DNA of 64,000 nt from a bacterium (GTDB lineage Bacteria > Zhuqueibacterota > Zhuqueibacteria > Residuimicrobiales > Krinioviventaceae). The notes beneath the pieces are model-generated. The model saw only the letters and a program-made list of their open reading frames with translations. It was not told the origin of the DNA and did not search any database. Shown piece by piece: positions 1 through 64,000 of the stretch (positions within the stretch are counted from its first letter, which is position 1; every line of letters starts with the position of its first letter). The position numbers and the translations under genes were made by a program. The DNA is taken from NCBI GenBank assembly GCA_963675755.2, contig CAXXMD010000001.1:326049-390048 (forward strand), read 5' to 3'.

Positions 1-1
1 C

Positions 2-1849
2 CATGGAGAGTTTTATATAGCCGCACTGGCAACCGCACTGGAAGCATTTAAAGGATATGTACCGGATGAAAAATATAATATCTGGCATGAACGCCTGCAA
101 ACTCCATTACTTGAGGTAATTGAAGGATATGGTTCACACCTGAACAATTGGCGAACCTATGCTATGAAAGGAGAGTGGTTGCGGGCCAAGTCTGGGTTAA
201 CACCTAAAAATCAAATGTATGATTTTATAGAGTATTCCTGGAATCATCAGTCCCAGTTTGAAAAGATAGTAATGGACAAGTGGAATCTGTACCAGGACTG
301 GAGTAGTGATCCGCAATCCTTGGCGGTAGAAGCTGTGGGACGTGGTAATCTGGTTGGATTGTTATGTAGCGGTTATGATGGTGCTTCTGCTAAAGAGATG
401 ATGGATGCCATCAAGCGCGGTACCCAAACAAGCCTGTTGTTAATGAGTCCCGATGGGCAATGTCCCCCCAATGGTCGTACAGATGATCATGTGTTCAATG
501 ATGTTCTCTATCAGCTTATTTATGAAGCCATGGCAGAGACCGCTTTAAAAGATGGTGATACCCGATTAGCCGGACAATACCGCCGTGCCGCTATGATGTG
601 TTTTGACAGCATTAAACGCTGGAAACGCAGTGATGGCAAATGGGCCGGCTCATATACAATTACCAAAAACCATTTTGATGTTGATGATCGTGTAGGGTAT
701 CAGCCGGCAAGTCAATGGGGCAACTATAACGGTGCGTTAATTTTTCATCTGGCAGAGGCTGCTCATGCTCGTCAAAGTGATATTGAAGAAATTGCCACAC
801 CTACCGAGATCGGCGGATATGCTATTACTACGGATCCCCGTTTTGCCACATTTACTGCAAATGCAGGGGGGATGCAGGTTTTTATCAATACGCGTGGAAA
901 CGATGTTCCCAAATATGATGTTTACTGGGCGCCTTTGGGAGGCGTTCGATTCAGCAGAGTTGGTTGGGACAGCCGTTTGGGACCGTCTGATGGTGTATTC
1001 CTGGTCTCAGGCAAAAAAGACGGATCGCGTATTCCTACTGATATGAGCGCTATTCCCGGTGGTGCGGGACAAGGCGTAACTTTTGGTCCAGCCTGGTTTA
1101 CCAAAGGCAAATGGTTTACTGTAGCTGATCTGCCGCAGCATTATCGGGCAACACCTGTAGTCGAGTTTGTTCATCCTCTACTCGTCAGGTTTACATTGAC
1201 TTACAGTACCATTACCGGCCATGACGCGCTTATGTTCAGACAGCATTTTACGGTTACTCCGGATGGTGTTCTGATTAAAATGCATGCTGTGCAGGATATC
1301 CCCAATGCTATGATGATCCCCATTCTGGAAAACGATGGCCGATCTTTGGATGTTCAAATTACCCCGGAAATCATCAGTACAGCATATGATCGCAATGGTG
1401 ACGAGCAGAATTTTATCAATCTTTCAAAGTCTGTGGAACTGGATACCTCTCGCATATCCTTGCAAAGTACCTATGGCTGGTTAAAACCGGTCATTACATT
1501 AACTCAAAAAGAAGAGAATATATTATTTGTTTATCCGCGTTCGGCAACGGACCCTGCTGCAGTTAAGGTGAGAGAGAGTTTTGCAGTTTCTAATAATGGA
1601 TTCGAATCTGAGCTTGGCAGAGTGGATGGTGATCTTTACATTGGCCGTACTTCTGCCGGCGGTGTAGGCGATGCAATTGATTTGGATGGTAATGGAAGTA
1701 AAGATGTATCATTCAGTGAATCATGCGGGTTTGTATTGCAATTGTCTAACAACAAGGTTAAAGCTGTAGAAACAGATAAACCGGTGACCATGCAGTATAA
1801 AGGTAAAAGCTATAAATTGGAAGCATTTTCACCATTGATATTGAACTGA
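2..1849 (+). CDS. Hypothetical protein, 5' end outside the window; possibly carbohydrate-active
   Basis: Frame is open from base 2 through the listed ATG at 164 to TGA at 1849. No motif confidently recognised; CAZyme-rich context. Confidence 0.6.
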   Translation, partial: HGEFYIAALATALEAFKGYVPDEKYNIWHERLQTPLLEVIEGYGSHLNNWRTYAMKGEWLRAKSGLTPKNQMYDFIEYSWNHQSQFEKIVMDKWNLYQDWSSDPQSLAVEAVGRGNLVGLLCSGYDGASAKEMMDAIKRGTQTSLLLMSPDGQCPPNGRTDDHVFNDVLYQLIYEAMAETALKDGDTRLAGQYRRAAMMCFDSIKRWKRSDGKWAGSYTITKNHFDVDDRVGYQPASQWGNYNGALIFHLAEAAHARQSDIEEIATPTEIGGYAITTDPRFATFTANAGGMQVFINTRGNDVPKYDVYWAPLGGVRFSRVGWDSRLGPSDGVFLVSGKKDGSRIPTDMSAIPGGAGQGVTFGPAWFTKGKWFTVADLPQHYRATPVVEFVHPLLVRFTLTYSTITGHDALMFRQHFTVTPDGVLIKMHAVQDIPNAMMIPILENDGRSLDVQITPEIISTAYDRNGDEQNFINLSKSVELDTSRISLQSTYGWLKPVITLTQKEENILFVYPRSATDPAAVKVRESFAVSNNGFESELGRVDGDLYIGRTSAGGVGDAIDLDGNGSKDVSFSESCGFVLQLSNNKVKAVETDKPVTMQYKGKSYKLEAFSPLILN

Positions 1850-1866
1850 TAACCTGTCATTTACTG

Positions 1867-1895
1867 TTGCATTTGAAAATTTATATCCTTATATT
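1867..1895 (+). promoter_or_regulatory. Sigma70-like promoter of the tRNA
   Basis: TTGCAT(1867-72)-N17-TATATT(1890-95), just upstream of the tRNA start at 1908. Confidence 0.55.
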
Positions 1896-1907
1896 TTCTG
1901 TTGCAAT

Positions 1908-1981
1908 GCGCCAGTAGCTCAATAGGATAGAGCGTTAGCCTCCGGAGCTAAAGGTTGTGGGTTCGATTCCCGCCTGGCGTA
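1908..1981 (+). tRNA. tRNA-Arg(CCG)
   Basis: Acceptor stem GCGCCAG/CTGGCGT, D-arm TAGCTCAATAGGATAGAGC, anticodon arm TTAGC-CTCCGGA-GCTAA, T-loop GGTTCGATTCC. CCA not encoded. Confidence 0.96.
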
Positions 1982-1982
1982 C

Positions 1983-2012
1983 AAAAGCCCCTGTATTATG
2001 CAGGGGCTTTTT
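1983..2012 (+). terminator. Intrinsic terminator after the tRNA
   Basis: AAAAGCCCCTGTA-TTA-TGCAGGGGCTTTTTT hairpin plus T-tract. Confidence 0.85.
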
Positions 2013-2250
2013 TCGTTTTATCTTCATGTTTCCTAATCAATCTATTATCAAAACAAAATTTTTGAAATATCTAATTGATTATTACCCAAAGGGCTTGTCT
2101 TTTTTTACCATTTTTACAGTATAATACCTCTTTTATTGAAAAAATATAGAATATTTTTTTTTTCGTATAGGGGTATGGAGGATGTTTATTGTATTATAAT
2201 TGATAGAATTGTATGATTAAAAGAGAATAAATTTTCTGGTTCTTTACGAG

Positions 2251-4263
2251 GTGAAAATGAAATCCTATACAAAACTTTTTATATTATCAATGGTGCTTTT
2301 TAGTTTTACATGTTTTGCACAGGACAAAAATGAAACTGAAATTACTGTACATGTTGACAGTATTGCCGGATATATTGATGCAAATATTTATGGCCAGTTT
2401 GCTGAACACCTCGGAAGTTGTATTTATGGTGGAATTTGGGTTGGCGAGGACTCGTCCATTCCTAATACACGTGGAATACGAAATGATGTAATTGAAGCCT
2501 TGATAAAATTAAAGGTTCCTGTATTACGTTGGCCCGGTGGCTGTTTTGCTGATGAATACCACTGGATGGATGGAATTGGTCCCAGAAAAGACAGACCTGA
2601 AATGGTCAACACCAACTGGGGTGGAGTAGTTGAAGACAATAGTTTTGGAACACACGAGTTTCTGGATCTCTGTGAGATCATTGGTGCAGAACCCTATATT
2701 GCCGGAAATGTAGGAAGCGGCACTGTAGAGGAATTTTCAAAATGGGTTGAATATACTACATTTGATGGTAAAAGCCCAATGGCTAATCTTCGACGGGAAA
2801 ACGGCAGAGATAAACCCTGGAAAGTCAAATACTGGGGTATAGGTAATGAAAGCTGGGGCTGTGGTGGACGTATGCACCCTGATTATTATTCCGATCTGGC
2901 AAGACGGTATTCGACTTTTGTCAAGAATTACGGTGATAATCAGGTTTTTAAAATCGCTTCAGGACCCAATGTGACGGATTCTGTGTGGACCGATGTTGTT
3001 ATGAAACAGGCAGGTGATGTTATTAATGGTCTTGCGCTTCATTATTATACCAACAATAACAGTCCGGCTTCAGATTTTACAGAAAGCGGTTGGTTTGATG
3101 TCATCCAAAAAACGCTAAGAATGGATGAAATTATAAACATGCATGCAGCTATTATGGATAAATATGATCCTGAAAAAAGAGTTGCATTGGTTGTTGATGA
3201 ATGGGGTACCTGGCATCGGGTTGAACCGGGCACGAATCCGGCATTTTTGTATCAACAAAATACCATGAGAGATGCGATTGTAGCTGCAAGTAATTTGAAT
3301 ATATTTCACAAGCATTGTGACCGGGTGAAAATGACCAATATTGCACAAATGATTAATGTTTTGCAGGCTATGATCCTTACGGATGATGAGAAAATGGTAT
3401 TAACTCCTACCTATCATGTTTTTGAAATGTTTAATAAACATCAGGATGCTATAAGTTTAAAAATAGATGTTAAATCTGTAAACTATGTTATGGAGAAAGC
3501 TTCCATTCCTGCCGTAAATGCATCTGTGTCTCTTAATTCTCAAGGTAAACTTTTAATCTCATTATGTAATGTTGATCCCAATAATTCAGAAATAGTGAAA
3601 ATTAAAACAAACAGCTTTCGAAATGAAAATATCAAAGCTCGGATATTGACATCTGAAAAGATGAATGCTCTTAATTCTTTTCAGCAACCTGAAACGGTGA
3701 TTCCTAAAGAATTCAAGGATTTCAAACTTTCTAAAGACAATTTGATAGTAAATATGCCGGCAAAATCAGTTATAGTTTTAGAAGTAGAAGGGAAACTGGA
3801 TTCGAAAATTGGTAATCCGTTAAAAGTTGAAAATCCCCAGCCAAAGTTAAATTATACCTATTACAAGGGAGTGCTTTATTCATTAGCAGGTCTTGATGAT
3901 ATTGAAATAGTGCGAAAAGGATTCATTGAGCAGATTAAAATCCCGGAAGAAAATTCAGGTGGTGATTTTGCAGTGAGTTTTTCCGGATATATAAATATAG
4001 AAAAAGATGGATTTTATACTTTTTACATCAATGCGGATGATGGTGCAAACTTTTATATTGATGGAAAATTAATTGTCAATAACGATGGCAGACATGCACC
4101 TATTGAGGCGAGAGGATTTACCTCGTTGAAAAAAGGATATCACAAGATAGAGTCTAAGTTTTTCCAGGCTGGTGGTGGTATGGTATATGATGTAAGTATT
4201 GAAGGTCCGGGATTGGAGAAAAAACTAATACCCTCGAGTATGTTGTTTCATGAAAATAAATAA
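2251..4263 (+). CDS. Secreted GH51 alpha-L-arabinofuranosidase with a C-terminal PA14 domain
   Basis: [31 protein letters not shown] and VDEWGTW GH51 motifs; signal peptide; PA14-like tail (FYINADDGA...NNDGRH). Confidence 0.9.
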
Positions 4264-4467
4264 ACAGGATTTTTTATATACATAAATATTTGATGTCTAT
4301 CAAATTTCGCCTGAGAAAAGCTTCTACTGACAATGAGAAAATCTCTCACTGTAAACTCCCTTTTCTCAGGCGTTTTTATTTCTGATAGGTAGTAAAGCAT
4401 TTTTGTGTTTTAGGTATACGTCTTGTCAGAATTTTTGTTTTTTATATTTATGTAGATTATAAATAGT

Positions 4468-4498
4468 AATCCCCAATCTTGAAAAAGATTGGGGATTC
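4468..4498. terminator. Hairpin between convergent genes
   Basis: AATCCCCAATCTT-GAA-AAGATTGGGGATT inverted repeat. Confidence 0.65.
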
Positions 4499-4529
4499 AC
4501 TCTTGAATAAATATCCCTATTGCTAATAT

Positions 4530-5084
4530 TTATTTAGTAGCAAAAGAATCATGAAACAATTTATCGATCGCTTTTTTACCATCATCATCCAGGTTGCGGG
4601 TTCCTGTTACTGCAATTGTTTTATGGCAGATTTTGGGTTCATCTGTAATCCATTCGTTATTTTCCCAGGTAATCCATTCTCTACGCTCAAGATCATAAAC
4701 ATGAATTGGCCGATTAAACAGTTTAGCCAATTCTACTCCCCAACCGGTACCTCCACGAATTGTATTATTCGATAGCAACCAGCCCACGGCAAACAATTGA
4801 TATCCATTGTTGATCACATGAAATATGGTCTGAAATATTTTTCTCATTGTATCTGTTTGTGCAAAAGTACGTTCCATATGCTTATTCACAATTGCAAGAC
4901 TAATATTGCCAAGAGAGAGTTCTTCATCTGAAAGTATTTTCAATCCACGTTCACGTACAATTTCATGATCTTTGAAATTAAATGTAACTTCATTCATTTT
5001 CCATTTCTCAGAACATATACCAAAATACTCTTCTGTTCCTTTGTGACCCGAAGTGTAAACGGTACATTCAGTAGCTTTAAACAT
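4530..5084 (-). CDS. Hypothetical protein, SLOG/DprA-like Rossmann fold
   Basis: GGTGWGVELAKLFNRPIHVYD and IAVTGTR motifs. Likely start is the ATG at 5084 after AGGAG (ORF track start 5123). Confidence 0.6.
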   Translation of the reverse strand: MFKATECTVYTSGHKGTEEYFGICSEKWKMNEVTFNFKDHEIVRERGLKILSDEELSLGNISLAIVNKHMERTFAQTDTMRKIFQTIFHVINNGYQLFAVGWLLSNNTIRGGTGWGVELAKLFNRPIHVYDLERREWITWENNEWITDEPKICHKTIAVTGTRNLDDDGKKAIDKLFHDSFATK

Positions 5085-5426
5085 AGGTGCTCCTATTATA
5101 TTCAAGTAATTTGATGTTTCCATTTATTAATTATTCAATATTAGCAACAATTTAACTGTTATTAATATTTACCAAATTGTTGCAATTTATCATATTTAAA
5201 AGTAAAATTCAAATAAAAGATGCTCTTTTCAGTTTTTTTTACTCCCAAGAATTTAAATTTAAAGAATTATTTCAAAATATTGATTCTCTTGTTTGGATTT
5301 GCTATTTTAAACAGGAAGTAAAAAGTTTGTTTTCAACATACCATTATTAAATGCTCCCTGAAAAAACTGCCGGATAAATGAAAAACAACAGTATCAATAC
5401 ACTGTTCAATGAAAACGGATTAGAAT

Positions 5427-6545
5427 ATGAAAAGATTGATTTGTTTACCCGTTTTGATACTTTTTCTTTTTTGTAATAAACAACCTGGAGAACTCCTGCA
5501 AACAGTCTCTGAATCCCGGATGCAGGAGATTTACGAGCTGGTAAAAACGCCGTATAAATATGAATTGATCCTCGTACCGGACAGTAATGCCTACAAGATG
5601 GATTGTCCTACCATATTTCGTCATGATAATCATTGGGTTATGACCTATATTGTTTTTGATGGCCGCGGTTATGAAACACATCTCGCGCAAAGTGGGGATT
5701 TGATACAGTGGGATCTGCTGGGACCCATCATGCAGTTTTCTGACACTACCGACTGGGATGTAAACCAGAAAGCAGGTTATCCTGCACTCATCGATTATGA
5801 ATGGGGCGGCAATTATACGATAAACACTTTTGACAACAAATACTGGATGAGCTATTTTGGCGGGGATTCGAGAGGATATGAGAGAGGATTACTCTCTATT
5901 GGTATAGCATTTACAGAAAAGAATCCTTCAGAACAACACCAATGGACGCGACTCAAAAAGTCGGTGTTAATGTCAACCGATACTGATGCGCGCTGGTATG
6001 ATAATTATACCATGTACAAAAGCTCGGTGATTGAGGATAAAGAACGTCTGACCGGACATCAATTTGCTATGTATTACAATGCCAAAGGTGACAGCCTGAA
6101 TCCTCAAAGAGGGGCTGAGCGTATTAGCATGGCAGTGTCTGATGATATGGTCAATTGGAAAAGATACGGCAATGAACCATTGATCAATCACCATAAAGGG
6201 ATTTGCGGGGACGCTGTGATTCAAAAAATTGATGATCTGTATATCATGTTTTATTTCGGAGCGTTCTGGCCCGATCAGGAAGCCAAAGCTTTTAACCGGT
6301 TTGCTTGTTCATATGATCTTGTACATTGGACCGAATGGACCGGTCCCCATTTGATTGAACCTTCAGAACCGTTTGATAATCTCTTTGCTCATAAATCCTG
6401 TGTGATAAAATCAGATGATATTGTATATCATTTTTACAACGCAGTTGATACACTCGGTAACCGGGGTATTGCCTTGGCTACATCAAAAGATTTGGGCAAG
6501 AGTAATTTGAAATTTAACTCTCTACAAGAATCATTAATAAAATAA
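5427..6545 (+). CDS. Five-bladed beta-propeller glycosidase, GH137-like beta-L-arabinofuranosidase; probable lipoprotein
   Basis: MQEIYELVKTPYKY, DCPTIFR, GRGYET and WDVNQKAGYPAL resemble my recollection of the GH137 domain of B. thetaiotaomicron BT0996; LFLFC lipobox-like signal. Confidence 0.7.
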   Translation: MKRLICLPVLILFLFCNKQPGELLQTVSESRMQEIYELVKTPYKYELILVPDSNAYKMDCPTIFRHDNHWVMTYIVFDGRGYETHLAQSGDLIQWDLLGPIMQFSDTTDWDVNQKAGYPALIDYEWGGNYTINTFDNKYWMSYFGGDSRGYERGLLSIGIAFTEKNPSEQHQWTRLKKSVLMSTDTDARWYDNYTMYKSSVIEDKERLTGHQFAMYYNAKGDSLNPQRGAERISMAVSDDMVNWKRYGNEPLINHHKGICGDAVIQKIDDLYIMFYFGAFWPDQEAKAFNRFACSYDLVHWTEWTGPHLIEPSEPFDNLFAHKSCVIKSDDIVYHFYNAVDTLGNRGIALATSKDLGKSNLKFNSLQESLIK

Positions 6546-6551
6546 CGAGTC

Positions 6552-12315
<5,764 letters not shown>

Positions 12316-12384
12316 TTACGAGTTGATTTGTAAATCCCGGAGTGGTGGATTATTGAAAGAAATATATAAATTTATCATCACGAT

Positions 12385-15300
12385 TTGTTTAGTATCTCTG
12401 CTTTTTTTACGGCTTGTCAGAATACAGGATCTGTTCCCATTGCAGACTCTGTGGATGCCACTCCCTGGAGTTACTGGTATTGGATGCATGGGGCCATCAG
12501 CAAGGCAGCTATTACTGCCGATCTTGAAGCTATGAAAAAAGTCGGCATGACAGGCACCTATATCTTTTCAATTCGTGATATTGCTGATCCGGAATTATAC
12601 CCATCTGCTGTAAAAACCTTGAGCCCGGAGTGGTGGGAGTATATCCGTTTTGCGGCCAGTGAAGCCAAACGGCTGGATATGGAATTGGGATTCAATGCCT
12701 GTGATGGATTTACCTGTGCGGGCGGACCGTGGATAACCCCTGAAATGTCCATGCAGAAATTAACCTGGGCGGATACAGTTGTCTCTGGCGGACGTTTGTT
12801 TTCTGCTAAATTGCCTCAGCCCGTGACCTTGCAAAATTATTATAATGATATAGCGGTTTTTGCCTATCCTGCTCTCCCCGGGGCGGGTATGAATTCGTGG
12901 AAGAACCGTCCCACTGTTACCAACAGCATGACAGACCAAAAGGTCCAGTACCTGGCTGATCCTGATAATGAGCAATTATTCACCAGTACGCAGCCGGGAT
13001 GGATCCAGTTTTCTTTTGATGCACCCTTAACCTGCCGTTCAATCCAAATCAAAACCGGCTGGAACAACTACCAGTCCAATCGATTGATTATAGAAACCAG
13101 TAATGATGGAGTTCAGTTTAAAAGACATACCCGTCTGGTCCCGCCGCGCAGTGGCTGGCAGGATCTGGACGCGGACAATACCCAACTCATTCAACCCGTA
13201 ACTGCAAAATATTATCGGTTTGTTTTTGATCCCGCAGGCTCTGAACCCGGTGCCGAAGATCTGGATGATGCCAAATGGGAACCCACTTTGCGATTATATG
13301 GAATCGGACTTTTATCCGAAGCTAAAATACATCAATATGAAGGCAAAAATGGTTCTATATGGCGGGTAGCGGACCGGTCGGATGATGGTTTGCTTCAGGA
13401 TTCACTTTGTGTGGATTTGGAAAAGCTAATAAATATCAGCGAGAATCTTGAACCCGATGGTACATTGAACTGGCAGGTCCCGGAAGGGGATTGGGTTATT
13501 TTACGCATAGGGCACACCTCAACCGGACATGAAAATTATGTTGGCGGTGGCGGTAAGGGCCTGGAATGCGATAAATTAAATCCTGATATTGTGCGCTTTC
13601 AATTTGATCAGTGGTTTGGTGAGATAAATCGTCAATTGGGAGAGGATTTATCTGATGTAATCACCCGCTTTCATGTAGACAGTTGGGAGTGCGGCAGTCA
13701 GAACTGGTCTTCTGTGATGCGAAATGAATTTAAAAAACGCAGGGGATATGATATTTTTGACGTTTTACCAGTGATGGCCGGGGTACCGATTGATAATGCG
13801 GAAACCTCTGAACGGATTTTATATGATATACGCACAACGGTTGCAGAACTATTTGCGGATAATTTTTATAAAACATTTTACGAGGAATGCCAAAATAAAG
13901 GCGTTCTGTTTTCTGCTGAAAGTGATGCACCTGTGGGAGTGGGAGACGGGATGCTGCATTTCAAATATACAGACCTTCCCATGGGAGAATACTGGTTCAG
14001 GAGTCCGTCTCATGATAAACCCAACGATATTCTGGACGCGGTATCGGGGGCGCATATTTATGGTAAAAAGATCGTCCAGGCTGAGAGTTTTACCGAGTTG
14101 CGGTTGGATTGGGATGAAATACCGGCCATGTTGAAACCGCTGGCGGACCGTAATTTCGCTTTGGGCATTAACAAAATAGTTGCACATGTGTTCACCCTGA
14201 ATCCCTGGATGGACCGGGTACCCGGAATGACGCTGGACAGGATTGGCAGCTATTTGCAGCGGGACCAGGTTTGGTGGGATTTCAGCTATGCGTTTTGGAA
14301 TTATATTGAAAATTGTCAAAAGTGGCTGCAAAAGGGCGATCCGGTTGTGGATATTGCTGTGTTTACCGGTGAAGAGGTTCCGCGTCGAGCTGTATTGCCG
14401 GATAAGTTGGTTGATTTCCTTCCCGGAATTATGGGACAGGAACGCATAAAGTGTGAAAAAATGAGACTGGAGAATAAAGAGTTTCCCCTGCATTCGATGC
14501 CGGATGGCGTTACCGTTTCGACAAATATCGCAGACCCTGAAAAATGGATTGATCCCTTGAACGGCTATAGTTATGACTCGATCAATCGAGATGCGCTGCT
14601 CAATCTGGCTAAAGTAGAGGATGGTAAAATCGTTTTGCCGGGAGGTGCAAGCTATTCCATTTTGATTGTGCCGGGTAAGCGCAAGCTTGCTCCCCACGGT
14701 GGAGAGCGCATGAGTGTAGAGATCGCAGAAAAACTGGCAGAACTGGTCCGGAATGGAGCTACGGTATTGTGGATGGAAAAACCTCAGGGGACGCTGGGAT
14801 ATAAGCAGAGTGACAGTGATGCACTATTACAGAGTATCATTTCTGGACTATTATCAGAGAATTCCCGGAATCATGATACACATCTCCTTTGGGGACCATA
14901 CAAGCTGGAAACGTTTTCGCAATTGGGAGTGGAAAAGGATTTCGTTGCTAGTAATTCAAACGGGAATCTAAAAGGCAAACTAGCCTGGAACCATCGACAT
15001 GATAAAGATACCGATATCTATTTTATAGCCAATCAAACGGATGAAACGTTTCAAGCCGATATGAGTTTCCGGGTGTCAGGTAAAGTACCGGTTTTTTATG
15101 ATCCCTTGAATGATGTATATATAAAATGTCAATCCTGGCAGCAGGTGGGTAATCGTATTGAAGTGTATTATGAATTTCATCCCAATAGCTCTGTTTTTGT
15201 CCTGTTTAATGATGAAACTACAATATCGAATACGATTGAAGATCTGGTACCTTCTCAAACCGCACTCTCTGTAACGGGTCCCTGGACCCTGAGCTTTGAT

Positions 15301-15738
15301 CCTGGTTTGGGTGGACCGGAATCTCCAATATATTTGGACAAATTGCAGGATTTGAGCATAAATCCCGATGATAATATTCGATACTATTCAGGTATTGTTA
15401 CCTATCAAACCCGGTTCAACTGGAATGGCAATTCCAATCAACCTGTTTGGCTTGATCTGGGAAAGGTTCACAACGTCGCTCGTGTTCAGTTGAACGGGGA
15501 AACCGCAGGTGTCTGCTGGACGCTACCGAATCGCTTACGCATTGATAAATACTTAAAGCCGGGCATCAATCAGTTAGAGATAGAGGTTGCCAATACCTGG
15601 CACAATCGATTGATTGGAGATCATTCACTGCCCGAGAGTGAGCGTATCTCCTGGACCACCGCACCCTACAGATTAGAGGGAAAACCGTTGTTGAAATCCG
15701 GTTTGCTGGGCCCTGTCAGCATTCAGGTTGTGAAATAA
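12385..15738 (+). CDS. GH106 alpha-L-rhamnosidase; N-terminus possibly frameshifted, true start may be 12353
   Basis: PWSYWYWMHG..ITADLEAMK, GLECDKL, HVDSWECGSQNW, QAESFT and EVANTWHNRLIGD motifs typical of GH106. Confidence 0.88.
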   Translation: MFSISAFFTACQNTGSVPIADSVDATPWSYWYWMHGAISKAAITADLEAMKKVGMTGTYIFSIRDIADPELYPSAVKTLSPEWWEYIRFAASEAKRLDMELGFNACDGFTCAGGPWITPEMSMQKLTWADTVVSGGRLFSAKLPQPVTLQNYYNDIAVFAYPALPGAGMNSWKNRPTVTNSMTDQKVQYLADPDNEQLFTSTQPGWIQFSFDAPLTCRSIQIKTGWNNYQSNRLIIETSNDGVQFKRHTRLVPPRSGWQDLDADNTQLIQPVTAKYYRFVFDPAGSEPGAEDLDDAKWEPTLRLYGIGLLSEAKIHQYEGKNGSIWRVADRSDDGLLQDSLCVDLEKLINISENLEPDGTLNWQVPEGDWVILRIGHTSTGHENYVGGGGKGLECDKLNPDIVRFQFDQWFGEINRQLGEDLSDVITRFHVDSWECGSQNWSSVMRNEFKKRRGYDIFDVLPVMAGVPIDNAETSERILYDIRTTVAELFADNFYKTFYEECQNKGVLFSAESDAPVGVGDGMLHFKYTDLPMGEYWFRSPSHDKPNDILDAVSGAHIYGKKIVQAESFTELRLDWDEIPAMLKPLADRNFALGINKIVAHVFTLNPWMDRVPGMTLDRIGSYLQRDQVWWDFSYAFWNYIENCQKWLQKGDPVVDIAVFTGEEVPRRAVLPDKLVDFLPGIMGQERIKCEKMRLENKEFPLHSMPDGVTVSTNIADPEKWIDPLNGYSYDSINRDALLNLAKVEDGKIVLPGGASYSILIVPGKRKLAPHGGERMSVEIAEKLAELVRNGATVLWMEKPQGTLGYKQSDSDALLQSIISGLLSENSRNHDTHLLWGPYKLETFSQLGVEKDFVASNSNGNLKGKLAWNHRHDKDTDIYFIANQTDETFQADMSFRVSGKVPVFYDPLNDVYIKCQSWQQVGNRIEVYYEFHPNSSVFVLFNDETTISNTIEDLVPSQTALSVTGPWTLSFDPGLGGPESPIYLDKLQDLSINPDDNIRYYSGIVTYQTRFNWNGNSNQPVWLDLGKVHNVARVQLNGETAGVCWTLPNRLRIDKYLKPGINQLEIEVANTWHNRLIGDHSLPESERISWTTAPYRLEGKPLLKSGLLGPVSIQVVK

Positions 15739-15907
15739 AGCTGCACTATTAAAAGTGCAATGTAATATTAAAAGTTATGCTGCTGTTATGATTGTGAAAT
15801 TTTTATTGCATTTCAAATTATGCTGTTTATCTTGAAATATATACTTTTTGTACATTTAATATTAAAATAATAAACTAAAATATTCTTGCGCTAAATGGAG
15901 TAGTGAT

Positions 15908-17098
15908 ATGAACATGAATCGCAGAAAGTTTATGGGCGTTTCTACTGCAGCGTTACTTGGGGCTGGTGCCTTGAAATCCGGTTTCGCTGCCGGTGAAAAA
16001 TACACGGCATGTGTGTTGGGCGATACTAACCAGGGCGGATTCGGACACCGCATGCACCTGGTTTGGGAAAAGGTTGACAATGTAGAACTGCTGGCAATTT
16101 CGGACCCCGATGAAAAGGGCCGGGCACAGATTGCAAAAGAAGCCAAACCCAAACGTACCTATGCCGATTATCGCGAAATGCTGGAAAAAGAAAAACCGGA
16201 TTTTCTCACCATAGGTCCACGATGGACCCATCATCATGTAGAATATCTCACTGCCGCCGCAGAGTACAATCTGCACGGATTGATGGAAAAACCGCTGGCT
16301 GTGGATCTTGCGGCAGCTGACATAATGATAGAGATCATTGAAGCAAAGAATTTAAAGTGGTCCATGGCGTTCAATTTTCGTCCCACAACAATCGTTCAGC
16401 ACGCCATTAAAATGGTGGTAGAAAAAGGACTCATTGGAGATATCCTGGAACTGCGCGGACGCGGCAAGGAAGACCATCGCTCCGGCGGGGAAGACCTGCT
16501 TGTGCTGGGCACCCATGTTTTTGATATCATGCGATATTTTGCCGGTGATCCGCTTTGGTGTAGTGCGGACCTTACCACTATGGGCAAACCTTCCACATTA
16601 AAAGAAATATACGAATCCAAAGAGAATCTGGGGCCCATGCTGGGCGACCGGGTCAATGCCATGTATGGATTCAAAGACGGTATTGTGGGATATTTTGCGT
16701 CCTCTCGCAATTCTGACGGTAATGGCGGCAGATGGGGACTGGATATATATGGATCAAAAGGTATTGTCACCATCCGTTTGGACAAACGTCCTTTTGCGTA
16801 CCCGGTTGCGTACTGGCTGAATGATTCCACCTGGGCACCGGGAGAAGAAAATGTTGCATGGCAGCCCTTGCCGGATGCGCCCGAGTTGGGCATTACGGAT
16901 CCCCGTACAGAAAACTATTTGCCCATTGTTACGGATTTGATAAAGGCTGTAGAGCAGGACCGTCTGCCCAAAGTGAGCATGCAGGATGGCCGCGCGTCAC
17001 TCGAGATGATTCAGGCGGTGTACGAATCTTATTTGACCGGTAAAAAGGTGACATTCCCGTTAAAGGAGCGTGTACATCCGTTGATACGGTTAACATAA
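15908..17098 (+). CDS. Tat-exported Gfo/Idh/MocA oxidoreductase
   Basis: NRRKFMG twin-arginine signal; MEKPLA motif; LGTHVFD. Confidence 0.85.
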   Translation: MNMNRRKFMGVSTAALLGAGALKSGFAAGEKYTACVLGDTNQGGFGHRMHLVWEKVDNVELLAISDPDEKGRAQIAKEAKPKRTYADYREMLEKEKPDFLTIGPRWTHHHVEYLTAAAEYNLHGLMEKPLAVDLAAADIMIEIIEAKNLKWSMAFNFRPTTIVQHAIKMVVEKGLIGDILELRGRGKEDHRSGGEDLLVLGTHVFDIMRYFAGDPLWCSADLTTMGKPSTLKEIYESKENLGPMLGDRVNAMYGFKDGIVGYFASSRNSDGNGGRWGLDIYGSKGIVTIRLDKRPFAYPVAYWLNDSTWAPGEENVAWQPLPDAPELGITDPRTENYLPIVTDLIKAVEQDRLPKVSMQDGRASLEMIQAVYESYLTGKKVTFPLKERVHPLIRLT

Positions 17099-17115
17099 TT
17101 GATTAATTGCCTTAA

Positions 17116-17187
17116 AATAGAACACGAATGACACGGATAAAACAGATTTGCACAAATCCGTGTCATTTGTTTAATTCGTGTTCTATT
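17116..17187. repeat. Nested palindromic REP-like element, possibly acting as a terminator
   Basis: Outer AATAGAACACGAAT/ATTCGTGTTCTATT and inner ATGACACGGAT/ATCCGTGTCAT inverted repeats. Confidence 0.7.
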
Positions 17188-17279
17188 GAACCATAAAAAA
17201 TACTTGAATACTGCCTGATTTCGTTTATATTATAGAATTATTTCCTCTTGAAAATTACATCATTAATGGAAAGGGCGTT

Positions 17280-18392
17280 ATGGACAATACGTTGAAACCG
17301 GGACAGGGGCCTGCCGGACGGCTTGCGTCGCTGGACTTTTTTCGGGGATTTACCATGTTTTTGTTGATAGCAGAGGGGACGCATCTGTTTTCCAAACTGA
17401 TTTCTCCCGAGCTTGAAGGCACATTTATCCATTTTATCGGTACGCAGCTGCACCACCATCCCTGGCACGGTCTGCGATTCTGGGACCTGGTACAGCCCTT
17501 CTTTATGTTTATTGTGGGTGTTGCTATGCCTTTTTCCATCTCGAAGCGTATAGAGAGGGGAGACGACAAATCCGCTATATTTAAACATGTGCTCCAACGG
17601 TCGCTGCTGCTGCTGCTCATCGGATGGGCGCTGTACTGTATAGGACCGGGACGTATTACCTTTCGATTTCAAAACGTACTGGCGCAACTGTCTGTTACCT
17701 ATTTCATCGCTTATCTGCTCATGAAACGCTCATGGACTACCCAGATAAGCTTTACCATCGTTCTGTTGATTGCGGTGGATTTGCTTTATCGATTTTTTCC
17801 GGTGGCGGGATTCAATCAGCCGTTTGTCCCGGACCATAATTTTGGCGCCTGGTTCGATATGCTTATTTCAGGCGAGCTTTCCAGCGGGCACTGGGCGTCG
17901 TTCAATGCCTTTCCTACCACGGCGCATACGGTTTGGGGTGTTATTGCGGGACAATTATTAATGAGCGACAAATCCGACAAGCGCAAGGTGCTTACGCTCG
18001 TTGTCGCGGGTGTGGCGGCATTGATTGCGGGGTACGCTTTGGATCCGGTCACGCCTATCATCAAGCGCATCAGTACCAGTACTTTTGTACTTGCCTCGGG
18101 TGGATGGGCTTTGCTGGCCCTGGCGTTCTCGTACTGGATCATTGACATGCTGGGTTATAAAAAATGGAGTCTGTTCTTTGCCATTGTAGGCATGAATCCG
18201 TTGTTCATCTATCTGTTCGGGCACGTGGGCGGCTCGGGTATTGTGTACTCGATTGTCAAACCCTTTTCTATTGGACTTCTATCGTGGATCAACCCGCTTT
18301 TTGCCGAGATCGTCACAGGTATGATTACATGGTATCTGTTGTGGTATATCTGTTACTGGTTGTACAAACGGAGAATTTTTATAAAAATATAA
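17280..18392 (+). CDS. DUF5009 / heparan-alpha-glucosaminide N-acetyltransferase-like membrane protein (NagX family)
   Basis: RLASLDFFRGFTM, WDLVQPFFMFIVGVAMPFS, PIIKRISTSTF, GMNPLFIY; multiple TM helices. Confidence 0.85.
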   Translation: MDNTLKPGQGPAGRLASLDFFRGFTMFLLIAEGTHLFSKLISPELEGTFIHFIGTQLHHHPWHGLRFWDLVQPFFMFIVGVAMPFSISKRIERGDDKSAIFKHVLQRSLLLLLIGWALYCIGPGRITFRFQNVLAQLSVTYFIAYLLMKRSWTTQISFTIVLLIAVDLLYRFFPVAGFNQPFVPDHNFGAWFDMLISGELSSGHWASFNAFPTTAHTVWGVIAGQLLMSDKSDKRKVLTLVVAGVAALIAGYALDPVTPIIKRISTSTFVLASGGWALLALAFSYWIIDMLGYKKWSLFFAIVGMNPLFIYLFGHVGGSGIVYSIVKPFSIGLLSWINPLFAEIVTGMITWYLLWYICYWLYKRRIFIKI

Positions 18393-18397
18393 ATTAT

Positions 18398-18426
18398 AAA
18401 GCCGGTCAATATTGATCGGCTTTTTT
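18398..18426 (+). terminator. Intrinsic terminator
   Basis: AAAGCCGGTCAA-TA-TTGATCGGCTTTTTTT. Confidence 0.75.
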
Positions 18427-18521
18427 GTTAAAAATTTAATTCTGATAATTACCACTTTAGCAGTTGGTAGTAGATAGGTTGCCTACACCTCGTATCCGGG
18501 ATTATAGAAATGTGATTATCA

Positions 18522-18550
18522 CCTCCCGGAGGTCCCAGACCTCCGGGAGG
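18522..18550. repeat. REP-like palindrome family A, copy 1
   Basis: CCTCCCGGAGGTC-CCA-GACCTCCGGGAGG; recurs at 20312 and 22510, half copy at 23031. Confidence 0.85.
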
Positions 18551-18569
18551 CTGTTGAAAAACTAATATA

Positions 18570-18723
18570 CTCTCCTTACCAAATACAATTTGGTAAGGAG
18601 AGTTGGCTCCAAGCTGTGCTTGGAGAGAATCGAACAACTCAAGTGTCGTTAATTTTTAAACAATTGCGAAGCAGAGCTTCGCACCAAAGTTCCGTCCCAA
18701 ATTCCAATTTGGGACGGAGAATT
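18570..18723. repeat. Four-hairpin REP-like cassette family B, copy 1
   Basis: CCTTACCAAA..TTTGGTAAGG / CCAAGCTGTGCTTGG / GCGAAGCAGAGCTTCGC / CCGTCCCAAA..TTTGGGACGG; second copy at 22843-22994. Confidence 0.85.
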
Positions 18724-18796
18724 GATGGTTTTTTAAAGTTATGGCATATTTTAATAATAAACGGGGGTGCAAAATAGTCTCATATCCATTTGAAAA

Positions 18797-20272
18797 CTAT
18801 TTTTTATCACTTGGAGCGTCAGCACCGCCATCGTAAATTTTCGGGATAATAGTCTGTTTTCCGGTTTTTATTTCACGTGGGAGTTTATAGACCTTGCCAT
18901 CTTTATTGCAGAAATAGATGTTGGACTCTGAAACCTTTCTGCAATTTCCATCCGCCCATAATCCAAAAAAATCACCATGAAAATTCACAGGCCGCCGGAC
19001 GTATGTGTGATTCTGGGGGCTGTTGTAGGTTAACTGTTTCTCTTTTTCCCAACTCTTGCCGGCGTCATTGCTAATCCACAACGCTATTTCTCCACCCGGA
19101 TTATAACGCTGCGGGCCCGGTTCAGTGGGTGCGATAATCTTCCATTGCTTGTCCGATGTGATGTACAGCGATCCCATATCGTAATTATTGTCAGAGGTTG
19201 TAACATTATGGTTAACCCATTTTTTGCCGTTATAATGCAAAATCTCCCACGTTCTTGGATCGTTTTTAGGACCGGATTCATATCCCTTGCTGCTGATTAC
19301 CAATATCACAGGATTTCCCTTTTTATCAAAAGCCAAATCTTTCAGGTAGCAATTCAGACCATCTTTTTTATAATCTTTTATTTTGGCATTATTATCAATT
19401 TGAGTTAGCGGGAGTTTTATTTCTTTACCGTTACCATTAGTCCAGGTTTGTCCAAAGTCAGGTGTTTGTAAATAATATAAATTGGTGCGCCAATTCAATC
19501 CGCCCTCATCCGGGTGGTAATTGAACGCGACGGAAAAATTTCCATTGTTTTCGCCGCTGATTTGATAGTGTCCCTTGTCAATTCTGGCAATTATTTTCCA
19601 TTCTCCCCATTGCACGCCATCTTTGCTTGTATTATAACCAATAACCCGTTGATTTACATCATTTTTATCTTTTTGGTATTTGGTAAAAAAGGCCATAAAT
19701 CCTTTTTCTTTTACATACCAAACCTGGAAATAGGAGAAATTATTAAAGGGTACTGTTTTGCCGTCAACGATTTCTGTCGCATTGATCGGTTCAATTTCTG
19801 ATATATCGAAGGGTTTGGTGCTTTTGGATATATACGATGGTCGAGATGTACCATGTGAAGTGGAAAAAATCCAGATAAACCCGTCCTTATCCATTGATAT
19901 TACCGGATTGTCATGTGCATCTGTTGTATGTTTGTCAAGAACAACAGTGGGATTCGCTACTGCACCGGTCTTGTGATCAAAATAAGAAACATTGTGAAAT
20001 AAAGTAGAATTCTGGTCGTCACTGGCCCCAAAGCAAAAAAAGGTCTTTTCTGCTTTTTCAGAATACACTGCAAAGGGCCGGTGCTTTGCGCAATACGTTC
20101 CCAGGCCTCCGCTGTATTTGAAAACATACTCGTCGTTGGATTTCTGATTTGAATACCAGATGCCTTTAAACCCATCAGCTTTAATGTTTAATCGTTTACC
20201 AACATCATTTTCCTGTGCTGCCAGGGGGTAACAGTATAGAATGATTAATATCAAGCATGTTAATTTTTTCAT
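18797..20272 (-). CDS. Secreted BNR-4 repeat beta-propeller protein (putative glycosidase or lyase)
   Basis: Signal peptide; KYSGGLGTYCAKH and DAHDNP motifs; Asp-box repeats (TSKDGVQW, TPDFGQTW, SNDAGKSW). Confidence 0.75.
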   Translation of the reverse strand: MKKLTCLILIILYCYPLAAQENDVGKRLNIKADGFKGIWYSNQKSNDEYVFKYSGGLGTYCAKHRPFAVYSEKAEKTFFCFGASDDQNSTLFHNVSYFDHKTGAVANPTVVLDKHTTDAHDNPVISMDKDGFIWIFSTSHGTSRPSYISKSTKPFDISEIEPINATEIVDGKTVPFNNFSYFQVWYVKEKGFMAFFTKYQKDKNDVNQRVIGYNTSKDGVQWGEWKIIARIDKGHYQISGENNGNFSVAFNYHPDEGGLNWRTNLYYLQTPDFGQTWTNGNGKEIKLPLTQIDNNAKIKDYKKDGLNCYLKDLAFDKKGNPVILVISSKGYESGPKNDPRTWEILHYNGKKWVNHNVTTSDNNYDMGSLYITSDKQWKIIAPTEPGPQRYNPGGEIALWISNDAGKSWEKEKQLTYNSPQNHTYVRRPVNFHGDFFGLWADGNCRKVSESNIYFCNKDGKVYKLPREIKTGKQTIIPKIYDGGADAPSDKK

Positions 20273-20311
20273 GATTTTGTACCCTTGTTTTGCTTATCAT
20301 TAAGTGCCATT

Positions 20312-20342
20312 ACCTCCCGGAGGTCCCGGACCTCCGGGAGGT
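20312..20342. repeat. REP-like palindrome family A, copy 2
   Basis: ACCTCCCGGAGGTCCCGGACCTCCGGGAGGT. Confidence 0.85.
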
Positions 20343-20348
20343 GCAAGA

Positions 20349-22367
20349 TTAAAGAACAATATATTTAAAAAATCTAAAATCCGGATTTTGTGTGATTTCA
20401 AATTCCACATTTCCCATGTCATCCACTTTGACGGTTCGGGTGGTTTCATTGATCAAATCGGTAAGCTCGATGGTTTGTCCTGCCAGATAATGCAATTGGA
20501 TTGTTTTTGAGGATTCCTGATTTTCTATTTCGCGAAACAAGGTAATATAACCGGATTGAGTGGTTTGGTTATGGTTCTGAAATCCTGTCCACGATGCATT
20601 GTCGGGTTTTTCGCCTATGGGATATACATAGCCCTTGTACATTTCATTACGGTGTTTTTTGTAGAGCGCCAGCAAGGGGCGTATTTCTTTACGGTCCTGT
20701 TCATCATAAAACTGTGTTTCCTGGAAAAAGATAGGAGAGCCCATCAGGGTAATGGCTACGCAATAGAGATGATTGTGTTTATTGGCGTCACTGAGATCAG
20801 GATTCACCCGATCTATATTTTGCACAGAAATTTGAAATTTGTTCAGGTTGACATATTTTGCAAGCTGCCACGCATCTCGCAGTACCAGATAGGGGACGTA
20901 TACCACATGATCGGGTTTGACCGGTTTGCGGTTTTCAAGATAAATGTTACCATATTCACGCCCAAAATAATATCCCATTCGCGGAGGATTTTCGGTCACG
21001 TCCCAGTTTACCCGGACCAGATGATGGGTATATTCTGTGAATTGATGGACTTTGGTGATCAGTTCTTCCATTTCATCATAGTTTTTAAGATTGATAAAAT
21101 CCAGTTTATAATAGTTGAATCCACCCTGATCAAAATTGAATTTTAAGTCTTCCAATGAGATTCTTTCTCCGGCTGCCCATAATCCCAATATAACATTGTT
21201 TTCCCTGGCTGTCTGTCGAATTTTGCCCCAACCATTGGGGTACCGTTCCTCAACCGGTTTCCAACTGTCATAATCACTACCCTGCCAGCCATCATCAACC
21301 TGCTGCACATCAATACCCAAATCCGCCTGGCTTTTTATTTCCTTGATTACATTTTCCTCGGATGCCCGGCTTTGAGCGGATTGTTTGTTATCCGAACTGC
21401 CCCAGGTGTTTGCCAGAATATAGATATCTCGAACCGGATCTATGGGGTACCGGTCCCGGTCAAATGTTTTAAGTGCCAGTTCTCTGCCGGTGTCTCCATT
21501 TTGGTATGCAATACTCCAGCTTGCCCATGCAGGCCTGTATCGTTCAAATAATATGTCTTTTTCTGTTAAACTCAAGCCGGTAGAGACCAATCCCGCGTGC
21601 CCAACCGTAAAATAACCGGTATTTAATCCCTGCTGATTCACACATTTGTGAGATTCTTTGACAATCCCCACGCCTTCTACACCATTTTCAAGCCATATCA
21701 AACTGGCCCAGTCATATTTCTCCGTATCCTGTAATGAGGATTCTATCAATTCTTCTCTGAGAATCTCGGTTTCTCTTTTGTTTCTTCTCTGGGTCTCATT
21801 ATAATAGCCAATGACGCGACGGTTAACGTCATTCGTTTTCACTGGTAAATACTCAACCCGTGCATTATTGGATTCGTTCGATTCCGGTGGAGTGTAATCT
21901 GATAATCTTTTTACAAAAATCTGGGTACGTATGCCGGGAGAATTCGGGTATACACTGATTTCATATTTCAGTTGCAGATTGGGAGCAGGGTACTTAATTT
22001 CAAGCACTACTTTGATATGGTCTGAAGTATAGGGATCGAACCGTACAGGTTCAGCGCATATGTTATCCAATTCAGCAGTAGTATGGTTGTCAATTAATCC
22101 GGGAAAATTCCAGTCACAGTTATAGTCAGGACTGTCTTTAATCCATTCGGTTCCGGTAATCATATTTTTAAAACTTGTTGTGACCAGCCCGTTCCCAGTC
22201 CATTCCCAATCCCTCGAAACCTGACCGGTTTCAACATGGAGTGTATTGCCATTTGTGGTTACATATGCTTGTTCAAATTGACATAATATTTTACTATCAA
22301 ATATACCTGCATACAGGGTATGGGTAAGCAGTATAACGAACAAAATATAGAACCTGAATCGCATCAT
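20349..22367 (-). CDS. Secreted GH36/GH27-clan alpha-galactosidase-like protein
   Basis: NTWG, QVDDGWQ and YYKLDF clan GH-D motifs; signal peptide. Confidence 0.65.
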   Translation of the reverse strand: MMRFRFYILFVILLTHTLYAGIFDSKILCQFEQAYVTTNGNTLHVETGQVSRDWEWTGNGLVTTSFKNMITGTEWIKDSPDYNCDWNFPGLIDNHTTAELDNICAEPVRFDPYTSDHIKVVLEIKYPAPNLQLKYEISVYPNSPGIRTQIFVKRLSDYTPPESNESNNARVEYLPVKTNDVNRRVIGYYNETQRRNKRETEILREELIESSLQDTEKYDWASLIWLENGVEGVGIVKESHKCVNQQGLNTGYFTVGHAGLVSTGLSLTEKDILFERYRPAWASWSIAYQNGDTGRELALKTFDRDRYPIDPVRDIYILANTWGSSDNKQSAQSRASEENVIKEIKSQADLGIDVQQVDDGWQGSDYDSWKPVEERYPNGWGKIRQTARENNVILGLWAAGERISLEDLKFNFDQGGFNYYKLDFINLKNYDEMEELITKVHQFTEYTHHLVRVNWDVTENPPRMGYYFGREYGNIYLENRKPVKPDHVVYVPYLVLRDAWQLAKYVNLNKFQISVQNIDRVNPDLSDANKHNHLYCVAITLMGSPIFFQETQFYDEQDRKEIRPLLALYKKHRNEMYKGYVYPIGEKPDNASWTGFQNHNQTTQSGYITLFREIENQESSKTIQLHYLAGQTIELTDLINETTRTVKVDDMGNVEFEITQNPDFRFFKYIVL

Positions 22368-22509
22368 TGTTCCTTTCTACCATATATTATGAACTCAATA
22401 GTGAATCGGAATGATGAAAGATAGGAGTTGGTATTTGAAAATCCAAAGGATTTCTTGGACCAGAAATATGTGTAAGGATAAAAATTTTTAACAACGCAGA
22501 GGTTGTCAT

Positions 22510-22542
22510 CACCTCCCGGAGGTGCCAGACCTCCGGGAGGTG
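22510..22542. repeat. REP-like palindrome family A, copy 3
   Basis: CACCTCCCGGAGGT-GCCAG-ACCTCCGGGAGGTG. Confidence 0.85.
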
Positions 22543-22612
22543 TAATATCCGCATAAGGATGTAAAGATCAGGCTATGGACAAGAAATATGTGGGAAGATT
22601 AAATTTTGATAA

Positions 22613-22685
22613 AAACGCAGAGGTCGCCAAGAACGCAGAGGTATTAGTGAAAATGTGATAACATTCCTCTGCGTTCTCTGCGTTT
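22613..22685. repeat. Palindromic AACGCAGAG element, family C
   Basis: AACGCAGAGGTCGCCAAGAACGCAGAG ... CTCTGCGTTCTCTGCGTTT. Confidence 0.7.
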
Positions 22686-22842
22686 AAACAAAGAGTAGCA
22701 AACTGGTTGATCAGACCTCGTCTCCGGGATTTTATAGGTGTGGATGTAAATGTAAAACTTTAGATTCAAATTCGAATTTTAAACAATATTTCCCACCACC
22801 CGTAAATCCCAAGACATTGGTTGACTATTAAAAAACATAGAA

Positions 22843-22994
22843 TCTCCTTGCCAAATTTTATTTGGCAAGGAAAGTTGGTTCCAAGCTGTGCTTGGAGAGA
22901 GTTTCACAACGCATAGTTTTTTAATATACAGATGCTTGTGAAGCAGAGCTTCGCACCATATTTTCGTCCCAAATCGAATTTGGGACGGAGAATT
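22843..22994. repeat. Four-hairpin REP-like cassette family B, copy 2
   Basis: Same hairpin order as 18570-18723, with a compensatory stem change. Confidence 0.85.
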
Positions 22995-23068
22995 ATTGAT
23001 TTTTACAAGAATATTGCCTTTTTCAACAATCTCCGGGAGGTGCAAGATTTACAAGATTGTAAAAAATC

Positions 23069-24373
23069 CTACCACCTCGGCAACACGCGTTTCCAGTTGG
23101 GATCGATGTGTTTACGCATTTCAGCTTCATCGTCGCGTTTGCGGTACGGTACTTTATTATATCGCTCAACACCGCGGGCAAGTTGATCATAGTCCAGCGT
23201 TACACCGAGTCCGGGTTTATCCGGGATTTTCACACAGCCCCCTATAATCGGTACGCGTCCGCCTTCAACCACCTCGTCCTTTGCGGACTGCCAGGGATAG
23301 TGCGTGTCGCACGCATAGGTCAGGTGCGGTGTGGCAGAAGCCACATGTGCCATTCCCATGAGTGAAACACCCAAATGGCTGTTAGAGTGCATGGACAAAC
23401 CGATGCCGAAAGTCTGTGCCAGTTTGGCTAGATGCTGTACCTGGCGCATACCACCCCAGTAATGGTGATCGCATAGAATGATCTGTACTGCGTCCAGTTC
23501 GATAGAGCGGGGCAGGTGTTTAAATGACGTTGTTGCCACATTGCTCGCCAGTGGCACATCAATGCCCGCTTCCAAAAGCTGTTTGCGTACCGCAGCCATG
23601 TTTTCGAGTCCAGCAGTGGGATCTTCAAGATAACCGCCGCTCGAAAGCTCCTTTGCCAACGCTTTGCCGACCTTGACAGATGTTTCCACGGTCCATGCCG
23701 AGTTGGGATCGATGCGCAGGGGCACATCCGGTCCGAATTCTATATACATTTGTTTAACGGTTTCCACTTCAATCTCCGGGTCCAGAACGCCCCCCTTGAA
23801 TTTTACCGAGCCGAATCCGTATTTGCTGATCATCTGATTTACCTGTTTCACCAGGGATTCGGGGGAGAGGGCCTCTCCGTACTCGTCCTCGCGCACATCG
23901 TCGCCTTCTCCGCCACCACCCGCATGCTTGTAAAAGGGATATGCGGAAAAGGGTACCTCGTCCCTGACACGACCACCAATCAGATCGCACACCGGTACTC
24001 CCACGGACTTGCCAATGAGATCGAGACACGCAACTTCGATGGCTGCGTAGGTGCGGGTATAGACATCCTGCGGATTTTCACCCGGCACCAGAAACGTCTG
24101 TGAACGTTCCATACCGCCTTCGCCGCTTTCCAGCATGGGGGAGAGGATGCCGGTGAGTTTGTAGGGATTGGCGCCAATGATCTGCGGTTTCAAAGCCAGC
24201 AGTGCCTGTGCAGGACCTTCGCCGCCATAGGTCTCGTTAATACCGATGATCCCGTCATCACTTTCCAGCTCGATAATGGTTCGCAGGGCATAGGGTGAAT
24301 GCAGACCGTACGAACTTCGCAGGGGTGGATCTGCAATGGCGATAGAGTGTATGCGCATGTCTTTAATTTTCAT
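23069..24373 (-). CDS. Glucarate dehydratase-like enolase-superfamily protein
   Basis: KFKGGV, LRIDPN, YLEDP, SMHSNSHLG and DTHYPW GlucD-like motifs. ATG at 24373 follows GGGAG. Confidence 0.85.
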   Translation of the reverse strand: MKIKDMRIHSIAIADPPLRSSYGLHSPYALRTIIELESDDGIIGINETYGGEGPAQALLALKPQIIGANPYKLTGILSPMLESGEGGMERSQTFLVPGENPQDVYTRTYAAIEVACLDLIGKSVGVPVCDLIGGRVRDEVPFSAYPFYKHAGGGGEGDDVREDEYGEALSPESLVKQVNQMISKYGFGSVKFKGGVLDPEIEVETVKQMYIEFGPDVPLRIDPNSAWTVETSVKVGKALAKELSSGGYLEDPTAGLENMAAVRKQLLEAGIDVPLASNVATTSFKHLPRSIELDAVQIILCDHHYWGGMRQVQHLAKLAQTFGIGLSMHSNSHLGVSLMGMAHVASATPHLTYACDTHYPWQSAKDEVVEGGRVPIIGGCVKIPDKPGLGVTLDYDQLARGVERYNKVPYRKRDDEAEMRKHIDPNWKRVLPRW

Positions 24374-24400
24374 AACGTCTCCCAAAATCCGGTTGATAGC

Positions 24401-25843
24401 TTATATCAGTGGAAATAGTTTTGCCAGAATAGATACAACCACCAGTCCCACAATTCCCATAATGGTCAGGGTTACAGAAAAATATTTTATGTTTTCCGCT
24501 TCGGTAAATCCGCTCATTTTACAGAAAATCCAGAATCCGCTGTCGTTCATCCATGGAAAGGGTTTGGAGCCGCAGCCAATTGCCAGTGCAAGATAAACCG
24601 GATGAAAGGCCAGCGTTCCTGCGGCGGCGAGACTGCTTAGAATGCCCACTGCTGTGATCATGGCAACGGTCGCGGAACCCTGCGCCGTACGCACAAGCGC
24701 GGTTACTACAAATGCCAGCGGCAATGCAAAAACATGATAATTGGACGATAGATCCTGAATGCGGGGACCAATGCCGGTTTGCTGCAAAATCGCACCAAAT
24801 GCACCACCGGCTGAGGTGATCAGAATGATGAGTCCTGCACTCGACAATGCGGCTTGAACCGCATGAGACATTTTGTCTTTTTGTCCCTTGTACACCCGTA
24901 CCAGAAGCAATAATCCGAATCCTGCCGAGATTGCCAGCGCAATATTGGGATCACCCGTCCATCCGAAAAAAGCCAAAATGCCTATTTGCAGAATGTTCAA
25001 GGACTCCGGGGCCTGAATTCCCCATGTGGTTGCGAAAATAGTATTTCCGGCAATTAATACTATAGGCAGAATAATGGGCAGTAGAGATGCTCCCAAAGAT
25101 GGCAAATCAGATTCTTTTTTGTTAGACAACTTTTGCAGCTCGTCCAGCGAAATATCCGAGGTCTCACGCACCGCCATGGGCCATTTGCGGTTTGCCCATT
25201 TGGCATAGAGGTATCCAGATGATGAAGTGAAAAGTCCCACCACAAGGCCCCCTATCATCATTAATCCAATGGATACACCCAGTTCCCCGGCAACGAACAA
25301 GGGGCCGGGAGTTGGGGGGACTAACGAGTGGGCCATGGTACCCCCGGCGATAATGGCCATGACATACAAGACATAATTCTTTTTGGTCTTCATGCCCATG
25401 GTTTTTGCCAGGGGAATCATTAAATAAAACACCGTATCAAAATAAACAGGTATTGCTAAAAGGAACCCACTTGTCAGGAATGCATAGGGCGATCGTTTTT
25501 CTCCAAACAGCTTGAGTGCAGAACGAACAATCTTTTCCGCGGCGCCGCTATCCAGTAAACATTTACCAATAAGTGCAGCCAGTGCGATTAGTATACCTAT
25601 CTTACCGCACGTCCTTCCGAATTCTGCAGCTACCTTGCGTCCCAACGACTGCTGGGTAAGCGTTTGGGTTTCGGCAGCAGTAAAGTTTTTCGATTTTGCG
25701 TATGTTTCAAGATTCGCCTGGGGGGTAAGCCCTCCCACAACGAGTGCACCCAAAAGTAAAGCGAGGAAGGGGTGAAGCTTGAGTAATAGAATCCCTCCCA
25801 ATACGATCAGCATTCCAATGAGCAAGAGGAGTAGTGGGTCCAT
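24401..25843 (-). CDS. GntP-family sugar-acid permease
   Basis: LHPFLAL, HSLVPPTPGP, RTAQGSATVAMIT, WMNDSGFW. Confidence 0.9.
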   Translation of the reverse strand: MDPLLLLLIGMLIVLGGILLLKLHPFLALLLGALVVGGLTPQANLETYAKSKNFTAAETQTLTQQSLGRKVAAEFGRTCGKIGILIALAALIGKCLLDSGAAEKIVRSALKLFGEKRSPYAFLTSGFLLAIPVYFDTVFYLMIPLAKTMGMKTKKNYVLYVMAIIAGGTMAHSLVPPTPGPLFVAGELGVSIGLMMIGGLVVGLFTSSSGYLYAKWANRKWPMAVRETSDISLDELQKLSNKKESDLPSLGASLLPIILPIVLIAGNTIFATTWGIQAPESLNILQIGILAFFGWTGDPNIALAISAGFGLLLLVRVYKGQKDKMSHAVQAALSSAGLIILITSAGGAFGAILQQTGIGPRIQDLSSNYHVFALPLAFVVTALVRTAQGSATVAMITAVGILSSLAAAGTLAFHPVYLALAIGCGSKPFPWMNDSGFWIFCKMSGFTEAENIKYFSVTLTIMGIVGLVVVSILAKLFPLI

Positions 25844-27072
25844 TATTTTTCCTTTTCGTCAATCCATTTTATACTGTGATCTCCGGTGACAGCAATTGTT
25901 TCGGCTGGTGAATCAATTTTGAATATGGACCAGGGTCCGGGTATGAATGGGTATTTTTCGATTACGGATTCATCCACTTTTAAACCAATACCGGCAGTGT
26001 CCGGTACAACCAGGTTGCCGTTTTCAATGGTCAGCGGTTCAGCAAGGATCTCGTCAGCCAACGGGAACGGATACATGCCCGGTTTGCCGTCGTTGGAATA
26101 GCAGGGGAATTCAAGCCATTCAACGGTAGATTCCGGCCAGCAGATACCGAGGTGACCTGCAACCAGTACTTCAAGGGTTGTGCCCCAACTGTGATAAGCG
26201 AATTTCAATCCATGGTCCTGAACGCCCTGGAATATCTTTTTAGCGGATTTGAGTCCGCCCTGGCAAAAAGCATCCATTTGCACAAAATCTACAGCACCGG
26301 TTGTAATCAGGTCCATAAATCCTGCATCGGTTTGTTCATGCTCACCGGAAGCAATGGGGACGAGCTTTTCAGCAGTGATTTTGCGATAAATGTCATGATC
26401 ATCCGGCGGCAGGGGTTCTTCGAGCCAGTATGGATTATATACGGCCATGTCTTTACAAAGCTGGATAATGGTTTCGTAAGAATAATTCAAGTCACCCATA
26501 CGCCACCAGGCATGAGCATCGATCATTATGCCCTTGTCCGGGCCCATTGCTTTGCGCATCAATTCAACAGTTTTTAAATCCCCTTCGGGACCTAACGCCG
26601 GGCGCATTTTATAAGCCGTAAATCCCATATCTGTAATGGCTGCTGATTCTTCAGCATAGCCTTCAGGACTCATGTACATGCCGGCACTGCCATAGAGCTT
26701 GACCCGGTCGCGCTTGCGCCCACCCAGATATTCGGACAAGGGTGCATTTTCATATTTGGCTAATAGATCCAGTATAGCAAACTCTACCGCATCATAGTTT
26801 TTGCGTGTCTGGTAATCCAGGTCCGGTGGATTTTTAATAATATCCGATACCTCTCTGCCGGCAAGCATGGGAGCTATTTTTTCGTTAATGTCTTTTTGTC
26901 CCGGAACATGTGCGGGACCCGGTGCAAAACCTTTTAATCCATTATCTGCAGTAACTCGTATGAGCATGGCGTCACGTTTAAGGATAGTACGCTCACCACC
27001 ATAAAACGGCATTACAATGGGTTCAGGCATTGCATATGACATGAGAAATGCTTCAACTTTGGTTATTTTCAC
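25843..27072 (-). CDS. Mandelate racemase/muconate-lactonizing family acid-sugar dehydratase
   Basis: YKMR, MIDAH, WLEEP, ASGEH and YHSW metal/catalytic pattern. Confidence 0.85.
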   Translation of the reverse strand: MKITKVEAFLMSYAMPEPIVMPFYGGERTILKRDAMLIRVTADNGLKGFAPGPAHVPGQKDINEKIAPMLAGREVSDIIKNPPDLDYQTRKNYDAVEFAILDLLAKYENAPLSEYLGGRKRDRVKLYGSAGMYMSPEGYAEESAAITDMGFTAYKMRPALGPEGDLKTVELMRKAMGPDKGIMIDAHAWWRMGDLNYSYETIIQLCKDMAVYNPYWLEEPLPPDDHDIYRKITAEKLVPIASGEHEQTDAGFMDLITTGAVDFVQMDAFCQGGLKSAKKIFQGVQDHGLKFAYHSWGTTLEVLVAGHLGICWPESTVEWLEFPCYSNDGKPGMYPFPLADEILAEPLTIENGNLVVPDTAGIGLKVDESVIEKYPFIPGPWSIFKIDSPAETIAVTGDHSIKWIDEKEK

Positions 27073-27141
27073 TTTCTACTCCTTGTATATATATCAGGAC
27101 CGGTTTAAACCACGATCCTGATCGTTATTATTCATGTGGGT

Positions 27142-28020
27142 TTATTCAAGTCCTGCCAGTTGACCCAGCAACAGGGCAAGGGCAGAGTGGTCCAACTCAC
27201 CGTCACCACGGGCAAGAATAGCATCCATTTGACTAGCTACCAATGCACTGCCGGGAAGCGGAACGGATAACTCGCGACCGGTTTGCAGTGCAATGTTCAT
27301 ATCTTTACGGTGCAGTTTGACTTTGAAACCCGGTTTATAATTATTATCAATGATACGCTGGCCATGCAAATCCAGAATACGGCTCTGTGCAAATCCACCC
27401 AGTAAAGCTTCACGGACCTTGACCAGGTCAACGCCGGATTTCTTCGCCAGGTTCATGGCTTCGGCAACAGCCTGAATGGTCATGCCTACAATGATCTGAT
27501 TGCTGGCTTTGGTAACTTGTCCTGCCCCTGCATCACCAATGAGCACGGTATTTTTACCCATAACCTCAAACAACGGCATAGCACGTTTGAAAGCAGATTC
27601 CGGACCGCCCACCATGATAGAGAGCGCGCCATTGATTGCGCCAACTTCTCCACCCGAAACCGGGGCATCAAGCGCCTCCACATCTTTGTCTTTGAGTTTT
27701 TTTGCCACATTTTGAGAGGTTACCGGGGCAATTGTAGACATGTCGATAAATAGAGAGCCCGCTTTAATACCATCAGCAACACCGTCCTGACCAAAAACCA
27801 CAGCTTCAACATCCGGAGAATCCGGCAGCATGGTAATGACAATATCACACAGTTCTGCAACTTGTTTGGCAGTATCTGCACTTTTTGCGCCTTCCGCAAC
27901 CACTTCTTTAACTGAATCTTTATTAATATCCAAAACAACCAGGTCATATCCTGCTTTGATCAAATTGATAGACATGGGTTTTCCCATGATGCCTAAACCT
28001 ATAAATCCAATTTTTTCCAT
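27142..28020 (-). CDS. garR: 2-hydroxy-3-oxopropionate (tartronate semialdehyde) reductase
   Basis: IGFIGLGIMGKPM, ITMLPDSPDV, LDAPVSGG, GQVTKASNQ, PGFKVKLHRKD. Confidence 0.85.
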   Translation of the reverse strand: MEKIGFIGLGIMGKPMSINLIKAGYDLVVLDINKDSVKEVVAEGAKSADTAKQVAELCDIVITMLPDSPDVEAVVFGQDGVADGIKAGSLFIDMSTIAPVTSQNVAKKLKDKDVEALDAPVSGGEVGAINGALSIMVGGPESAFKRAMPLFEVMGKNTVLIGDAGAGQVTKASNQIIVGMTIQAVAEAMNLAKKSGVDLVKVREALLGGFAQSRILDLHGQRIIDNNYKPGFKVKLHRKDMNIALQTGRELSVPLPGSALVASQMDAILARGDGELDHSALALLLGQLAGLE

Positions 28021-28050
28021 GTTTTCACCTTGTATTAATATGATTATTGA

Positions 28051-28812
28051 TTATAACTTTTGTACCAGTGTTTTATACATATTTTGTGCACCATTGTTAA
28101 TAAAGCCCAAATCAGATCCGGCTGCTATAAACCGGTAGCCCAGATCAAAATATTTTTGGAATTCATCAGGATTCGGCAGCAGGATACCGGCAGCTTTGCC
28201 TGCATTCAATGCTGCTTTGGCTGTTTTTTCAATTGCCTGAATAAATTCCGGGTGTTCCCATTGTGCCTGAATACCTAAAGCAGTAGAGAGGTCCATCGGC
28301 CCAATAAAAAGGACATCCACGCCATCAATGGCAGCTATTTCATCAAGATGGTTTAACGATTCCGCAGTTTCTATCTGAATAACGCCTAGCAGCTCATCTT
28401 TATTGCTGTCAAAATAATCCTGGAAATTTGCACCATATTGTGTAGCACGGACCATTTTGGCAACACCGCGCAGGCCTTCCGGTTGATAACGCAAGGCTTT
28501 TGCAGCCAATTCTGCTTCAGCAGCTGTGTCTATACGGGGAACCATAACACCGGATGCACCAAAATCCAATACACGATGTATCCGCTGACGTTCAAAAGAT
28601 TCCACCCTGACGATAGGTGTGGTTTTGGTATGTTCGAGAGCCTGAAGTTGAAGCATAACTTCATGTTCAGAACCGGAGCCATGCTCAAAATCCACCAGCA
28701 CCCAGTCAAATCCGGACATGCCTACAATCTCTGCGGAAACTGAGGATCCCAGGTTTAACCAACAGCCGAAAACCGTATCCCCTTTTTGAATTCTTTTTTT
28801 TAAACCCTTCAT
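28051..28812 (-). CDS. HpcH/HpaI-family 2-keto-3-deoxy-sugar-acid aldolase (GarL-like)
   Basis: FDWVLVDFEHG, QIET, DVLFIGPMDLS. Confidence 0.88.
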   Translation of the reverse strand: MKGLKKRIQKGDTVFGCWLNLGSSVSAEIVGMSGFDWVLVDFEHGSGSEHEVMLQLQALEHTKTTPIVRVESFERQRIHRVLDFGASGVMVPRIDTAAEAELAAKALRYQPEGLRGVAKMVRATQYGANFQDYFDSNKDELLGVIQIETAESLNHLDEIAAIDGVDVLFIGPMDLSTALGIQAQWEHPEFIQAIEKTAKAALNAGKAAGILLPNPDEFQKYFDLGYRFIAAGSDLGFINNGAQNMYKTLVQKL

Positions 28813-28954
28813 AAATCGATTTCCAGTAATTGTTAATAATTGTAAAATACTCTAGTTTTTTAAATAATCATTTTATTTAAAAAAATCAACCCAATAAATA
28901 ACCGGTAAATCGTTAATATTTTTACAAATTTTGTTAGATGGTATATTGTTAAAA

Positions 28955-29959
28955 TTAGAGTGATAACCGCCAAAAGGCAATGCGTTGCCTCTTCCAGGTA
29001 TAGGTGAGAAAAATATTATTTTTGCGGGAAACTATTGCGGGGTACGAATATTCTCCTTCCTGATCTTCAAGAATATATTCGTCATTCCAGGTAAATCCAT
29101 TGTCATTTGAAGTATAAATTACCAATGGTGTCCGTTTTCCCCAGTTTTCTGCTATAGGATTGCAGATCAGTACCAGGGTGCCGTCATCCATTCGGGTTAA
29201 ATCAATACCACTATTGTTGTTGGGCAGGTCTATAGGATATGCAGAGCACCATGTGTTTCCATAATCTTTTGAATCACTGCGATAGATTCTCCCCATTGTA
29301 GAACGAAGCAGCATGTGTACAAGTCCGGGTTGTGATTCCCATACTGTTGGTTGAATAACACCTTTGCCCTGGTAGGACAGGTCCGGTACGGGGAATGCTT
29401 TATCCTGAGGAATTATTTGAGGTTGGGTATCAATACTCAGTATCTGGCTTTTTATCCATGTTTTTCCCCTATCTTTAGAGATATCTGTAAATGCCTGCCA
29501 GTCACCTTTTTCAGTTGATGCCGGTGCCAGCCAATTACCATTTGAAAGAATTATGGGTTTGTTTCTAACGGGTCCCCGGCCGCCAGAATCTCCGGGTACC
29601 AGTTCGGCAGGTGCGCTCCATGTTTTACCATCATCCATAGAGGTAATGAATAAGGTTTGCCAATCCGGTATACTGTGACCCATCTTGTAGAATAACCAGA
29701 TTTTTCCATCTGGTTCCTGGAACAGAACGGGATTCCAATGAGGGATCCCATCCTGGTCCGCAATTTTATCAGGGACGGACCATTGGTTGTTATGATAATG
29801 GGATAGATAAATTGCCACATCCGATGCGCCTTCTCTGCTGCCTCCAAACCAGGCCGCAAGAATGCTTTCATCTGATAAAACCAGCAGGGTAGACGCATGA
29901 CATATTTCAAACTTTTGTGACGATTGAAAGATAAATTCTTTGTGTGCATTATATATCAT
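28955..29959 (-). CDS. Cytoplasmic BNR/Asp-box sialidase-fold protein
   Basis: CHASTL, WFGGSREG, GPVRNKP, SxDxGxTW repeats, PNNNSG, EYSYP; no signal peptide. Confidence 0.85.
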   Translation of the reverse strand: MIYNAHKEFIFQSSQKFEICHASTLLVLSDESILAAWFGGSREGASDVAIYLSHYHNNQWSVPDKIADQDGIPHWNPVLFQEPDGKIWLFYKMGHSIPDWQTLFITSMDDGKTWSAPAELVPGDSGGRGPVRNKPIILSNGNWLAPASTEKGDWQAFTDISKDRGKTWIKSQILSIDTQPQIIPQDKAFPVPDLSYQGKGVIQPTVWESQPGLVHMLLRSTMGRIYRSDSKDYGNTWCSAYPIDLPNNNSGIDLTRMDDGTLVLICNPIAENWGKRTPLVIYTSNDNGFTWNDEYILEDQEGEYSYPAIVSRKNNIFLTYTWKRQRIAFWRLSL

Positions 29960-30290
29960 AATATCTATCCTTTTTTATCATATAGAATATAGAAAATAAT
30001 TAAAAAGTTCAACAAATTCCAACTTTGTTGTTTCTATAAAGCTGGATTTGGAAATTTTGATTTTTGTGACATTGTTATAAATATAAATGATTCCGCATAT
30101 AGAAAATATTTAAATTAATCTCTTCATCTGACAATCCTTCAATGACACCATCAAGCAAAGCTTGTCCTGACAACGTCTGAAACTTGGTTACAATATTTAA
30201 AAAATTAAAATTATTTGGAACGGTATAGCAAATTGTACTGAACTGACAGGTCCCTTGAATTATAATTTATTAATTAAAAGGAGGGATAAC

Positions 30291-31844
30291 ATGTTTTGTT
30301 CTTTGATGAAATTCCGGATTTTTTTCATTTTCATCCTGCTGTTTGCAGCGGATAAAATGATGGGTTTGAAATTCTCTGCAATTGATGATTATCAATTAAA
30401 ATGGAGTTTTCAGGCCCCGGCTGAAATTAAATGGCTGGATCACTGGGAAGATGGGTATGCTGCTGGTGATTTAAATAATGATGGTTATGCGGATGTCGCA
30501 ATTGGAACAATCGGGGGGACGGTAATTATCGTGAATGGTTTTAACGGTAATGAGCTTTGGCACTATCAGCTTCCTGAAACGGTTGAATATGTAAATGTGG
30601 ATATTGTAGATTTGGATGGTGATGGTGTTTTGGATGTTATTGCCGGAGGTAAAGTTACTTGCGATAATGTCAGAATTTATGCATTTAATGGCAATGGTAC
30701 TATGAAATGGGACAATCCCGCTACAGGAGATTATTGTGAGGTAACCGATTTTGCTTATGGTGATATTAATGGAGATGGTCATAAAGACATTGCAGCATCA
30801 ATTGGTAAATACTCCCATGGCGGCGGAGAGGTCGTTTTGTTTGATGGTAGAGATGGTTCCCGAATTTGGAAAACAAATTTAGGCAGAGGTATTGCTTTTG
30901 GAATTGATGCAAAGGATATGAATAATGATGGGGATATGGAAGTTGCAGTTACCAGCTATGATAACAAGGTGTATTTGATTGATGGCGCTACAAATACCAT
31001 TCATTGGTCTCGCAGTGGAAGTTATTATGGCAGAGATGTGATCATTGCTGATGTTGATAATGACGGCGCTTTTGAAATAACCTCTGTGATGGGTAATACC
31101 TATTGTTATAATGAAGATGGAAGTTACGCTTGGATCAATACAACCGGTGTGGGAGAGAATCTAACCCGATGTAATCCAGATAATAACGAGTTGTCAGAAT
31201 TACTGATTGTAAATCCCTGGGTTGGCAATTGTTCACTGGTTCAAGGCGCTAATGGGGAAATTCTCTGGACACGAGATGAAGCCGGTGCCGCAGATGTGGG
31301 GGATGTAAACGGGGATGGAATTGATGAATTTATTATGACATCAATGAAATGGTATGAACCTGATTTCCCAAAACAATATTTACGTATTGTGAATTGTCAA
31401 AATAATCTGTTATGGGAGACTGAATTTGATACTGAAGCCTCGGCTTTGGTGGCTGCCAATATTGATAAAGATGTTAACGATGAAATACTTTTAACATCAA
31501 ACGATTTATTGATCGCTTTGGATATAGAGCTGGAAACAGGTATGAATCGTGATCAGGCAATACCCTCTCATTCCCGGATGTTCCAAAACTATCCAAATCC
31601 TTTTAATCCTTTAACAACAATCGAATATACCCTCCGTCAAAACAGTAATGTAGAATTGATAATTTATGATATTTTGGGTAATCCTGTCATTACACTTGTT
31701 GATGCAAAACAAACTGCTGGAACTTTCAAGTTGTTATGGAACAGCAGGGATGAAGAAGGAGTTGCGGTACCTACGGGCGTTTATTTCGGACGTCTAAAAA
31801 CAGATTCTTTTACAAGAACTATAAAACTGTTATATGTCAAATAA
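30291..31844 (+). CDS. Secreted FG-GAP/PQQ-like beta-propeller protein with a FlgD-Ig C-terminal domain
   Basis: Repeated GDLNNDGYAD/DINGDG Ca-binding motifs; NYPNPFNP tail; ATG at 30291 follows AAGGAGGG. Confidence 0.8.
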   Translation: MFCSLMKFRIFFIFILLFAADKMMGLKFSAIDDYQLKWSFQAPAEIKWLDHWEDGYAAGDLNNDGYADVAIGTIGGTVIIVNGFNGNELWHYQLPETVEYVNVDIVDLDGDGVLDVIAGGKVTCDNVRIYAFNGNGTMKWDNPATGDYCEVTDFAYGDINGDGHKDIAASIGKYSHGGGEVVLFDGRDGSRIWKTNLGRGIAFGIDAKDMNNDGDMEVAVTSYDNKVYLIDGATNTIHWSRSGSYYGRDVIIADVDNDGAFEITSVMGNTYCYNEDGSYAWINTTGVGENLTRCNPDNNELSELLIVNPWVGNCSLVQGANGEILWTRDEAGAADVGDVNGDGIDEFIMTSMKWYEPDFPKQYLRIVNCQNNLLWETEFDTEASALVAANIDKDVNDEILLTSNDLLIALDIELETGMNRDQAIPSHSRMFQNYPNPFNPLTTIEYTLRQNSNVELIIYDILGNPVITLVDAKQTAGTFKLLWNSRDEEGVAVPTGVYFGRLKTDSFTRTIKLLYVK

Positions 31845-31849
31845 TCATT

Positions 31850-31884
31850 AAAAGAGGCTGATAAGATAACTTTCAGCCTCTTTC
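31850..31884. terminator. Bidirectional terminator
   Basis: AAAAGAGGCTGA...TCAGCCTCTTTT between convergent genes. Confidence 0.75.
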
Positions 31885-31897
31885 AGTTAATAAAATA

Positions 31898-33223
31898 TTA
31901 ATTTTCGAATGAAATGATTTTGGTTTGATGTTTTTCCATATTTACGTACTGGATCAATACAAGCATTATCAAGGCTCCCACTGCAAATGTTGCAATAATT
32001 ACCTGATAGTTGAACCATTGTGTGAGTAAACCCACCAGAGCAGCTCCCGCAGACATGCCGAGGTTTGCAAGCATCATGTACAATGTAAATTGTGTCGCTG
32101 CAACTTTTTTCCAACAGAGCTGCATAGCAGTAGCAAAAATAGATATTGTAAATTGAGTAAAGAGGATAAAAAATCCTATAATAAATCCGGTAACAAAAAC
32201 AGACTGATTCCAATATTGTGGTAATATTGACATGGCTGTAATCCATAAAATCAATAGGACCAGTACACTTTTTAATGTCCGTAATTTCCCGATAAAATCA
32301 ATCAATGCCCCCCCAATAAACATCCCTATCAATCCCGCAACCAAACCTGATGTAGCCATTATGTTTGAAAATTCTGAATCCGTCCATCCAAGTTCCTGAA
32401 CGGTAAATACGGGAAGGGTGGTTGTCAGGATACCTCGTCCTATCATGACAATAAAAACACCAATCCCCATAAGTAGACTTGACGGAAGGAAAAAGACCCG
32501 GATCAGATTTTTGAAAATGGATTTCCAGTCATGTACCTGAAGGTTCAACGTTAAACTCGAAGCATGACCCTTTGCCCAGGGAAAAAGCTTTTCTTCCGGA
32601 CGTTCACGTAATAATAGTGGTATTAACAGGATTATTAATATCCCCATAGAAAAAAAGAGAATGGCCTGGCTGAATGCAAATTTATTTATAATAAAGCTCC
32701 CTAATGAAATCGATATAGCCCTGCCTATTGTTTTTGATCCCCACATGAGTCCGTTTGCTCTGGCTTGTTCATTTTCTGGCAGAATATCAATTGCAAGACT
32801 GTCGACAGATACATCCTGTAAAGAAGCAAATATACTAACCATGAACGCCAAAGTACTCAAAAGTACCAGATTGTTTAATGGATCTGGAATGAATGACATC
32901 ATGAAAAAGCTGAGAAATAATCCCATTTGTCCCACTAGAATCCAGGGTCTTCTTCTCCCCATTGCGAGATAGGTATAACGATCTATCAAGGGGCCATATA
33001 CAAGTTTGAAACTCCATGGAAGTGAATATATACCCAAAACTCCACCAATTTGAGCAGGAGTGAGGCCATTTTTTGCCATCCAGGCGGGAAGTGCAACCAG
33101 CATAAAGCCTTCCGGTAGTCCCTGGGCAACATATAGCGCTGAAAAAGAAATATAGCGAAGTAAACTGCTTTGAGATAAGGAGAGCTTGTCTTTATTCGGA
33201 AAAACTTTGATCAGGTTTGTCAA
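31898..33223 (-). CDS. MFS transporter, AmpG-like
   Basis: LYVAQGLP, PWSFKLVYGPLID, GRRRPW, QDVSVDSLAID, ATQFTLYM. Confidence 0.85.
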   Translation of the reverse strand: MTNLIKVFPNKDKLSLSQSSLLRYISFSALYVAQGLPEGFMLVALPAWMAKNGLTPAQIGGVLGIYSLPWSFKLVYGPLIDRYTYLAMGRRRPWILVGQMGLFLSFFMMSFIPDPLNNLVLLSTLAFMVSIFASLQDVSVDSLAIDILPENEQARANGLMWGSKTIGRAISISLGSFIINKFAFSQAILFFSMGILIILLIPLLLRERPEEKLFPWAKGHASSLTLNLQVHDWKSIFKNLIRVFFLPSSLLMGIGVFIVMIGRGILTTTLPVFTVQELGWTDSEFSNIMATSGLVAGLIGMFIGGALIDFIGKLRTLKSVLVLLILWITAMSILPQYWNQSVFVTGFIIGFFILFTQFTISIFATAMQLCWKKVAATQFTLYMMLANLGMSAGAALVGLLTQWFNYQVIIATFAVGALIMLVLIQYVNMEKHQTKIISFEN

Positions 33224-33338
33224 TCGAAACCCTCACTTTTTAAAATGATTTTTTATTCAAGAAAATTACAACCTGAAATGAGTTATACATATTCCTGAAT
33301 TTGGTTCATTTTGTAGAAGTGAGAGTATGTTACCGTGG

Positions 33339-33794
33339 TTATTTTGAAAAGAAATGAATCAATTGCTCCAGTTCTTTATGGTATCCTTCAATTTCAATGA
33401 TATCCATCATACTTTTCTGGATGTCAATCAATACATTTTTAATAAATAATTTTTGTTCTGTTGAAAACGGATTGAAATTTTCTACTGGCATTGAACTCAT
33501 AACACGAATTAGATCAATGACAAATGGATCTCCATCCTTGTTGGGCATATTGTTCAGGGCCATTTCTATTAATCGCGGCATCAGGTAGCCCAACGCTTCG
33601 GGAAGCAGATAGGGTAAGGGACTCCAGCCCATGTGACCAACCTGCTCGGGACCAATATCATGTAATTCACAGGATTGCAGGGTTTGCTCATGATCTTCAC
33701 ATTCGAGACTATTCTGGGTATTTACAAAATGGAGCGGGTAATCAAATGTATTAAAAGTCTCGTATGCTTTTGAAATGATTTCTTTTTTTGTCAT
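33339..33794 (-). CDS. Hypothetical protein
   Basis: 151-aa ORF whose start overlaps the upstream stop (ATGA); no motif recognised. Confidence 0.55.
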   Translation of the reverse strand: MTKKEIISKAYETFNTFDYPLHFVNTQNSLECEDHEQTLQSCELHDIGPEQVGHMGWSPLPYLLPEALGYLMPRLIEMALNNMPNKDGDPFVIDLIRVMSSMPVENFNPFSTEQKLFIKNVLIDIQKSMMDIIEIEGYHKELEQLIHFFSK

Positions 33795-34948
33795 AATTTT
33801 CCAGCCGCTCCGATTACTTTAGCAATCGGCAGACGAGTAATCTGTGTTACCGCAAGCCCATTATTGTATCGACGATCACCGCCACAATGTCCCAATAGAA
33901 TATGGTCTTTAGTAAAATGAATTGCAGTATAACAGTACCATCCATTGGGATTGGTCTCTATATTTTGCTTGTTTTCCCAGGATCTGCCTTCATCTTTTGA
34001 TATTGCAATTGTAAAGGGAGTGCGTTTTTGCTCCAACTCGGGAGGAATGTTTTCGTGATTATTCCAAACCATTAACAGTTCTTTCGTACCGGGTATACGT
34101 TCAATTGATGCCGGTGATCTGGGAGACATGATGTTTGATGCTTGCAGAGGCGTCCAATGCTCTCCCTGGTCCTTTGACCAGGAGACATACTGACATCCTA
34201 CATTGGTACGGCAAAACATGTAAAGTTTTCCGTCTGCCAGTTCTACAATACCGGGTTCCTGTACCAGTACACGGTTATGGTTTTCATCGTATGCTTTTTG
34301 AGCATCCACACTGCGATGCCAGGTTTTACCATCATCATCTGAGATATAGCTCAAGATGACGCCATTCGAATCTCTTCCTTCGGGCCAGGCAGGGTGATTG
34401 TGCATTGCCAGAGGTAGTATAATACGGCCGGTTGAGAGTTGGACCGCCCGATCATTATTCAGGATAAAATACCCGCTGCTGTCGGTCACACAGCGTACAG
34501 GATCACTCCAGGTTTTGGCTTCATCTGTTGATATACGCATATGCGGACTGCAATCGGTATGTGAATTTTTGACCAGATAAAAAAGTGCAATGTTGCCATT
34601 TTGCAAGCGCAACAGTGAAACGGACATGATGTTGAAATCGCCTTCATTGGGAACAATCATCAGATCTTTATCGCTCCAGGTTTTTCCATCATCATTTGAA
34701 AAGCGACCCGCAAGATGTGCTGATGCGTGATCACCTGCACCGCCATTAAAATGGGTATACACAAACAGGATACGTCCGTCATTCAGGGTGAAAAAATCGC
34801 CTTCGCTGTTACGAGGATTTCCTTCACCTGGCTCAAGTCGGAATACACTGTATGGAGAAACAGGATATTGCTTATCTGAATTAGTACAACCGGTAAATGC
34901 AATTATTGTAATGATTACTAAAATTGTGGATTGGGTTTTCATTAGCAT
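33791..34948 (-). CDS. Sialidase-family (GH33-like) BNR lipoprotein
   Basis: FTGC lipobox; RNSEGDF; Asp-boxes SNDDGKTW, STDEAKTW, SDDDGKTW, SKDEGRSW; QEPG; YCYTA. Confidence 0.85.
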   Translation of the reverse strand: MLMKTQSTILVIITIIAFTGCTNSDKQYPVSPYSVFRLEPGEGNPRNSEGDFFTLNDGRILFVYTHFNGGAGDHASAHLAGRFSNDDGKTWSDKDLMIVPNEGDFNIMSVSLLRLQNGNIALFYLVKNSHTDCSPHMRISTDEAKTWSDPVRCVTDSSGYFILNNDRAVQLSTGRIILPLAMHNHPAWPEGRDSNGVILSYISDDDGKTWHRSVDAQKAYDENHNRVLVQEPGIVELADGKLYMFCRTNVGCQYVSWSKDQGEHWTPLQASNIMSPRSPASIERIPGTKELLMVWNNHENIPPELEQKRTPFTIAISKDEGRSWENKQNIETNPNGWYCYTAIHFTKDHILLGHCGGDRRYNNGLAVTQITRLPIAKVIGAAGKL

Positions 34949-34995
34949 TTAGACATTCCTCTTGATAATTTATACAACCAAAGGTACAAAAAATA

Positions 34996-35760
34996 TTATA
35001 ACATGAAAAGAATGATTCCCAGCCCAATATAGACAAAAATCCATTTTTTCATGGCCTTGTCTAATAATTCAGTTGTCATTTGTGTTTTTGAGGACAATAG
35101 ATTCGTTAGTAATACTGCAACAGGCAAGCCCAGAAATGCCAATCCAATACCGGCAATTACATCGCTGGGATAGTGTGCTCCTAATATAATACGGGCAAGA
35201 CATACAAACAATGCAATGATAATGAGCATATACTTGCTCATCCTGTAAACGGATTTTGTGTTTGGGAAAAAGAATAAAAAGGGCAGTACCAGTGCAGTTA
35301 TTTTTGTTGCATGTCCTGATGGAAACGCGGGCGAGCCTGCACTTGTGTAACAAGCGATTTGGTCCGCATACAACGCAATAGGACGTGCACGATCAAATAC
35401 TTGTTTCAATAAATCACCGCCAATACCGGATATGGCAAAAGAGAAAATGATTAACAAAAAAATCAGGCGTCTGTCACCGAGATTGTTTGTTTTAATTTCG
35501 GACAGTATATGATATAAATATATCAATATAACCATTTGCATGCCATGACGGGAGAAAAACTGGGCCAATATTAGAATGAAAGGATCAAAATTCGTGCTAT
35601 TGAGAGCAAACAGAATAGATTTATCCCAGGAGGTTTGCCACCATAATAGTAAGGCAATAGCCCAGAGTAGGGTAAAGGTTAAAAGGCAAATGCTCCGGAT
35701 ATTTTTTGTGAGCTGTATAGGTGTTACCAACTCTGATTTATGTTTTTTTGATTCAGACAT
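34996..35760 (-). CDS. PAP2-family membrane phosphatase
   Basis: KQVFDRARP, FPSGH, RIILGAHYPSD; ATG at 35760 follows AAGGAG. Confidence 0.9.
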   Translation of the reverse strand: MSESKKHKSELVTPIQLTKNIRSICLLTFTLLWAIALLLWWQTSWDKSILFALNSTNFDPFILILAQFFSRHGMQMVILIYLYHILSEIKTNNLGDRRLIFLLIIFSFAISGIGGDLLKQVFDRARPIALYADQIACYTSAGSPAFPSGHATKITALVLPFLFFFPNTKSVYRMSKYMLIIIALFVCLARIILGAHYPSDVIAGIGLAFLGLPVAVLLTNLLSSKTQMTTELLDKAMKKWIFVYIGLGIILFML

Positions 35761-35837
35761 GTTTACTCCTTTTTTCATGTTCTGATCAGTATTTCTCTAT
35801 ATTTACACTCAATAGCAGGTATCTATTCATAAAGAAA

Positions 35838-38159
35838 TTAGCCTTGAATACAGTCCAGACTTTCACCTTTGTTTGTTTTAATTGTTATGATACCCTTTTC
35901 ATCAGGTTCGTATGTGCCTGAATTGTCTTTCAAATTTGAACGGATTTGTATCTTGCTCCACGGGCTTTCAAGTTTTAATGTACCGCCATATAGCGAAGTG
36001 ATTTTGATTTTATCTACTTTATCGTTTTTTTCTGCCGATACCAGAAAACCGCCTTGTGCGCGTAAATTTGTAAAAGATGCGGACTGGTCATTGGGCAGTG
36101 CCGGGAACACGCGGATGATGTCCCCTACGCTTTGCAGCAGCAGTTCGGATATTGCTATACCGGTGCCAAATTGCTCAGTGTAATGGCCATAATCGTTAAA
36201 ACGTCGTTGCGGTACCAGCCGGTTCAGGCTCATGGTTCCGTTGGGTCTGTAACGGGCCAGTATTTCATCATTTAGCCATTTTTCCGTGTCATACATACCG
36301 AGCCGTGCCCTTGTCACGGCCAGCATTATTGTGGCATTGTTTCCGTTCCATTCCAGTTCTTGCAAAGTCCGTTTGAATAACTGTTTTTCACTTTCAGGTG
36401 ACCACCAGTTGACAACATCACATGGAAATACCGGTGTTGTCGGTACGGGCATATTGTAAAGAATAGGTTTGGCATTTTTAACATCAACAATTATTGGATT
36501 ATCATTACCATATAGCGGGTAATCCGGCAAGCGTTCAATACAGTGTTTTAACCGTTTTACCATATCAATATCTGTATTCAGGATTTCTGCACCTTCGATT
36601 GCAGCGTTTAATGTGTAGCGAACAATGGCAATATCAAAAGCGCAGTTGTAATTAAACTCGAGGTGCTTTGTCCATCCATGATGTTCTGGTGAGACTGATG
36701 GCCCCAGTTCGATAGTTTCATCACCCGGGCACTGGTCAATAAAATCCGCGTAAAACAGGGCAGTTTCTCGTATTACGGGATAGACCATGTTTTTCAATCG
36801 CTCAATGTCAGGATCATATTTGTAATGCCACCACATAGGCTGTACACTGAATCCCGTCACACCAATGGTCATGCCCCAGGTGTGATGAATGTATTGTCTG
36901 CCGTTACGGCTTTTGCACAATTCTGGATTCGGAGGTTCATAAGCATACAAAACATGGGGATAATATGCACCGTTCATGTCATAAACCTGTTTTGCGAGCC
37001 ATTTTGCGCGATTCAGATATTCGAACATGAGGCGGTCATAGGGTTCGCATAATTCTGTGTGGTTGGCGGCAAAGGCTGCCCAGTAGGTCTGTTGTATGTT
37101 ATAGTTGGTATGGTAATCACCATGCCATGCAGGGGTATCGTTGATTAGGCCGGCAAACAGACCGGTGGACTGGACCCCGGGTTTGCTGACACAACGCAGA
37201 AAATAGAGAGAACGGTACCAGGTATCCTGTAACAACGTGTTTTGAATTTTGATACCACTTGCGGACCAGAATGTATCCCAAATTTGTTCATGCTCTTTTA
37301 TCAGTTTTTTGCTATTCATCTCTAGTGTCTGCAAGGCAAGCGAGATCGCGTCCTGCAGGTAATTTTCTGATTCTATAGAAGTCACAATAGAAACTGTTTT
37401 TTGTGATGGAGAAGATGCCGCCGCAACTGCGAACTGCATGCCGGGCCAGTCCAGATCTCCGGGAATGCTCTGGGTAAGCCATATAACGCCATCAGTTGTT
37501 CCGGATTCGGCGGGAGGGAGCCCTTTTGATTTGATTGCTTCAAGTTTAATACTGCCCTCGCCATTTATGAGAAAAACATTGCGTTGTGCAAGTGCCCGCA
37601 CCTCTGCCAATGTTTCAATATCCATATCAACCATCCTGACCCTTGCTTTTCGGATATCCAGATCTCCACCTGCATGCAGATTACCTGTTGCATTGTCTGG
37701 TGTGAGAATAACACGCGCGCATTGGCGGGGACAAGGATAAGCGTTTGTATGATAGCTGTCTTCATGTGGCCAGGTGGTGCCTTCTGGAAGCACTGCGGCC
37801 CGGTTGACATTTTTAATGGGAAAACCGGTTTCAGATTTTCCCAGCTTTTTGATGAGATCGAGTGTTGGTATGGGGGGATCGTTTTCTGATTCTACACGGG
37901 CGTCCCACACATCGTTTTTGGTGAGGTTCATGAGAATAGACGCGCTGTCTGAATAAACGAGAGCATTAATGTCTCCGTTGCCAATGATCAGAGATCCATC
38001 CAGAATATTATCAGGATTTTCAACAACGATTACCGCATCATTTAACGCCTGGCTATAGGGAATTGCGGTTTTTTTGTTGTTTGTACAATTTACAAGAATT
38101 ATGAAAAAAATTAGCAACATTGCAGTTATGATTTTGTTCTTCATGGCATTCCCATTCAT
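35838..38159 (-). CDS. GH95-like alpha-L-fucosidase/alpha-L-galactosidase lipoprotein
   Basis: IGNGDI, WHGDYHTNYNIQQTYW, SVSPEH, ELLLQS..IRVFPALP, LRAQGGFLVSA. Confidence 0.75.
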   Translation of the reverse strand: MNGNAMKNKIITAMLLIFFIILVNCTNNKKTAIPYSQALNDAVIVVENPDNILDGSLIIGNGDINALVYSDSASILMNLTKNDVWDARVESENDPPIPTLDLIKKLGKSETGFPIKNVNRAAVLPEGTTWPHEDSYHTNAYPCPRQCARVILTPDNATGNLHAGGDLDIRKARVRMVDMDIETLAEVRALAQRNVFLINGEGSIKLEAIKSKGLPPAESGTTDGVIWLTQSIPGDLDWPGMQFAVAAASSPSQKTVSIVTSIESENYLQDAISLALQTLEMNSKKLIKEHEQIWDTFWSASGIKIQNTLLQDTWYRSLYFLRCVSKPGVQSTGLFAGLINDTPAWHGDYHTNYNIQQTYWAAFAANHTELCEPYDRLMFEYLNRAKWLAKQVYDMNGAYYPHVLYAYEPPNPELCKSRNGRQYIHHTWGMTIGVTGFSVQPMWWHYKYDPDIERLKNMVYPVIRETALFYADFIDQCPGDETIELGPSVSPEHHGWTKHLEFNYNCAFDIAIVRYTLNAAIEGAEILNTDIDMVKRLKHCIERLPDYPLYGNDNPIIVDVKNAKPILYNMPVPTTPVFPCDVVNWWSPESEKQLFKRTLQELEWNGNNATIMLAVTRARLGMYDTEKWLNDEILARYRPNGTMSLNRLVPQRRFNDYGHYTEQFGTGIAISELLLQSVGDIIRVFPALPNDQSASFTNLRAQGGFLVSAEKNDKVDKIKITSLYGGTLKLESPWSKIQIRSNLKDNSGTYEPDEKGIITIKTNKGESLDCIQG

Positions 38160-38234
38160 GGCTGATGGATTAAATAAACATTTTCTGATTTCAAACAGTT
38201 CATGGTATTAACTTGAATAATTACCGGTTGATGA

Positions 38235-38268
38235 AAACAAAAAGCAGGAAATTTCCTGCTTTTTGTTT
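38235..38268. terminator. Intrinsic terminator (symmetric)
   Basis: AAACAAAAAGCAGGAA-AT-TTCCTGCTTTTTGTTT. Confidence 0.8.
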
Positions 38269-38306
38269 GAATTTAATCTGAAAACTACCTGTGGCATTTG
38301 GGGATG

Positions 38307-39824
38307 TTATACTTCTTCTACTACTTTCCAACCTACCTGATCGGCCAGTGCATAAGCCTGCTCTTTTAGATCACCGTAATAAGTTACACGGTGCCAGCTC
38401 CAATCGCCCCAGTTTGTCACGAGCTTGTCGATATCTCCAACCGGTTCGGCGCAAAGTTTTGTGCGGCAGGCGCGGTCATCGGGATCGTTGTCTACTGCAA
38501 CAGCCTGGTGCAAGGATATCTCTTTGCGTTCAGGTATAAGCTCCAGTGTTGTAGTCAAATAGCCGGTGGGTAATACAGACCTAACACATGCACCTTGCCG
38601 GTCCTCGGAATGTGTCATGATGCTGTAAGGATTGGTACTGCCATCCGGGCCGAACACCTTGTTTGAGGCAACGCAGTGCGCGTATATAATCTGACCTTTG
38701 GCTGTGTCAATTACCGGATCAGAGATGTATCCGGGTCTGCCTTTAGTCATTGTTGTAAAGGCAACCATAGTTGCTGTAGAACTGGTATCACACTCGCATG
38801 CACCAATCAAACCTTCATTGTTTAGTTCATGGAACCCGAGGCAGGGATACGCATGAATGTGACCGCCATAAAATCCGCCAAGACAGTTGATAGTAATGGC
38901 ATTGGCGTTGTGCTTTTTCAATACATCTTTCATACCCAGGTAGAATGCTGCCGAGTTGACAATGGTTTTTTCCGGTACGTCAATAACCTTTTCCGCGTTA
39001 TTCATCCAGCGTGCTGCCACAGATTTCGCCTCATCCCGGTCTGCTTTTTTCCAGGCTTTGTTTACTTCTGCAAAGGCAATGCGTTCTATAGGAATGCCCA
39101 TAATGGCGTCTGCCGGTCCTGACTCCTGGTTACGGATGGCCAGTATTTTCGATGCGTGTAGTTGTTCAATACAATCTTTGGTATCCAGAGTGGTTAACGG
39201 ATCGTCTATAAATTCTGCGCCTGATGGTTTTTTAGTGTTTTTGACACGTACTTTTGTAACATTAGCTGCAAAATTTTCAGAGGTGCTTTTACCAAAGCAT
39301 TTTACTGCTTTGACCAGGTCATTAATATCGGATGATGCTACCAATCCGAGGTTGGGGGTTCCATTTTCCGTGAATCGACTGGAATAGATCAAAAAACCGC
39401 CACTGCCGCCAAACTGGAAATCGGCATACAATGTAGGTTTGCCGCTTGCGGCGATTGTTTGCACTACCTTGTTCCAACAGTTCATCTGATAGACCAGATA
39501 TCCGTCAATAGCCTGGTCTGCATCTGCTTTTAACAGTTTTTCCGCCTCCTCAGGGCCATTTGCCATGGATGAGACAAATTCAAAATGGGGTATCTCTTTT
39601 TGCAGCGTACCGGTAATGCGTTCCATGTGGGGATTAAAATCAAATCCTACATTGGGCCAATCCGGTTTTTCCTGAACCGGTCCATGCAGTGAATAGATAA
39701 TATGGATTTTCTTTTTTTCTTTTGAACAGGATGCCAGGGGAGCAGCCGCACAGAATGCGGCACAACCAGCGCAACGCCCCATAAAAGCCCGCCGGTCAAG
39801 GGTGGAACTGTTGTTAAAACTCAT
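38307..39824 (-). CDS. L-fucose/L-arabinose isomerase-like protein with a Tat signal
   Basis: DRRAFMG signal; ITINCL, PCLGF, ACECD, YAHC, CRTK and HRVTYYGD motifs of the FucI/AraA-like family. Confidence 0.7.
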   Translation of the reverse strand: MSFNNSSTLDRRAFMGRCAGCAAFCAAAPLASCSKEKKKIHIIYSLHGPVQEKPDWPNVGFDFNPHMERITGTLQKEIPHFEFVSSMANGPEEAEKLLKADADQAIDGYLVYQMNCWNKVVQTIAASGKPTLYADFQFGGSGGFLIYSSRFTENGTPNLGLVASSDINDLVKAVKCFGKSTSENFAANVTKVRVKNTKKPSGAEFIDDPLTTLDTKDCIEQLHASKILAIRNQESGPADAIMGIPIERIAFAEVNKAWKKADRDEAKSVAARWMNNAEKVIDVPEKTIVNSAAFYLGMKDVLKKHNANAITINCLGGFYGGHIHAYPCLGFHELNNEGLIGACECDTSSTATMVAFTTMTKGRPGYISDPVIDTAKGQIIYAHCVASNKVFGPDGSTNPYSIMTHSEDRQGACVRSVLPTGYLTTTLELIPERKEISLHQAVAVDNDPDDRACRTKLCAEPVGDIDKLVTNWGDWSWHRVTYYGDLKEQAYALADQVGWKVVEEV

Positions 39825-39996
39825 GCACTTCTCCTTAAATTTTAATATATATGAAAACAGGATTTTACAGCATGGTTATAATATGAATATGTATAGGTAG
39901 TGGAGAATAATATATAACTAAATATAGTCAATATTTTTATAAAGGCAAGGGGAAATGTTTTGGAATCAATATAAATTGTGGATGTGAAAATGAGGA

Positions 39997-40815
39997 CTAA
40001 AAATACTGTTCATACCCAATTGGATCACCATATTCATAAATATCAATAATCGTTTTATTATTTACAGTTACTTGCCAATAATGTTTGAAAATACAACCAC
40101 AGAAACAATCTCCCCAGCCGTATGTAAAAAGATATGTCCTGCTACTGCCATCCTTTAACAATTTGGGATTAGGGATGATAGAATGTGCATAGTTTCTATC
40201 TACATATATGAATTCATTTGTTTTTTTCAATTGTTGAATGGGTACATTCAAATTCATAGGTTTATGTGCCAGCAGAAAAAAATCATACTTTGATGAAGAC
40301 CAGGATTGCCTAATCTCTACCTTTAAATTAAATTGTTTAATGATAGCATCTATTGACTCTATTCCAGATTCCTGTTTGCCGTTTAACCAGCTTTGGGCCC
40401 ATGTTTTGCTGGTATCAACAGCCATCAATCCTTGTGTCAGATATTTAGAGTCAGGGAAATGCATATAACGGTTGTATTTCCCAAAGTTGGTGTTAGAATT
40501 TGTCAGGGTTGTATATATTGTGATAAAGTCTTTGTAATATTTTTGTACATCTTCTTCGTCCAGCCAGGGATTGGTATAATAAATCCTTTCATCTTTTTGC
40601 ATTTGTTCAATTGCGAGGTTTTGTGCGTCGGAATAGAGCACTGCTTTCAATGAATCATTCATCATAACCCTGGAGTTATATATTTCTATTTCTTCAGGAT
40701 CAACTGAATAGTTTGTGCAGGAAATGATAACCAGTAATAGTTGTAAATAAAGCATTTTGTTCATGTTTGTCCCCAAAGTGCAATTTTGATTTAGTATATA
40801 CCTGAGATGGAGCAA
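39997..40815 (-). CDS. Hypothetical lipoprotein
   Basis: Likely start MNKMLY..IISC lipobox; C-terminal YGWGDCFCGCIFKHYW motif. Confidence 0.6.
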   Translation of the reverse strand: MLHLRYILNQNCTLGTNMNKMLYLQLLLVIISCTNYSVDPEEIEIYNSRVMMNDSLKAVLYSDAQNLAIEQMQKDERIYYTNPWLDEEDVQKYYKDFITIYTTLTNSNTNFGKYNRYMHFPDSKYLTQGLMAVDTSKTWAQSWLNGKQESGIESIDAIIKQFNLKVEIRQSWSSSKYDFFLLAHKPMNLNVPIQQLKKTNEFIYVDRNYAHSIIPNPKLLKDGSSRTYLFTYGWGDCFCGCIFKHYWQVTVNNKTIIDIYEYGDPIGYEQYF

Positions 40816-40830
40816 AAAGTTCCTGCTTGA

Positions 40831-42087
40831 TTATTTTTTCTTTTTCTGCCAGTAATTGGCCAGCATCGAGCCGGTGGCATTCATCCAGGGGCCCCAGATG
40901 GCGGGAGCCAGTGCGGTGTTGGCAGAGTTGAGCACGGTCATTGCCAAACCGGATGCCATTCCGCTGTTCTGCATGCCCACTTCAAACGCAATGGTGCGGC
41001 ATGTTTGAGTATCCTGGCGGGCAGCACGGGCAATCCAATATCCCAGAATATAGCCCATAAAATTATGAATGATGGATGTAGCTATTAACAACATTCCCAC
41101 GGACATTAGCTTTTCGCTGGACCGTGCGGTAATGATGGCAATAATAAGACAAATACCCAGCATAGAGATGAACGGCAGCGCCCGGTCCATCCAGTTTGAA
41201 GGACCTTTGAGCCAGATCCCAATAATCAGTTTGAGCAGGGCAGTAGAGGCAATCAACGCGAATCCCAGAATCAATCCGCTTTTCAGCGGCAGCATGACTC
41301 CAAATACGGCAGGATTTATAAAGATGCAGATCAATGACAACGCAAATCCGGTCAATGCTATCAGAGCAAGCGGCAGCGCCCGATTATAGATTTTAGATTT
41401 ACTGTATAAAATCTTGTTGGCGATCAATCCTGCAACAATGGGCACGATGATCATATTCAAAATAGAAAGCATCATGGCGGTAAAATTGATGGGTACCATT
41501 TTGCCGGCAAGGGTTTTCATGAGAAACGGGGTCATAATGGGGGACAAGAGCGTTGAAAAGGAAGTCATGGTAACAGAAAGGGCAACATTACCACCGGCAA
41601 TATATACCATAAGATTCGAGGCTACGCCTCCGGGACAAGAACCCACCAATACAACACCCGCAGCTATTTCCGGTTCCAGTCCGAACAACAAAGCGATTGA
41701 TATGCCCAACAGGGGCATAATACTGTATTGCAAAATCAGACCGATAAACACCGGGATTGGCATTTTGATGACACGGGAAAAATCCTGAACATTCAGAGTC
41801 GTACCCATACCAAACATGATGATCTGGATCAGCGGTACAATCAAAAGTCCCAAATTAAATCCGAACCAGTTTCCAAACAGCCCCGGCCACACCAAGGATG
41901 CGGTTACAAAAACGAGCACCCATATGGTAAACGTAAAATTTTTTAACACGGGATGTGACCTGAAATAAAGGCTCATTGATATAAACATAAATACCAGTGT
42001 ATAACCCATGTATGCTGTATGTCCGGAAAACCATAATCCAAGCGATAGTAATAATAAAAACGCGGCCACATATCCGAGCTGTTTCAT
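40831..42087 (-). CDS. Bile acid:sodium symporter (BASS) family transporter
   Basis: IMFGMG, QYSIMP, CPGGVASN, GNVALSVTMT, EVGMQNSG. Confidence 0.9.
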   Translation of the reverse strand: MKQLGYVAAFLLLLSLGLWFSGHTAYMGYTLVFMFISMSLYFRSHPVLKNFTFTIWVLVFVTASLVWPGLFGNWFGFNLGLLIVPLIQIIMFGMGTTLNVQDFSRVIKMPIPVFIGLILQYSIMPLLGISIALLFGLEPEIAAGVVLVGSCPGGVASNLMVYIAGGNVALSVTMTSFSTLLSPIMTPFLMKTLAGKMVPINFTAMMLSILNMIIVPIVAGLIANKILYSKSKIYNRALPLALIALTGFALSLICIFINPAVFGVMLPLKSGLILGFALIASTALLKLIIGIWLKGPSNWMDRALPFISMLGICLIIAIITARSSEKLMSVGMLLIATSIIHNFMGYILGYWIARAARQDTQTCRTIAFEVGMQNSGMASGLAMTVLNSANTALAPAIWGPWMNATGSMLANYWQKKKK

Positions 42088-42225
42088 ATTATATCCTGTT
42101 ATGAGGGAATGTTGATTGTAGTTGTTGGTGAATTATTAATAAAATACGATGAAAAAGGGGGGATTGCAAGGATTGAATTGAAATTTTCTTCCAATTTATT
42201 AGACCCAATTATGAAAATTATATTA

Positions 42226-42403
42226 TTGCATACCTACGGCATGCTGATACTCTCTTTTATATTTCTACAAAGATTTTGTCCCTAACGGGACAATTGAACC
42301 ATTCATGTTGATCAGTTCAAGTCTGTATATGTTGGGCCCCGCAAGGGGCCAGATATTTGTAGAAATTGAATATGATATATATAGCGTGCCGTCAGGTACG
42401 CAA
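42226..42403. repeat. REP/MITE-like nested inverted-repeat element, family D
   Basis: Outer TTGCATACCTACGGCATGCT/AGCGTGCCGTCAGGTACGCAA; inner TTTCTACAAA/TTTGTAGAAA; small hairpins GTCCCTAACGGGAC and GGCCCCGCAAGGGGCC. Confidence 0.75.
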
Positions 42404-42474
42404 CTTTAATAAATTTCAAGAATAATGTATGAATGAATTAGAGAATTATTTTGGTGGATTTTGGGTAAATCAAA

Positions 42475-42503
42475 ATCACTCCGGGTGTTTTTCCCGGAGT
42501 GAT
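42475..42503 (-). terminator. Terminator of the B12-uptake operon
   Basis: ATCACTCCGGG...CCCGGAGTGAT hairpin, followed by T-run on the minus strand. Confidence 0.65.
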
Positions 42504-42509
42504 AAAATA

Positions 42510-43895
42510 TTAGCGTATCAATGTCATTTTACGCATTGTTTTAATATTGTCTACATGTAATTCGTAATAATAGATTCCGCTTGCTACGGGGGATTGGTTT
42601 ACATCACAACCGTTCCACTCGATCTGGTATGAACCGGCGGCTTGCGTTTGATGGACCAGCGTATTGATTCGCTGTCCCATATTGTTGTAAACAGATAACT
42701 TTACTTTTGATTGCTGCGATATGGAATAACAGATTGTGGTGGTCGGATTAAAGGGGTTTGGATAGTTTTGAGATAACTCAAATGAACATGGAGTTTGGGT
42801 CTGTTGCTGTATCCCGGTAGGATCTCCCTCAATGGCTTCCAGAATGACCAGGTCTTTGGTTCCATTGCCTATTACATCAGATTCCCAGATGATAGTATCC
42901 TGTTGTACATCAAATTTTTGCACATGACCGTCACCACCCCATTCTTTCATAAAAGGCACCCATATCACATCCAGCGAGTTGTCATAATACAGGCGTTGCA
43001 GGTTGGGGCCAACCAGAATGGGATTTGATGCATCATGTAAAACCATACCGGTATTGGCATCGTAAGAACAGATATAACCATTCACACCATCGCCCCAGGC
43101 GGGGCAATAGCCTTTGCCATCAGCAGTAACCACAATATCTCCGGGAGTAAAGGGAGTGGTATGTTCAGCGTTATGCCAGCCAAAATCCACCGTATCCACA
43201 GCGGCGGGGGTGTTTTGATTGTCATCCGTATGCAGGTCAATAATCACCACAGAACCGGAAACCGTTGCATAATCACCGGTGCATACCACATTCAATCGCC
43301 CATCCGGAGCTATTGCAACATCCTGTGCATTGACAGGTGTGTTTACCGTATGGATTACCATGTCACTTTCCGAGTCAATTATGGAAACAGAAGATTGTTC
43401 ATATGGCATTCCCCAGCCGGCGTAACCGGTATTGGTCACAAATGCCTTGCCGTCTTTACAAAGAATCCCTTCAGGTGCTACACCCACTGATATCTCACCC
43501 GTTACCGAGCCGGTTGAGAGATCGATAATAGAAACCGTGTTGGCAACATAGTTTGTAACATAGGCTTTATCTGAATCCGGGAACGCGATAGCCCAGGGAT
43601 TACTGCCCTCAGCTAGTGCAATGGTTTGGATGACCTGGTTATTTTGCTGCGGATCAATAACCATAATATCATCAGTGCCTGAATTGACGATATAGATTAA
43701 ATCATTAAATGCCACTAGCTGATTTGGCATTTGTCCGGTTGTCACAATATTAGACTTGATACTGAAATCATCCATTGACATGATTGATACCGTTTCAGCG
43801 GATTCGTTCAGCGTGTAAAGTGTTCTCGGAATGTCTGCAAATGCGCAAGCGTAAATTAACAGAACCATAAACAACAGACATCTTTTGGGATACAT
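42510..43895 (-). CDS. YncE/BtuG-like beta-propeller with FlgD-Ig C-terminal domain; putative cobalamin-capture protein
   Basis: YVTN repeats (KAYVTNY..VSIIDL, VGVAPEG); NYPNPFNP tail; directly downstream of the riboswitch-controlled TonB receptor. Confidence 0.75.
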   Translation of the reverse strand: MYPKRCLLFMVLLIYACAFADIPRTLYTLNESAETVSIMSMDDFSIKSNIVTTGQMPNQLVAFNDLIYIVNSGTDDIMVIDPQQNNQVIQTIALAEGSNPWAIAFPDSDKAYVTNYVANTVSIIDLSTGSVTGEISVGVAPEGILCKDGKAFVTNTGYAGWGMPYEQSSVSIIDSESDMVIHTVNTPVNAQDVAIAPDGRLNVVCTGDYATVSGSVVIIDLHTDDNQNTPAAVDTVDFGWHNAEHTTPFTPGDIVVTADGKGYCPAWGDGVNGYICSYDANTGMVLHDASNPILVGPNLQRLYYDNSLDVIWVPFMKEWGGDGHVQKFDVQQDTIIWESDVIGNGTKDLVILEAIEGDPTGIQQQTQTPCSFELSQNYPNPFNPTTTICYSISQQSKVKLSVYNNMGQRINTLVHQTQAAGSYQIEWNGCDVNQSPVASGIYYYELHVDNIKTMRKMTLIR

Positions 43896-43914
43896 GTTCC
43901 CTCCTTGTAAAAGA

Positions 43915-46194
43915 TTAATAGTTCACTACCAGACCCAATCGCCATTCCCGTCCGGGCATGGGCATGTCCCGAATGGTTTCATATCGGGTATTGGATATAT
44001 TGTAAATAGAAAATTTGAGTATCAGCGTTGTTTGACAGACTTGCCGGGTTATGGAACCATTCAGGTCCCACACCTCATAAGAATCCAGCCAGCGGGTATT
44101 GGCCTCATTCACAAATCGCTTACCTACCTGACGATAGTCTAAACCCAGTTCCGTATTGAAAAAATGACCTGCAAGGGTCCCTTTGAATGTATTCTGTGGA
44201 CGATAGGGGATGATCATATCGCGGGTAGTTAGATTGTCGCTTTTGTTGAACGGGTCCAGATCTGAGTAGCTGATATTGAAATGAAACCAGTCATTGGGCG
44301 TATCCATTGAAATCAGATATTCTGTGCCAGAGATTTCTGCATGGGTGTTGTATGGACTGAATACTTCAAAGCTCCCCAAACGCCAGACTATCAAATTGTC
44401 GATTTTGTTTTTAAACGTGCTGATTTCCATTCTCATGGAAAATGGAGTGAAAAGCTCAAATCCTGCACCCGCTTCGGTTTGAATACTTTTTTCGGGCAGC
44501 AAATCAGGATTCCCATCAATGCGAACGTCCTGATAAAACAGGTCCGCAAAAGTGGGTACCCGAAATGTGCGTGCATAACCGGATTTGATGTATATGCGTT
44601 TTTCGTTTCCCGCGGAAATGCGGCTATTAATAGCCGGGCCCCAATGTTTATCAATTCGTTCATCATCATAACCCGAACTGGTACTGTTGCGAATATCATA
44701 ACGCAGGGAAGGAGAGAGGCTCCAGTTTATCTGGTTACGGATTGGAATAATGATCTGTGGATTTATAAAAAATCCGTTTGCGGTTTCGTCCGCCTGTTGC
44801 TTTATGGGATTTAATACGGGCATCAGATTTTCATTATCGTATTGTTGTTTTCTGAATGTATGTCCTGTTGTGAAATCGAGCCAGGAAAAAGGACTTGTGT
44901 TGAATTCGCTGTTGACAATAGTTTGTTCCAGAATGTATTGATAATGATATTGCGGATAGCGTTTGTATTTCAGTTCTACATCATCCGGATACAGATTGCG
45001 GTTCTCGGTAACGGTTTCCATATATCTTGGTTGTATCTTGAGATTAAAGCGCTGGTGGTTCCATTGATAATCCATTCCCCAGCCGGTTTGATCATATTGA
45101 ATTCTTGCATAGGGAGTCCATCCGTCGATTTTTCCGGGTATACCTCGGTCAGAATCAAGATTTTGGTATTGTAATGCCAGATTGTGGTTTTTGATCTGAT
45201 ACCCGGTACGCAGAAACAGGTTTTGAGTTTCTATGTCTGCATTTATCCGGTCTTCCTTGATGGTCTGATGATCCGAATCTTTATATTCATATGGGTAATT
45301 GCCATCGTTACTATGATATTGATATGTTGCCAGATAGCTCCAATTTTTAATTTGACCTGAAACCGAAGGAGAGATGCTGTTGTATCCCCAGGCACCGGTA
45401 CGGTATTCCAGATGCAGGTTGTTTTGGATATCTTTGCGTGTGATGATATTTACAGCCCCGGCAAGTGCACCTGTACCAAATCGACTGGCGCTTGTACCCT
45501 TGTGGATTTCTATCTTTTCAATCATGTTAACCGGAACCATTGATAAATCGGCATCTCCACTGGATTGATTATTCAGGGGGACCCCATCCAGCAAAACCAA
45601 TACCTGGTTACTCTGGCTGCCACGGATAGATATTTTTTTCGCCCCGCTACCGCTTTCGTCTGTTATTTCAATTCCGGGTACCTGTGCAATTAACTCGGCG
45701 GCATTATCGGCAGTTTTGTTTGTTGTTTCATCTATGCGGATCGTCCAGACATCAATACCCGGTGAGTCGGTCCATTTTTCAGCATTAATATTAACATCCG
45801 GCATGGTTAGAATGCGGGGTACAAGCCGGATGTCTATTTGTGTGGCTTGATCTTTTAATACATGTAAATCATAACGGGTTTGTTTCTCATAGGCGATATG
45901 TTCAAATGTCAGAGAATAGGTACCTTCAAGCAGGTTCTTGATCTCAAAATGTCCCTGCCGATTGGTAATGGTGCCGGTCCCGCTGTTTTGAACAGATATA
46001 TTAACGCCTTGAACGGGCATGCCGGTTTCTGTATCGGTTACGGTACCCTGTAACTTGATGTCAGATTGGGAATAGAGATGTGTGGAAAATAACAATACCG
46101 CAATACATGCGAGAAATGTTATTTTGGAGAATAGTAATTTGAACAAGCAGAATACACATTTGTGTACCCTGATTGCAGGATTCACGGATTTCAA
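43915..46194 (-). CDS. TonB-dependent receptor, probable cobalamin transporter (BtuB-like)
   Basis: N-terminal carboxypeptidase-like domain; plug ISIRGS..QVLVLLDGVP; FRVPTFADLF, GNPDLLPE, PMPGREW; cobalamin riboswitch upstream. Confidence 0.88.
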   Translation of the reverse strand: MKSVNPAIRVHKCVFCLFKLLFSKITFLACIAVLLFSTHLYSQSDIKLQGTVTDTETGMPVQGVNISVQNSGTGTITNRQGHFEIKNLLEGTYSLTFEHIAYEKQTRYDLHVLKDQATQIDIRLVPRILTMPDVNINAEKWTDSPGIDVWTIRIDETTNKTADNAAELIAQVPGIEITDESGSGAKKISIRGSQSNQVLVLLDGVPLNNQSSGDADLSMVPVNMIEKIEIHKGTSASRFGTGALAGAVNIITRKDIQNNLHLEYRTGAWGYNSISPSVSGQIKNWSYLATYQYHSNDGNYPYEYKDSDHQTIKEDRINADIETQNLFLRTGYQIKNHNLALQYQNLDSDRGIPGKIDGWTPYARIQYDQTGWGMDYQWNHQRFNLKIQPRYMETVTENRNLYPDDVELKYKRYPQYHYQYILEQTIVNSEFNTSPFSWLDFTTGHTFRKQQYDNENLMPVLNPIKQQADETANGFFINPQIIIPIRNQINWSLSPSLRYDIRNSTSSGYDDERIDKHWGPAINSRISAGNEKRIYIKSGYARTFRVPTFADLFYQDVRIDGNPDLLPEKSIQTEAGAGFELFTPFSMRMEISTFKNKIDNLIVWRLGSFEVFSPYNTHAEISGTEYLISMDTPNDWFHFNISYSDLDPFNKSDNLTTRDMIIPYRPQNTFKGTLAGHFFNTELGLDYRQVGKRFVNEANTRWLDSYEVWDLNGSITRQVCQTTLILKFSIYNISNTRYETIRDMPMPGREWRLGLVVNY

Positions 46195-46261
46195 ACCTCA
46201 CCCTCGAAGGTTGAAAATGAAAGCAGAAAGGCTGTACTGCAAAATGGATTAGATCATGGCC

Positions 46262-46440
46262 TTTCCGACGGCAGGTCTCCTGGCTTGGATTTAATGCCTA
46301 CTTACCGCACCTTCCCACCTGAGGCTTGCAGGCAGTGGCTGGGTCTATAGACCGATTGCGGCTTTGGTTATCCTTACAGTAGCGGGGCTGCAACGGATTT
46401 GCACCGTTTTCCCTATTATCCCATTCGGGCACCGTTATGT
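46262..46440 (-). ncRNA. Cobalamin riboswitch
   Basis: Minus strand reads CGGTGCCC..AATAGGGAAAACGGTGCAAATCCGTTGCAGCCCCGCTACTGTAA..GCCACTG..GGGAAGG..AAGCCAGGAGACCTGCC (B12 box). Confidence 0.95.
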
Positions 46441-46583
46441 CGAATTAATGTAGTTATTTTTTTCAATAATGCAAATGTTTTAAATTTGCAGCAGGGTAGA
46501 AATTGTTTGATAAAAGTAATATAATTACTATCTTGTTTATCCTGTTATTAATTAATCTGTTAAATTAGATTTCTAGAGAAGAT

Positions 46584-46784
46584 ATGGAAAAAGAAAACCA
46601 GATTACCCCCGAATCGATAATTCCCAATGTTGAAAATCGTTCTTTTGATTCATTTGAATCCTTTTACAAGAGTATTCCTTATGAGGGTTCGCTGGGAATA
46701 CTTGCGTTAGGAGCAATGGGCGTGATGGCCTGGCGAAAAAAACGCGCGGAAATGGATGACAAAAAATCTCATGAGGAGAGTTGA
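46584..46784 (+). CDS. 66-aa peptide with a PEP-CTERM-like TM helix and basic tail
   Basis: IPYEGSLGILALGAMGVMAWRKKR; stop overlaps the next ATG (TGATG at 46782-86). Confidence 0.75.
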   Translation: MEKENQITPESIIPNVENRSFDSFESFYKSIPYEGSLGILALGAMGVMAWRKKRAEMDDKKSHEES

Positions 46785-48793
46785 TGGGTAAACGACTTGC
46801 CAAAAAGGTATTGCTGATTGGATGGGACGCTGCGGACTGGAAGATTATTAATCCTTTGATGGATAACGGGCAAATGCCTGCACTGGAGAGTCTGGTGAAC
46901 AATGGCGTAATGGGAAATTTAGCCACCCTTGATCCACCCATGTCGCCCATGCTATGGACTTCTATTGCAACCGGCAAGCATGCGGACAAGCATGGCATAT
47001 TGAATTTTACCGAACCTTCTCCGCAATCTGCCGGTATACGACCGGTTTCAGTGTCCTCACGTAAAGTAAAAGCCATTTGGAATATTTTAACTCAGGAAAA
47101 CTATAAAACCCATGTGGTTGGCTGGTGGCCCAGTCATCCCGCTGAGCCGATCAATGGGACCTGTGTCTCTAACTTTTATCAGCGCGCGCATGCTCCCATA
47201 GATAAACCCTGGCCCATGCGCCCGGGTACCGTGCATCCCAAAGCTAAAGAAAAGCTGTTTGATCAACTGCGCGTACACCCGCAGGAACTAACGGCTGCGC
47301 ATATTCTTCCATTTGTTCCGGATGCCGCGAAAATTGATCAGGAAAAAGACAAGCGATTGGAATCCCTAGCTAAAATAATTGCGGATTGTTCAAGCATCCA
47401 TTCTGCAGCAACATGGATACTGGAGAATGAAGAATGGGATTTTATGGCGGTTTATTATGACGCCATTGATCATTTTTGTCATGGATTTATGAATTTTCAC
47501 CCACCACGCATGCCGCATGTTCCTGAGGATTTATTTGAGCTTTACAAAGGTGTTGTGACAGGTGGTTATCTTTTTCATGATATGATGTTATCACGTTTGT
47601 TACAGCTAGCTGGTGATGATGTGACGGTTATACTGGTTTCTGATCATGGTTTTCACTCGGACCATTTACGTCCGTTGTCAATACCCAAAGAACCCGCGGG
47701 ACCGGCATGGCAGCACCGTCCTTATGGTGTTGTATGTATGAAAGGCCCAAACATACAACAGGATGAAAGGATTTACGGTGCAAACCTGCTGGATATTACC
47801 CCAACACTTTTAACATTGTTTGGTCTGCCTATTGGCAATGATATGGATGGCAAGCCGCTGGTACAATCTTTTGATAAACTGGTTGAACCTGAATACATAC
47901 CTACATGGGAAAAGGTCAAAGGTGAATGCGGAATGCTGCCTGAAAATGTGCAGCAAGACCCCTATGCGGAACAGGAAGCCATGGAACAGCTTATTGCTTT
48001 GGGTTATGTTGAAAAACCGGGAGATGACCAGCAAAAAGCCATTGAACAGACATTAAACGAATCCCAGTTTTATCTTGCACGGGTATACATGAACAAGAAT
48101 TTGTATCATGAGGCTTTGCCGGTGCTTGAAAAATTGTATGAAAAACATTCCGATCAGACCCGCTTTGCTTTTCATCTTGCAAAATGTTACCAGGTACTGG
48201 GTAAAAATATAAGCGCACGCAAGGTCATAGAAAAAGTGATAGCCGATAAAGAAAAATACAGTCCTCAATTTGATTTGTTATTAGGTTCATTAGCTTTGGC
48301 TGATAAAGATTACCAAACTGCGCTTGAATTATTGTTAAAAGCTGAAAAAGCACAGCCACGCCTGCCTTTGTTGCATCAGCAGATCGGACAAACCTACCTG
48401 AAAATGGGCAAGCTTGAATATGCTGAACGTGCATATACCAAAGCTCTCGAGATCGATCCCGACAGTCATATTGCCCATGATGGAATTGCCATCGTCTGTT
48501 TGCGTCAGCGCCGTAACGAAGAAGCAGCATCCTTTGCATTAAATGCCATTGGTTTAATCTATCATTATCCTATTGCGCATTATCATTTGGGACTGGCATT
48601 AACTCGTCTGGAAATGTATGAACGCGCGGCAGAAGCATTTGAGGTCAGTGCTGTGATTGTACCGGGATTTAAAAGTGCACATAGAATGCTGAAATACCTG
48701 TATCAACGCAAACTGAATATGAGCGATAAAGCGGCAAAGCACCAGGTTATTCTTGATGAGATCAATGCTAAACAGGCGGAGAAATTTTTATGA
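46784..48793 (+). CDS. Alkaline-phosphatase-superfamily (type I phosphodiesterase/NPP-like) protein with C-terminal TPRs
   Basis: LIGWDAADW, SPMLWTSIATG, DHFCH, VSDHGF, LIALGYV, then TPR repeats; no signal peptide. Confidence 0.88.
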   Translation: MGKRLAKKVLLIGWDAADWKIINPLMDNGQMPALESLVNNGVMGNLATLDPPMSPMLWTSIATGKHADKHGILNFTEPSPQSAGIRPVSVSSRKVKAIWNILTQENYKTHVVGWWPSHPAEPINGTCVSNFYQRAHAPIDKPWPMRPGTVHPKAKEKLFDQLRVHPQELTAAHILPFVPDAAKIDQEKDKRLESLAKIIADCSSIHSAATWILENEEWDFMAVYYDAIDHFCHGFMNFHPPRMPHVPEDLFELYKGVVTGGYLFHDMMLSRLLQLAGDDVTVILVSDHGFHSDHLRPLSIPKEPAGPAWQHRPYGVVCMKGPNIQQDERIYGANLLDITPTLLTLFGLPIGNDMDGKPLVQSFDKLVEPEYIPTWEKVKGECGMLPENVQQDPYAEQEAMEQLIALGYVEKPGDDQQKAIEQTLNESQFYLARVYMNKNLYHEALPVLEKLYEKHSDQTRFAFHLAKCYQVLGKNISARKVIEKVIADKEKYSPQFDLLLGSLALADKDYQTALELLLKAEKAQPRLPLLHQQIGQTYLKMGKLEYAERAYTKALEIDPDSHIAHDGIAIVCLRQRRNEEAASFALNAIGLIYHYPIAHYHLGLALTRLEMYERAAEAFEVSAVIVPGFKSAHRMLKYLYQRKLNMSDKAAKHQVILDEINAKQAEKFL

Positions 48794-49353
48794 TAACGAT
48801 TATTTCAGGTTTGCCCCGTTCAGGTACCTCATTGATGATGCAAATGCTTGAAAAAGGGGGGATGGACGTATTAACCGATGGAAAGCGCCAGGCAGATGAG
48901 AATAATCAGCGCGGTTACTATGAATATGAAAAAGTAAAAAGTCTTCGTACAGATAATAAATGGTTAATAGACCATGATGGCAAAGCAGTCAAGATCATTG
49001 CCCAGTTGCTGCCGTATGTACCCACAAAAGTGGAATTTAAAGTTATATATATGGTACGCCCCATTGAAGAGGTGATCCGGTCACAAAGGAAAATGATTAA
49101 AAACCTTGGTAATCAGGGCGCAAGCCTGAGTGATGCGGATTTGACCAAAGTTTTTTCGGTGCAAACCAACCGTGTACAAACCTGGTTAGCGATGAACAAG
49201 GTTGATTGTTTGTTTATGTTTTTTCCGGAAATTCTACATAATCCACTTGAAAAAGCCAATGAAATTTGTTCATTCCTGGGTACAAAATTAAATACGGATT
49301 TGATGGCCACAGTTGTGGATAAACGCTTGTGGCACGAAAAAAGTCAGTTGTAA
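48790..49353 (+). CDS. PAPS-dependent sulfotransferase-domain protein
   Basis: 5'-PSB loop SGLPRSGTSLMM; 3'-PB motif YMVRPIEEVIRS; ATGA overlap with the upstream gene. Confidence 0.85.
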   Translation: MITIISGLPRSGTSLMMQMLEKGGMDVLTDGKRQADENNQRGYYEYEKVKSLRTDNKWLIDHDGKAVKIIAQLLPYVPTKVEFKVIYMVRPIEEVIRSQRKMIKNLGNQGASLSDADLTKVFSVQTNRVQTWLAMNKVDCLFMFFPEILHNPLEKANEICSFLGTKLNTDLMATVVDKRLWHEKSQL

Positions 49354-49475
49354 AATTATCAATCATGAAATAGTGTAGTTTGGTCTTAATTAGTCAAGTT
49401 GCTTGTAGGTAAAAGCATCCTGAATTACCAAATTGTCTGCAATGATAGTATCCAAAAATTATAAAGAGGGTTGTA

Positions 49476-50669
49476 ATGAAATTTGATAAAAATAAAAGTC
49501 TGGAAAAACGATTGTTTGGGTATGCTGCGCTTGCCGGTACTGTGATAACTGCAGGGCCAACAGCACAGGCTGCTGTCATTAAAACGGACCCTGCTGACCA
49601 AACTGGATTAAAGACGATTAATGTTGACTTTAATAATGATCTTACAAATGATCTCATTATTAGGGCCGGTCAACAATCTGGAGTTGCAAGGTCAGACATT
49701 CGGATAGAAAATGCCACCGGTCAGGTATTGGGACAAACTTATTCAACTAGTTACACATGGAACTGGTATGCATCTCCATTGAATCTTAATAGTACAATAG
49801 GGGCTTCAAAAGCATTTCCCCCAGAATGGAAAGCACAGTTGTTAATGTATTCTAATCGCGGCTTTTGGTCCGGTGTGAACGAGAAATATGTAGGTGTTAA
49901 ATTCAAAATAGGCGAAAATACCCATTATGGATGGATAAAAATTTCTTGTTCTACTTATGATGCCTCTTCATCTTATTATACTTTATCTCTTTATGAATAT
50001 GCTTACGAGAGCACTCCCGGTGAGTCAATTAAAGCAGGCGCCGATGCCTCATTGCCTGTAGAACTTTCTTCTTTTACAGCAGTACCTGAGAATGGAGCAG
50101 TGAATTTGAGCTGGACCACCCAGAACGAGATCGATAACCTGGGCTTTATGCTCGAACGTCGATTAAAAGAAGAGTCCGACTGGGAGACCATTGCCAGTTA
50201 TAAAACCCATGTTGAACTTGCTGGGCAGGGTAACAAGAACAGTCCCACGAATTACCATTTTGCCGACAGTAACGTCTTCTCCGGCAACACCTATATTTAT
50301 CGCTTGTCAGATTTAGATGTGAACGGTGAAATTCATTCCAAACAAGAGATACAGGTAAAAGCATCCGATACGGTTGTGCCTGAATCAACAGAACTGTCTT
50401 CCGCTTTTCCTAATCCCTTCAACCCTTTCAATCCCGGTACCAGGGTACAGTATCAACTCGAGACGGATGTAAAAGTGACATTAAGCGTTGTTGACATTAC
50501 CGGGAGGACTGTCCGAACAATTGTCAATGAGAACCAGCCGGCGGGTCGTTATGAAATTGCATGGGACGGTAAAGATAGTTACGGAAATTCAACTCCCAGT
50601 GGAGTATATCTGCTGGTACTTAAAGCCGGCAACCTCACCAAGACCCACAAAGTGACGCGTCTGCGTTAA
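49476..50669 (+). CDS. Secreted HYGW-domain protein with Ig-like and FlgD-Ig C-terminal domains (paralog 1)
   Basis: Leader KRLFGYAALAG..AQA; YVGVKF..THYGWI..YAYE; LPVELSSF; PNPFNPFNP tail. Confidence 0.8.
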   Translation: MKFDKNKSLEKRLFGYAALAGTVITAGPTAQAAVIKTDPADQTGLKTINVDFNNDLTNDLIIRAGQQSGVARSDIRIENATGQVLGQTYSTSYTWNWYASPLNLNSTIGASKAFPPEWKAQLLMYSNRGFWSGVNEKYVGVKFKIGENTHYGWIKISCSTYDASSSYYTLSLYEYAYESTPGESIKAGADASLPVELSSFTAVPENGAVNLSWTTQNEIDNLGFMLERRLKEESDWETIASYKTHVELAGQGNKNSPTNYHFADSNVFSGNTYIYRLSDLDVNGEIHSKQEIQVKASDTVVPESTELSSAFPNPFNPFNPGTRVQYQLETDVKVTLSVVDITGRTVRTIVNENQPAGRYEIAWDGKDSYGNSTPSGVYLLVLKAGNLTKTHKVTRLR

Positions 50670-50689
50670 TTCATTCTGCAAAATTATGC

Positions 50690-50727
50690 CATGACCAGGA
50701 TAGGTAGAGTCCTGGTCATGTTTTTTT
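50690..50727 (+). terminator. Intrinsic terminator
   Basis: CATGACCAGGA...TCCTGGTCATG followed by a T-run. Confidence 0.75.
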
Positions 50728-50765
50728 CTCCAATTAATTATTGTGAATTATATTCAATAAAATCC

Positions 50766-50794
50766 TTGCATTATAATGTAATAATTTCTATAAT
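50766..50794 (+). promoter_or_regulatory. Sigma70-like promoter of paralog 2
   Basis: TTGCAT-N17-TATAAT; AAGGAGG RBS before ATG 50836. Confidence 0.6.
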
Positions 50795-50835
50795 ATTAGA
50801 TACATATGAAATGAAAATTTCAAGGAGGGAGTTCG

Positions 50836-51996
50836 ATGAAACCGCAATTGGATAAACGGATTGCAGGGTATTCTGCATTGGCAGCAGCAATGTTAACAGG
50901 AGCTCAGGGTAAGGCTGAAGTATTAAAATATAATTCAGGTGCAGTTTTAAATGAAGGCGGGGATTTTGTTAATATCGATTTTGATCAGGTAGGCGGAGAT
51001 GGTAATGATATTATGATTTCTTGCACTACATATCCCGGTCCTATTTTTTATGCACAGCATTTTGATTATGCCAATAGCGGTGCATTTTTAGGAAATATGG
51101 CAGGTTCTTCAATTATGTTTCCATTTGCATTGGAAGCAAGCAATAGTATTCCTGTTACCGGTGCCTGGAATTTAAATACATATAACACTTATGCTCAGGG
51201 CACTCTGAATGTTTTCAGTGGTTTTGCCGGCCATTGGAATAATAAATTTAACAAGTACATGGGTGTCAGATTTGATATCAGCGGTGCAACACATTACGGA
51301 TGGGTAAAAATGTCTTGTAACGGCCCTACCCTTACCATACATCAATTCGCTTATGAGACCAATGCTGATGCCGGTATTGATGCACCTTTGCCGGTAAAGT
51401 TGTCTTTATTCACTGCAGAGCCTGAAAAAGGTGGTATCAGTATTTCATGGACCACCCAAAGTGAAGAAGACAACCTCGGGTTTACTTTGGAACGTCGTCT
51501 TGATTCCGAAACCGAATGGACTCCCATTGCCAGTTATAAAACCGATGACGCATTAAAAGGGCAGGGTACCAGCACAAATGAAACAGAGTATCAATTCCAG
51601 GATAATGATGTTTTTGTCGGTAATACCTATCATTACCGTTTAACGGATGTTGATGTGAACGGCTATTCCAATTTTAGCAAAGTAATCCAGGTCGATGCCA
51701 CAAATCTGGTTGCACCCAGTGAAACTGAACTGATTTCTGCATATCCAAATCCTTTTAATCCGGGCACTACAATACAATACAAGCTTGAATCAGATCATTT
51801 TGTATCGCTGAGCGTGGTTGACATAACCGGACGAACGGTTCGTACGTTAGTCAAAGAAAACCAGCAAGCGGGCCAATATTCTTTTGCATGGGATGGAAAC
51901 GATAATACTGGCAATTCATCTCCCAGTGGTATTTATATGCTGGTGCTCAAGGCCGGCAATCTAGTCCGTACTCAAAAAGTGACTCGTTTAAGATAG
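50836..51996 (+). CDS. Secreted HYGW-domain protein with Ig-like and FlgD-Ig C-terminal domains (paralog 2)
   Basis: Leader KRIAGYSALAAA..GKA; YMGVRF..THYGWV..FAYE; LPVKLSLF; YPNPFNP tail. Confidence 0.8.
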   Translation: MKPQLDKRIAGYSALAAAMLTGAQGKAEVLKYNSGAVLNEGGDFVNIDFDQVGGDGNDIMISCTTYPGPIFYAQHFDYANSGAFLGNMAGSSIMFPFALEASNSIPVTGAWNLNTYNTYAQGTLNVFSGFAGHWNNKFNKYMGVRFDISGATHYGWVKMSCNGPTLTIHQFAYETNADAGIDAPLPVKLSLFTAEPEKGGISISWTTQSEEDNLGFTLERRLDSETEWTPIASYKTDDALKGQGTSTNETEYQFQDNDVFVGNTYHYRLTDVDVNGYSNFSKVIQVDATNLVAPSETELISAYPNPFNPGTTIQYKLESDHFVSLSVVDITGRTVRTLVKENQQAGQYSFAWDGNDNTGNSSPSGIYMLVLKAGNLVRTQKVTRLR

Positions 51997-52002
51997 TTTT
52001 TT

Positions 52003-52031
52003 AAAAAAGCCCAATTTTTTGGGCTTTTTTT
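52003..52031. terminator. Intrinsic terminator
   Basis: AAAAAAGCCCAA-TTTT-TTGGGCTTTTTT. Confidence 0.8.
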
Positions 52032-52175
52032 GTATATTCAGTATTGCATGTTTGTAAAATATTTTTTACGTTGAACAATATTCATATGATATGATCTGAA
52101 ATACTAGAATAGCAGTATAACTCTTATATCGCAATAAATAATTTAACCCGTCAATTTATTGAAGTTGAGCTATAT

Positions 52176-55073
52176 ATGCCAGATAGACCGTCATATCTCA
52201 GACCATTTATATTGAACATTCTTTTCCCCGCTTTGTTGACAATAATCCTTTTTGTTGTATCTATATTTGTAATTATTATACCTTCTCTTGAAAAAAACCT
52301 TCTTGATAAAAAGCGTGAAATGATCTGTGAACTTTCCAATTCTGCATGGAGTTTGTTGGAATCTTTTCATCAGCAACAGTTAAATAATGAAATTACATTT
52401 GAAAAAGCACAAGAAGAAGCCATTGCCGCTGTTAGTGCTTTGCGCTATGGTGAAGAAAATAAGGACTATTTTTGGATAACGGATATGCGTCCCTATATGG
52501 TTGTGCATCCGTATCGTAGTGATCTTGACGGTAAAGACCTGAATAATTTTAAAGATCCGAATGGAAAAAAGCTGTTTGTAGAATTTGCACGCACGGTTAA
52601 AGAACAGGGCAGCGGTTATATAGATTACTGGTGGCAGTGGAAAGATGATTCTACACGCATAGTTCCTAAATTATCATATGTACGTGGTTTTGAACCCTGG
52701 GATTGGATCGTTGGGACTGGTATTTATATAGAAGATGTAAGAATTGAAATAAACAGAATTACCAGACGATTAATTCATCTTTCTTTTTCCATTATTGTTA
52801 TTATATCGCTCATTCTTGCATATATTGCACGTCAGACATTCAGAATTGAAAAACAGAAACAGATTGCTGAATTTGAACTTGCAGAATCTAAAGAAAAATA
52901 TAAATCTCTTGTTGAAGCTTCGACCGAAGGTACACTGATGGTTATGGAGTTTCGGATCATTTTTGCAAATAGTACAATACAAAACTTGCTTGGATTTAGT
53001 GAAAAGGAATTGACAGATTTTTCACTGGATGAATTGGTAAAATTGGGTAAAAATGATGATGATTTATTCTCTTCTTTGTTGACCAAAGATGAACTTGAAG
53101 AACAATATGAAGCCGGTTTTTTTAAAAAAGATGGCTCAATGCTTGAAACGTTGATCTCTATTTCACATATAGATATTTTTGGCAAAGAAGGATTTATTAT
53201 AGTAGCCAAAGATATTAGCAGCCATAAAAAAATTCAGGAAGAACTGGGTGAAAGCAAACAAAAGTTTCAGGTGCTGACTGAAACAATCAATATGGGGGTT
53301 TTCAGGGTTTTATTGGGAAAAAAACCTCATTTTACTGAATTAAATTCTGCAGGCACCCGCATATTGGGAATTAATGAGCAGGATATCACTACTATATCTT
53401 TAACTGAATTTTTCCAGGATCCTAATGAAGCTGAAATATTTAGTAATACTTTATTAAATATGGGCAATATTAAAGAACGTGTTGTCAGTATTAAAAGACG
53501 AGATGGAAAATCAATTTATTTGTCAATCTCTGCAATTGTGATTAAAGACGATGATCATAATGAAAAATTTGTTGATGGAATTTTTGAGGACATCTCTGAA
53601 TTTAAAAAAACAGAAATGGTTCGGGAAGAGATAATATCCGAATTGAATACATCACTATTGTATCTGAATCAACCAGTTAAACATTTTGCACAATTTTATC
53701 CCAAAATTCCTATGCATCAATCCATACGGAATGCTGCGCTGGATATGAAAAAGAATCTGGCGAGTGCAGCTTTGGTTATTTCCGAAATGGGAGATGTTAT
53801 TGGAATTGTAACAATTGATGATTTGTGGAAGCGTGTGATATGTAATGAAAAAAAACTTTCTGATCCGGTTTTTGAGATCATGTCAGCACCTGTACAGACA
53901 ATTTCCGAAAATTCTCTTATCTTTGAAGCACTTTTGGTCATGCAGCAACGGTCTATAAGACATCTGCCACTTGCCGATATTAATGGCAATATTAACAGTA
54001 TGATCACAAACAAAGAAATAATCCAAATTCAACAATTCTCTACCGGATTGTTATTACATGAAATTCAGAATTGTAAAAATATTGAAGACCTGATTGATAA
54101 AAGTAAAACGCTACATGGTGTTGTTAAAAATTTAATTGAAAATGGAGTTCGGATTTCGACAATTACAAGGATTATCAGTTCATTTAGTGATGCTGTTTCT
54201 GTCAAGTGCATCGAGTTTGCTTTACAGTCGCAGGGGACGCCTCCATGTGATTTTGCATTTATTGTGATGGGCAGCCAGGGACGTGAAGAACAAACATTGT
54301 CTACAGATCAGGATAATATTATTATTTTTGAACAGACTGACCAACCCGTACAAGATTATTTTATTGGTCTTGCAGAAAAGATCAATACCTGGTTAGATCA
54401 GGCCGGATATCAATTCTGTAAGGGTGATGTGATGGCCAAAAACCCCAAGTGGTGTGCAAGTATAAATCAATGGAAACAGTATTTCAGCCATTGGATACAT
54501 GATGCAGATCCACAGGATTTGATTGATATTAGTATTTTCTTTGATTTTAGATTTTTATTTGGGAAACAAAAATTATCTAATGAATTACGTGATCATGTAT
54601 TAGAAACTTCAAAAGGTAAAGCCGCCTTTTTTAATCATTTGGCCAAGAATGCATTATTGGTTAAACCCCCATTAAATTTAATGGGGAATATTTCTACAAA
54701 ATCATCAGGGGATGAACAGATAGAGGGTTTTGATGTTAAACATGCATTGTTACCTATTGTTGATTTTTGCAGGATATATACATTACAGAATGGAATACGA
54801 GTAACGAATACTTTACAAAGATTGTCCGAATTAAAAGATAGAGAAGTAATTAATATTTCAACATTTGAAGAGATTGTTGAATGTTATGAATACCTGATGC
54901 TTCTCCGATTTAAACATCAGGTTAATGATTTGCAGAAAAATCGTATACCGGATAATATTATCAATCCTAAACGTCTTACACAAATTGAACAGCACACACT
55001 GAAAAAGATTTTCATACAAATAAATAGTTTCCAGAAAAAAATGAGTTATGATTTTACTGGTGTAGCATCTTAG
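52176..55073 (+). CDS. Membrane sensor: Cache, 2 PAS, CBS pair and DUF294 nucleotidyltransferase-like domain
   Basis: TM-LRYG..DYFWI..MVVHP..KDPNGK..KLSYVRGFEPWDWIVGTGIY-TM (sCache_2-like); PAS; CBS (IRHLP); MGSQGREEQTLSTDQDN, CKGDVMAKNPKW, IFFDFR. Confidence 0.85.
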   Translation: MPDRPSYLRPFILNILFPALLTIILFVVSIFVIIIPSLEKNLLDKKREMICELSNSAWSLLESFHQQQLNNEITFEKAQEEAIAAVSALRYGEENKDYFWITDMRPYMVVHPYRSDLDGKDLNNFKDPNGKKLFVEFARTVKEQGSGYIDYWWQWKDDSTRIVPKLSYVRGFEPWDWIVGTGIYIEDVRIEINRITRRLIHLSFSIIVIISLILAYIARQTFRIEKQKQIAEFELAESKEKYKSLVEASTEGTLMVMEFRIIFANSTIQNLLGFSEKELTDFSLDELVKLGKNDDDLFSSLLTKDELEEQYEAGFFKKDGSMLETLISISHIDIFGKEGFIIVAKDISSHKKIQEELGESKQKFQVLTETINMGVFRVLLGKKPHFTELNSAGTRILGINEQDITTISLTEFFQDPNEAEIFSNTLLNMGNIKERVVSIKRRDGKSIYLSISAIVIKDDDHNEKFVDGIFEDISEFKKTEMVREEIISELNTSLLYLNQPVKHFAQFYPKIPMHQSIRNAALDMKKNLASAALVISEMGDVIGIVTIDDLWKRVICNEKKLSDPVFEIMSAPVQTISENSLIFEALLVMQQRSIRHLPLADINGNINSMITNKEIIQIQQFSTGLLLHEIQNCKNIEDLIDKSKTLHGVVKNLIENGVRISTITRIISSFSDAVSVKCIEFALQSQGTPPCDFAFIVMGSQGREEQTLSTDQDNIIIFEQTDQPVQDYFIGLAEKINTWLDQAGYQFCKGDVMAKNPKWCASINQWKQYFSHWIHDADPQDLIDISIFFDFRFLFGKQKLSNELRDHVLETSKGKAAFFNHLAKNALLVKPPLNLMGNISTKSSGDEQIEGFDVKHALLPIVDFCRIYTLQNGIRVTNTLQRLSELKDREVINISTFEEIVECYEYLMLLRFKHQVNDLQKNRIPDNIINPKRLTQIEQHTLKKIFIQINSFQKKMSYDFTGVAS

Positions 55074-55894
55074 TATATTTGGTTTTCATTCCAATATTTT
55101 AGAAATTGATTGCTGGAAATATGTGGTTTTTCATTATGACATTCAAAAATGAATGGACCATTAAAAGGTAATGATTTAAGAGCATCAGTAACTTTGGACC
55201 AGTTCACTGTTCCATTTCCGATAGTCTGGTGTTCATCATATTCACCATTATTGTCGTGCAAATGGATGCATGAAAATTTGTGTCCCAGGTTTTGAATATA
55301 GGACATTGAATTGTTTCCAATATGTGCATGCCCTATATCAAAACATATTTTTAATAAAGGTGAATTGATGTTATCAAAGATAATATTAAAATCATCAATA
55401 TTATCGCCCAGATGCTCTATTTCTGAACCGGAATGCATTTTTACTGCATTTTCAATGGCTATTGTAATATTATATTTTTGGCTATAGTACAAGAGTTCTT
55501 TGAGACTTTTTATGCAATTCATCAAGGCCTTTTGTCGGAATGATTTCATTGATGTATGACCTATGAAACTACCCAGATGCAATGTTATGTGTCGTAGATG
55601 TAGTTTATGACCAATTTCCAGGCAATTTACAAGGAATTGGATGTTTTTAGCTCGAATATAATCAAATTCATGGGCAATATTGATGGAAAAAGGCGGGTGA
55701 AAACTGAAATTGATATTTGATTCTAACGCAAGCTTGTTATACAAGGAGATTTTTTCATTAGTAAAAGTATACAATTGCAGATGTTTTGGATATAAATTGA
55801 TCTCCAGATGATTAAAGTGAAATTGGTTAGAATATTCAACTTCCTGTTGAATCGAGTTTTCATAAACGCTGAAACCCAGAATTGTTGGGGACAT
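55070..55894 (-). CDS. Sugar-phosphate isomerase/epimerase TIM-barrel (AP endonuclease 2 family)
   Basis: SFHPP, IAIEN, CFDIGHA, IHLHDN..DEH, FEC metal ligands. Confidence 0.8.
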   Translation of the reverse strand: MSPTILGFSVYENSIQQEVEYSNQFHFNHLEINLYPKHLQLYTFTNEKISLYNKLALESNINFSFHPPFSINIAHEFDYIRAKNIQFLVNCLEIGHKLHLRHITLHLGSFIGHTSMKSFRQKALMNCIKSLKELLYYSQKYNITIAIENAVKMHSGSEIEHLGDNIDDFNIIFDNINSPLLKICFDIGHAHIGNNSMSYIQNLGHKFSCIHLHDNNGEYDEHQTIGNGTVNWSKVTDALKSLPFNGPFIFECHNEKPHISSNQFLKYWNENQIY

Positions 55895-56071
55895 TATATT
55901 TCCTTTATCAAATCCGGTAGCTTTGAGAATAATTATGATACTTTAAAAATTTATAAATAGCAATAATTAACTAAATAGTATTCAATAATATAAAAAACTA
56001 AAAGAGGAAAGGGCTGATTTCAAATGTAGTATAACAGAATTTCTATACCACTTAATCAATGGAGGAAGGGA

Positions 56072-56770
56072 ATGGTAAATCCAAAATTCAAGGTGAATTT
56101 TTTCAAACCGCATACTGATCATGCCAAAGCCAATATGAGATTAATTATATTGTTAGCAATTATATGGGCTGTTTGTGTATTCGGATTTCAGTTTTTGTTG
56201 ATAGCATTTAATAAACCAGTTCCGGAAGCGAACTATCTAAAGTTTCAGCAGATTTGGCCCAATATACAGACCAGTCAGGCTGATGCTGATATTACAAGGA
56301 ATTTTACTAAAATTACCATGGCCGTATTGGGTAAGAATATTGCTTTAAAGGCTCCACACAAAGCTGTATTGGACGAAACATTGTCTACGTTGTTATTGAA
56401 ATTGTTACCAGAAGATCAAAAAGAAGCTTTTGCAAATGATCCACTAGAATACCTCAACAATAATGATCTTCATTCGGTGTTGGGTTTGGAAAAATCCGGA
56501 TTCGACAAATTGATGTATGATTTATTACCTACCTCGCTGGTTAAGGTTGACAACGCTGAATTGTCACCCCAAATTATCAAAGAATTGCCGGGTATAATGG
56601 AGCTCTATCTTGTCCATAACCGCAGTTTTCTAACGGATTCAAAATTCCTCGGATTTCCGTTTCATTATTGGTATACCGCACAGTTTTTACTCATCTTGTT
56701 TGTAGGCTTGTGCTGTATCTATGCGATCTATATTGATAGGCTCAATAAAAAATATGACTTTCCAGATTAA
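56072..56770 (+). CDS. DUF4212-type small symporter subunit with a large insertion
   Basis: N-terminal TM (IIWAVCVFGF) and C-terminal FLGFPFHYWYTAQ..YAIYIDRLNKKY; directly upstream of the SSS transporter. Confidence 0.7.
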   Translation: MVNPKFKVNFFKPHTDHAKANMRLIILLAIIWAVCVFGFQFLLIAFNKPVPEANYLKFQQIWPNIQTSQADADITRNFTKITMAVLGKNIALKAPHKAVLDETLSTLLLKLLPEDQKEAFANDPLEYLNNNDLHSVLGLEKSGFDKLMYDLLPTSLVKVDNAELSPQIIKELPGIMELYLVHNRSFLTDSKFLGFPFHYWYTAQFLLILFVGLCCIYAIYIDRLNKKYDFPD

Positions 56771-56790
56771 TCCAAACTTGGGAGAATCCA

Positions 56791-58470
56791 ATGCTGCGAA
56801 AAATATACTTTATGTTAATGATTTCATTATTTTCAGCTGTCTTGCCGGTTTGGGCTGAAGCTTCCAGCGCTGTGAAACTGGAAGGCGATTTTAAAGTTGG
56901 ACCTGCAATTATTCTTATAGTAATTTTAATTACATTTATTATGGTTGGTTTGTTTAACAGAGCCAAAGATACCTCAACCTATTGGGCCGCCGGCAGAAAA
57001 ATTTCCCCCGTTGGTGCCGGAATGGCCATTGCTTCAAACTGGATGAGTGCGGCTTCCTTTCTTGGAATGGCTGCAATTATGTATGGCTCTGGTTATCATG
57101 GTTTATCATACGTTGTTGGTTGGACAGGTGGTTATGTGTTACTGTTGATCCTGATGGCGGGGCAAATCAGACGATATGGTAAATATACTGCTGCTGACTT
57201 TATTGGAGACCGTTATTATTCAAAAGGGTTACGTGGATTTGGTGCCTGTCTTGCAATATTTATCTCTTTTTCATATTGTGTAGGCCAGTTTGCCGGTATT
57301 GGTATAATGTTTAAATGGGTTATGGGTATTGATTATACCTGGGCTGTTCTTATTGGTGCTTCGGTAGTGCTTGCATATACTCTGATTTCCGGTATGTTGG
57401 GTGTAACCAAAAATATGCAGATTCAATATGTGATCATTATCGTTTCCTTTATGATTCCGCTTTTTATTCTAACTTACAAATACGGTTATTTCTGGCTTGT
57501 ACCTCAGGTTGGTTACGGTAATGTAGTTTCAGATGTTGTAAATGGCCTGCCACCTGGAAAAGGGCTGTCAGTAATGGGGCATGATTTTGGGATCTTGCCT
57601 TCACCAGAATTTGCAATGCCCTGGGATCCTGCAACCGGGCAAACTGCATTTCAATGGATTGCAATTTGTTTTTCACTGATGATTGGCACGGCAGGTTTAC
57701 CTCATGTTATTCAACGTTTCTATGTTGTGCCCCGGGCCCGTGATGCTCGCTGGTCTGTTGTTTGGGGATTGTTTTTTATCTGTTTACTCTATTGGAGTGC
57801 CCCTGTATATTCTGCATTCGGAAAGATTTTATCATCAAACCCGGAAGTCGGTGCGTTAGCTAAAGACGCAATTGTTGTATATACGGCACAACTTGGTGCT
57901 GTTTTTCCATTAATTGTAGGTTTACTTGCCGCTGGTGCTATATCGGCTGCTTTTTCTACAGTTTCGGGATTGTTGGTTGCAGGTGCTTCGGCATTTTCTC
58001 ATGACCTTTATTATCGTGTGATTAATCCAAAAGCAACTGAACATACTCAGATGTTAATGGCCAGAATTGGTACAATTCTTATGGCTGTGTCTGTTGCAAT
58101 TGTCGCATTGTTAAAGCTGGGTTTAATAGCTCAATTGGTTGCAATTGCATTTTCTCTTGCCGGTTGTACTATTTTTCCTTTGTTTCTGTTAGGAATCTGG
58201 TGGAGTGGATCAAACAGAAAAGGCGCCTGGGCTGGATTAATTGCGGGTACTATAGTTTCACTTGTTGCAATTGTTAATTTTATTGTAAGCAAGTATGGTG
58301 GTCAGCTACCGGGGCAGGAAATGATCAGTTATTACCTGAATGCCTGGTATTTTGCATGGTTGGGTGCACCTTTGGCAATTATTACCAATATTGTAGTATC
58401 TTTATTAACAAAATCCAAAACTCCGGCAGAAATTGAACAGTTTCTTGCTGAAAATGTACATAATTATTAA
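56791..58470 (+). CDS. Sodium:solute symporter, cation/acetate symporter ActP-like
   Basis: GMAIASNWMSAASFLG, YGKYT, GTAGLPHVIQRF, AAFSTVSGLL, HDLYY, LGIWW. Confidence 0.88.
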   Translation: MLRKIYFMLMISLFSAVLPVWAEASSAVKLEGDFKVGPAIILIVILITFIMVGLFNRAKDTSTYWAAGRKISPVGAGMAIASNWMSAASFLGMAAIMYGSGYHGLSYVVGWTGGYVLLLILMAGQIRRYGKYTAADFIGDRYYSKGLRGFGACLAIFISFSYCVGQFAGIGIMFKWVMGIDYTWAVLIGASVVLAYTLISGMLGVTKNMQIQYVIIIVSFMIPLFILTYKYGYFWLVPQVGYGNVVSDVVNGLPPGKGLSVMGHDFGILPSPEFAMPWDPATGQTAFQWIAICFSLMIGTAGLPHVIQRFYVVPRARDARWSVVWGLFFICLLYWSAPVYSAFGKILSSNPEVGALAKDAIVVYTAQLGAVFPLIVGLLAAGAISAAFSTVSGLLVAGASAFSHDLYYRVINPKATEHTQMLMARIGTILMAVSVAIVALLKLGLIAQLVAIAFSLAGCTIFPLFLLGIWWSGSNRKGAWAGLIAGTIVSLVAIVNFIVSKYGGQLPGQEMISYYLNAWYFAWLGAPLAIITNIVVSLLTKSKTPAEIEQFLAENVHNY

Positions 58471-58573
58471 TTTAATTAATGATTTGTATTTGATGAATTT
58501 ATATATTGTAAAGTTGTCGATATAGTATAATATGTATTATGTTGAAAATATTGACCCCGTCAATGGAGGTAAA

Positions 58574-59785
58574 ATGAAAAAAATTTGGATAGCTCTGTTT
58601 TTTACAATGTGTTTCTCTTCAATTGTTATAGCACAATCGTCAGAGTTTGGAATTAAATTTACCGGTTTTGTTAAAACCGATGTCATGTTTGATTCCCGCC
58701 AGACGGTAACTGCAAGAGAGGGACATTTTTTGCTTTATCCTGCCGGTGAAGATCTGGATGTGAATGGAGAGGATGCGAATGCGCAACCTAATCTCAATAT
58801 GCTCGCGATACAAACCCGGCTCAAGGGGGCTATCACAGGTCCGGATGCATTTGGGGCCAAAACATCCGGTTTGATTGAGGCTGCATTTTTTGGTCATTCC
58901 AATACGGATGTTAATGGCTTTCGGTTACGGCATGCTTTTTTGACCCTGGCCTGGGAAAAAAATACACTTTTGGTTGGGCAATTTTGGCATCCTATGTTTG
59001 TGACGGGTTGTTTCCCCGGTACGGTTTCTTTCAATACCGGTGTTCCTTTTCAACCCTTTTCCCGTAATCCTCAGGTTCGCCTAACTCATACATCAGGAGC
59101 TGTTTCGCTTTTTGCTGCTGCTGTATCTCAAAGGGATTTTACCAGTTCAGGACCCGACGGGGCCGGATCTCAATATCTAAGAAATGCAGCTATTCCTAAT
59201 TTGCATGGGCAACTACAAATCAGTACGGATAAAGTTCTATTAGGTGCCGGTGTTGACTGGAAAATGTTAAAACCAAGATTGAAAACACCTCTTGATTATG
59301 TGTCTGATGAAACGGTTTCCGGTGTATCTGTGATGGGTTTTGCAAAATTTAAATTACCCAAAGCAGAATGGAAGGTATATGGTGTTTACGGACAAAATTT
59401 AACTGATATGGTTATGCTGGGTGGTTATGGTGTTAACAGTCTGGATGCTGCAACCGCTCAGGAAACCTATGTGCCTACGGATATTATGTCTGTCTGGACC
59501 GATTTTTCTACCGGTTCTACAATCGCTTATGGCTGTTTTGCCGCTTATACTCAAAATCTGGGTGCCGGTGAAGACATTAGCAGTTTTTGGGGAAGAGGTT
59601 CGAATATTGATAATGTATATCGAATTTCTCCTAGAATCATGTGGAATTCCGGTAAAACACGTTTCGCTGCCGAAGTTGAATATACCGCAGCCGCATACGG
59701 CACTGCTGACAACCAGGGCAAAGTTCAGGATGCTGAATATGTAAATAATTTGAGATTGTTATTAGCCGCTTATTATTTCTTTTAA
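58574..59785 (+). CDS. DcaP-like outer-membrane porin
   Basis: Signal peptide; GFVKTD, FRLRHAF, LLVGQFWHP, RNPQVR; C-terminal YYFF; ATG at 58574 follows GGAGG. Confidence 0.75.
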   Translation: MKKIWIALFFTMCFSSIVIAQSSEFGIKFTGFVKTDVMFDSRQTVTAREGHFLLYPAGEDLDVNGEDANAQPNLNMLAIQTRLKGAITGPDAFGAKTSGLIEAAFFGHSNTDVNGFRLRHAFLTLAWEKNTLLVGQFWHPMFVTGCFPGTVSFNTGVPFQPFSRNPQVRLTHTSGAVSLFAAAVSQRDFTSSGPDGAGSQYLRNAAIPNLHGQLQISTDKVLLGAGVDWKMLKPRLKTPLDYVSDETVSGVSVMGFAKFKLPKAEWKVYGVYGQNLTDMVMLGGYGVNSLDAATAQETYVPTDIMSVWTDFSTGSTIAYGCFAAYTQNLGAGEDISSFWGRGSNIDNVYRISPRIMWNSGKTRFAAEVEYTAAAYGTADNQGKVQDAEYVNNLRLLLAAYYFF

Positions 59786-59824
59786 TAAAAAAAGGTCCCC
59801 GAAAAACTTCGGGGACCTTTTTTT
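59786..59824. terminator. Bidirectional terminator
   Basis: A-run-GGTCCCCGAA...TTCGGGGACC-T-run between convergent genes. Confidence 0.85.
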
Positions 59825-61358
59825 AAAAACGATATCCCAGATCCGTATAAATACGGTGTCCAAACGTTATATCTCCCCATTCATACTCGTAATTCGTTGT
59901 TATATAAAATGATGCAGGCAATTCAATTTGTGTGTTAAATTGTAACCATTGACTGTTTCGTTTCAAGCCGGTATTGTGATACTCGTAATTATAACTGCCA
60001 TATCCCAAAGATATATAGTGTCCCTTTTTTAAATATTTACCTAACGTCACTGATGGGTGTATACCCCGGGTATATAAATTTGAGAATCCTGAAAAACGAA
60101 GTGATAATCTCATCCTTTTAATAAACAGATTGTTTTTATATAAACCCAATGAATATGATGTTGTGGTGTTTTCATCACTTTTTTTACGTAATCCGTAATT
60201 TCCAAAGAAGCGAGTGTCCTTTGTCCATTTGAAATTGATATTTCCACGTAAACCTTGTCTGAACGCATCATCAAAAAGACTGTCAGCCACGGATAAGAGT
60301 TCATAGGTGTAGTAATTTTTATAATTGTTATAAGAGAGACCGGCTGTTAGTTTTTCTGATATATTCATACTTGCATTTAAATACAGGTTGGACAAGCTTG
60401 CCGTTGACTGGGTTTTTTCTTTGCGCCAATTCCGGTTTATATCGAGTTCCATACGTTGATAAAAATACCATCGTTTGTAAGCGTTTATACTGCTTTGCAG
60501 GTAAACAAATTCTCTGCTCACAATAGAATCATGATATTCCCCGGCTGCTGCAAGTGTAACCTCATATTTTGTTCCAGTGAAATCACCTCTGTTATAATTA
60601 ATAAACGTACCATATTTTTGCAGTGAGGTTTGAAATGATGAATACTGCCATTGAGGTTGAGTACCGGCAAAAACTCCCAGTTTCAGGTTTTTGGATGTAT
60701 TGTATTGCAAATTTAATCCGTCAATGTACCCCAATCCACTAAATATATGTGAAATGATTCTGCCGACTTTGTAATTGAGTGTTGAATTGGGATTGTCATA
60801 GGAAAAGGATACTTCATACAAACGGTTACGCCATTCTGTCTCGGGTGTTCTGGCATTATAACGTCTGCTTCTTTGATTGTATCTGGATCGAAGTTTGATA
60901 TTCAGGTTATAATCGCGGTTCCATAATTGTTTGACTTTGAGTTTGAATCTCACGGCGGGTTGTTTGAAATCGTTATTATATGGCGAGATATCATTAAATT
61001 GATAGTGTTGAAAAACAAGATAGCCGCTGTATCTGGTGTTACTGATTTTTTTGTTTTCGGGCTTTTCAGGATTATCAATTCTTACCTGGTCCCCTTTGTT
61101 TAATTCTGTTGTATTTTCAAGAATGCGACACGTTGCAGAGTTTTTTGAAATATGAGTAATTTCTATTTTTGAAATTATTTCATCATTTTCAAAAGCGGAG
61201 AGGATATCTCCCAAAGCCAGTCCTTTTTCAGTACCCGCGTTTATTGTTATCTGTTCATTACTAATATTCTGTATCGTAGCATATTCCTGGGCAAATAGCC
61301 CAAGTGCTGTTACGAATATAAAAAGTAATATATGAATTTTATTAATCATCTTCAGCAT
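59823..61358 (-). CDS. Outer-membrane beta-barrel protein coupled to the multiheme cytochrome
   Basis: Signal peptide (start 61358 or 61349, overlapping the cytochrome 3' end); small N-terminal beta domain; alternating aromatic strands; terminal DLGYRF. Confidence 0.7.
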   Translation of the reverse strand: MLKMINKIHILLFIFVTALGLFAQEYATIQNISNEQITINAGTEKGLALGDILSAFENDEIISKIEITHISKNSATCRILENTTELNKGDQVRIDNPEKPENKKISNTRYSGYLVFQHYQFNDISPYNNDFKQPAVRFKLKVKQLWNRDYNLNIKLRSRYNQRSRRYNARTPETEWRNRLYEVSFSYDNPNSTLNYKVGRIISHIFSGLGYIDGLNLQYNTSKNLKLGVFAGTQPQWQYSSFQTSLQKYGTFINYNRGDFTGTKYEVTLAAAGEYHDSIVSREFVYLQSSINAYKRWYFYQRMELDINRNWRKEKTQSTASLSNLYLNASMNISEKLTAGLSYNNYKNYYTYELLSVADSLFDDAFRQGLRGNINFKWTKDTRFFGNYGLRKKSDENTTTSYSLGLYKNNLFIKRMRLSLRFSGFSNLYTRGIHPSVTLGKYLKKGHYISLGYGSYNYEYHNTGLKRNSQWLQFNTQIELPASFYITTNYEYEWGDITFGHRIYTDLGYRF

Positions 61359-64000
61359 ACCCCCTGGGGTGACATGCGTAACATGCAGAACTTTCATAAA
61401 CATATCCACTTTCATCGTCATGTTTATCATCCATCTTTGTTCTGGTATGTTCGTGACAATTAATGCATTCAAATTGTGAATAATCATTTGTAGCTACATG
61501 GCAATTGTTGCATGTATTCCATTCACCGGCATGTTTCCCTGAATAAATTGGAAAATATTGTCTGTCATGGTCCCAATTTGCTGGTCGCCATGCTGAAGTG
61601 TTGTGACAACTGTTGCAGGTTGTTGGGAAATGCGCTGCGCTGTGATTTGGATTATTGGTGCCAATATAATCTGACATATGACAGGAATAACAATCTGTGG
61701 GGGTATTATCGTATCCGCTGCTGTGACAATCTGAACAATCTGCGTTCAGATGAGCACCGGTCAGTGTGAAATTTGTTGATGTATGGTCAAAAAATGCCGG
61801 AATCCAACCATTAATGGAATGACAATCCAGGCACTCATGACTGAAATTATTGATGACGTGATTGGGATCCGTTACCGCTTCAAAATCCGCCTGATGACAG
61901 CTATAGCATTCGGTCGGAATATTGGTATATCCAGTAGAATGACAGTCGATACAGTTGACAGTGGTATGCGCGCCTTCCAATGGGAACAGTGTGGTTGCAT
62001 GATCAAACTGGGCTGGGGAAAATGCGCTCATACTGTGGCAATCCAGACATTCGTGACTGAAATTATTGGTGACGTGATTGGGGTCCGTAACGGATTCAAA
62101 GTCCGCTTGATGGCAGCTGAAACATTCAGTCGGAATGTTGGTATATCCTGTTGAATGACAGTCGATACAGTTGACCGTGGTATGCGCGCCTTCCAGCGGA
62201 AACAAGGTGGTTGCATGGTCAAACTGAGCAGGAGAAAAAGCACTCATACTGTGACAGTCCAGACACTCGTGACTGAAATTGTTGGTAACGTGATTGGGGT
62301 CCGTAACGGATTCAAAATCAGTTTGGTGGCAGCTGTAACATTCAATTGGAATATTGGTATATCCTGTACTGTGACAATCAATGCAATTGGCTGATGTATG
62401 CGCACCTTCCAGCGGAAACAGGGTGGTTGCGTGATCAAACTGAGCTGGCGAAAAGGCACTCATGCTGTGACAATCAAGACATTCGTGGCTGAAATTGTTA
62501 GTGACGTGATTGGGATCCGAAACAGATTCAAAATCGGTCTGATGACAACTGAAACATTCAGTTGGTATGTTGGTATATCCTGTACTGTGACAATCGATAC
62601 AGTTGACCGTGGTATGCGCGCCTTCCAGCGGAAACAGGGTGGTTGCGTGATCAAATTGCGCGGGAGAAAAAGCACTCATGCTGTGACAATCCGTACATTC
62701 ATGGCTGAAATTGTTGGTGACGTGATTGGGATCCGAAACAGATTCAAAATCGGTCTGATGACAACTGAAACATTCAGTTGGTATGTTGGTATATCCTGTA
62801 CTGTGACAATCGATACAGTTGACCGTGGTATGCGCGCCTTCCAGCGGAAACAGGGTGGTTGCGTGGTCAAACTGTGCGGGAGAAAAAGCACTCATGCTGT
62901 GACAATCCGTACATTCATGGCTGAAATTGTTGGTGACGTGATTGGGATCAGTTACCGCTTCAAAATCAGCTTGATGACAGCTGTAACATTCAGTCGGAAT
63001 ATTGATATATCCTGTGGAATGACAATCGATACAATTTGCAGTTGTATGAGCACCTTCCAGTGGGAACAGAGTGGATGCATGATCAAACTGGGCAGGAGAA
63101 AAGGCATTCATGCTGTGGCAGTCCAAACACTCGTGACTGAAATTGTTGGTGACATGATTGGGATCGGTCACGGATTCAAAATCGGTTTGGTGACAACTGT
63201 AGCATTTGGTTGGAATGTTGGTATATCCTGTACTGTGGCAATCGATACAATTTGCTATTGTATGCGCACCTTCCAACGGGAACAGGGTGGTTGCGTGATC
63301 AAACTGCGCTGGAGAAAAGGCATTCATGCTGTGGCAGTCCGAACATTCGTGATTGAAATTGTTGGTGACGTGATTGGGTTCCGTAACAGATTCAAAATCA
63401 GTTTGATGACAGCTGTAACATTCAGTGGGTATATTTGTATATCCTATACTGTGACAGTCGATACAGTTGGCGGATGTATGAGCACCTTCCAGCGGAAACA
63501 AGGTGGTTGCATGGTCAAACTGAGCGGGAGAAAAAGCACTCATGCTGTGACAGTCCGAACACTCGTGGCTGAAATTGTTGGTGACGTGATTGGGGTCCGT
63601 AACAGATTCGAAATCCGCTTGATGACAGCTGTAACATTCTGTTGGAATATTGGTATAGCCTATGGAATGACAATCGATACAATTAACTGATGTATGAGCT
63701 CCTTCCAGTGGGAACAGGGTGGTTGCATGGTCAAACTGAGCGGGAGAAAAGACATTCATACTGTGACAGTCCTGACACTCGTAGCTGAAATTATTGGTAA
63801 CATGATTGGGATCCGTAACGGATTCAAAATCCGCTTGATGACAGCTGTAACATTCAGTGGGAATATTGGTATATCCTGTACTATGACAATCAATACAATT
63901 GGCTGATGTATGAGCACCTTCCAGCGGGAACAGCGTTGTCGCATGATCAAACTGGGCAGGCGAAAAAGCGTTCATGCTGTGACAATCCGTACACTCGTGG
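61342..64000 (-). CDS. Giant multiheme c-type cytochrome, 5' end outside the window
   Basis: 36 CxxCH motifs counted in the listed ORF plus CTDCH in-frame upstream of 63975; frame open to the window end. Confidence 0.93.
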   Translation of the reverse strand, partial: HECTDCHSMNAFSPAQFDHATTLFPLEGAHTSANCIDCHSTGYTNIPTECYSCHQADFESVTDPNHVTNNFSYECQDCHSMNVFSPAQFDHATTLFPLEGAHTSVNCIDCHSIGYTNIPTECYSCHQADFESVTDPNHVTNNFSHECSDCHSMSAFSPAQFDHATTLFPLEGAHTSANCIDCHSIGYTNIPTECYSCHQTDFESVTEPNHVTNNFNHECSDCHSMNAFSPAQFDHATTLFPLEGAHTIANCIDCHSTGYTNIPTKCYSCHQTDFESVTDPNHVTNNFSHECLDCHSMNAFSPAQFDHASTLFPLEGAHTTANCIDCHSTGYINIPTECYSCHQADFEAVTDPNHVTNNFSHECTDCHSMSAFSPAQFDHATTLFPLEGAHTTVNCIDCHSTGYTNIPTECFSCHQTDFESVSDPNHVTNNFSHECTDCHSMSAFSPAQFDHATTLFPLEGAHTTVNCIDCHSTGYTNIPTECFSCHQTDFESVSDPNHVTNNFSHECLDCHSMSAFSPAQFDHATTLFPLEGAHTSANCIDCHSTGYTNIPIECYSCHQTDFESVTDPNHVTNNFSHECLDCHSMSAFSPAQFDHATTLFPLEGAHTTVNCIDCHSTGYTNIPTECFSCHQADFESVTDPNHVTNNFSHECLDCHSMSAFSPAQFDHATTLFPLEGAHTTVNCIDCHSTGYTNIPTECYSCHQADFEAVTDPNHVINNFSHECLDCHSINGWIPAFFDHTSTNFTLTGAHLNADCSDCHSSGYDNTPTDCYSCHMSDYIGTNNPNHSAAHFPTTCNSCHNTSAWRPANWDHDRQYFPIYSGKHAGEWNTCNNCHVATNDYSQFECINCHEHTRTKMDDKHDDESGYVYESSACYACHPRGYAEDD
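61816..64000 (-). repeat. 216-bp (72-aa) tandem repeat, at least 10 copies, 3 hemes each
   Basis: Unit MxAFSPAQFDHATTLFPLEGAHTxxNCIDCHSTGYTNIPTECxSCHQxDFExVxDPNHVTNNFSHECxDCHS. Confidence 0.95.

Follow-up and report, generated by a model that had tools for sequence, protein, structure and literature searches.

The window, a stretch of 64,000 nucleotides of bacterial DNA, carries a run of five ORFs on the + strand, for which the ORFs and translations of the window were checked. The genes and the features within and around them are as follows:

46497..46525, + strand: promoter-like site TAGAAA-17-TATAAT (10/12), in the AT-rich spacer between a cobalamin riboswitch and the peptide gene
46584..46784, + strand: mini-peptide gene, 66 aa
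46784..48793, + strand: AlkP-TPR gene, 669 aa counted from the ATG
46784..47998, + strand: NPP/PafA-type alkaline-phosphatase-fold domain of AlkP-TPR, residues 1-405 (PF01663, 91.2 bits, cut-off 23)
48029..48787, + strand: TPR superhelix of AlkP-TPR, residues about 416-668, about seven repeats (Pfam TPR families; helices in the model)
48790..49353, + strand: sulfotransferase gene, 187 aa, its start overlapping the AlkP-TPR stop
49476..50669, + strand: HYGW1 gene, 397 aa
49503..50048, + strand: HYGW1 leader and HYGW domain
between the HYGW1 HYGW and C-terminal domains, + strand: pre-CTD module of roughly 100 aa
50406..50654, + strand: HYGW1 T9SS type A C-terminal domain (TIGR04183)
50690..50720, + strand: terminator-like hairpin with T-run after HYGW1 (12 pairs, 6 GC)
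50836..51996, + strand: HYGW2 gene, 386 aa
50851..51384, + strand: HYGW2 leader and HYGW domain
51742..51981, + strand: HYGW2 T9SS C-terminal domain (TIGR04183)
52003..52030, + strand: terminator-like hairpin with T-run after HYGW2, at the cassette end (12 pairs, 4 GC)

The AlkP-TPR start was set at the ATG at 46784 because homologues begin there, the ORF lister giving a TTG at 46781. Stop/start overlaps read directly in the sequence (TGATG at 46782-46786 and ATGA at 48790-48793) join the first three genes, and the coupled trio followed by two co-oriented HYGW paralogues that the first-pass annotation had described is present in full at these positions. The promoter-like site is a weak candidate for the start of the transcription unit, with 16 such sites in the region against a mean of 18.1 in shuffles, i.e. 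not above shuffles. The same site scan of the region found no terminator-like hairpin between the sulfotransferase and HYGW1 genes. The cobalamin riboswitch upstream of the peptide gene lies on the minus strand.

The structure model of AlkP-TPR leaves no room for a signal peptide, with the first β-strand starting at residue 8. The AlkP domain has no solved relative detectable by sequence, and VIA-align matched its model to PafA (5too; Z 23.9, rmsd 3.6, 311 aligned), ENPP7 (Z 23.0) and Xac NPP (Z 22.7). Seven residues (S54, P55, W58, S60, D287, H288 and H311) are identical in 77/77 orthologues. The serine of the SPMLW motif, S54, had been proposed as the nucleophile and remains the candidate, being modelled at the N-terminus of helix H54-63 directly after strand E42-47, which we take to be where AlkP-fold enzymes carry this residue. 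The model also has a helical insertion at about residues 153-276 that forms a predicted peptide groove. Among orthologues the AlkP domain has a mean identity of 65% and the TPRs 40%; with the TPR part Foldseek returned consensus TPR, OGT and SPINDLY TPRs (E 4e-12 to 1e-8), and VIA-align gave Z 22.5 to MamA.

Judged by its sequence, the product of 48790..49353 is a minimal PAPS-type sulfotransferase, matching both PF13469 (42.2 bits) and PF00685 (37.5 bits) above cut-off, with P9, R10, S11, G12, T13, S14, R90 and S98 invariant in 32 sulfotransferase sequences. A search of the PDB with its profile returned cytosolic sulfotransferases (best E 1.2e-6), the alignment with TPST covering the P-loop only. 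In many relatives the sulfotransferase forms part of the enzyme, with 54 of 120 listed enzyme homologues (843-941 aa) carrying PF13469/PF00685 and the fused C-terminal domain aligning with the separate protein of the window. Of the 77 loci with the enzyme as one ORF, 43 have the sulfotransferase as a fusion, 11 next to the enzyme gene and 2 at another place in the locus. In the other 21, among them L001 and L002, which are the closest two relatives of the window, none was seen nearby, so that sulfation cannot be the core function. The anticipated linkage of cysC/cysDN to the cassette was not found, the APS kinase of the host genome being encoded away from it, and with that kinase present a supply of PAPS in the host is possible.

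HYGW1 and HYGW2 are 47% identical over their full length (N-terminal domain alone, E 5e-12), and the shared leader and 'YxGVxF..HYGW..AYE' domain for which they were first singled out are present as Y.G..F, HYGW and AYE blocks, though the His of HYGW varies. The leader is unusually conserved (K.L..Y[SA]..A) with an invariant Tyr. Both proteins end in a domain that the first-pass annotation had left unnamed, matching TIGR04183 at 36.6 and 41.4 bits (cut-off 23). For the N-terminal domain, modelled in HYGW1 as all-beta (pLDDT 83.3), neither Pfam nor NCBIfam gave a model. In the 6.48-Mb host genome this domain is limited to HYGW1 and HYGW2 (2/2 copies at the cassette), the C-terminal ~210 aa being common to >60 ORFs. 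Two PorU are encoded there, and no exosortase was found in this genome (98% complete). As a family the HYGW proteins are very numerous, secreted to the cell surface and so far uncharacterised.

The conserved motif of the mini-peptide spans residues 31-56 (nt 46674-46751; family consensus IP.EGSLGLLALGA.G..AWR.KR), with G35, L40, G43 and W50 invariant in the peptide-family alignment (A2). No family model was found for it, and in Pfam and NCBIfam searches the window's peptide reached no sorting-domain cut-off, its best match being PTPA-CTERM at a sub-threshold 18.2 bits (cut-off 29). The peptide had been described as a transmembrane segment, a label that now looks doubtful. The usual TM value for a 19-residue hydropathy window (>=1.6) was reached by 3/37 family members and missed by 34/37, and a charged residue falls within the 16-residue core in 28/37. 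Likewise, tails of Terriglobales have hydropathies of 0.3-0.9 with an Arg inside the 'hydrophobic' stretch, and in fused forms charged residues cut the hydrophobic run short at ~9-13 residues.

These values bear on a version of the original interpretation in which the peptide spans the inner membrane and tethers the enzyme there, with a lipid-linked glycan, LPS or EPS being sulfated or phospho-modified and the secreted HYGW proteins later binding or attaching to it. The weak resemblance of the motif to C-terminal sorting signals, the basic cluster after its hydrophobic stretch and the canonical PEP-CTERM or IPTL-CTERM carried at the same position by HYGW proteins of relatives would fit such a scheme, as would the attachment of T9SS cargo to anionic LPS. 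Set against this are the hydropathy and charge of the peptide, the burial of the motif in the AlkP groove in the model described below and the neighbourhood survey, in which no conserved glycosyltransferase or polysaccharide gene was found beside the cassette. The mini-peptide is probably not a membrane anchor, and we give this account little credence.

The modelled complex of the peptide with AlkP-TPR reached an ipSAE of 0.84 (runs 0.82, 0.84 and 0.85), the best of three controls reaching 0.07; the mark used was reached by 58/80 solved complexes and 2/110 mismatched pairs in a benchmark that is only rough, with own-built alignments. Runs had >=87% of contacts in common, with a partner pLDDT of >=70. 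The support for the complex is the model's own confidence, on alignments built for this analysis. In the predicted interface, peptide residues 32-48 meet enzyme residues 161-176, 199-214 and 264-271, several of them near-invariant in the orthologue alignment (T210 100%, P176 95%, A208, M267 and M268 92%, H206 90%), the interface overall being not more conserved than the AlkP domain (mean identity 0.59 vs 0.65). The TPRs had been expected to bind the peptide; the model places it on the AlkP helical insertion instead, with no predicted contact to the conserved active-site candidate residues.

At least 555 species genomes encode an AlkP-TPR orthologue, and the enzyme family has thousands of homologues (48-94% identity) from many phyla. 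As the first-pass annotation had supposed, the neighbourhood of these homologues is strongly enriched in the other parts, with a peptide homologue upstream in 42/80 loci by the motif HMM (34/80 directly upstream by BLASTP), the sulfotransferase fused or adjacent in 54/77, and 97 HYGW ORFs in 54/80, mostly <=100 nt from the enzyme gene. The set is found again, between flanks that are otherwise unrelated, in Bacteroidota, Acidobacteriota, Planctomycetota, Nitrospirota, Lentisphaeria, Thiotrichaceae and Hydrogenophilales. The idea of a dedicated module lacking a characterised counterpart thus holds up in that the five genes co-occur as a conserved set, and a literature search found no paper on it. 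A chance arrangement of the five genes is far exceeded, because the HYGW N-domain is limited in the host genome to two adjacent genes and the gene set recurs across phyla. That the genes might be neighbours by chance or by lineage-specific synteny, with no functional link, could draw on the 26/80 loci whose fetched flanks contain no HYGW (8 of them from Acidobacteriota, with >=4.6 kb on both sides) and on the loci with no nearby sulfotransferase. This is contradicted by the fusions, of which four kinds join the parts, and by the genome-wide counts, in which 17/22 HYGW copies in five other genomes sit at the single enzyme locus and 5/22 away, or 19/24 at the enzyme locus in six genomes including the host, leaving it the faintest of prospects.

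The fusions, read in the individual sequences, place the tail on AlkP-TPR (P0039, P0085 and P0172), on AlkP-TPR-sulfotransferase (P0188 and P0174) and on the sulfotransferase (P0130, P0180 and locus L134), while P0165 is a HYGW protein with a C-terminal tail matching the mini-peptide motif. The 69 longer matches to the peptide profile divide into 35 with the sulfotransferase family only, 4 with AlkP, 15 with PEP-CTERM and 15 with no family. In Planctomycetota, Solibacter and Hydrogenophilales the HYGW tails score above PEP-CTERM cut-offs, and IPTL-CTERM is also found as a HYGW tail in relatives. The free peptide is limited to loci whose HYGW proteins carry a T9SS domain and not a PEP-CTERM-like tail. 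In the 54 loci with HYGW, those of T9SS type have a free peptide in 28 and none in 2, those of tail type have it in 0 and lack it in 19, and 5 are unclear. The distribution of cis and trans tails largely follows phylogeny (Bacteroidota vs Acidobacteriota), and no more than a handful of other lineages support the complementarity independently. Exosortases are present in the lineages with canonical PEP-CTERM tails, where the tail may serve sorting only.

On balance we favour, with some reserve, a cassette conserved across phyla and centred on a tail-docking cytoplasmic enzyme with the HYGW proteins as likely clients, modified before export. That enzyme combines an NPP-type AlkP domain, in which the set of conserved active-site candidates is complete, with a TPR superhelix and, as a separate protein here but fused in most relatives, a sulfotransferase of PAPS type; the groove of the AlkP helical insertion is predicted to take up a PEP-CTERM-like amphipathic helix (P.EGSLGLLALG..G..AWR.KR). 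The helix is supplied as a free mini-peptide in this window, Bacteroidota, Lentisphaeria and Thiotrichaceae, and in other lineages on the N-terminus of the enzyme or the sulfotransferase or on the C-terminus of HYGW; since the supply differs by lineage, the mini-peptide would be a subunit that docks on or completes the enzyme. The HYGW proteins, secreted beta-sandwich proteins bearing whatever surface-sorting signal the lineage uses, may be caught by the enzyme while still in the cytoplasm, ahead of Sec export, by a tail of their own or one given in trans, with the TPRs perhaps reading the leader. The phospho- and sulfo-transfer domains would then modify them for display on the cell surface; that this includes sulfation we infer. 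Modification would have to precede export, as a cytoplasmic enzyme would be acting on Sec-/T9SS-exported proteins.

In a RiPP-like alternative, the mini-peptide or the segment close to the tail is itself the substrate, with the motif for recognition, the segment N-terminal to it sulfated or phospho-modified and the HYGW proteins acting as binding, export or receptor partners. A short conserved ORF translationally coupled to an enzyme, and a motif adjoining a variable segment, would fit this, as would the Y/F between D/E residues immediately ahead of the motif in the window's clade and the cytoplasmic sulfation of a peptide reported for RaxX/RaxST. That segment (acidic and Tyr-bearing in the window's clade, rich in Ser/Thr elsewhere) is however not conserved across the family, with the Tyr absent in most Bacteroidota, and the survey found no conserved protease or exporter beside the cassette. 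Fusion of the motif to enzyme or sulfotransferase is easier to square with a subunit than with a product that is released, and no peptide residue is modelled in contact with the active-site candidates; the alternative is judged improbable.

A further account makes the tail helix an integral structural part of an enzyme acting on a small molecule or glycan, with the HYGW proteins co-regulated with it and acting outside the cell to bind or use its product. It is in keeping with the intramolecular tail-enzyme fusions, with an AlkP domain better conserved than the TPRs, as in metabolic enzymes, with a sulfotransferase profile closest to small-molecule cytosolic sulfotransferases and with a HYGW fold weakly like ligand-binding HmuY-like proteins. 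It leaves unexplained why HYGW proteins end in the very same tail precisely at loci that lack a free peptide, and why the Tyr of the HYGW leader is invariant, and TPR superhelices of the OGT/SPINDLY type usually hold peptides; we regard it as rather unlikely.

The AlkP domain resembles the NPP/PafA branch (PF01663) in Pfam family and fold (Z 22-24 to PafA, ENPP7, ENPP1 and Xac NPP), in the Ser at a helix start after a β-strand and in the invariant Asp/His as candidate metal ligands. AlkP-TPR differs in being cytoplasmic, with no signal peptide, in being joined to TPRs and a sulfotransferase and in having a helical insertion with a predicted groove for a peptide helix. With O-GlcNAc transferase and SPINDLY the enzyme has in common the TPR superhelix and the logic of TPRs coupled to group transfer, but its catalytic domains are of AlkP and sulfotransferase type, its one modelled peptide contact lies off the TPRs, and a protein-modifying role, established there, would be its inferred counterpart here. 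For the HYGW domain, Foldseek returned nothing at E <= 0.001, and the six best matches to the model were HmuY-like/DUF4466 beta-sandwich proteins of Bacteroidota (Z 5.2-6.0, rmsd 3.4-4.6, 111-120 aligned; next Z 3.9), a range that the tool gives as common for unrelated folds.

In Xanthomonas, RaxST is reported to carry out cytoplasmic tyrosine sulfation of the secreted peptide RaxX; there a PAPS-type sulfotransferase gene likewise lies beside a short precursor-like ORF whose product leaves the cell (PMC6637879). Compared with that system, the cassette lacks a RaxA/RaxB-type exporter or protease and has an AlkP-TPR core that is present even where the sulfotransferase is not; its sulfotransferase profile, moreover, aligns with TPST over the P-loop only and its peptide motif has no conserved Tyr. 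With the PEP-CTERM/exosortase system (TIGR02595, PF07589, PF09721) the mini-peptide motif forms a continuum through the HYGW tails (P0165, P0176), whereas the window's peptide stays below every sorting-domain cut-off, its genome has no detected exosortase, the predicted reader of the tail is a cytoplasmic AlkP-fold protein and not a membrane transpeptidase, and Terriglobales tails carry Arg within the 'hydrophobic' stretch. HYGW1 and HYGW2 resemble T9SS type A cargo in a C-terminal domain above cut-off and in the PorU of their genome, but the HYGW domain is tied to the enzyme and not to T9SS, other lineages using PEP-CTERM/IPTL-CTERM tails, and the cassette as a whole is a widespread, undescribed bacterial gene set.

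The cassette was found exactly where the first-pass annotation had placed it, with five open reading frames on the plus strand and with the stop and start codons overlapping at TGATG (46782-46786) between peptide and enzyme and at ATGA (48790-48793) between enzyme and sulfotransferase.

Features of the cassette and its flanks
42510-43895, minus strand: YncE-like beta-propeller protein with a T9SS C-terminal domain, following the TonB-dependent receptor
43915-46194, minus strand: TonB-dependent receptor matching a B12/haem-receptor profile, served by the cobalamin riboswitch
46253-46451, minus strand: cobalamin riboswitch (104.8 bits), upstream of the TonB-dependent receptor
46584-46784, plus strand: 66-aa docking peptide
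46784-48793, plus strand: AlkP-TPR enzyme, 669 aa
48790-49353, plus strand: sulfotransferase
49476-50669, plus strand: secreted protein HYGW1
50836-51996, plus strand: secreted protein HYGW2
50043-50666 and 51378-51993, plus strand: pre-T9SS module with C-terminal domain (CTD) of HYGW1 and HYGW2, the module having no confident Pfam name
52176-55073, plus strand: 965-aa sensor protein with sCache, two PAS domains, a CBS pair, a DUF294 nucleotidyltransferase and its substrate-binding domain
56072-58470, plus strand: two membrane ORFs as read from the translation, one small and unnamed, the other multi-pass, 559 aa long and resembling a solute transporter

The riboswitch, the TonB receptor and the secreted propeller partner look like a B12-regulated uptake unit, and as this unit lies on the other strand, a new one starts with the peptide gene beyond an AT-rich spacer. 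Terminator-like hairpins lie 3′ of HYGW1 and of HYGW2 with none 3′ of the sulfotransferase gene, promoter-like and terminator-like sites being no more frequent than in shuffled sequence. The Cache-PAS-CBS-DUF294 protein and the membrane ORFs downstream were found again in none of the related loci, and this unit (52176-58470) has no relation to the cassette.

The enzyme is widespread: its homologues number in the thousands, span many phyla and share 48-94% identity. A pattern scan using one genome per species confirmed at least 555 loci, of which 80 were kept for neighbourhood work; the carriers, at least 555 genomes at species level, are soil and water bacteria. Around the AlkP-TPR gene the enrichment anticipated in the first-pass annotation was borne out for the peptide (42/80 loci), the sulfotransferase (fused or adjacent in 54/77) and the HYGW proteins (54/80). 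All-against-all clustering of the ORFs in the 80 loci, with Pfam searches on 18 cluster representatives and on single neighbours, yielded as further conserved neighbours lineage-specific synteny only (L17/RpoA, GldN, an M20 peptidase and a fatty-acid hydroxylase), with no conserved kinase, glycosyltransferase, protease, exporter or cys gene. The expected co-occurrence with cysC/cysDN was thus not seen in these neighbourhoods; an APS kinase encoded elsewhere in the genome would make PAPS available. A short ORF adjoins the enzymes, but the locus does not qualify as a RiPP biosynthetic cluster, the 80 neighbourhoods having no conserved protease or transporter family in common.

Residues 10-292 of the enzyme match PF01663 (91.2 bits, cut-off 23) and are followed by TPRs. 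The AlkP part adopts an alpha/beta fold closest to PafA (Z 23.9), ENPP7 (23.0) and the Xac NPP (22.7), with ENPP1 also among the closest and sulfatases ranking behind (Z 20-22). A single-sequence PDB search with this domain gave chance-level matches only, so sequence alone reveals no relative of solved structure, and whole-enzyme profile and Foldseek searches were dominated by TPR matches. S54, D287, H288 and H311 are identical in 77/77 orthologues and D15, D18, H230 and H294 in 97%, making them candidates for the nucleophile and metal ligands, roles suggested by position rather than by superposition. Family profile, fold and conserved candidate residues together place the enzyme in the NPP-type branch of the alkaline phosphatase superfamily. 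Formylglycine sulfatases carry C/S-x-P-x-R at the nucleophile. An enzyme of that PF00884 type was rejected since the nucleophile site reads S-P-M-L-W, the PF00884 score of 31.7 bits coming without any single stretch that passes. In the structure model (pLDDT 78.2) the first beta-strand already opens at residue 8, so the enzyme has no signal peptide. A second branch of the family was seen in two Acidobacteriota genomes, in which distant AlkP-domain paralogue pairs (ORFs of 669-770 aa, 30-33% identical in the first 80 residues) lie outside the cassette (G002:C9:613707-617278 and G005:C9:133439-136895).

The 187-aa protein is a minimal PAPS-dependent sulfotransferase by profile (PF13469, 42.2 bits vs. 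27; PF00685, 37.5 vs. 22) and by two motifs invariant among 32 sequences, the 5′-phosphosulfate loop P9-R10-S11-G12-T13-S14 and the 3′-phosphate Arg and Ser, R90 and S98. Its family profile matches cytosolic sulfotransferases best (E 1e-6), with TPST1/2 matched at positions 2-21 only (E 0.005-0.017), while a single-sequence PDB search gave no matches. Among the 120 enzyme homologues listed, 54, of 843-941 aa, carry sulfotransferase families, the extra C-terminal domain of the long homologues aligning with the separate sulfotransferase of the window. Of the 77 loci where the enzyme was found as one ORF, 43 have the sulfotransferase fused to it, 11 carry it in an adjacent position and two at another place in the locus; it was not seen in 21, mostly Acidobacteriota together with L001 and L002, the closest relatives of the window. 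AlkP-TPR thus forms the core, with a sulfotransferase partner that is common but dispensable.

The 66-aa peptide is a real, conserved gene, lying directly 5′ of the enzyme in 34/80 loci by BLASTP and in 42/80 with a motif HMM; the latter comprise 38 of the 42 Bacteroidota loci together with L001-L003 and one Lentisphaeria locus. It is also present in a Thiotrichaceae locus. An alignment of 37 members gave the consensus IP.EGSLGLLALGA.G..AWR.KR, in which G35, L40, G43 and W50 are invariant and to either side of which the N- and C-terminal parts vary. The peptide of the window has no PEP-CTERM match (TIGR02595/PF07589), its sole hit being a sub-threshold one to PTPA-CTERM (18.2 bits vs. 29), and exosortase (PF09721) has no match in its own genome (98% complete). 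Exosortase is present in the Acidobacteriota and Planctomycetota genomes checked. In the Bacteroidota locus L042 (671-847 and 889-2487) the otherwise tight peptide-enzyme pair is split by an apparent insertion, a predicted AAA-ATPase/PD-(D/E)XK gene (PF09820, PF08011).

The first-pass annotation took the peptide for a membrane anchor and the TPRs for its binding site, and neither proposal was supported. A single-pass anchor would call for about 19 hydrophobic residues without charge, and on a simple hydropathy scale, not a TM predictor, the top 19-residue value of the window's peptide is 1.32, with a family median of 1.2 and values of at least 1.6 in 3/37 peptides; 28/37 carry a charged residue within the 16-residue G..W core, and the corresponding tails of Terriglobales reach 0.3-0.9. 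The predicted complex of enzyme and peptide, built from an alignment of each, supports binding of the peptide to the enzyme, with an ipSAE of 0.84 (runs 0.82, 0.84 and 0.85) vs. 0.07 for the best control, at least 87% of contacts in common between runs and a partner pLDDT of at least 70. This ipSAE mark is reached by 58/80 solved complexes and 2/110 mismatched pairs, a rough calibration because self-built alignments were used. In the modelled interface, peptide residues 32, 34-38, 40-45 and 47-48 face enzyme residues 161-176, 199-214 and 264-271, which fall on helices inserted in the AlkP domain rather than on the TPRs. Several contact residues hardly vary at all (T210 100%, P176 95%, A208, M267 and M268 92%, H206 90%), the predicted interface as a set scoring no higher than the domain (0.59 vs. 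0.65). Acidobacteriota-specific interface changes (H173A, S203C, R271T and others) parallel the different tail motif of that group and were not counted as co-evolution because they may reflect ancestry alone.

HYGW1 and HYGW2 are T9SS type A cargo, both ending in the sorting domain (TIGR04183, 36.6 and 41.4 bits vs. 23) in a genome that encodes PorU as two full-length tandem matches (884 and 877 bits vs. 420; C3:1311408-1314653 and C3:1315665-1318919). Their C-terminal ~210 residues are common to over 60 of the genome's ORFs, the ~100-aa pre-T9SS module (LP..LS.F.A......I.L.W.T..E.DNLGF.LER...) recurring with the CTD at 30-47% identity. The N-terminal ~180 residues occur in this genome only in HYGW1 and HYGW2, and no model in Pfam or NCBIfam matches them. 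An HMM of this domain found 97 ORFs in 54/80 loci, usually less than 100 nt from the enzyme gene and often in arrays of up to seven copies, with no HYGW gene within the fetched flanks of the other 26; in five other genomes with one enzyme orthologue each, 17/22 matches lie at the enzyme locus. Across phyla the leader keeps K.L..Y[SA]..A with an invariant Tyr (n=29 sequences), followed in order by the blocks [QE][IV][IV]YT, D.N.DG..DF, G.W, YLG..F, HYGW and YAYE....I.AG. The family is large, with 18,265 representatives at 50% identity (E <= 0.001; 2,066 at E <= 1e-30), most of 220-300 aa. HYGW repeats also occur in giant proteins of 1284-3498 aa (profile search). In the Thiotrichaceae locus L082 a 1220-aa ORF (9285-12947) 3′ of the enzyme carries a HYGW-like block mid-protein (YGFVHVEV ... 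GWAYDDTGA) and, behind it, long repeats rich in Pro and Thr; by eye only, the N-terminal part of this ORF resembles a reverse-transcriptase or intron-type insertion.

The C-terminus of the HYGW proteins differs by lineage. It is a T9SS domain in Bacteroidota and the window, scores above the PEP-CTERM cut-off in Planctomycetota, Solibacter and Hydrogenophilales (with both libraries in loci L048, L060, L078 and L079, with Pfam only in L069), is IPTL-CTERM in one Nitrospirae locus and in Terriglobales is an unmodelled tail, ATLGMLARG..AL..WRQ. Across the 54 loci with HYGW genes, the free peptide accompanies HYGW proteins of the T9SS type and is absent where they carry the tail themselves.

Free docking peptide by type of HYGW C-terminus (54 loci having HYGW genes)
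T9SS type: free peptide present 28, absent 2
Tail type: free peptide present 0, absent 19
Unclear C-terminus: free peptide present 3, absent 2

In one of the two T9SS-type loci that lack a peptide, the upstream flank spans only 560 nt. Among the unclear loci, T9SS-like endings are seen in the three that have a peptide and broken Acidobacteriota genes in the two that lack it. The split between a tail in cis and in trans mostly tracks phylogeny, with some independent support on both sides (unclassified and Lentisphaeria loci on one; Planctomycetota, Nitrospirae and Hydrogenophilales on the other). Fusions place the same motif at other positions. Among proteins matching the peptide profile it is fused N-terminally to the enzyme (P0085, P0172 and, from a Dehalococcoidia contig, P0039), occurs in single tail-AlkP-TPR-sulfotransferase chains (P0188 and P0174) and, in 35/69 of the longer proteins, is found at the N-terminus of the sulfotransferase (e.g. 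P0130 and P0180, the latter under the source name Rubrivirga sp. IMCC45206). Locus L134, of Rubricoccaceae, has the order tail-sulfotransferase, AlkP-TPR, HYGW-T9SS. In the fourth fused form the motif is the C-terminal tail of HYGW proteins, fitting the mini-peptide consensus in P0165 and grading into annotated PEP-CTERM in P0176.

We infer a scheme in which the enzyme would act in the cytoplasm as a catalytically competent NPP-type domain for phospho-transfer or hydrolysis, partnered by the PAPS sulfotransferase. A PEP-CTERM-like helix, be it the client's own tail, a fused copy or the free mini-peptide, would have to occupy its groove. The clients would be the HYGW proteins, acted on before export. 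Taken further, and only tentatively, this could represent a pan-bacterial and previously unseen handling of surface proteins, in which the AlkP-fold groove reads a PEP-CTERM-type tail in the cytoplasm and, with TPRs and sulfotransferase, marks the HYGW family with phospho- or sulfo-groups pre-export; lineages that switched these proteins to T9SS would then have retained the tail as a separate mini-gene, the enzyme being unable to work without it. If true, the 'hypothetical' surface proteins that would gain a function form a very large set in Acidobacteriota and Bacteroidota, and this could be the first bacterial sulfation or phospho-modification route for Sec/T9SS cargo.

Full-text literature searching turned up no publication that deals with these genes as a set. 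Relatives are named 'alkaline phosphatase family protein', 'sulfotransferase family protein', 'PEP-CTERM ... protein' or 'hypothetical protein' in the databases, the window's own proteins being nameless in the sequence collection and two of the four component families (docking peptide and HYGW domain) having no Pfam or NCBIfam model. The HYGW domain is modelled as all-beta (pLDDT 83.3), with no Foldseek match at E <= 0.001 and unnamed 'hypothetical' clusters only in the ESM Atlas. The top six VIA-align matches, at Z 5.2-6.0, were chains of the DUF4466 and HmuY-like groups; the tool describes such values as common for unrelated folds. The HmuY-like haem-binding proteins, which have conserved haem-ligand histidines, score Z 5.2-5.9, and the single recurrent His of the domain, that of the HYGW motif, varies between members. 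To our knowledge the PEP-CTERM-type tail has so far been regarded solely as a membrane sorting signal for exosortases, next to which the AlkP-TPR enzyme, if the proposed reading is true, would be a cytoplasmic reader of PEP-CTERM-like tails.

Follow-up and report, generated by a model that had tools for sequence, protein, structure and literature searches.

The gene at 52176-55073 of the window (the whole stretch of 64,000 nucleotides of bacterial DNA that was analysed) encodes P0001, a membrane receptor in which a periplasmic Cache domain with a complete C2/C3-carboxylate pocket is joined, in place of any customary signalling output, to a DUF294 nucleotidyltransferase (NTase) with intact catalytic residues and the fold of GlnE and DrrA. 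Its relatives keep conserved gene company, which includes a phosphoesterase and a sodium:solute symporter (SSS). We propose, with about even confidence, that P0001 and its phosphoesterase partner form a ligand-gated switch that would add and remove a nucleotide tag and thereby act on carboxylate uptake or assimilation. The features on which the analysis is based are as follows.

52176..55073, plus strand: sensor-nucleotidyltransferase gene (P0001), open frame of 965 aa
52203..52289, plus strand: TM helix 1 (about residues 10-38; hydropathy windows >1.6)
52305..52763, plus strand: periplasmic sCache_2 domain (residues 44-196) with predicted C2/C3-carboxylate pocket (PF17200, E 5e-39)
52764..52835, plus strand: TM helix 2 (about residues 197-220; hydropathy)
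52881..53600, plus strand: two cytoplasmic PAS domains (residues 236-357 and 386-475; TIGR00229 in two stretches, Pfam PAS_9 and PAS)
53682..54041, plus strand: CBS pair (about residues 503-622; PF00571 in two stretches)
54108..54515, plus strand: DUF294 nucleotidyltransferase core (residues 645-780; PF03445, E 1.4e-47)
54624..55055, plus strand: DUF294_C helical domain (residues 817-960; PF10335, E 9.5e-39)
55070..55894, minus strand: Endo IV-like (AP_endonuc_2) TIM barrel, putative phosphoesterase/eraser, 274 aa (PF01261, E 1e-31)
56072..56770, plus strand: small transporter subunit (DUF4212/TIGR03647; PF13937 and TIGR03647 over residues 186-230 only)
56791..58470, plus strand: VC_2705-family sodium:solute symporter, 559 aa (TIGR03648)
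58532..59785, plus strand: DcaP-like outer-membrane channel (P0121), 417 aa, with a signal-peptide-like N-terminus and C-terminal ...YYFF

Architecture of the sensor

The domain order of P0001 is TM, sCache_2, TM, PAS, PAS, CBS pair, DUF294, DUF294_C, without any further output: kinase, GGDEF and MCP domains were not listed down to E 0.1 by the Pfam and NCBIfam models. This order, and the lack of those three outputs, had been put forward in the original prediction and is borne out by Pfam, by TIGR00229 (which calls the first PAS at residues 240-357) and by hydropathy. Kyte-Doolittle windows above 1.6 are confined to about residues 7-43 and 195-224, on either side of the Cache domain; in addition, a marginal stretch at residues 528-547 falls within the CBS pair. 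Arg4 and Arg9 in the N-terminal tail suggest, by the positive-inside rule, that the tail is cytoplasmic. The CBS pair matches the CBS-pair structures 2ef7, 4fry and 4o9k and directly precedes the nucleotidyltransferase, which begins at residue 645; the two DUF294 models score far above their cut-offs (161.5 bits against 21 for PF03445, 132.9 against 22.5 for PF10335). A terminator-like hairpin at 52003-52030 lies 3' of the gene upstream of P0001, and a scan for sigma-70-type promoters was uninformative (36 sites, 33.5 expected by chance).

The Pfam families of P0001 recur in at least 120 full-length homologues (41-60% identity), a few of which have PHP in addition. According to the source names of the homologues the carriers include KSB1, Ignavibacteria, Bacteroidales, Calditrichota, Phycisphaerae and Aminicenantes, and the lineages are mostly uncultured.

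Ligand pocket

The Cache part of P0001 matched the PDB chains 4k08 (E 2.6e-37) and 5g4y (E 3.5e-31). In PscD, a sensor of C2/C3 carboxylates, the ligand is contacted by Y90, W92, H103, F126, Y143, W145 and K156 (PMC5062169), and in the PDB alignment all seven are identical in P0001, where they correspond to Y98, W100, H111, F134, Y151, W153 and K165. These residues are also invariant in the alignment of 24 full-length homologues. It had been suggested before that this Cache domain senses short carboxylates, and the complete and invariant pocket, as read from the sequence, speaks for such a ligand.

The sCache_2 chemoreceptors PscD, McpP and Adeh_3718 are the closest parallels of the input domain, but their output is an MCP signalling domain, where P0001 has a nucleotidyltransferase. 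A monocarboxylate sensor and an SSS transporter are likewise coupled in MctS/MctR and CrbS/CrbR, and the MctS model matches the Cache part of P0001 at E 3e-28; both are two-component systems, whereas P0001 has neither a kinase nor a response regulator.

Fold and catalytic residues of the output region

The motif G699-S-Q-G-R-E-E-Q-T-L-S-T-D711-Q-D713-N, encoded at 54270-54317, is invariant in 24 of 24 full-length homologues and in 72 of 72 NTase regions; it is the GSxGRxE..TDQD signature noted earlier, which is intact. The invariant catalytic residues are G699, S700, G702, R703, E705, D711, D713, N714 and D790, the last of which is likely the third carboxylate of the active site.

Searches of the PDB with the NTase region, by sequence and by profile, returned designed helical bundles and chance matches, nothing significant, and the family models of the nearest known enzymes remained below threshold (Pfam GlnD_UR_UTase E 0.089, 13 bits against 21; NCBIfam GlnE models 14-16 bits against more than 600). 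The AF2 model of the output region (pLDDT 94.4, pTM 0.91) was compared with known structures. VIA-align placed first 1v4a, the N-terminal domain of GlnE (Z 27.3, with 302 residues aligned at rmsd 2.8), followed by 3k7d, the C-terminal domain of GlnE (Z 26.0) and DrrA in complex with Rab8a, 6yx5_B (Z 25.8), and Foldseek returned the same top three with TM-scores of 0.64-0.71. These alignments span 293-302 residues at 12% identity and cover DUF294_C as well (model range 1-340). Among the matches listed, only GlnE and DrrA correspond to the whole length of the region; the next in VIA-align are a DrrA N-terminal fragment (Z 12.5) and aminoglycoside nucleotidyltransferases (Z at most 9.9). The motif had been called GlnD/GlnE-like beforehand; on the predicted model, the output region has the GlnE/DrrA fold. 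GlnE and the AMPylation domain of DrrA/SidM have in common with P0001 the two-domain fold and the G-x(n)-D-x-D motif, although their regulatory domains differ from those of P0001. The known substrates of both enzymes are proteins, in which AMP is placed on a tyrosine.

The phosphoesterase partner in related loci

The set of related loci contains 88 Cache-NTase genes. A single-protein contig scan gave 19 loci, of which seven (L014-L020) were Cache-only and were left out, as were the metagenome loci L042, L085, L091 and L098, in which the ORF caller found no gene with both Cache and NTase. A phosphoesterase is fused to, or stands no more than two genes away from, 69 of the 88 genes, where the loci are mutually related and the counts are not independent events. 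The partner is Metallophos in 51 cases, AP_endonuc_2 in 8, PHP in 9 (8 fused, 1 separate) and a fused RNase_T in 1. Pfam confirmed 16 Metallophos partners and one PHP partner, and among the fusions an N-terminal PHP in five loci and two database proteins and an N-terminal RNase_T in L086. The fused PHP and RNase_T domains precede TM1 and therefore share the nucleotidyltransferase's side of the membrane. Partner types cluster in the NTase tree but have switched, with 12 changes (minimum 4; shuffled mean 24.5), a number as low as which was reached in none of 200 shuffles.

The phosphoesterase is lacking in 19 of the 88, ten of them at contig ends, and the neighbours in four loci without a partner or at a contig end (L037, L061, L069, L075) had no Pfam match at E <=1e-5. 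Of the 44 complete genes that are flanked by 1 kb or more on each side, 35 have the partner; the other nine, with none within two genes, count against the tag switch. The original prediction overlooked this partner (here 55070-55894), as well as the porin.

GlnD serves as the working analogy for the tag switch, as nucleotidyltransferase and metal-dependent phosphohydrolase act there in one signalling unit: the PII uridylyltransferase/uridylyl-removing enzyme joins both activities. A comparable joining is seen in those relatives of P0001 where PHP or RNase_T is fused to the NTase protein. P0001 differs from GlnD in that the HD and ACT domains are absent by Pfam, and its module differs in that removal would fall to a separate gene, whose family varies by lineage.

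Nucleic acids or nucleotides, rather than protein-bound NMP, are the substrates for which the four partner families are best known, and this counts against the removal of a tag. The main rival explanation starts from here: upon carboxylate sensing the nucleotidyltransferase would make a free nucleotide or a short oligonucleotide, which the phosphoesterase would degrade, and the product would act on the transporter or on metabolism, comparable to Cache-PAS-GGDEF-EAL proteins or to the oligo-dA of Hailong HalB. Second-messenger enzymes are usually laid out in this way, as sensor, PAS domains and enzyme with a phosphodiesterase fused or next to it, and each of the four families includes enzymes that cut nucleotides or oligonucleotides. 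The structures nearest to the PHP partner are 2yb1, 3e0f and the 5'-3' exoribonuclease 7ug9 (Cv1693/RNase AM-type), the Metallophos partner has weak Dbr1 matches (E about 1e-3), RNase_T is fused once, and HalB itself is among the structural fold matches. However, HalB scores a weak Z of 7.3 against the Z of 26-27 of GlnE and DrrA, which are known protein modifiers; a single genome copy beside a single transporter is easier to reconcile with a local switch than with a diffusible signal; and no conserved receptor gene recurs across the loci. We consider this rival unlikely, if serious.

Transporter and other neighbours

Downstream of the sensor the Pfam and NCBIfam models confirm both transporter genes that had been named as its neighbours. 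The symporter scores 494.1 bits with TIGR03648 (cut-off 320.75) and is the only VC_2705-type copy in the genome above the cut-off; DUF294 likewise occurs in a single gene of this genome, adjacent to that symporter. With TIGR03647 the DUF4212 subunit reaches 46.9 bits (cut-off 26.05). An insert of about 150 residues separates its two TM helices (hydrophobic segments 18-48 and 199-225) and limits the match to model positions 31-75; this long form was found in 19 loci. Since both ends of the subunit carry Lys/Arg-rich tails, the insert is predicted to be periplasmic and thus beyond the reach of a cytoplasmic enzyme, and as a target of the nucleotidyltransferase it was set aside on this predicted topology. 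The outer-membrane channel P0121 had no Pfam match; its ESM Atlas neighbours score 0.99, PF19577 DcaP occurs in 13-55% of their members, and homologues of it are present in 32 of 88 loci.

Across related loci the SSS is the commonest conserved neighbour (51 of 89), and the gene order varies while the gene set is kept. As had been anticipated, homologues of the sensor are linked to SSS transporters: of the 29 loci that extend 5 kb or more to either side, 26 have one, 24 of these within four genes; its absence from the remaining three counts against the tag switch. The SSS are of VC_2705, ActP or MctC-like type, with DUF4212 or DUF485 as small subunit. Among 41 related genomes seven have sensor and SSS, four the sensor only, one the SSS only and 29 neither. 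No recurring DNA-binding domain was found in the module across the 89 loci. A sigma-54 response-regulator family stands beside the sensor in nine loci, in four of them together with a second sCache protein that has no NTase, and transcription is thereby left to a separate system. Both observations favour the tag switch.

The symporter is the only conserved candidate target accessible from the cytoplasm, besides the sensor and the phosphoesterase, in the 89 loci. This, together with its frequency and with a gene set that is kept while the order shifts, favours the substrate proposed in the original prediction, namely the SSS transporter beside the sensor or the DUF4212 subunit. Against it stand the periplasmic prediction for the long DUF4212 insert, the lack of a single shared small subunit, since it is DUF485 at other loci, the involvement of three SSS subfamilies, and the NTase pairs that have no transporter nearby, so that we regard this choice of substrate as rather improbable.

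The transporter could also be reached in another way: instead of tagging a protein, the DUF294 enzyme might make a novel nucleotide or oligonucleotide signal that gates the carboxylate transporter directly and is destroyed by the interchangeable exonuclease-type partners. We think this quite unlikely; if it were true, a signal-making DUF294 enzyme would be the housekeeping counterpart of the Hailong HalB/HalA logic.

The Endo IV-like neighbour

In the window the partner gene is convergent with the P0001 gene and overlaps it by 4 nt at the ends. PF01261 recognizes its product with 110.8 bits (cut-off 31.1); the best NCBIfam model, CbiR phosphodiesterase (62 bits against 105), and the nfo model (38 bits against 129.65) remain below threshold. 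The nearest PDB entry by profile is MJ1311 (E 2.4e-34). Eleven His/Asp/Glu residues are invariant in eight Endo IV-like sequences, among them H66, H106, E148, D186, H189, H211, D220, H222 and E251, nine candidate ligands of a three-metal site as in Endo IV. Six of the nine (H66, H106, E148, H211, D220, H222) align with the Endo IV chain 2x7v, and four (H66, H106, D220, H222) have no counterpart in tagatose epimerases. A predicted complex of the NTase region with the Endo IV-like protein scored 0.00 and gives no verdict.

It could be argued that 55070-55894 encodes an unrelated sugar isomerase/epimerase, a chance neighbour, and that P0001 has no dedicated eraser. AP_endonuc_2 is a broad family in which tagatose/psicose epimerases rank directly after MJ1311, the window is rich in sugar-degrading genes, and the gene lies on the opposite strand to the sensor; the last point excludes co-transcription with the P0001 gene and also counts against the tag switch. 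Nevertheless, in all eight loci that have such a gene it is placed directly downstream and convergent, at 32-44% identity to the copy in the window, these loci occupy three separate places on the NTase tree, none of them has another phosphoesterase type within two genes, and the invariant HDNxGxxDxH is common to Endo IV and MJ1311 and absent from the epimerases. A chance isomerase is therefore very doubtful.

The weakest alternative is that the nucleotidyltransferase extends the 3'-OH of RNA or DNA and the exonuclease-type partner trims it, which would control a transcript or tRNA tied to carboxylate use. RNase_T and Endo IV are 3'-end nucleases, and PHP and some Metallophos enzymes, too, act as 3'-5' nucleases in other settings. 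Additionally, Price et al. offer the guess that a soluble relative is needed for symporter expression (10.1101/072470). We regard 3'-end editing as highly improbable, since CCA-adding enzymes and poly(A) polymerases are absent among the fold matches listed by Foldseek and VIA-align, the P0001 enzyme is tethered to the membrane, and a search for Rfam elements or conserved RNA adjoining the module genes found none (over 49000-62000 at E <=0.1, two sRNA matches near 59.7 kb were the only ones, and they stay far under the Rfam gathering scores).

Comparison with the soluble relatives

Soluble proteins of the COG2905 type have the CBS pair, DUF294 and DUF294_C in common with P0001; in them these domains follow cNMP_binding, and an RNase_T-type exonuclease is encoded next to them. 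Examples are PP_0354/PP_0353 of Pseudomonas putida KT2440 and Pflu5625 of P. fluorescens. Plasmid-borne soluble members are 25-35% identical to P0001 over the NTase region, and in three of three annotated plasmid records examined the soluble relative adjoins a 3'-5' exonuclease (RNase_T-type). They are thus also paired with a phosphoesterase, and they are linked to acetate-type SSS transporters as well; two of the three pairs, however, stand in polysaccharide loci without a transporter, which counts against the tag switch. P0001 had no Pfam match to cNMP_binding: the TM, sCache_2, TM, PAS, PAS part replaces this input of the soluble form, so the input of P0001 would be extracellular. Furthermore, its partner is an Endo IV-like TIM barrel instead of RNase_T, and its module has an outer-membrane channel in addition.

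The soluble relatives belong to the Pseudomonas acetate regulon, which favours the tag switch. For deletions of soluble homologues the accessible accounts mention mild phenotypes only, which counts against it. DUF294/COG2905 proteins have been present in genome annotations for more than 20 years. No published substrate or biochemical test for any DUF294 protein was found in the literature, the accessible part of which reports no activity, substrate or clear phenotype for them. A paper on the TM-Cache-TM-PAS-PAS-CBS-DUF294 architecture was not found either, in line with the earlier view of a poorly described signalling mode.

Proposed mechanism

For the tag switch we infer from these findings a ligand, a transfer to protein, the role of the eraser and a target in the following way. 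P0001 would be a one-component receptor of the inner membrane, the periplasmic sCache_2 domain of which may bind a C2/C3 monocarboxylate (acetate, glycolate, propionate, pyruvate or lactate), the class of solute that the adjacent porin and Na+/solute symporter would import. The signal would pass through TM2 and the two PAS domains to the GlnE/DrrA-type nucleotidyltransferase, which the CBS pair would also feed, probably by reading an adenine nucleotide and thus sensing adenylate status, as judged by analogy with its family. The enzyme most likely moves NMP from NTP onto a hydroxyl of a cytoplasmic protein, from which the convergent Endo IV-like metal phosphodiesterase would strip it off again. 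Such a pair of writer and eraser would tune the uptake or assimilation of carboxylate post-translationally.

Significance

Soluble DUF294 relatives were already known, and the membrane-bound Cache-NTase form is a widespread family. Unlike the soluble form, it offers the DUF294 proteins an external ligand that can be predicted, a fixed set of partners, and a series of natural fusions that indicate which enzymes work together. If the reading as an add-and-remove tag is true, this would be transmembrane signalling without phosphorylation, methylation or a cyclic nucleotide, and it would govern how cells take up the short-chain acids that prevail in anaerobic sediments and guts.

Domain organisation and sensor pocket

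The genes of the sensor-transporter module in the window are the following:

52176-55073 (+), P0001, sensor-nucleotidyltransferase
55070-55894 (-), AP_endonuc_2 partner gene
56072-56770 (+), DUF4212 subunit
56791-58470 (+), VC_2705-family sodium:solute symporter (SSS)
58532-59785 (+), P0121, outer-membrane channel, possibly DcaP-like

The P0001 frame is open and encodes 965 residues, and the gene upstream of it is followed by a terminator-like hairpin (52003-52030). Pfam, hydropathy and the open frame bore out the TM-Cache-TM-PAS-PAS-CBS-CBS-nucleotidyltransferase order of the original prediction:

~residues 10-38 and 197-220, transmembrane (TM) segments bracketing the Cache domain (hydropathy)
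residues 44-196, sCache_2 (Pfam)
two PAS domains (Pfam)
two CBS domains (Pfam)
residues 645-780, DUF294 (Pfam)
residues 817-960, DUF294_C (Pfam)

The nucleotidyltransferase (NTase) motif, which had been called intact, was found as GSQGREEQTLSTDQDN at residues 699-714. The asserted absence of kinase, GGDEF and MCP outputs holds as well: domain-model searches down to E 0.1 detected none of these, nor EAL, in P0001. Since domains, TM segments and motif were all located there, the earlier description of this gene was right.

The Cache domain matched the sensor structures of Adeh_3718 (4k08, E 2.6e-37) and PscD (5g4y, E 3.5e-31). PMC5062169 gives glycolate, acetate, propionate and pyruvate for PscD, seven ligand contacts (Y90, W92, H103, F126, Y143, W145, K156), and acetate in the Adeh_3718 crystals. 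Residue numbers in the PscD alignment differ from the chain index by 9, a shift anchored by the DYFWIND strand and Ala138; read in this way, these contacts mapped to P0001 Y98, W100, H111, F134, Y151, W153 and K165, identical in 7/7 cases and all among the invariant columns in an alignment of 24 full-length homologues. Because the PscD contacts are fully retained and invariant, binding of a C2/C3 monocarboxylate is a well-founded prediction; of the proposed carboxylate sensing, it is this complete C2/C3 pocket that stands.

Fold of the output domain

No solved relative was detected by sequence for P0001 or for a 72-sequence profile of residues 625-965. A confident AlphaFold2 model of this region (72-sequence alignment; pLDDT 94.4, pTM 0.91) matches GlnE and DrrA over its full length, with Z of 25.8-27.3.

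Closest structures to the modelled output domain (Foldseek TM-score; VIA-align Z; residues aligned)
GlnE N-terminal domain, 1v4a: 0.71; 27.3; 302
GlnE C-terminal domain, 3k7d: 0.66; 26.0; 297
DrrA with Rab8a, 6yx5_B: 0.64; 25.8; 293

Every other chain had a Foldseek TM-score of at most ~0.34, and the next VIA-align rows were a DrrA fragment (12.5), aminoglycoside NTases (<=9.9), MntA/HEPN pairs (~9) and Hailong HalB (7.3). Known members of the GlnE/DrrA fold group put AMP onto, or take it off, protein tyrosines. G699, S700, G702, R703, E705, D711, D713, N714 and D790 were invariant in the P0001 family in two alignments, and with its catalytic residues thus preserved the NTase looks active.

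Transporter and porin neighbours

ORFs were called in the window, 12 GTDB loci and 75 metagenome loci, which yielded 88 Cache-NTase genes (sCache_2 sensor with DUF294 NTase; eleven loci, L014-L020, L042, L085, L091 and L098, were left out), and the neighbours were labelled by phmmer seeds and checked with Pfam. An SSS homologue was present in 50/88 loci. The anticipated link of homologues to SSS transporters was supported where at least 5 kb lay on both sides: 26/29 such loci carried an SSS, at most four genes away in 24 of them, and none was found in the other three (L069, L074, L089). Three kinds occurred, namely the VC_2705 type with a long DUF4212, the ActP type, and a 630-650-residue MctC/ActP-like kind scoring under all cut-offs; DUF485 small subunits accompany the latter two. 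By their family names all three are monocarboxylate carriers.

Homologues of P0121 were found in 32/88 loci. This 417-aa protein has a signal-peptide-like start, a C-terminal YYFF and no Pfam match; the DcaP (dicarboxylate porin) family appears on 13-55% of the members of its ESM-Atlas neighbours, and its identity as a DcaP-like porin is a lead only. Apart from transporter subunits, porin and phosphoesterase, the 88-locus survey revealed no neighbour family in more than 16 loci and no general DNA-binding protein; the sigma-54 response-regulator family occurs in nine.

The DUF4212 subunit has 232 aa versus the usual ~80-90 and carries an insert of ~150 residues, predicted to be periplasmic, between its two TM helices. 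This long form was seen in 19 related loci, always alongside a VC_2705-type symporter, and it is conceivable that the insert touches the Cache domain in the periplasm. In four loci (L021, L027, L028, L039) the Cache-NTase has beside it another sCache protein, 480-597 aa long and lacking an NTase, which looks like two sensors for one ligand class in one locus; L021 and L039 have Pfam-confirmed sigma-54 response regulators, and L021 also a Gpr1/Fun34/YaaH channel. In L035 one SSS is flanked by two Cache-NTase-like genes, 332-2167 (-) and 4414-6561 (+), with no phosphoesterase within two genes of them.

Elsewhere in the window, 59823-61487 (-) encodes 554 aa ending in LGYRF, possibly another outer-membrane beta-barrel, with no Pfam or NCBIfam match. 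The 877-aa product of 61342-63975 (-) is a multihaem cytochrome c in which cytochrome c7/c3, NapC/NirT and MtrC/MtrF-like domains were matched. Both paralogues at 49476-50669 and 50836-51996 (+), ~390 aa each, contain a FlgD Ig-like domain, joined in the second by a C-terminal sorting domain for type IX secretion; 42510-43895 and 30255-31844 encode additional FlgD_ig proteins. Positions 1-44000 form a polysaccharide/sugar-acid utilisation region with two GH2 copies, a GH106 rhamnosidase, GH95, an arabinofuranosidase, BNR proteins, enolase-superfamily enzymes, a GntP permease and an HpcH aldolase; in the KSB1 locus L013, too, the module adjoins rhamnosidase, sulfatase and BNR genes.

The phosphoesterase partner

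A partner was defined as a metal phosphoesterase fused to the Cache-NTase gene or at most two genes away.

Phosphoesterase partners of the Cache-NTase genes
All 88 genes: partner in 69 (Metallophos 51; AP_endonuc_2 8; N-terminal PHP 8; separate PHP 1; N-terminal RNase_T 1); none in 19, of which 10 at contig ends
44 complete genes with >=1 kb on both sides: partner in 35 (Metallophos 24; AP_endonuc_2 8; PHP 2; RNase_T 1); none in 9

Pfam confirmed 16 Metallophos neighbours, the separate PHP, the N-terminal RNase_T (L086) and the N-terminal PHP of L048, L050, L053, L060, L093 and the database proteins P0064 and P0068; fused PHP in L037, L059 and L095 was assigned by phmmer only. On the NTase-region tree (quick maximum-likelihood, unrooted, SH-aLRT support only) partner type needed 12 changes, versus a minimum of 4 and a shuffled mean of 24.5, and 0/200 shuffles were as low. 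The monocarboxylate importer is the constant company of these genes, and the phosphoesterase stays present while its family changes.

In 8/8 loci having one (the window, L013 and six metagenome loci), the AP_endonuc_2 TIM barrel lies directly downstream and convergent, and these loci occupy three separate places on the tree. Identity of the partners to the window copy is 32-44%, with eleven His/Asp/Glu invariant across the eight. A profile search gave MJ1311 as the closest solved chain (E 2.4e-34), which Table 1 of a 2009 paper (PMC2770678) lists as the predicted M. jannaschii homologue of Endo IV. In the alignments, IHLNDSK...DRH of chain 2x7v (Endo IV) stands opposite the partner motif HDNxGxxDxH, where tagatose epimerases have a gap. 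CbiR, a cobamide-remodelling phosphodiesterase, is the best-scoring NCBIfam model, under its cut-off. Nine aligned residues are presumably the Endo IV metal ligands. Based on the fixed position, the invariant residues, the MJ1311/Endo IV motif and the CbiR match, we read the 55070-55894 product as a putative phosphodiesterase that corresponds, in this locus, to the Metallophos, PHP and RNase_T partners of other loci.

Distribution and soluble relatives

A word-indexed search listed, among its matches, 120 full-length homologues of P0001 (41-60% identity), all with the same Pfam families, from sources including Ignavibacteriae, Bacteroidetes, Calditrichaeota, Phycisphaerae, Aminicenantes, Sumerlaeia and Melioribacteraceae; a pattern scan found at least 533 relatives in JGI metagenomes, and the closest named locus belongs to a candidate division KSB1 MAG (57% identity). 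The source genome holds a single DUF294 gene and a single VC_2705-type SSS, side by side. Of 41 related genomes, all kin to one another, the closest share its genus and the most distant its order; 7 have both sensor and SSS, 4 the sensor alone, 1 (79% complete) the SSS alone, and 29 neither. Since the sensor is present in 11/41 and the queries used found neither it nor a VC_2705-type symporter in the 100% complete same-genus genome G001, the module is accessory, also within the genus.

Searching plasmids with the NTase region (tblastn) gave 63 records below 60% identity, with these arrangements among them:

Vibrio pelagius plasmid (L100): DUF294, then 'exonuclease domain-containing protein'
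Hymenobacter DG25B plasmid (L101): '3'-5' exonuclease', then DUF294
Paracoccus AK26 plasmid: acs, DUF485, cation/acetate symporter, DUF294, hypothetical protein, response regulator, 3'-5' exonuclease

The described actP adjacency of soluble DUF294 proteins is seen in Paracoccus; the L100 and L101 pairs sit in polysaccharide loci (pectin/alginate and arabinan degradation) with no SSS nearby, so the DUF294-exonuclease pair is not everywhere tied to acetate permeases. Price et al. describe DUF4212 and its SSS as cofit with a neighbouring COG2905 gene, whose protein they guess to be needed for symporter expression (10.1101/072470). PMC5715377 places Pflu5625 in the CrbS/R regulon, with a negligible deletion effect on acetate. 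Deletions of soluble homologues, as two studies report, caused moderate propionate/pyruvate defects and none on acetate/succinate, and their authors suggest protein modification (10.64898/2026.09.07.749794; PMC9927547). Full-text searches of main articles yielded no study of the membrane form, in line with the supposition of a poorly described signalling mode.

Proposed mechanism

As predicted from sequence and model, P0001 joins a periplasmic carboxylate-type pocket to a cytoplasmic enzyme of GlnE/DrrA fold whose catalytic residues are intact. NTase and phosphoesterase would act on the same bond, since the fused PHP or RNase_T precedes TM1 and is thus cytoplasmic like the NTase, and since one partner fold has repeatedly given way to another. 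In the simplest chemistry an NMP would be moved to a hydroxyl group and 5'-NMP then released by hydrolysis; GlnD performs such transfer and release with its NTase and HD domains, the same add/remove chemistry as proposed for P0001 and its partner.

A protein acceptor is favoured, at about even chances, by analogy, since protein AMPylases alone resemble the fold over its full length. That the product is a free nucleotide or oligonucleotide seems rather improbable; in its favour are partner families that are nucleotide/nucleic-acid enzymes, a PHP partner closest to Cv1693/RNase AM-type chains, and a sensor-enzyme-phosphoesterase layout resembling GGDEF-EAL proteins. Editing of RNA or DNA 3' ends is very unlikely. 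The SSS is the sole conserved cytoplasm-accessible target candidate in the module besides sensor and phosphoesterase. From the original prediction, a carboxylate and adenylate sensor nucleotidylating the neighbouring ActP-like transporter or DUF4212 subunit, the carboxylate pocket and the SSS link are retained, and the predicted periplasmic location of the DUF4212 insert speaks against the latter target.

The unexplained DUF294 kind was known already; what is new here is a membrane-bound, predicted Cache-gated form of it with an Endo IV-like partner.
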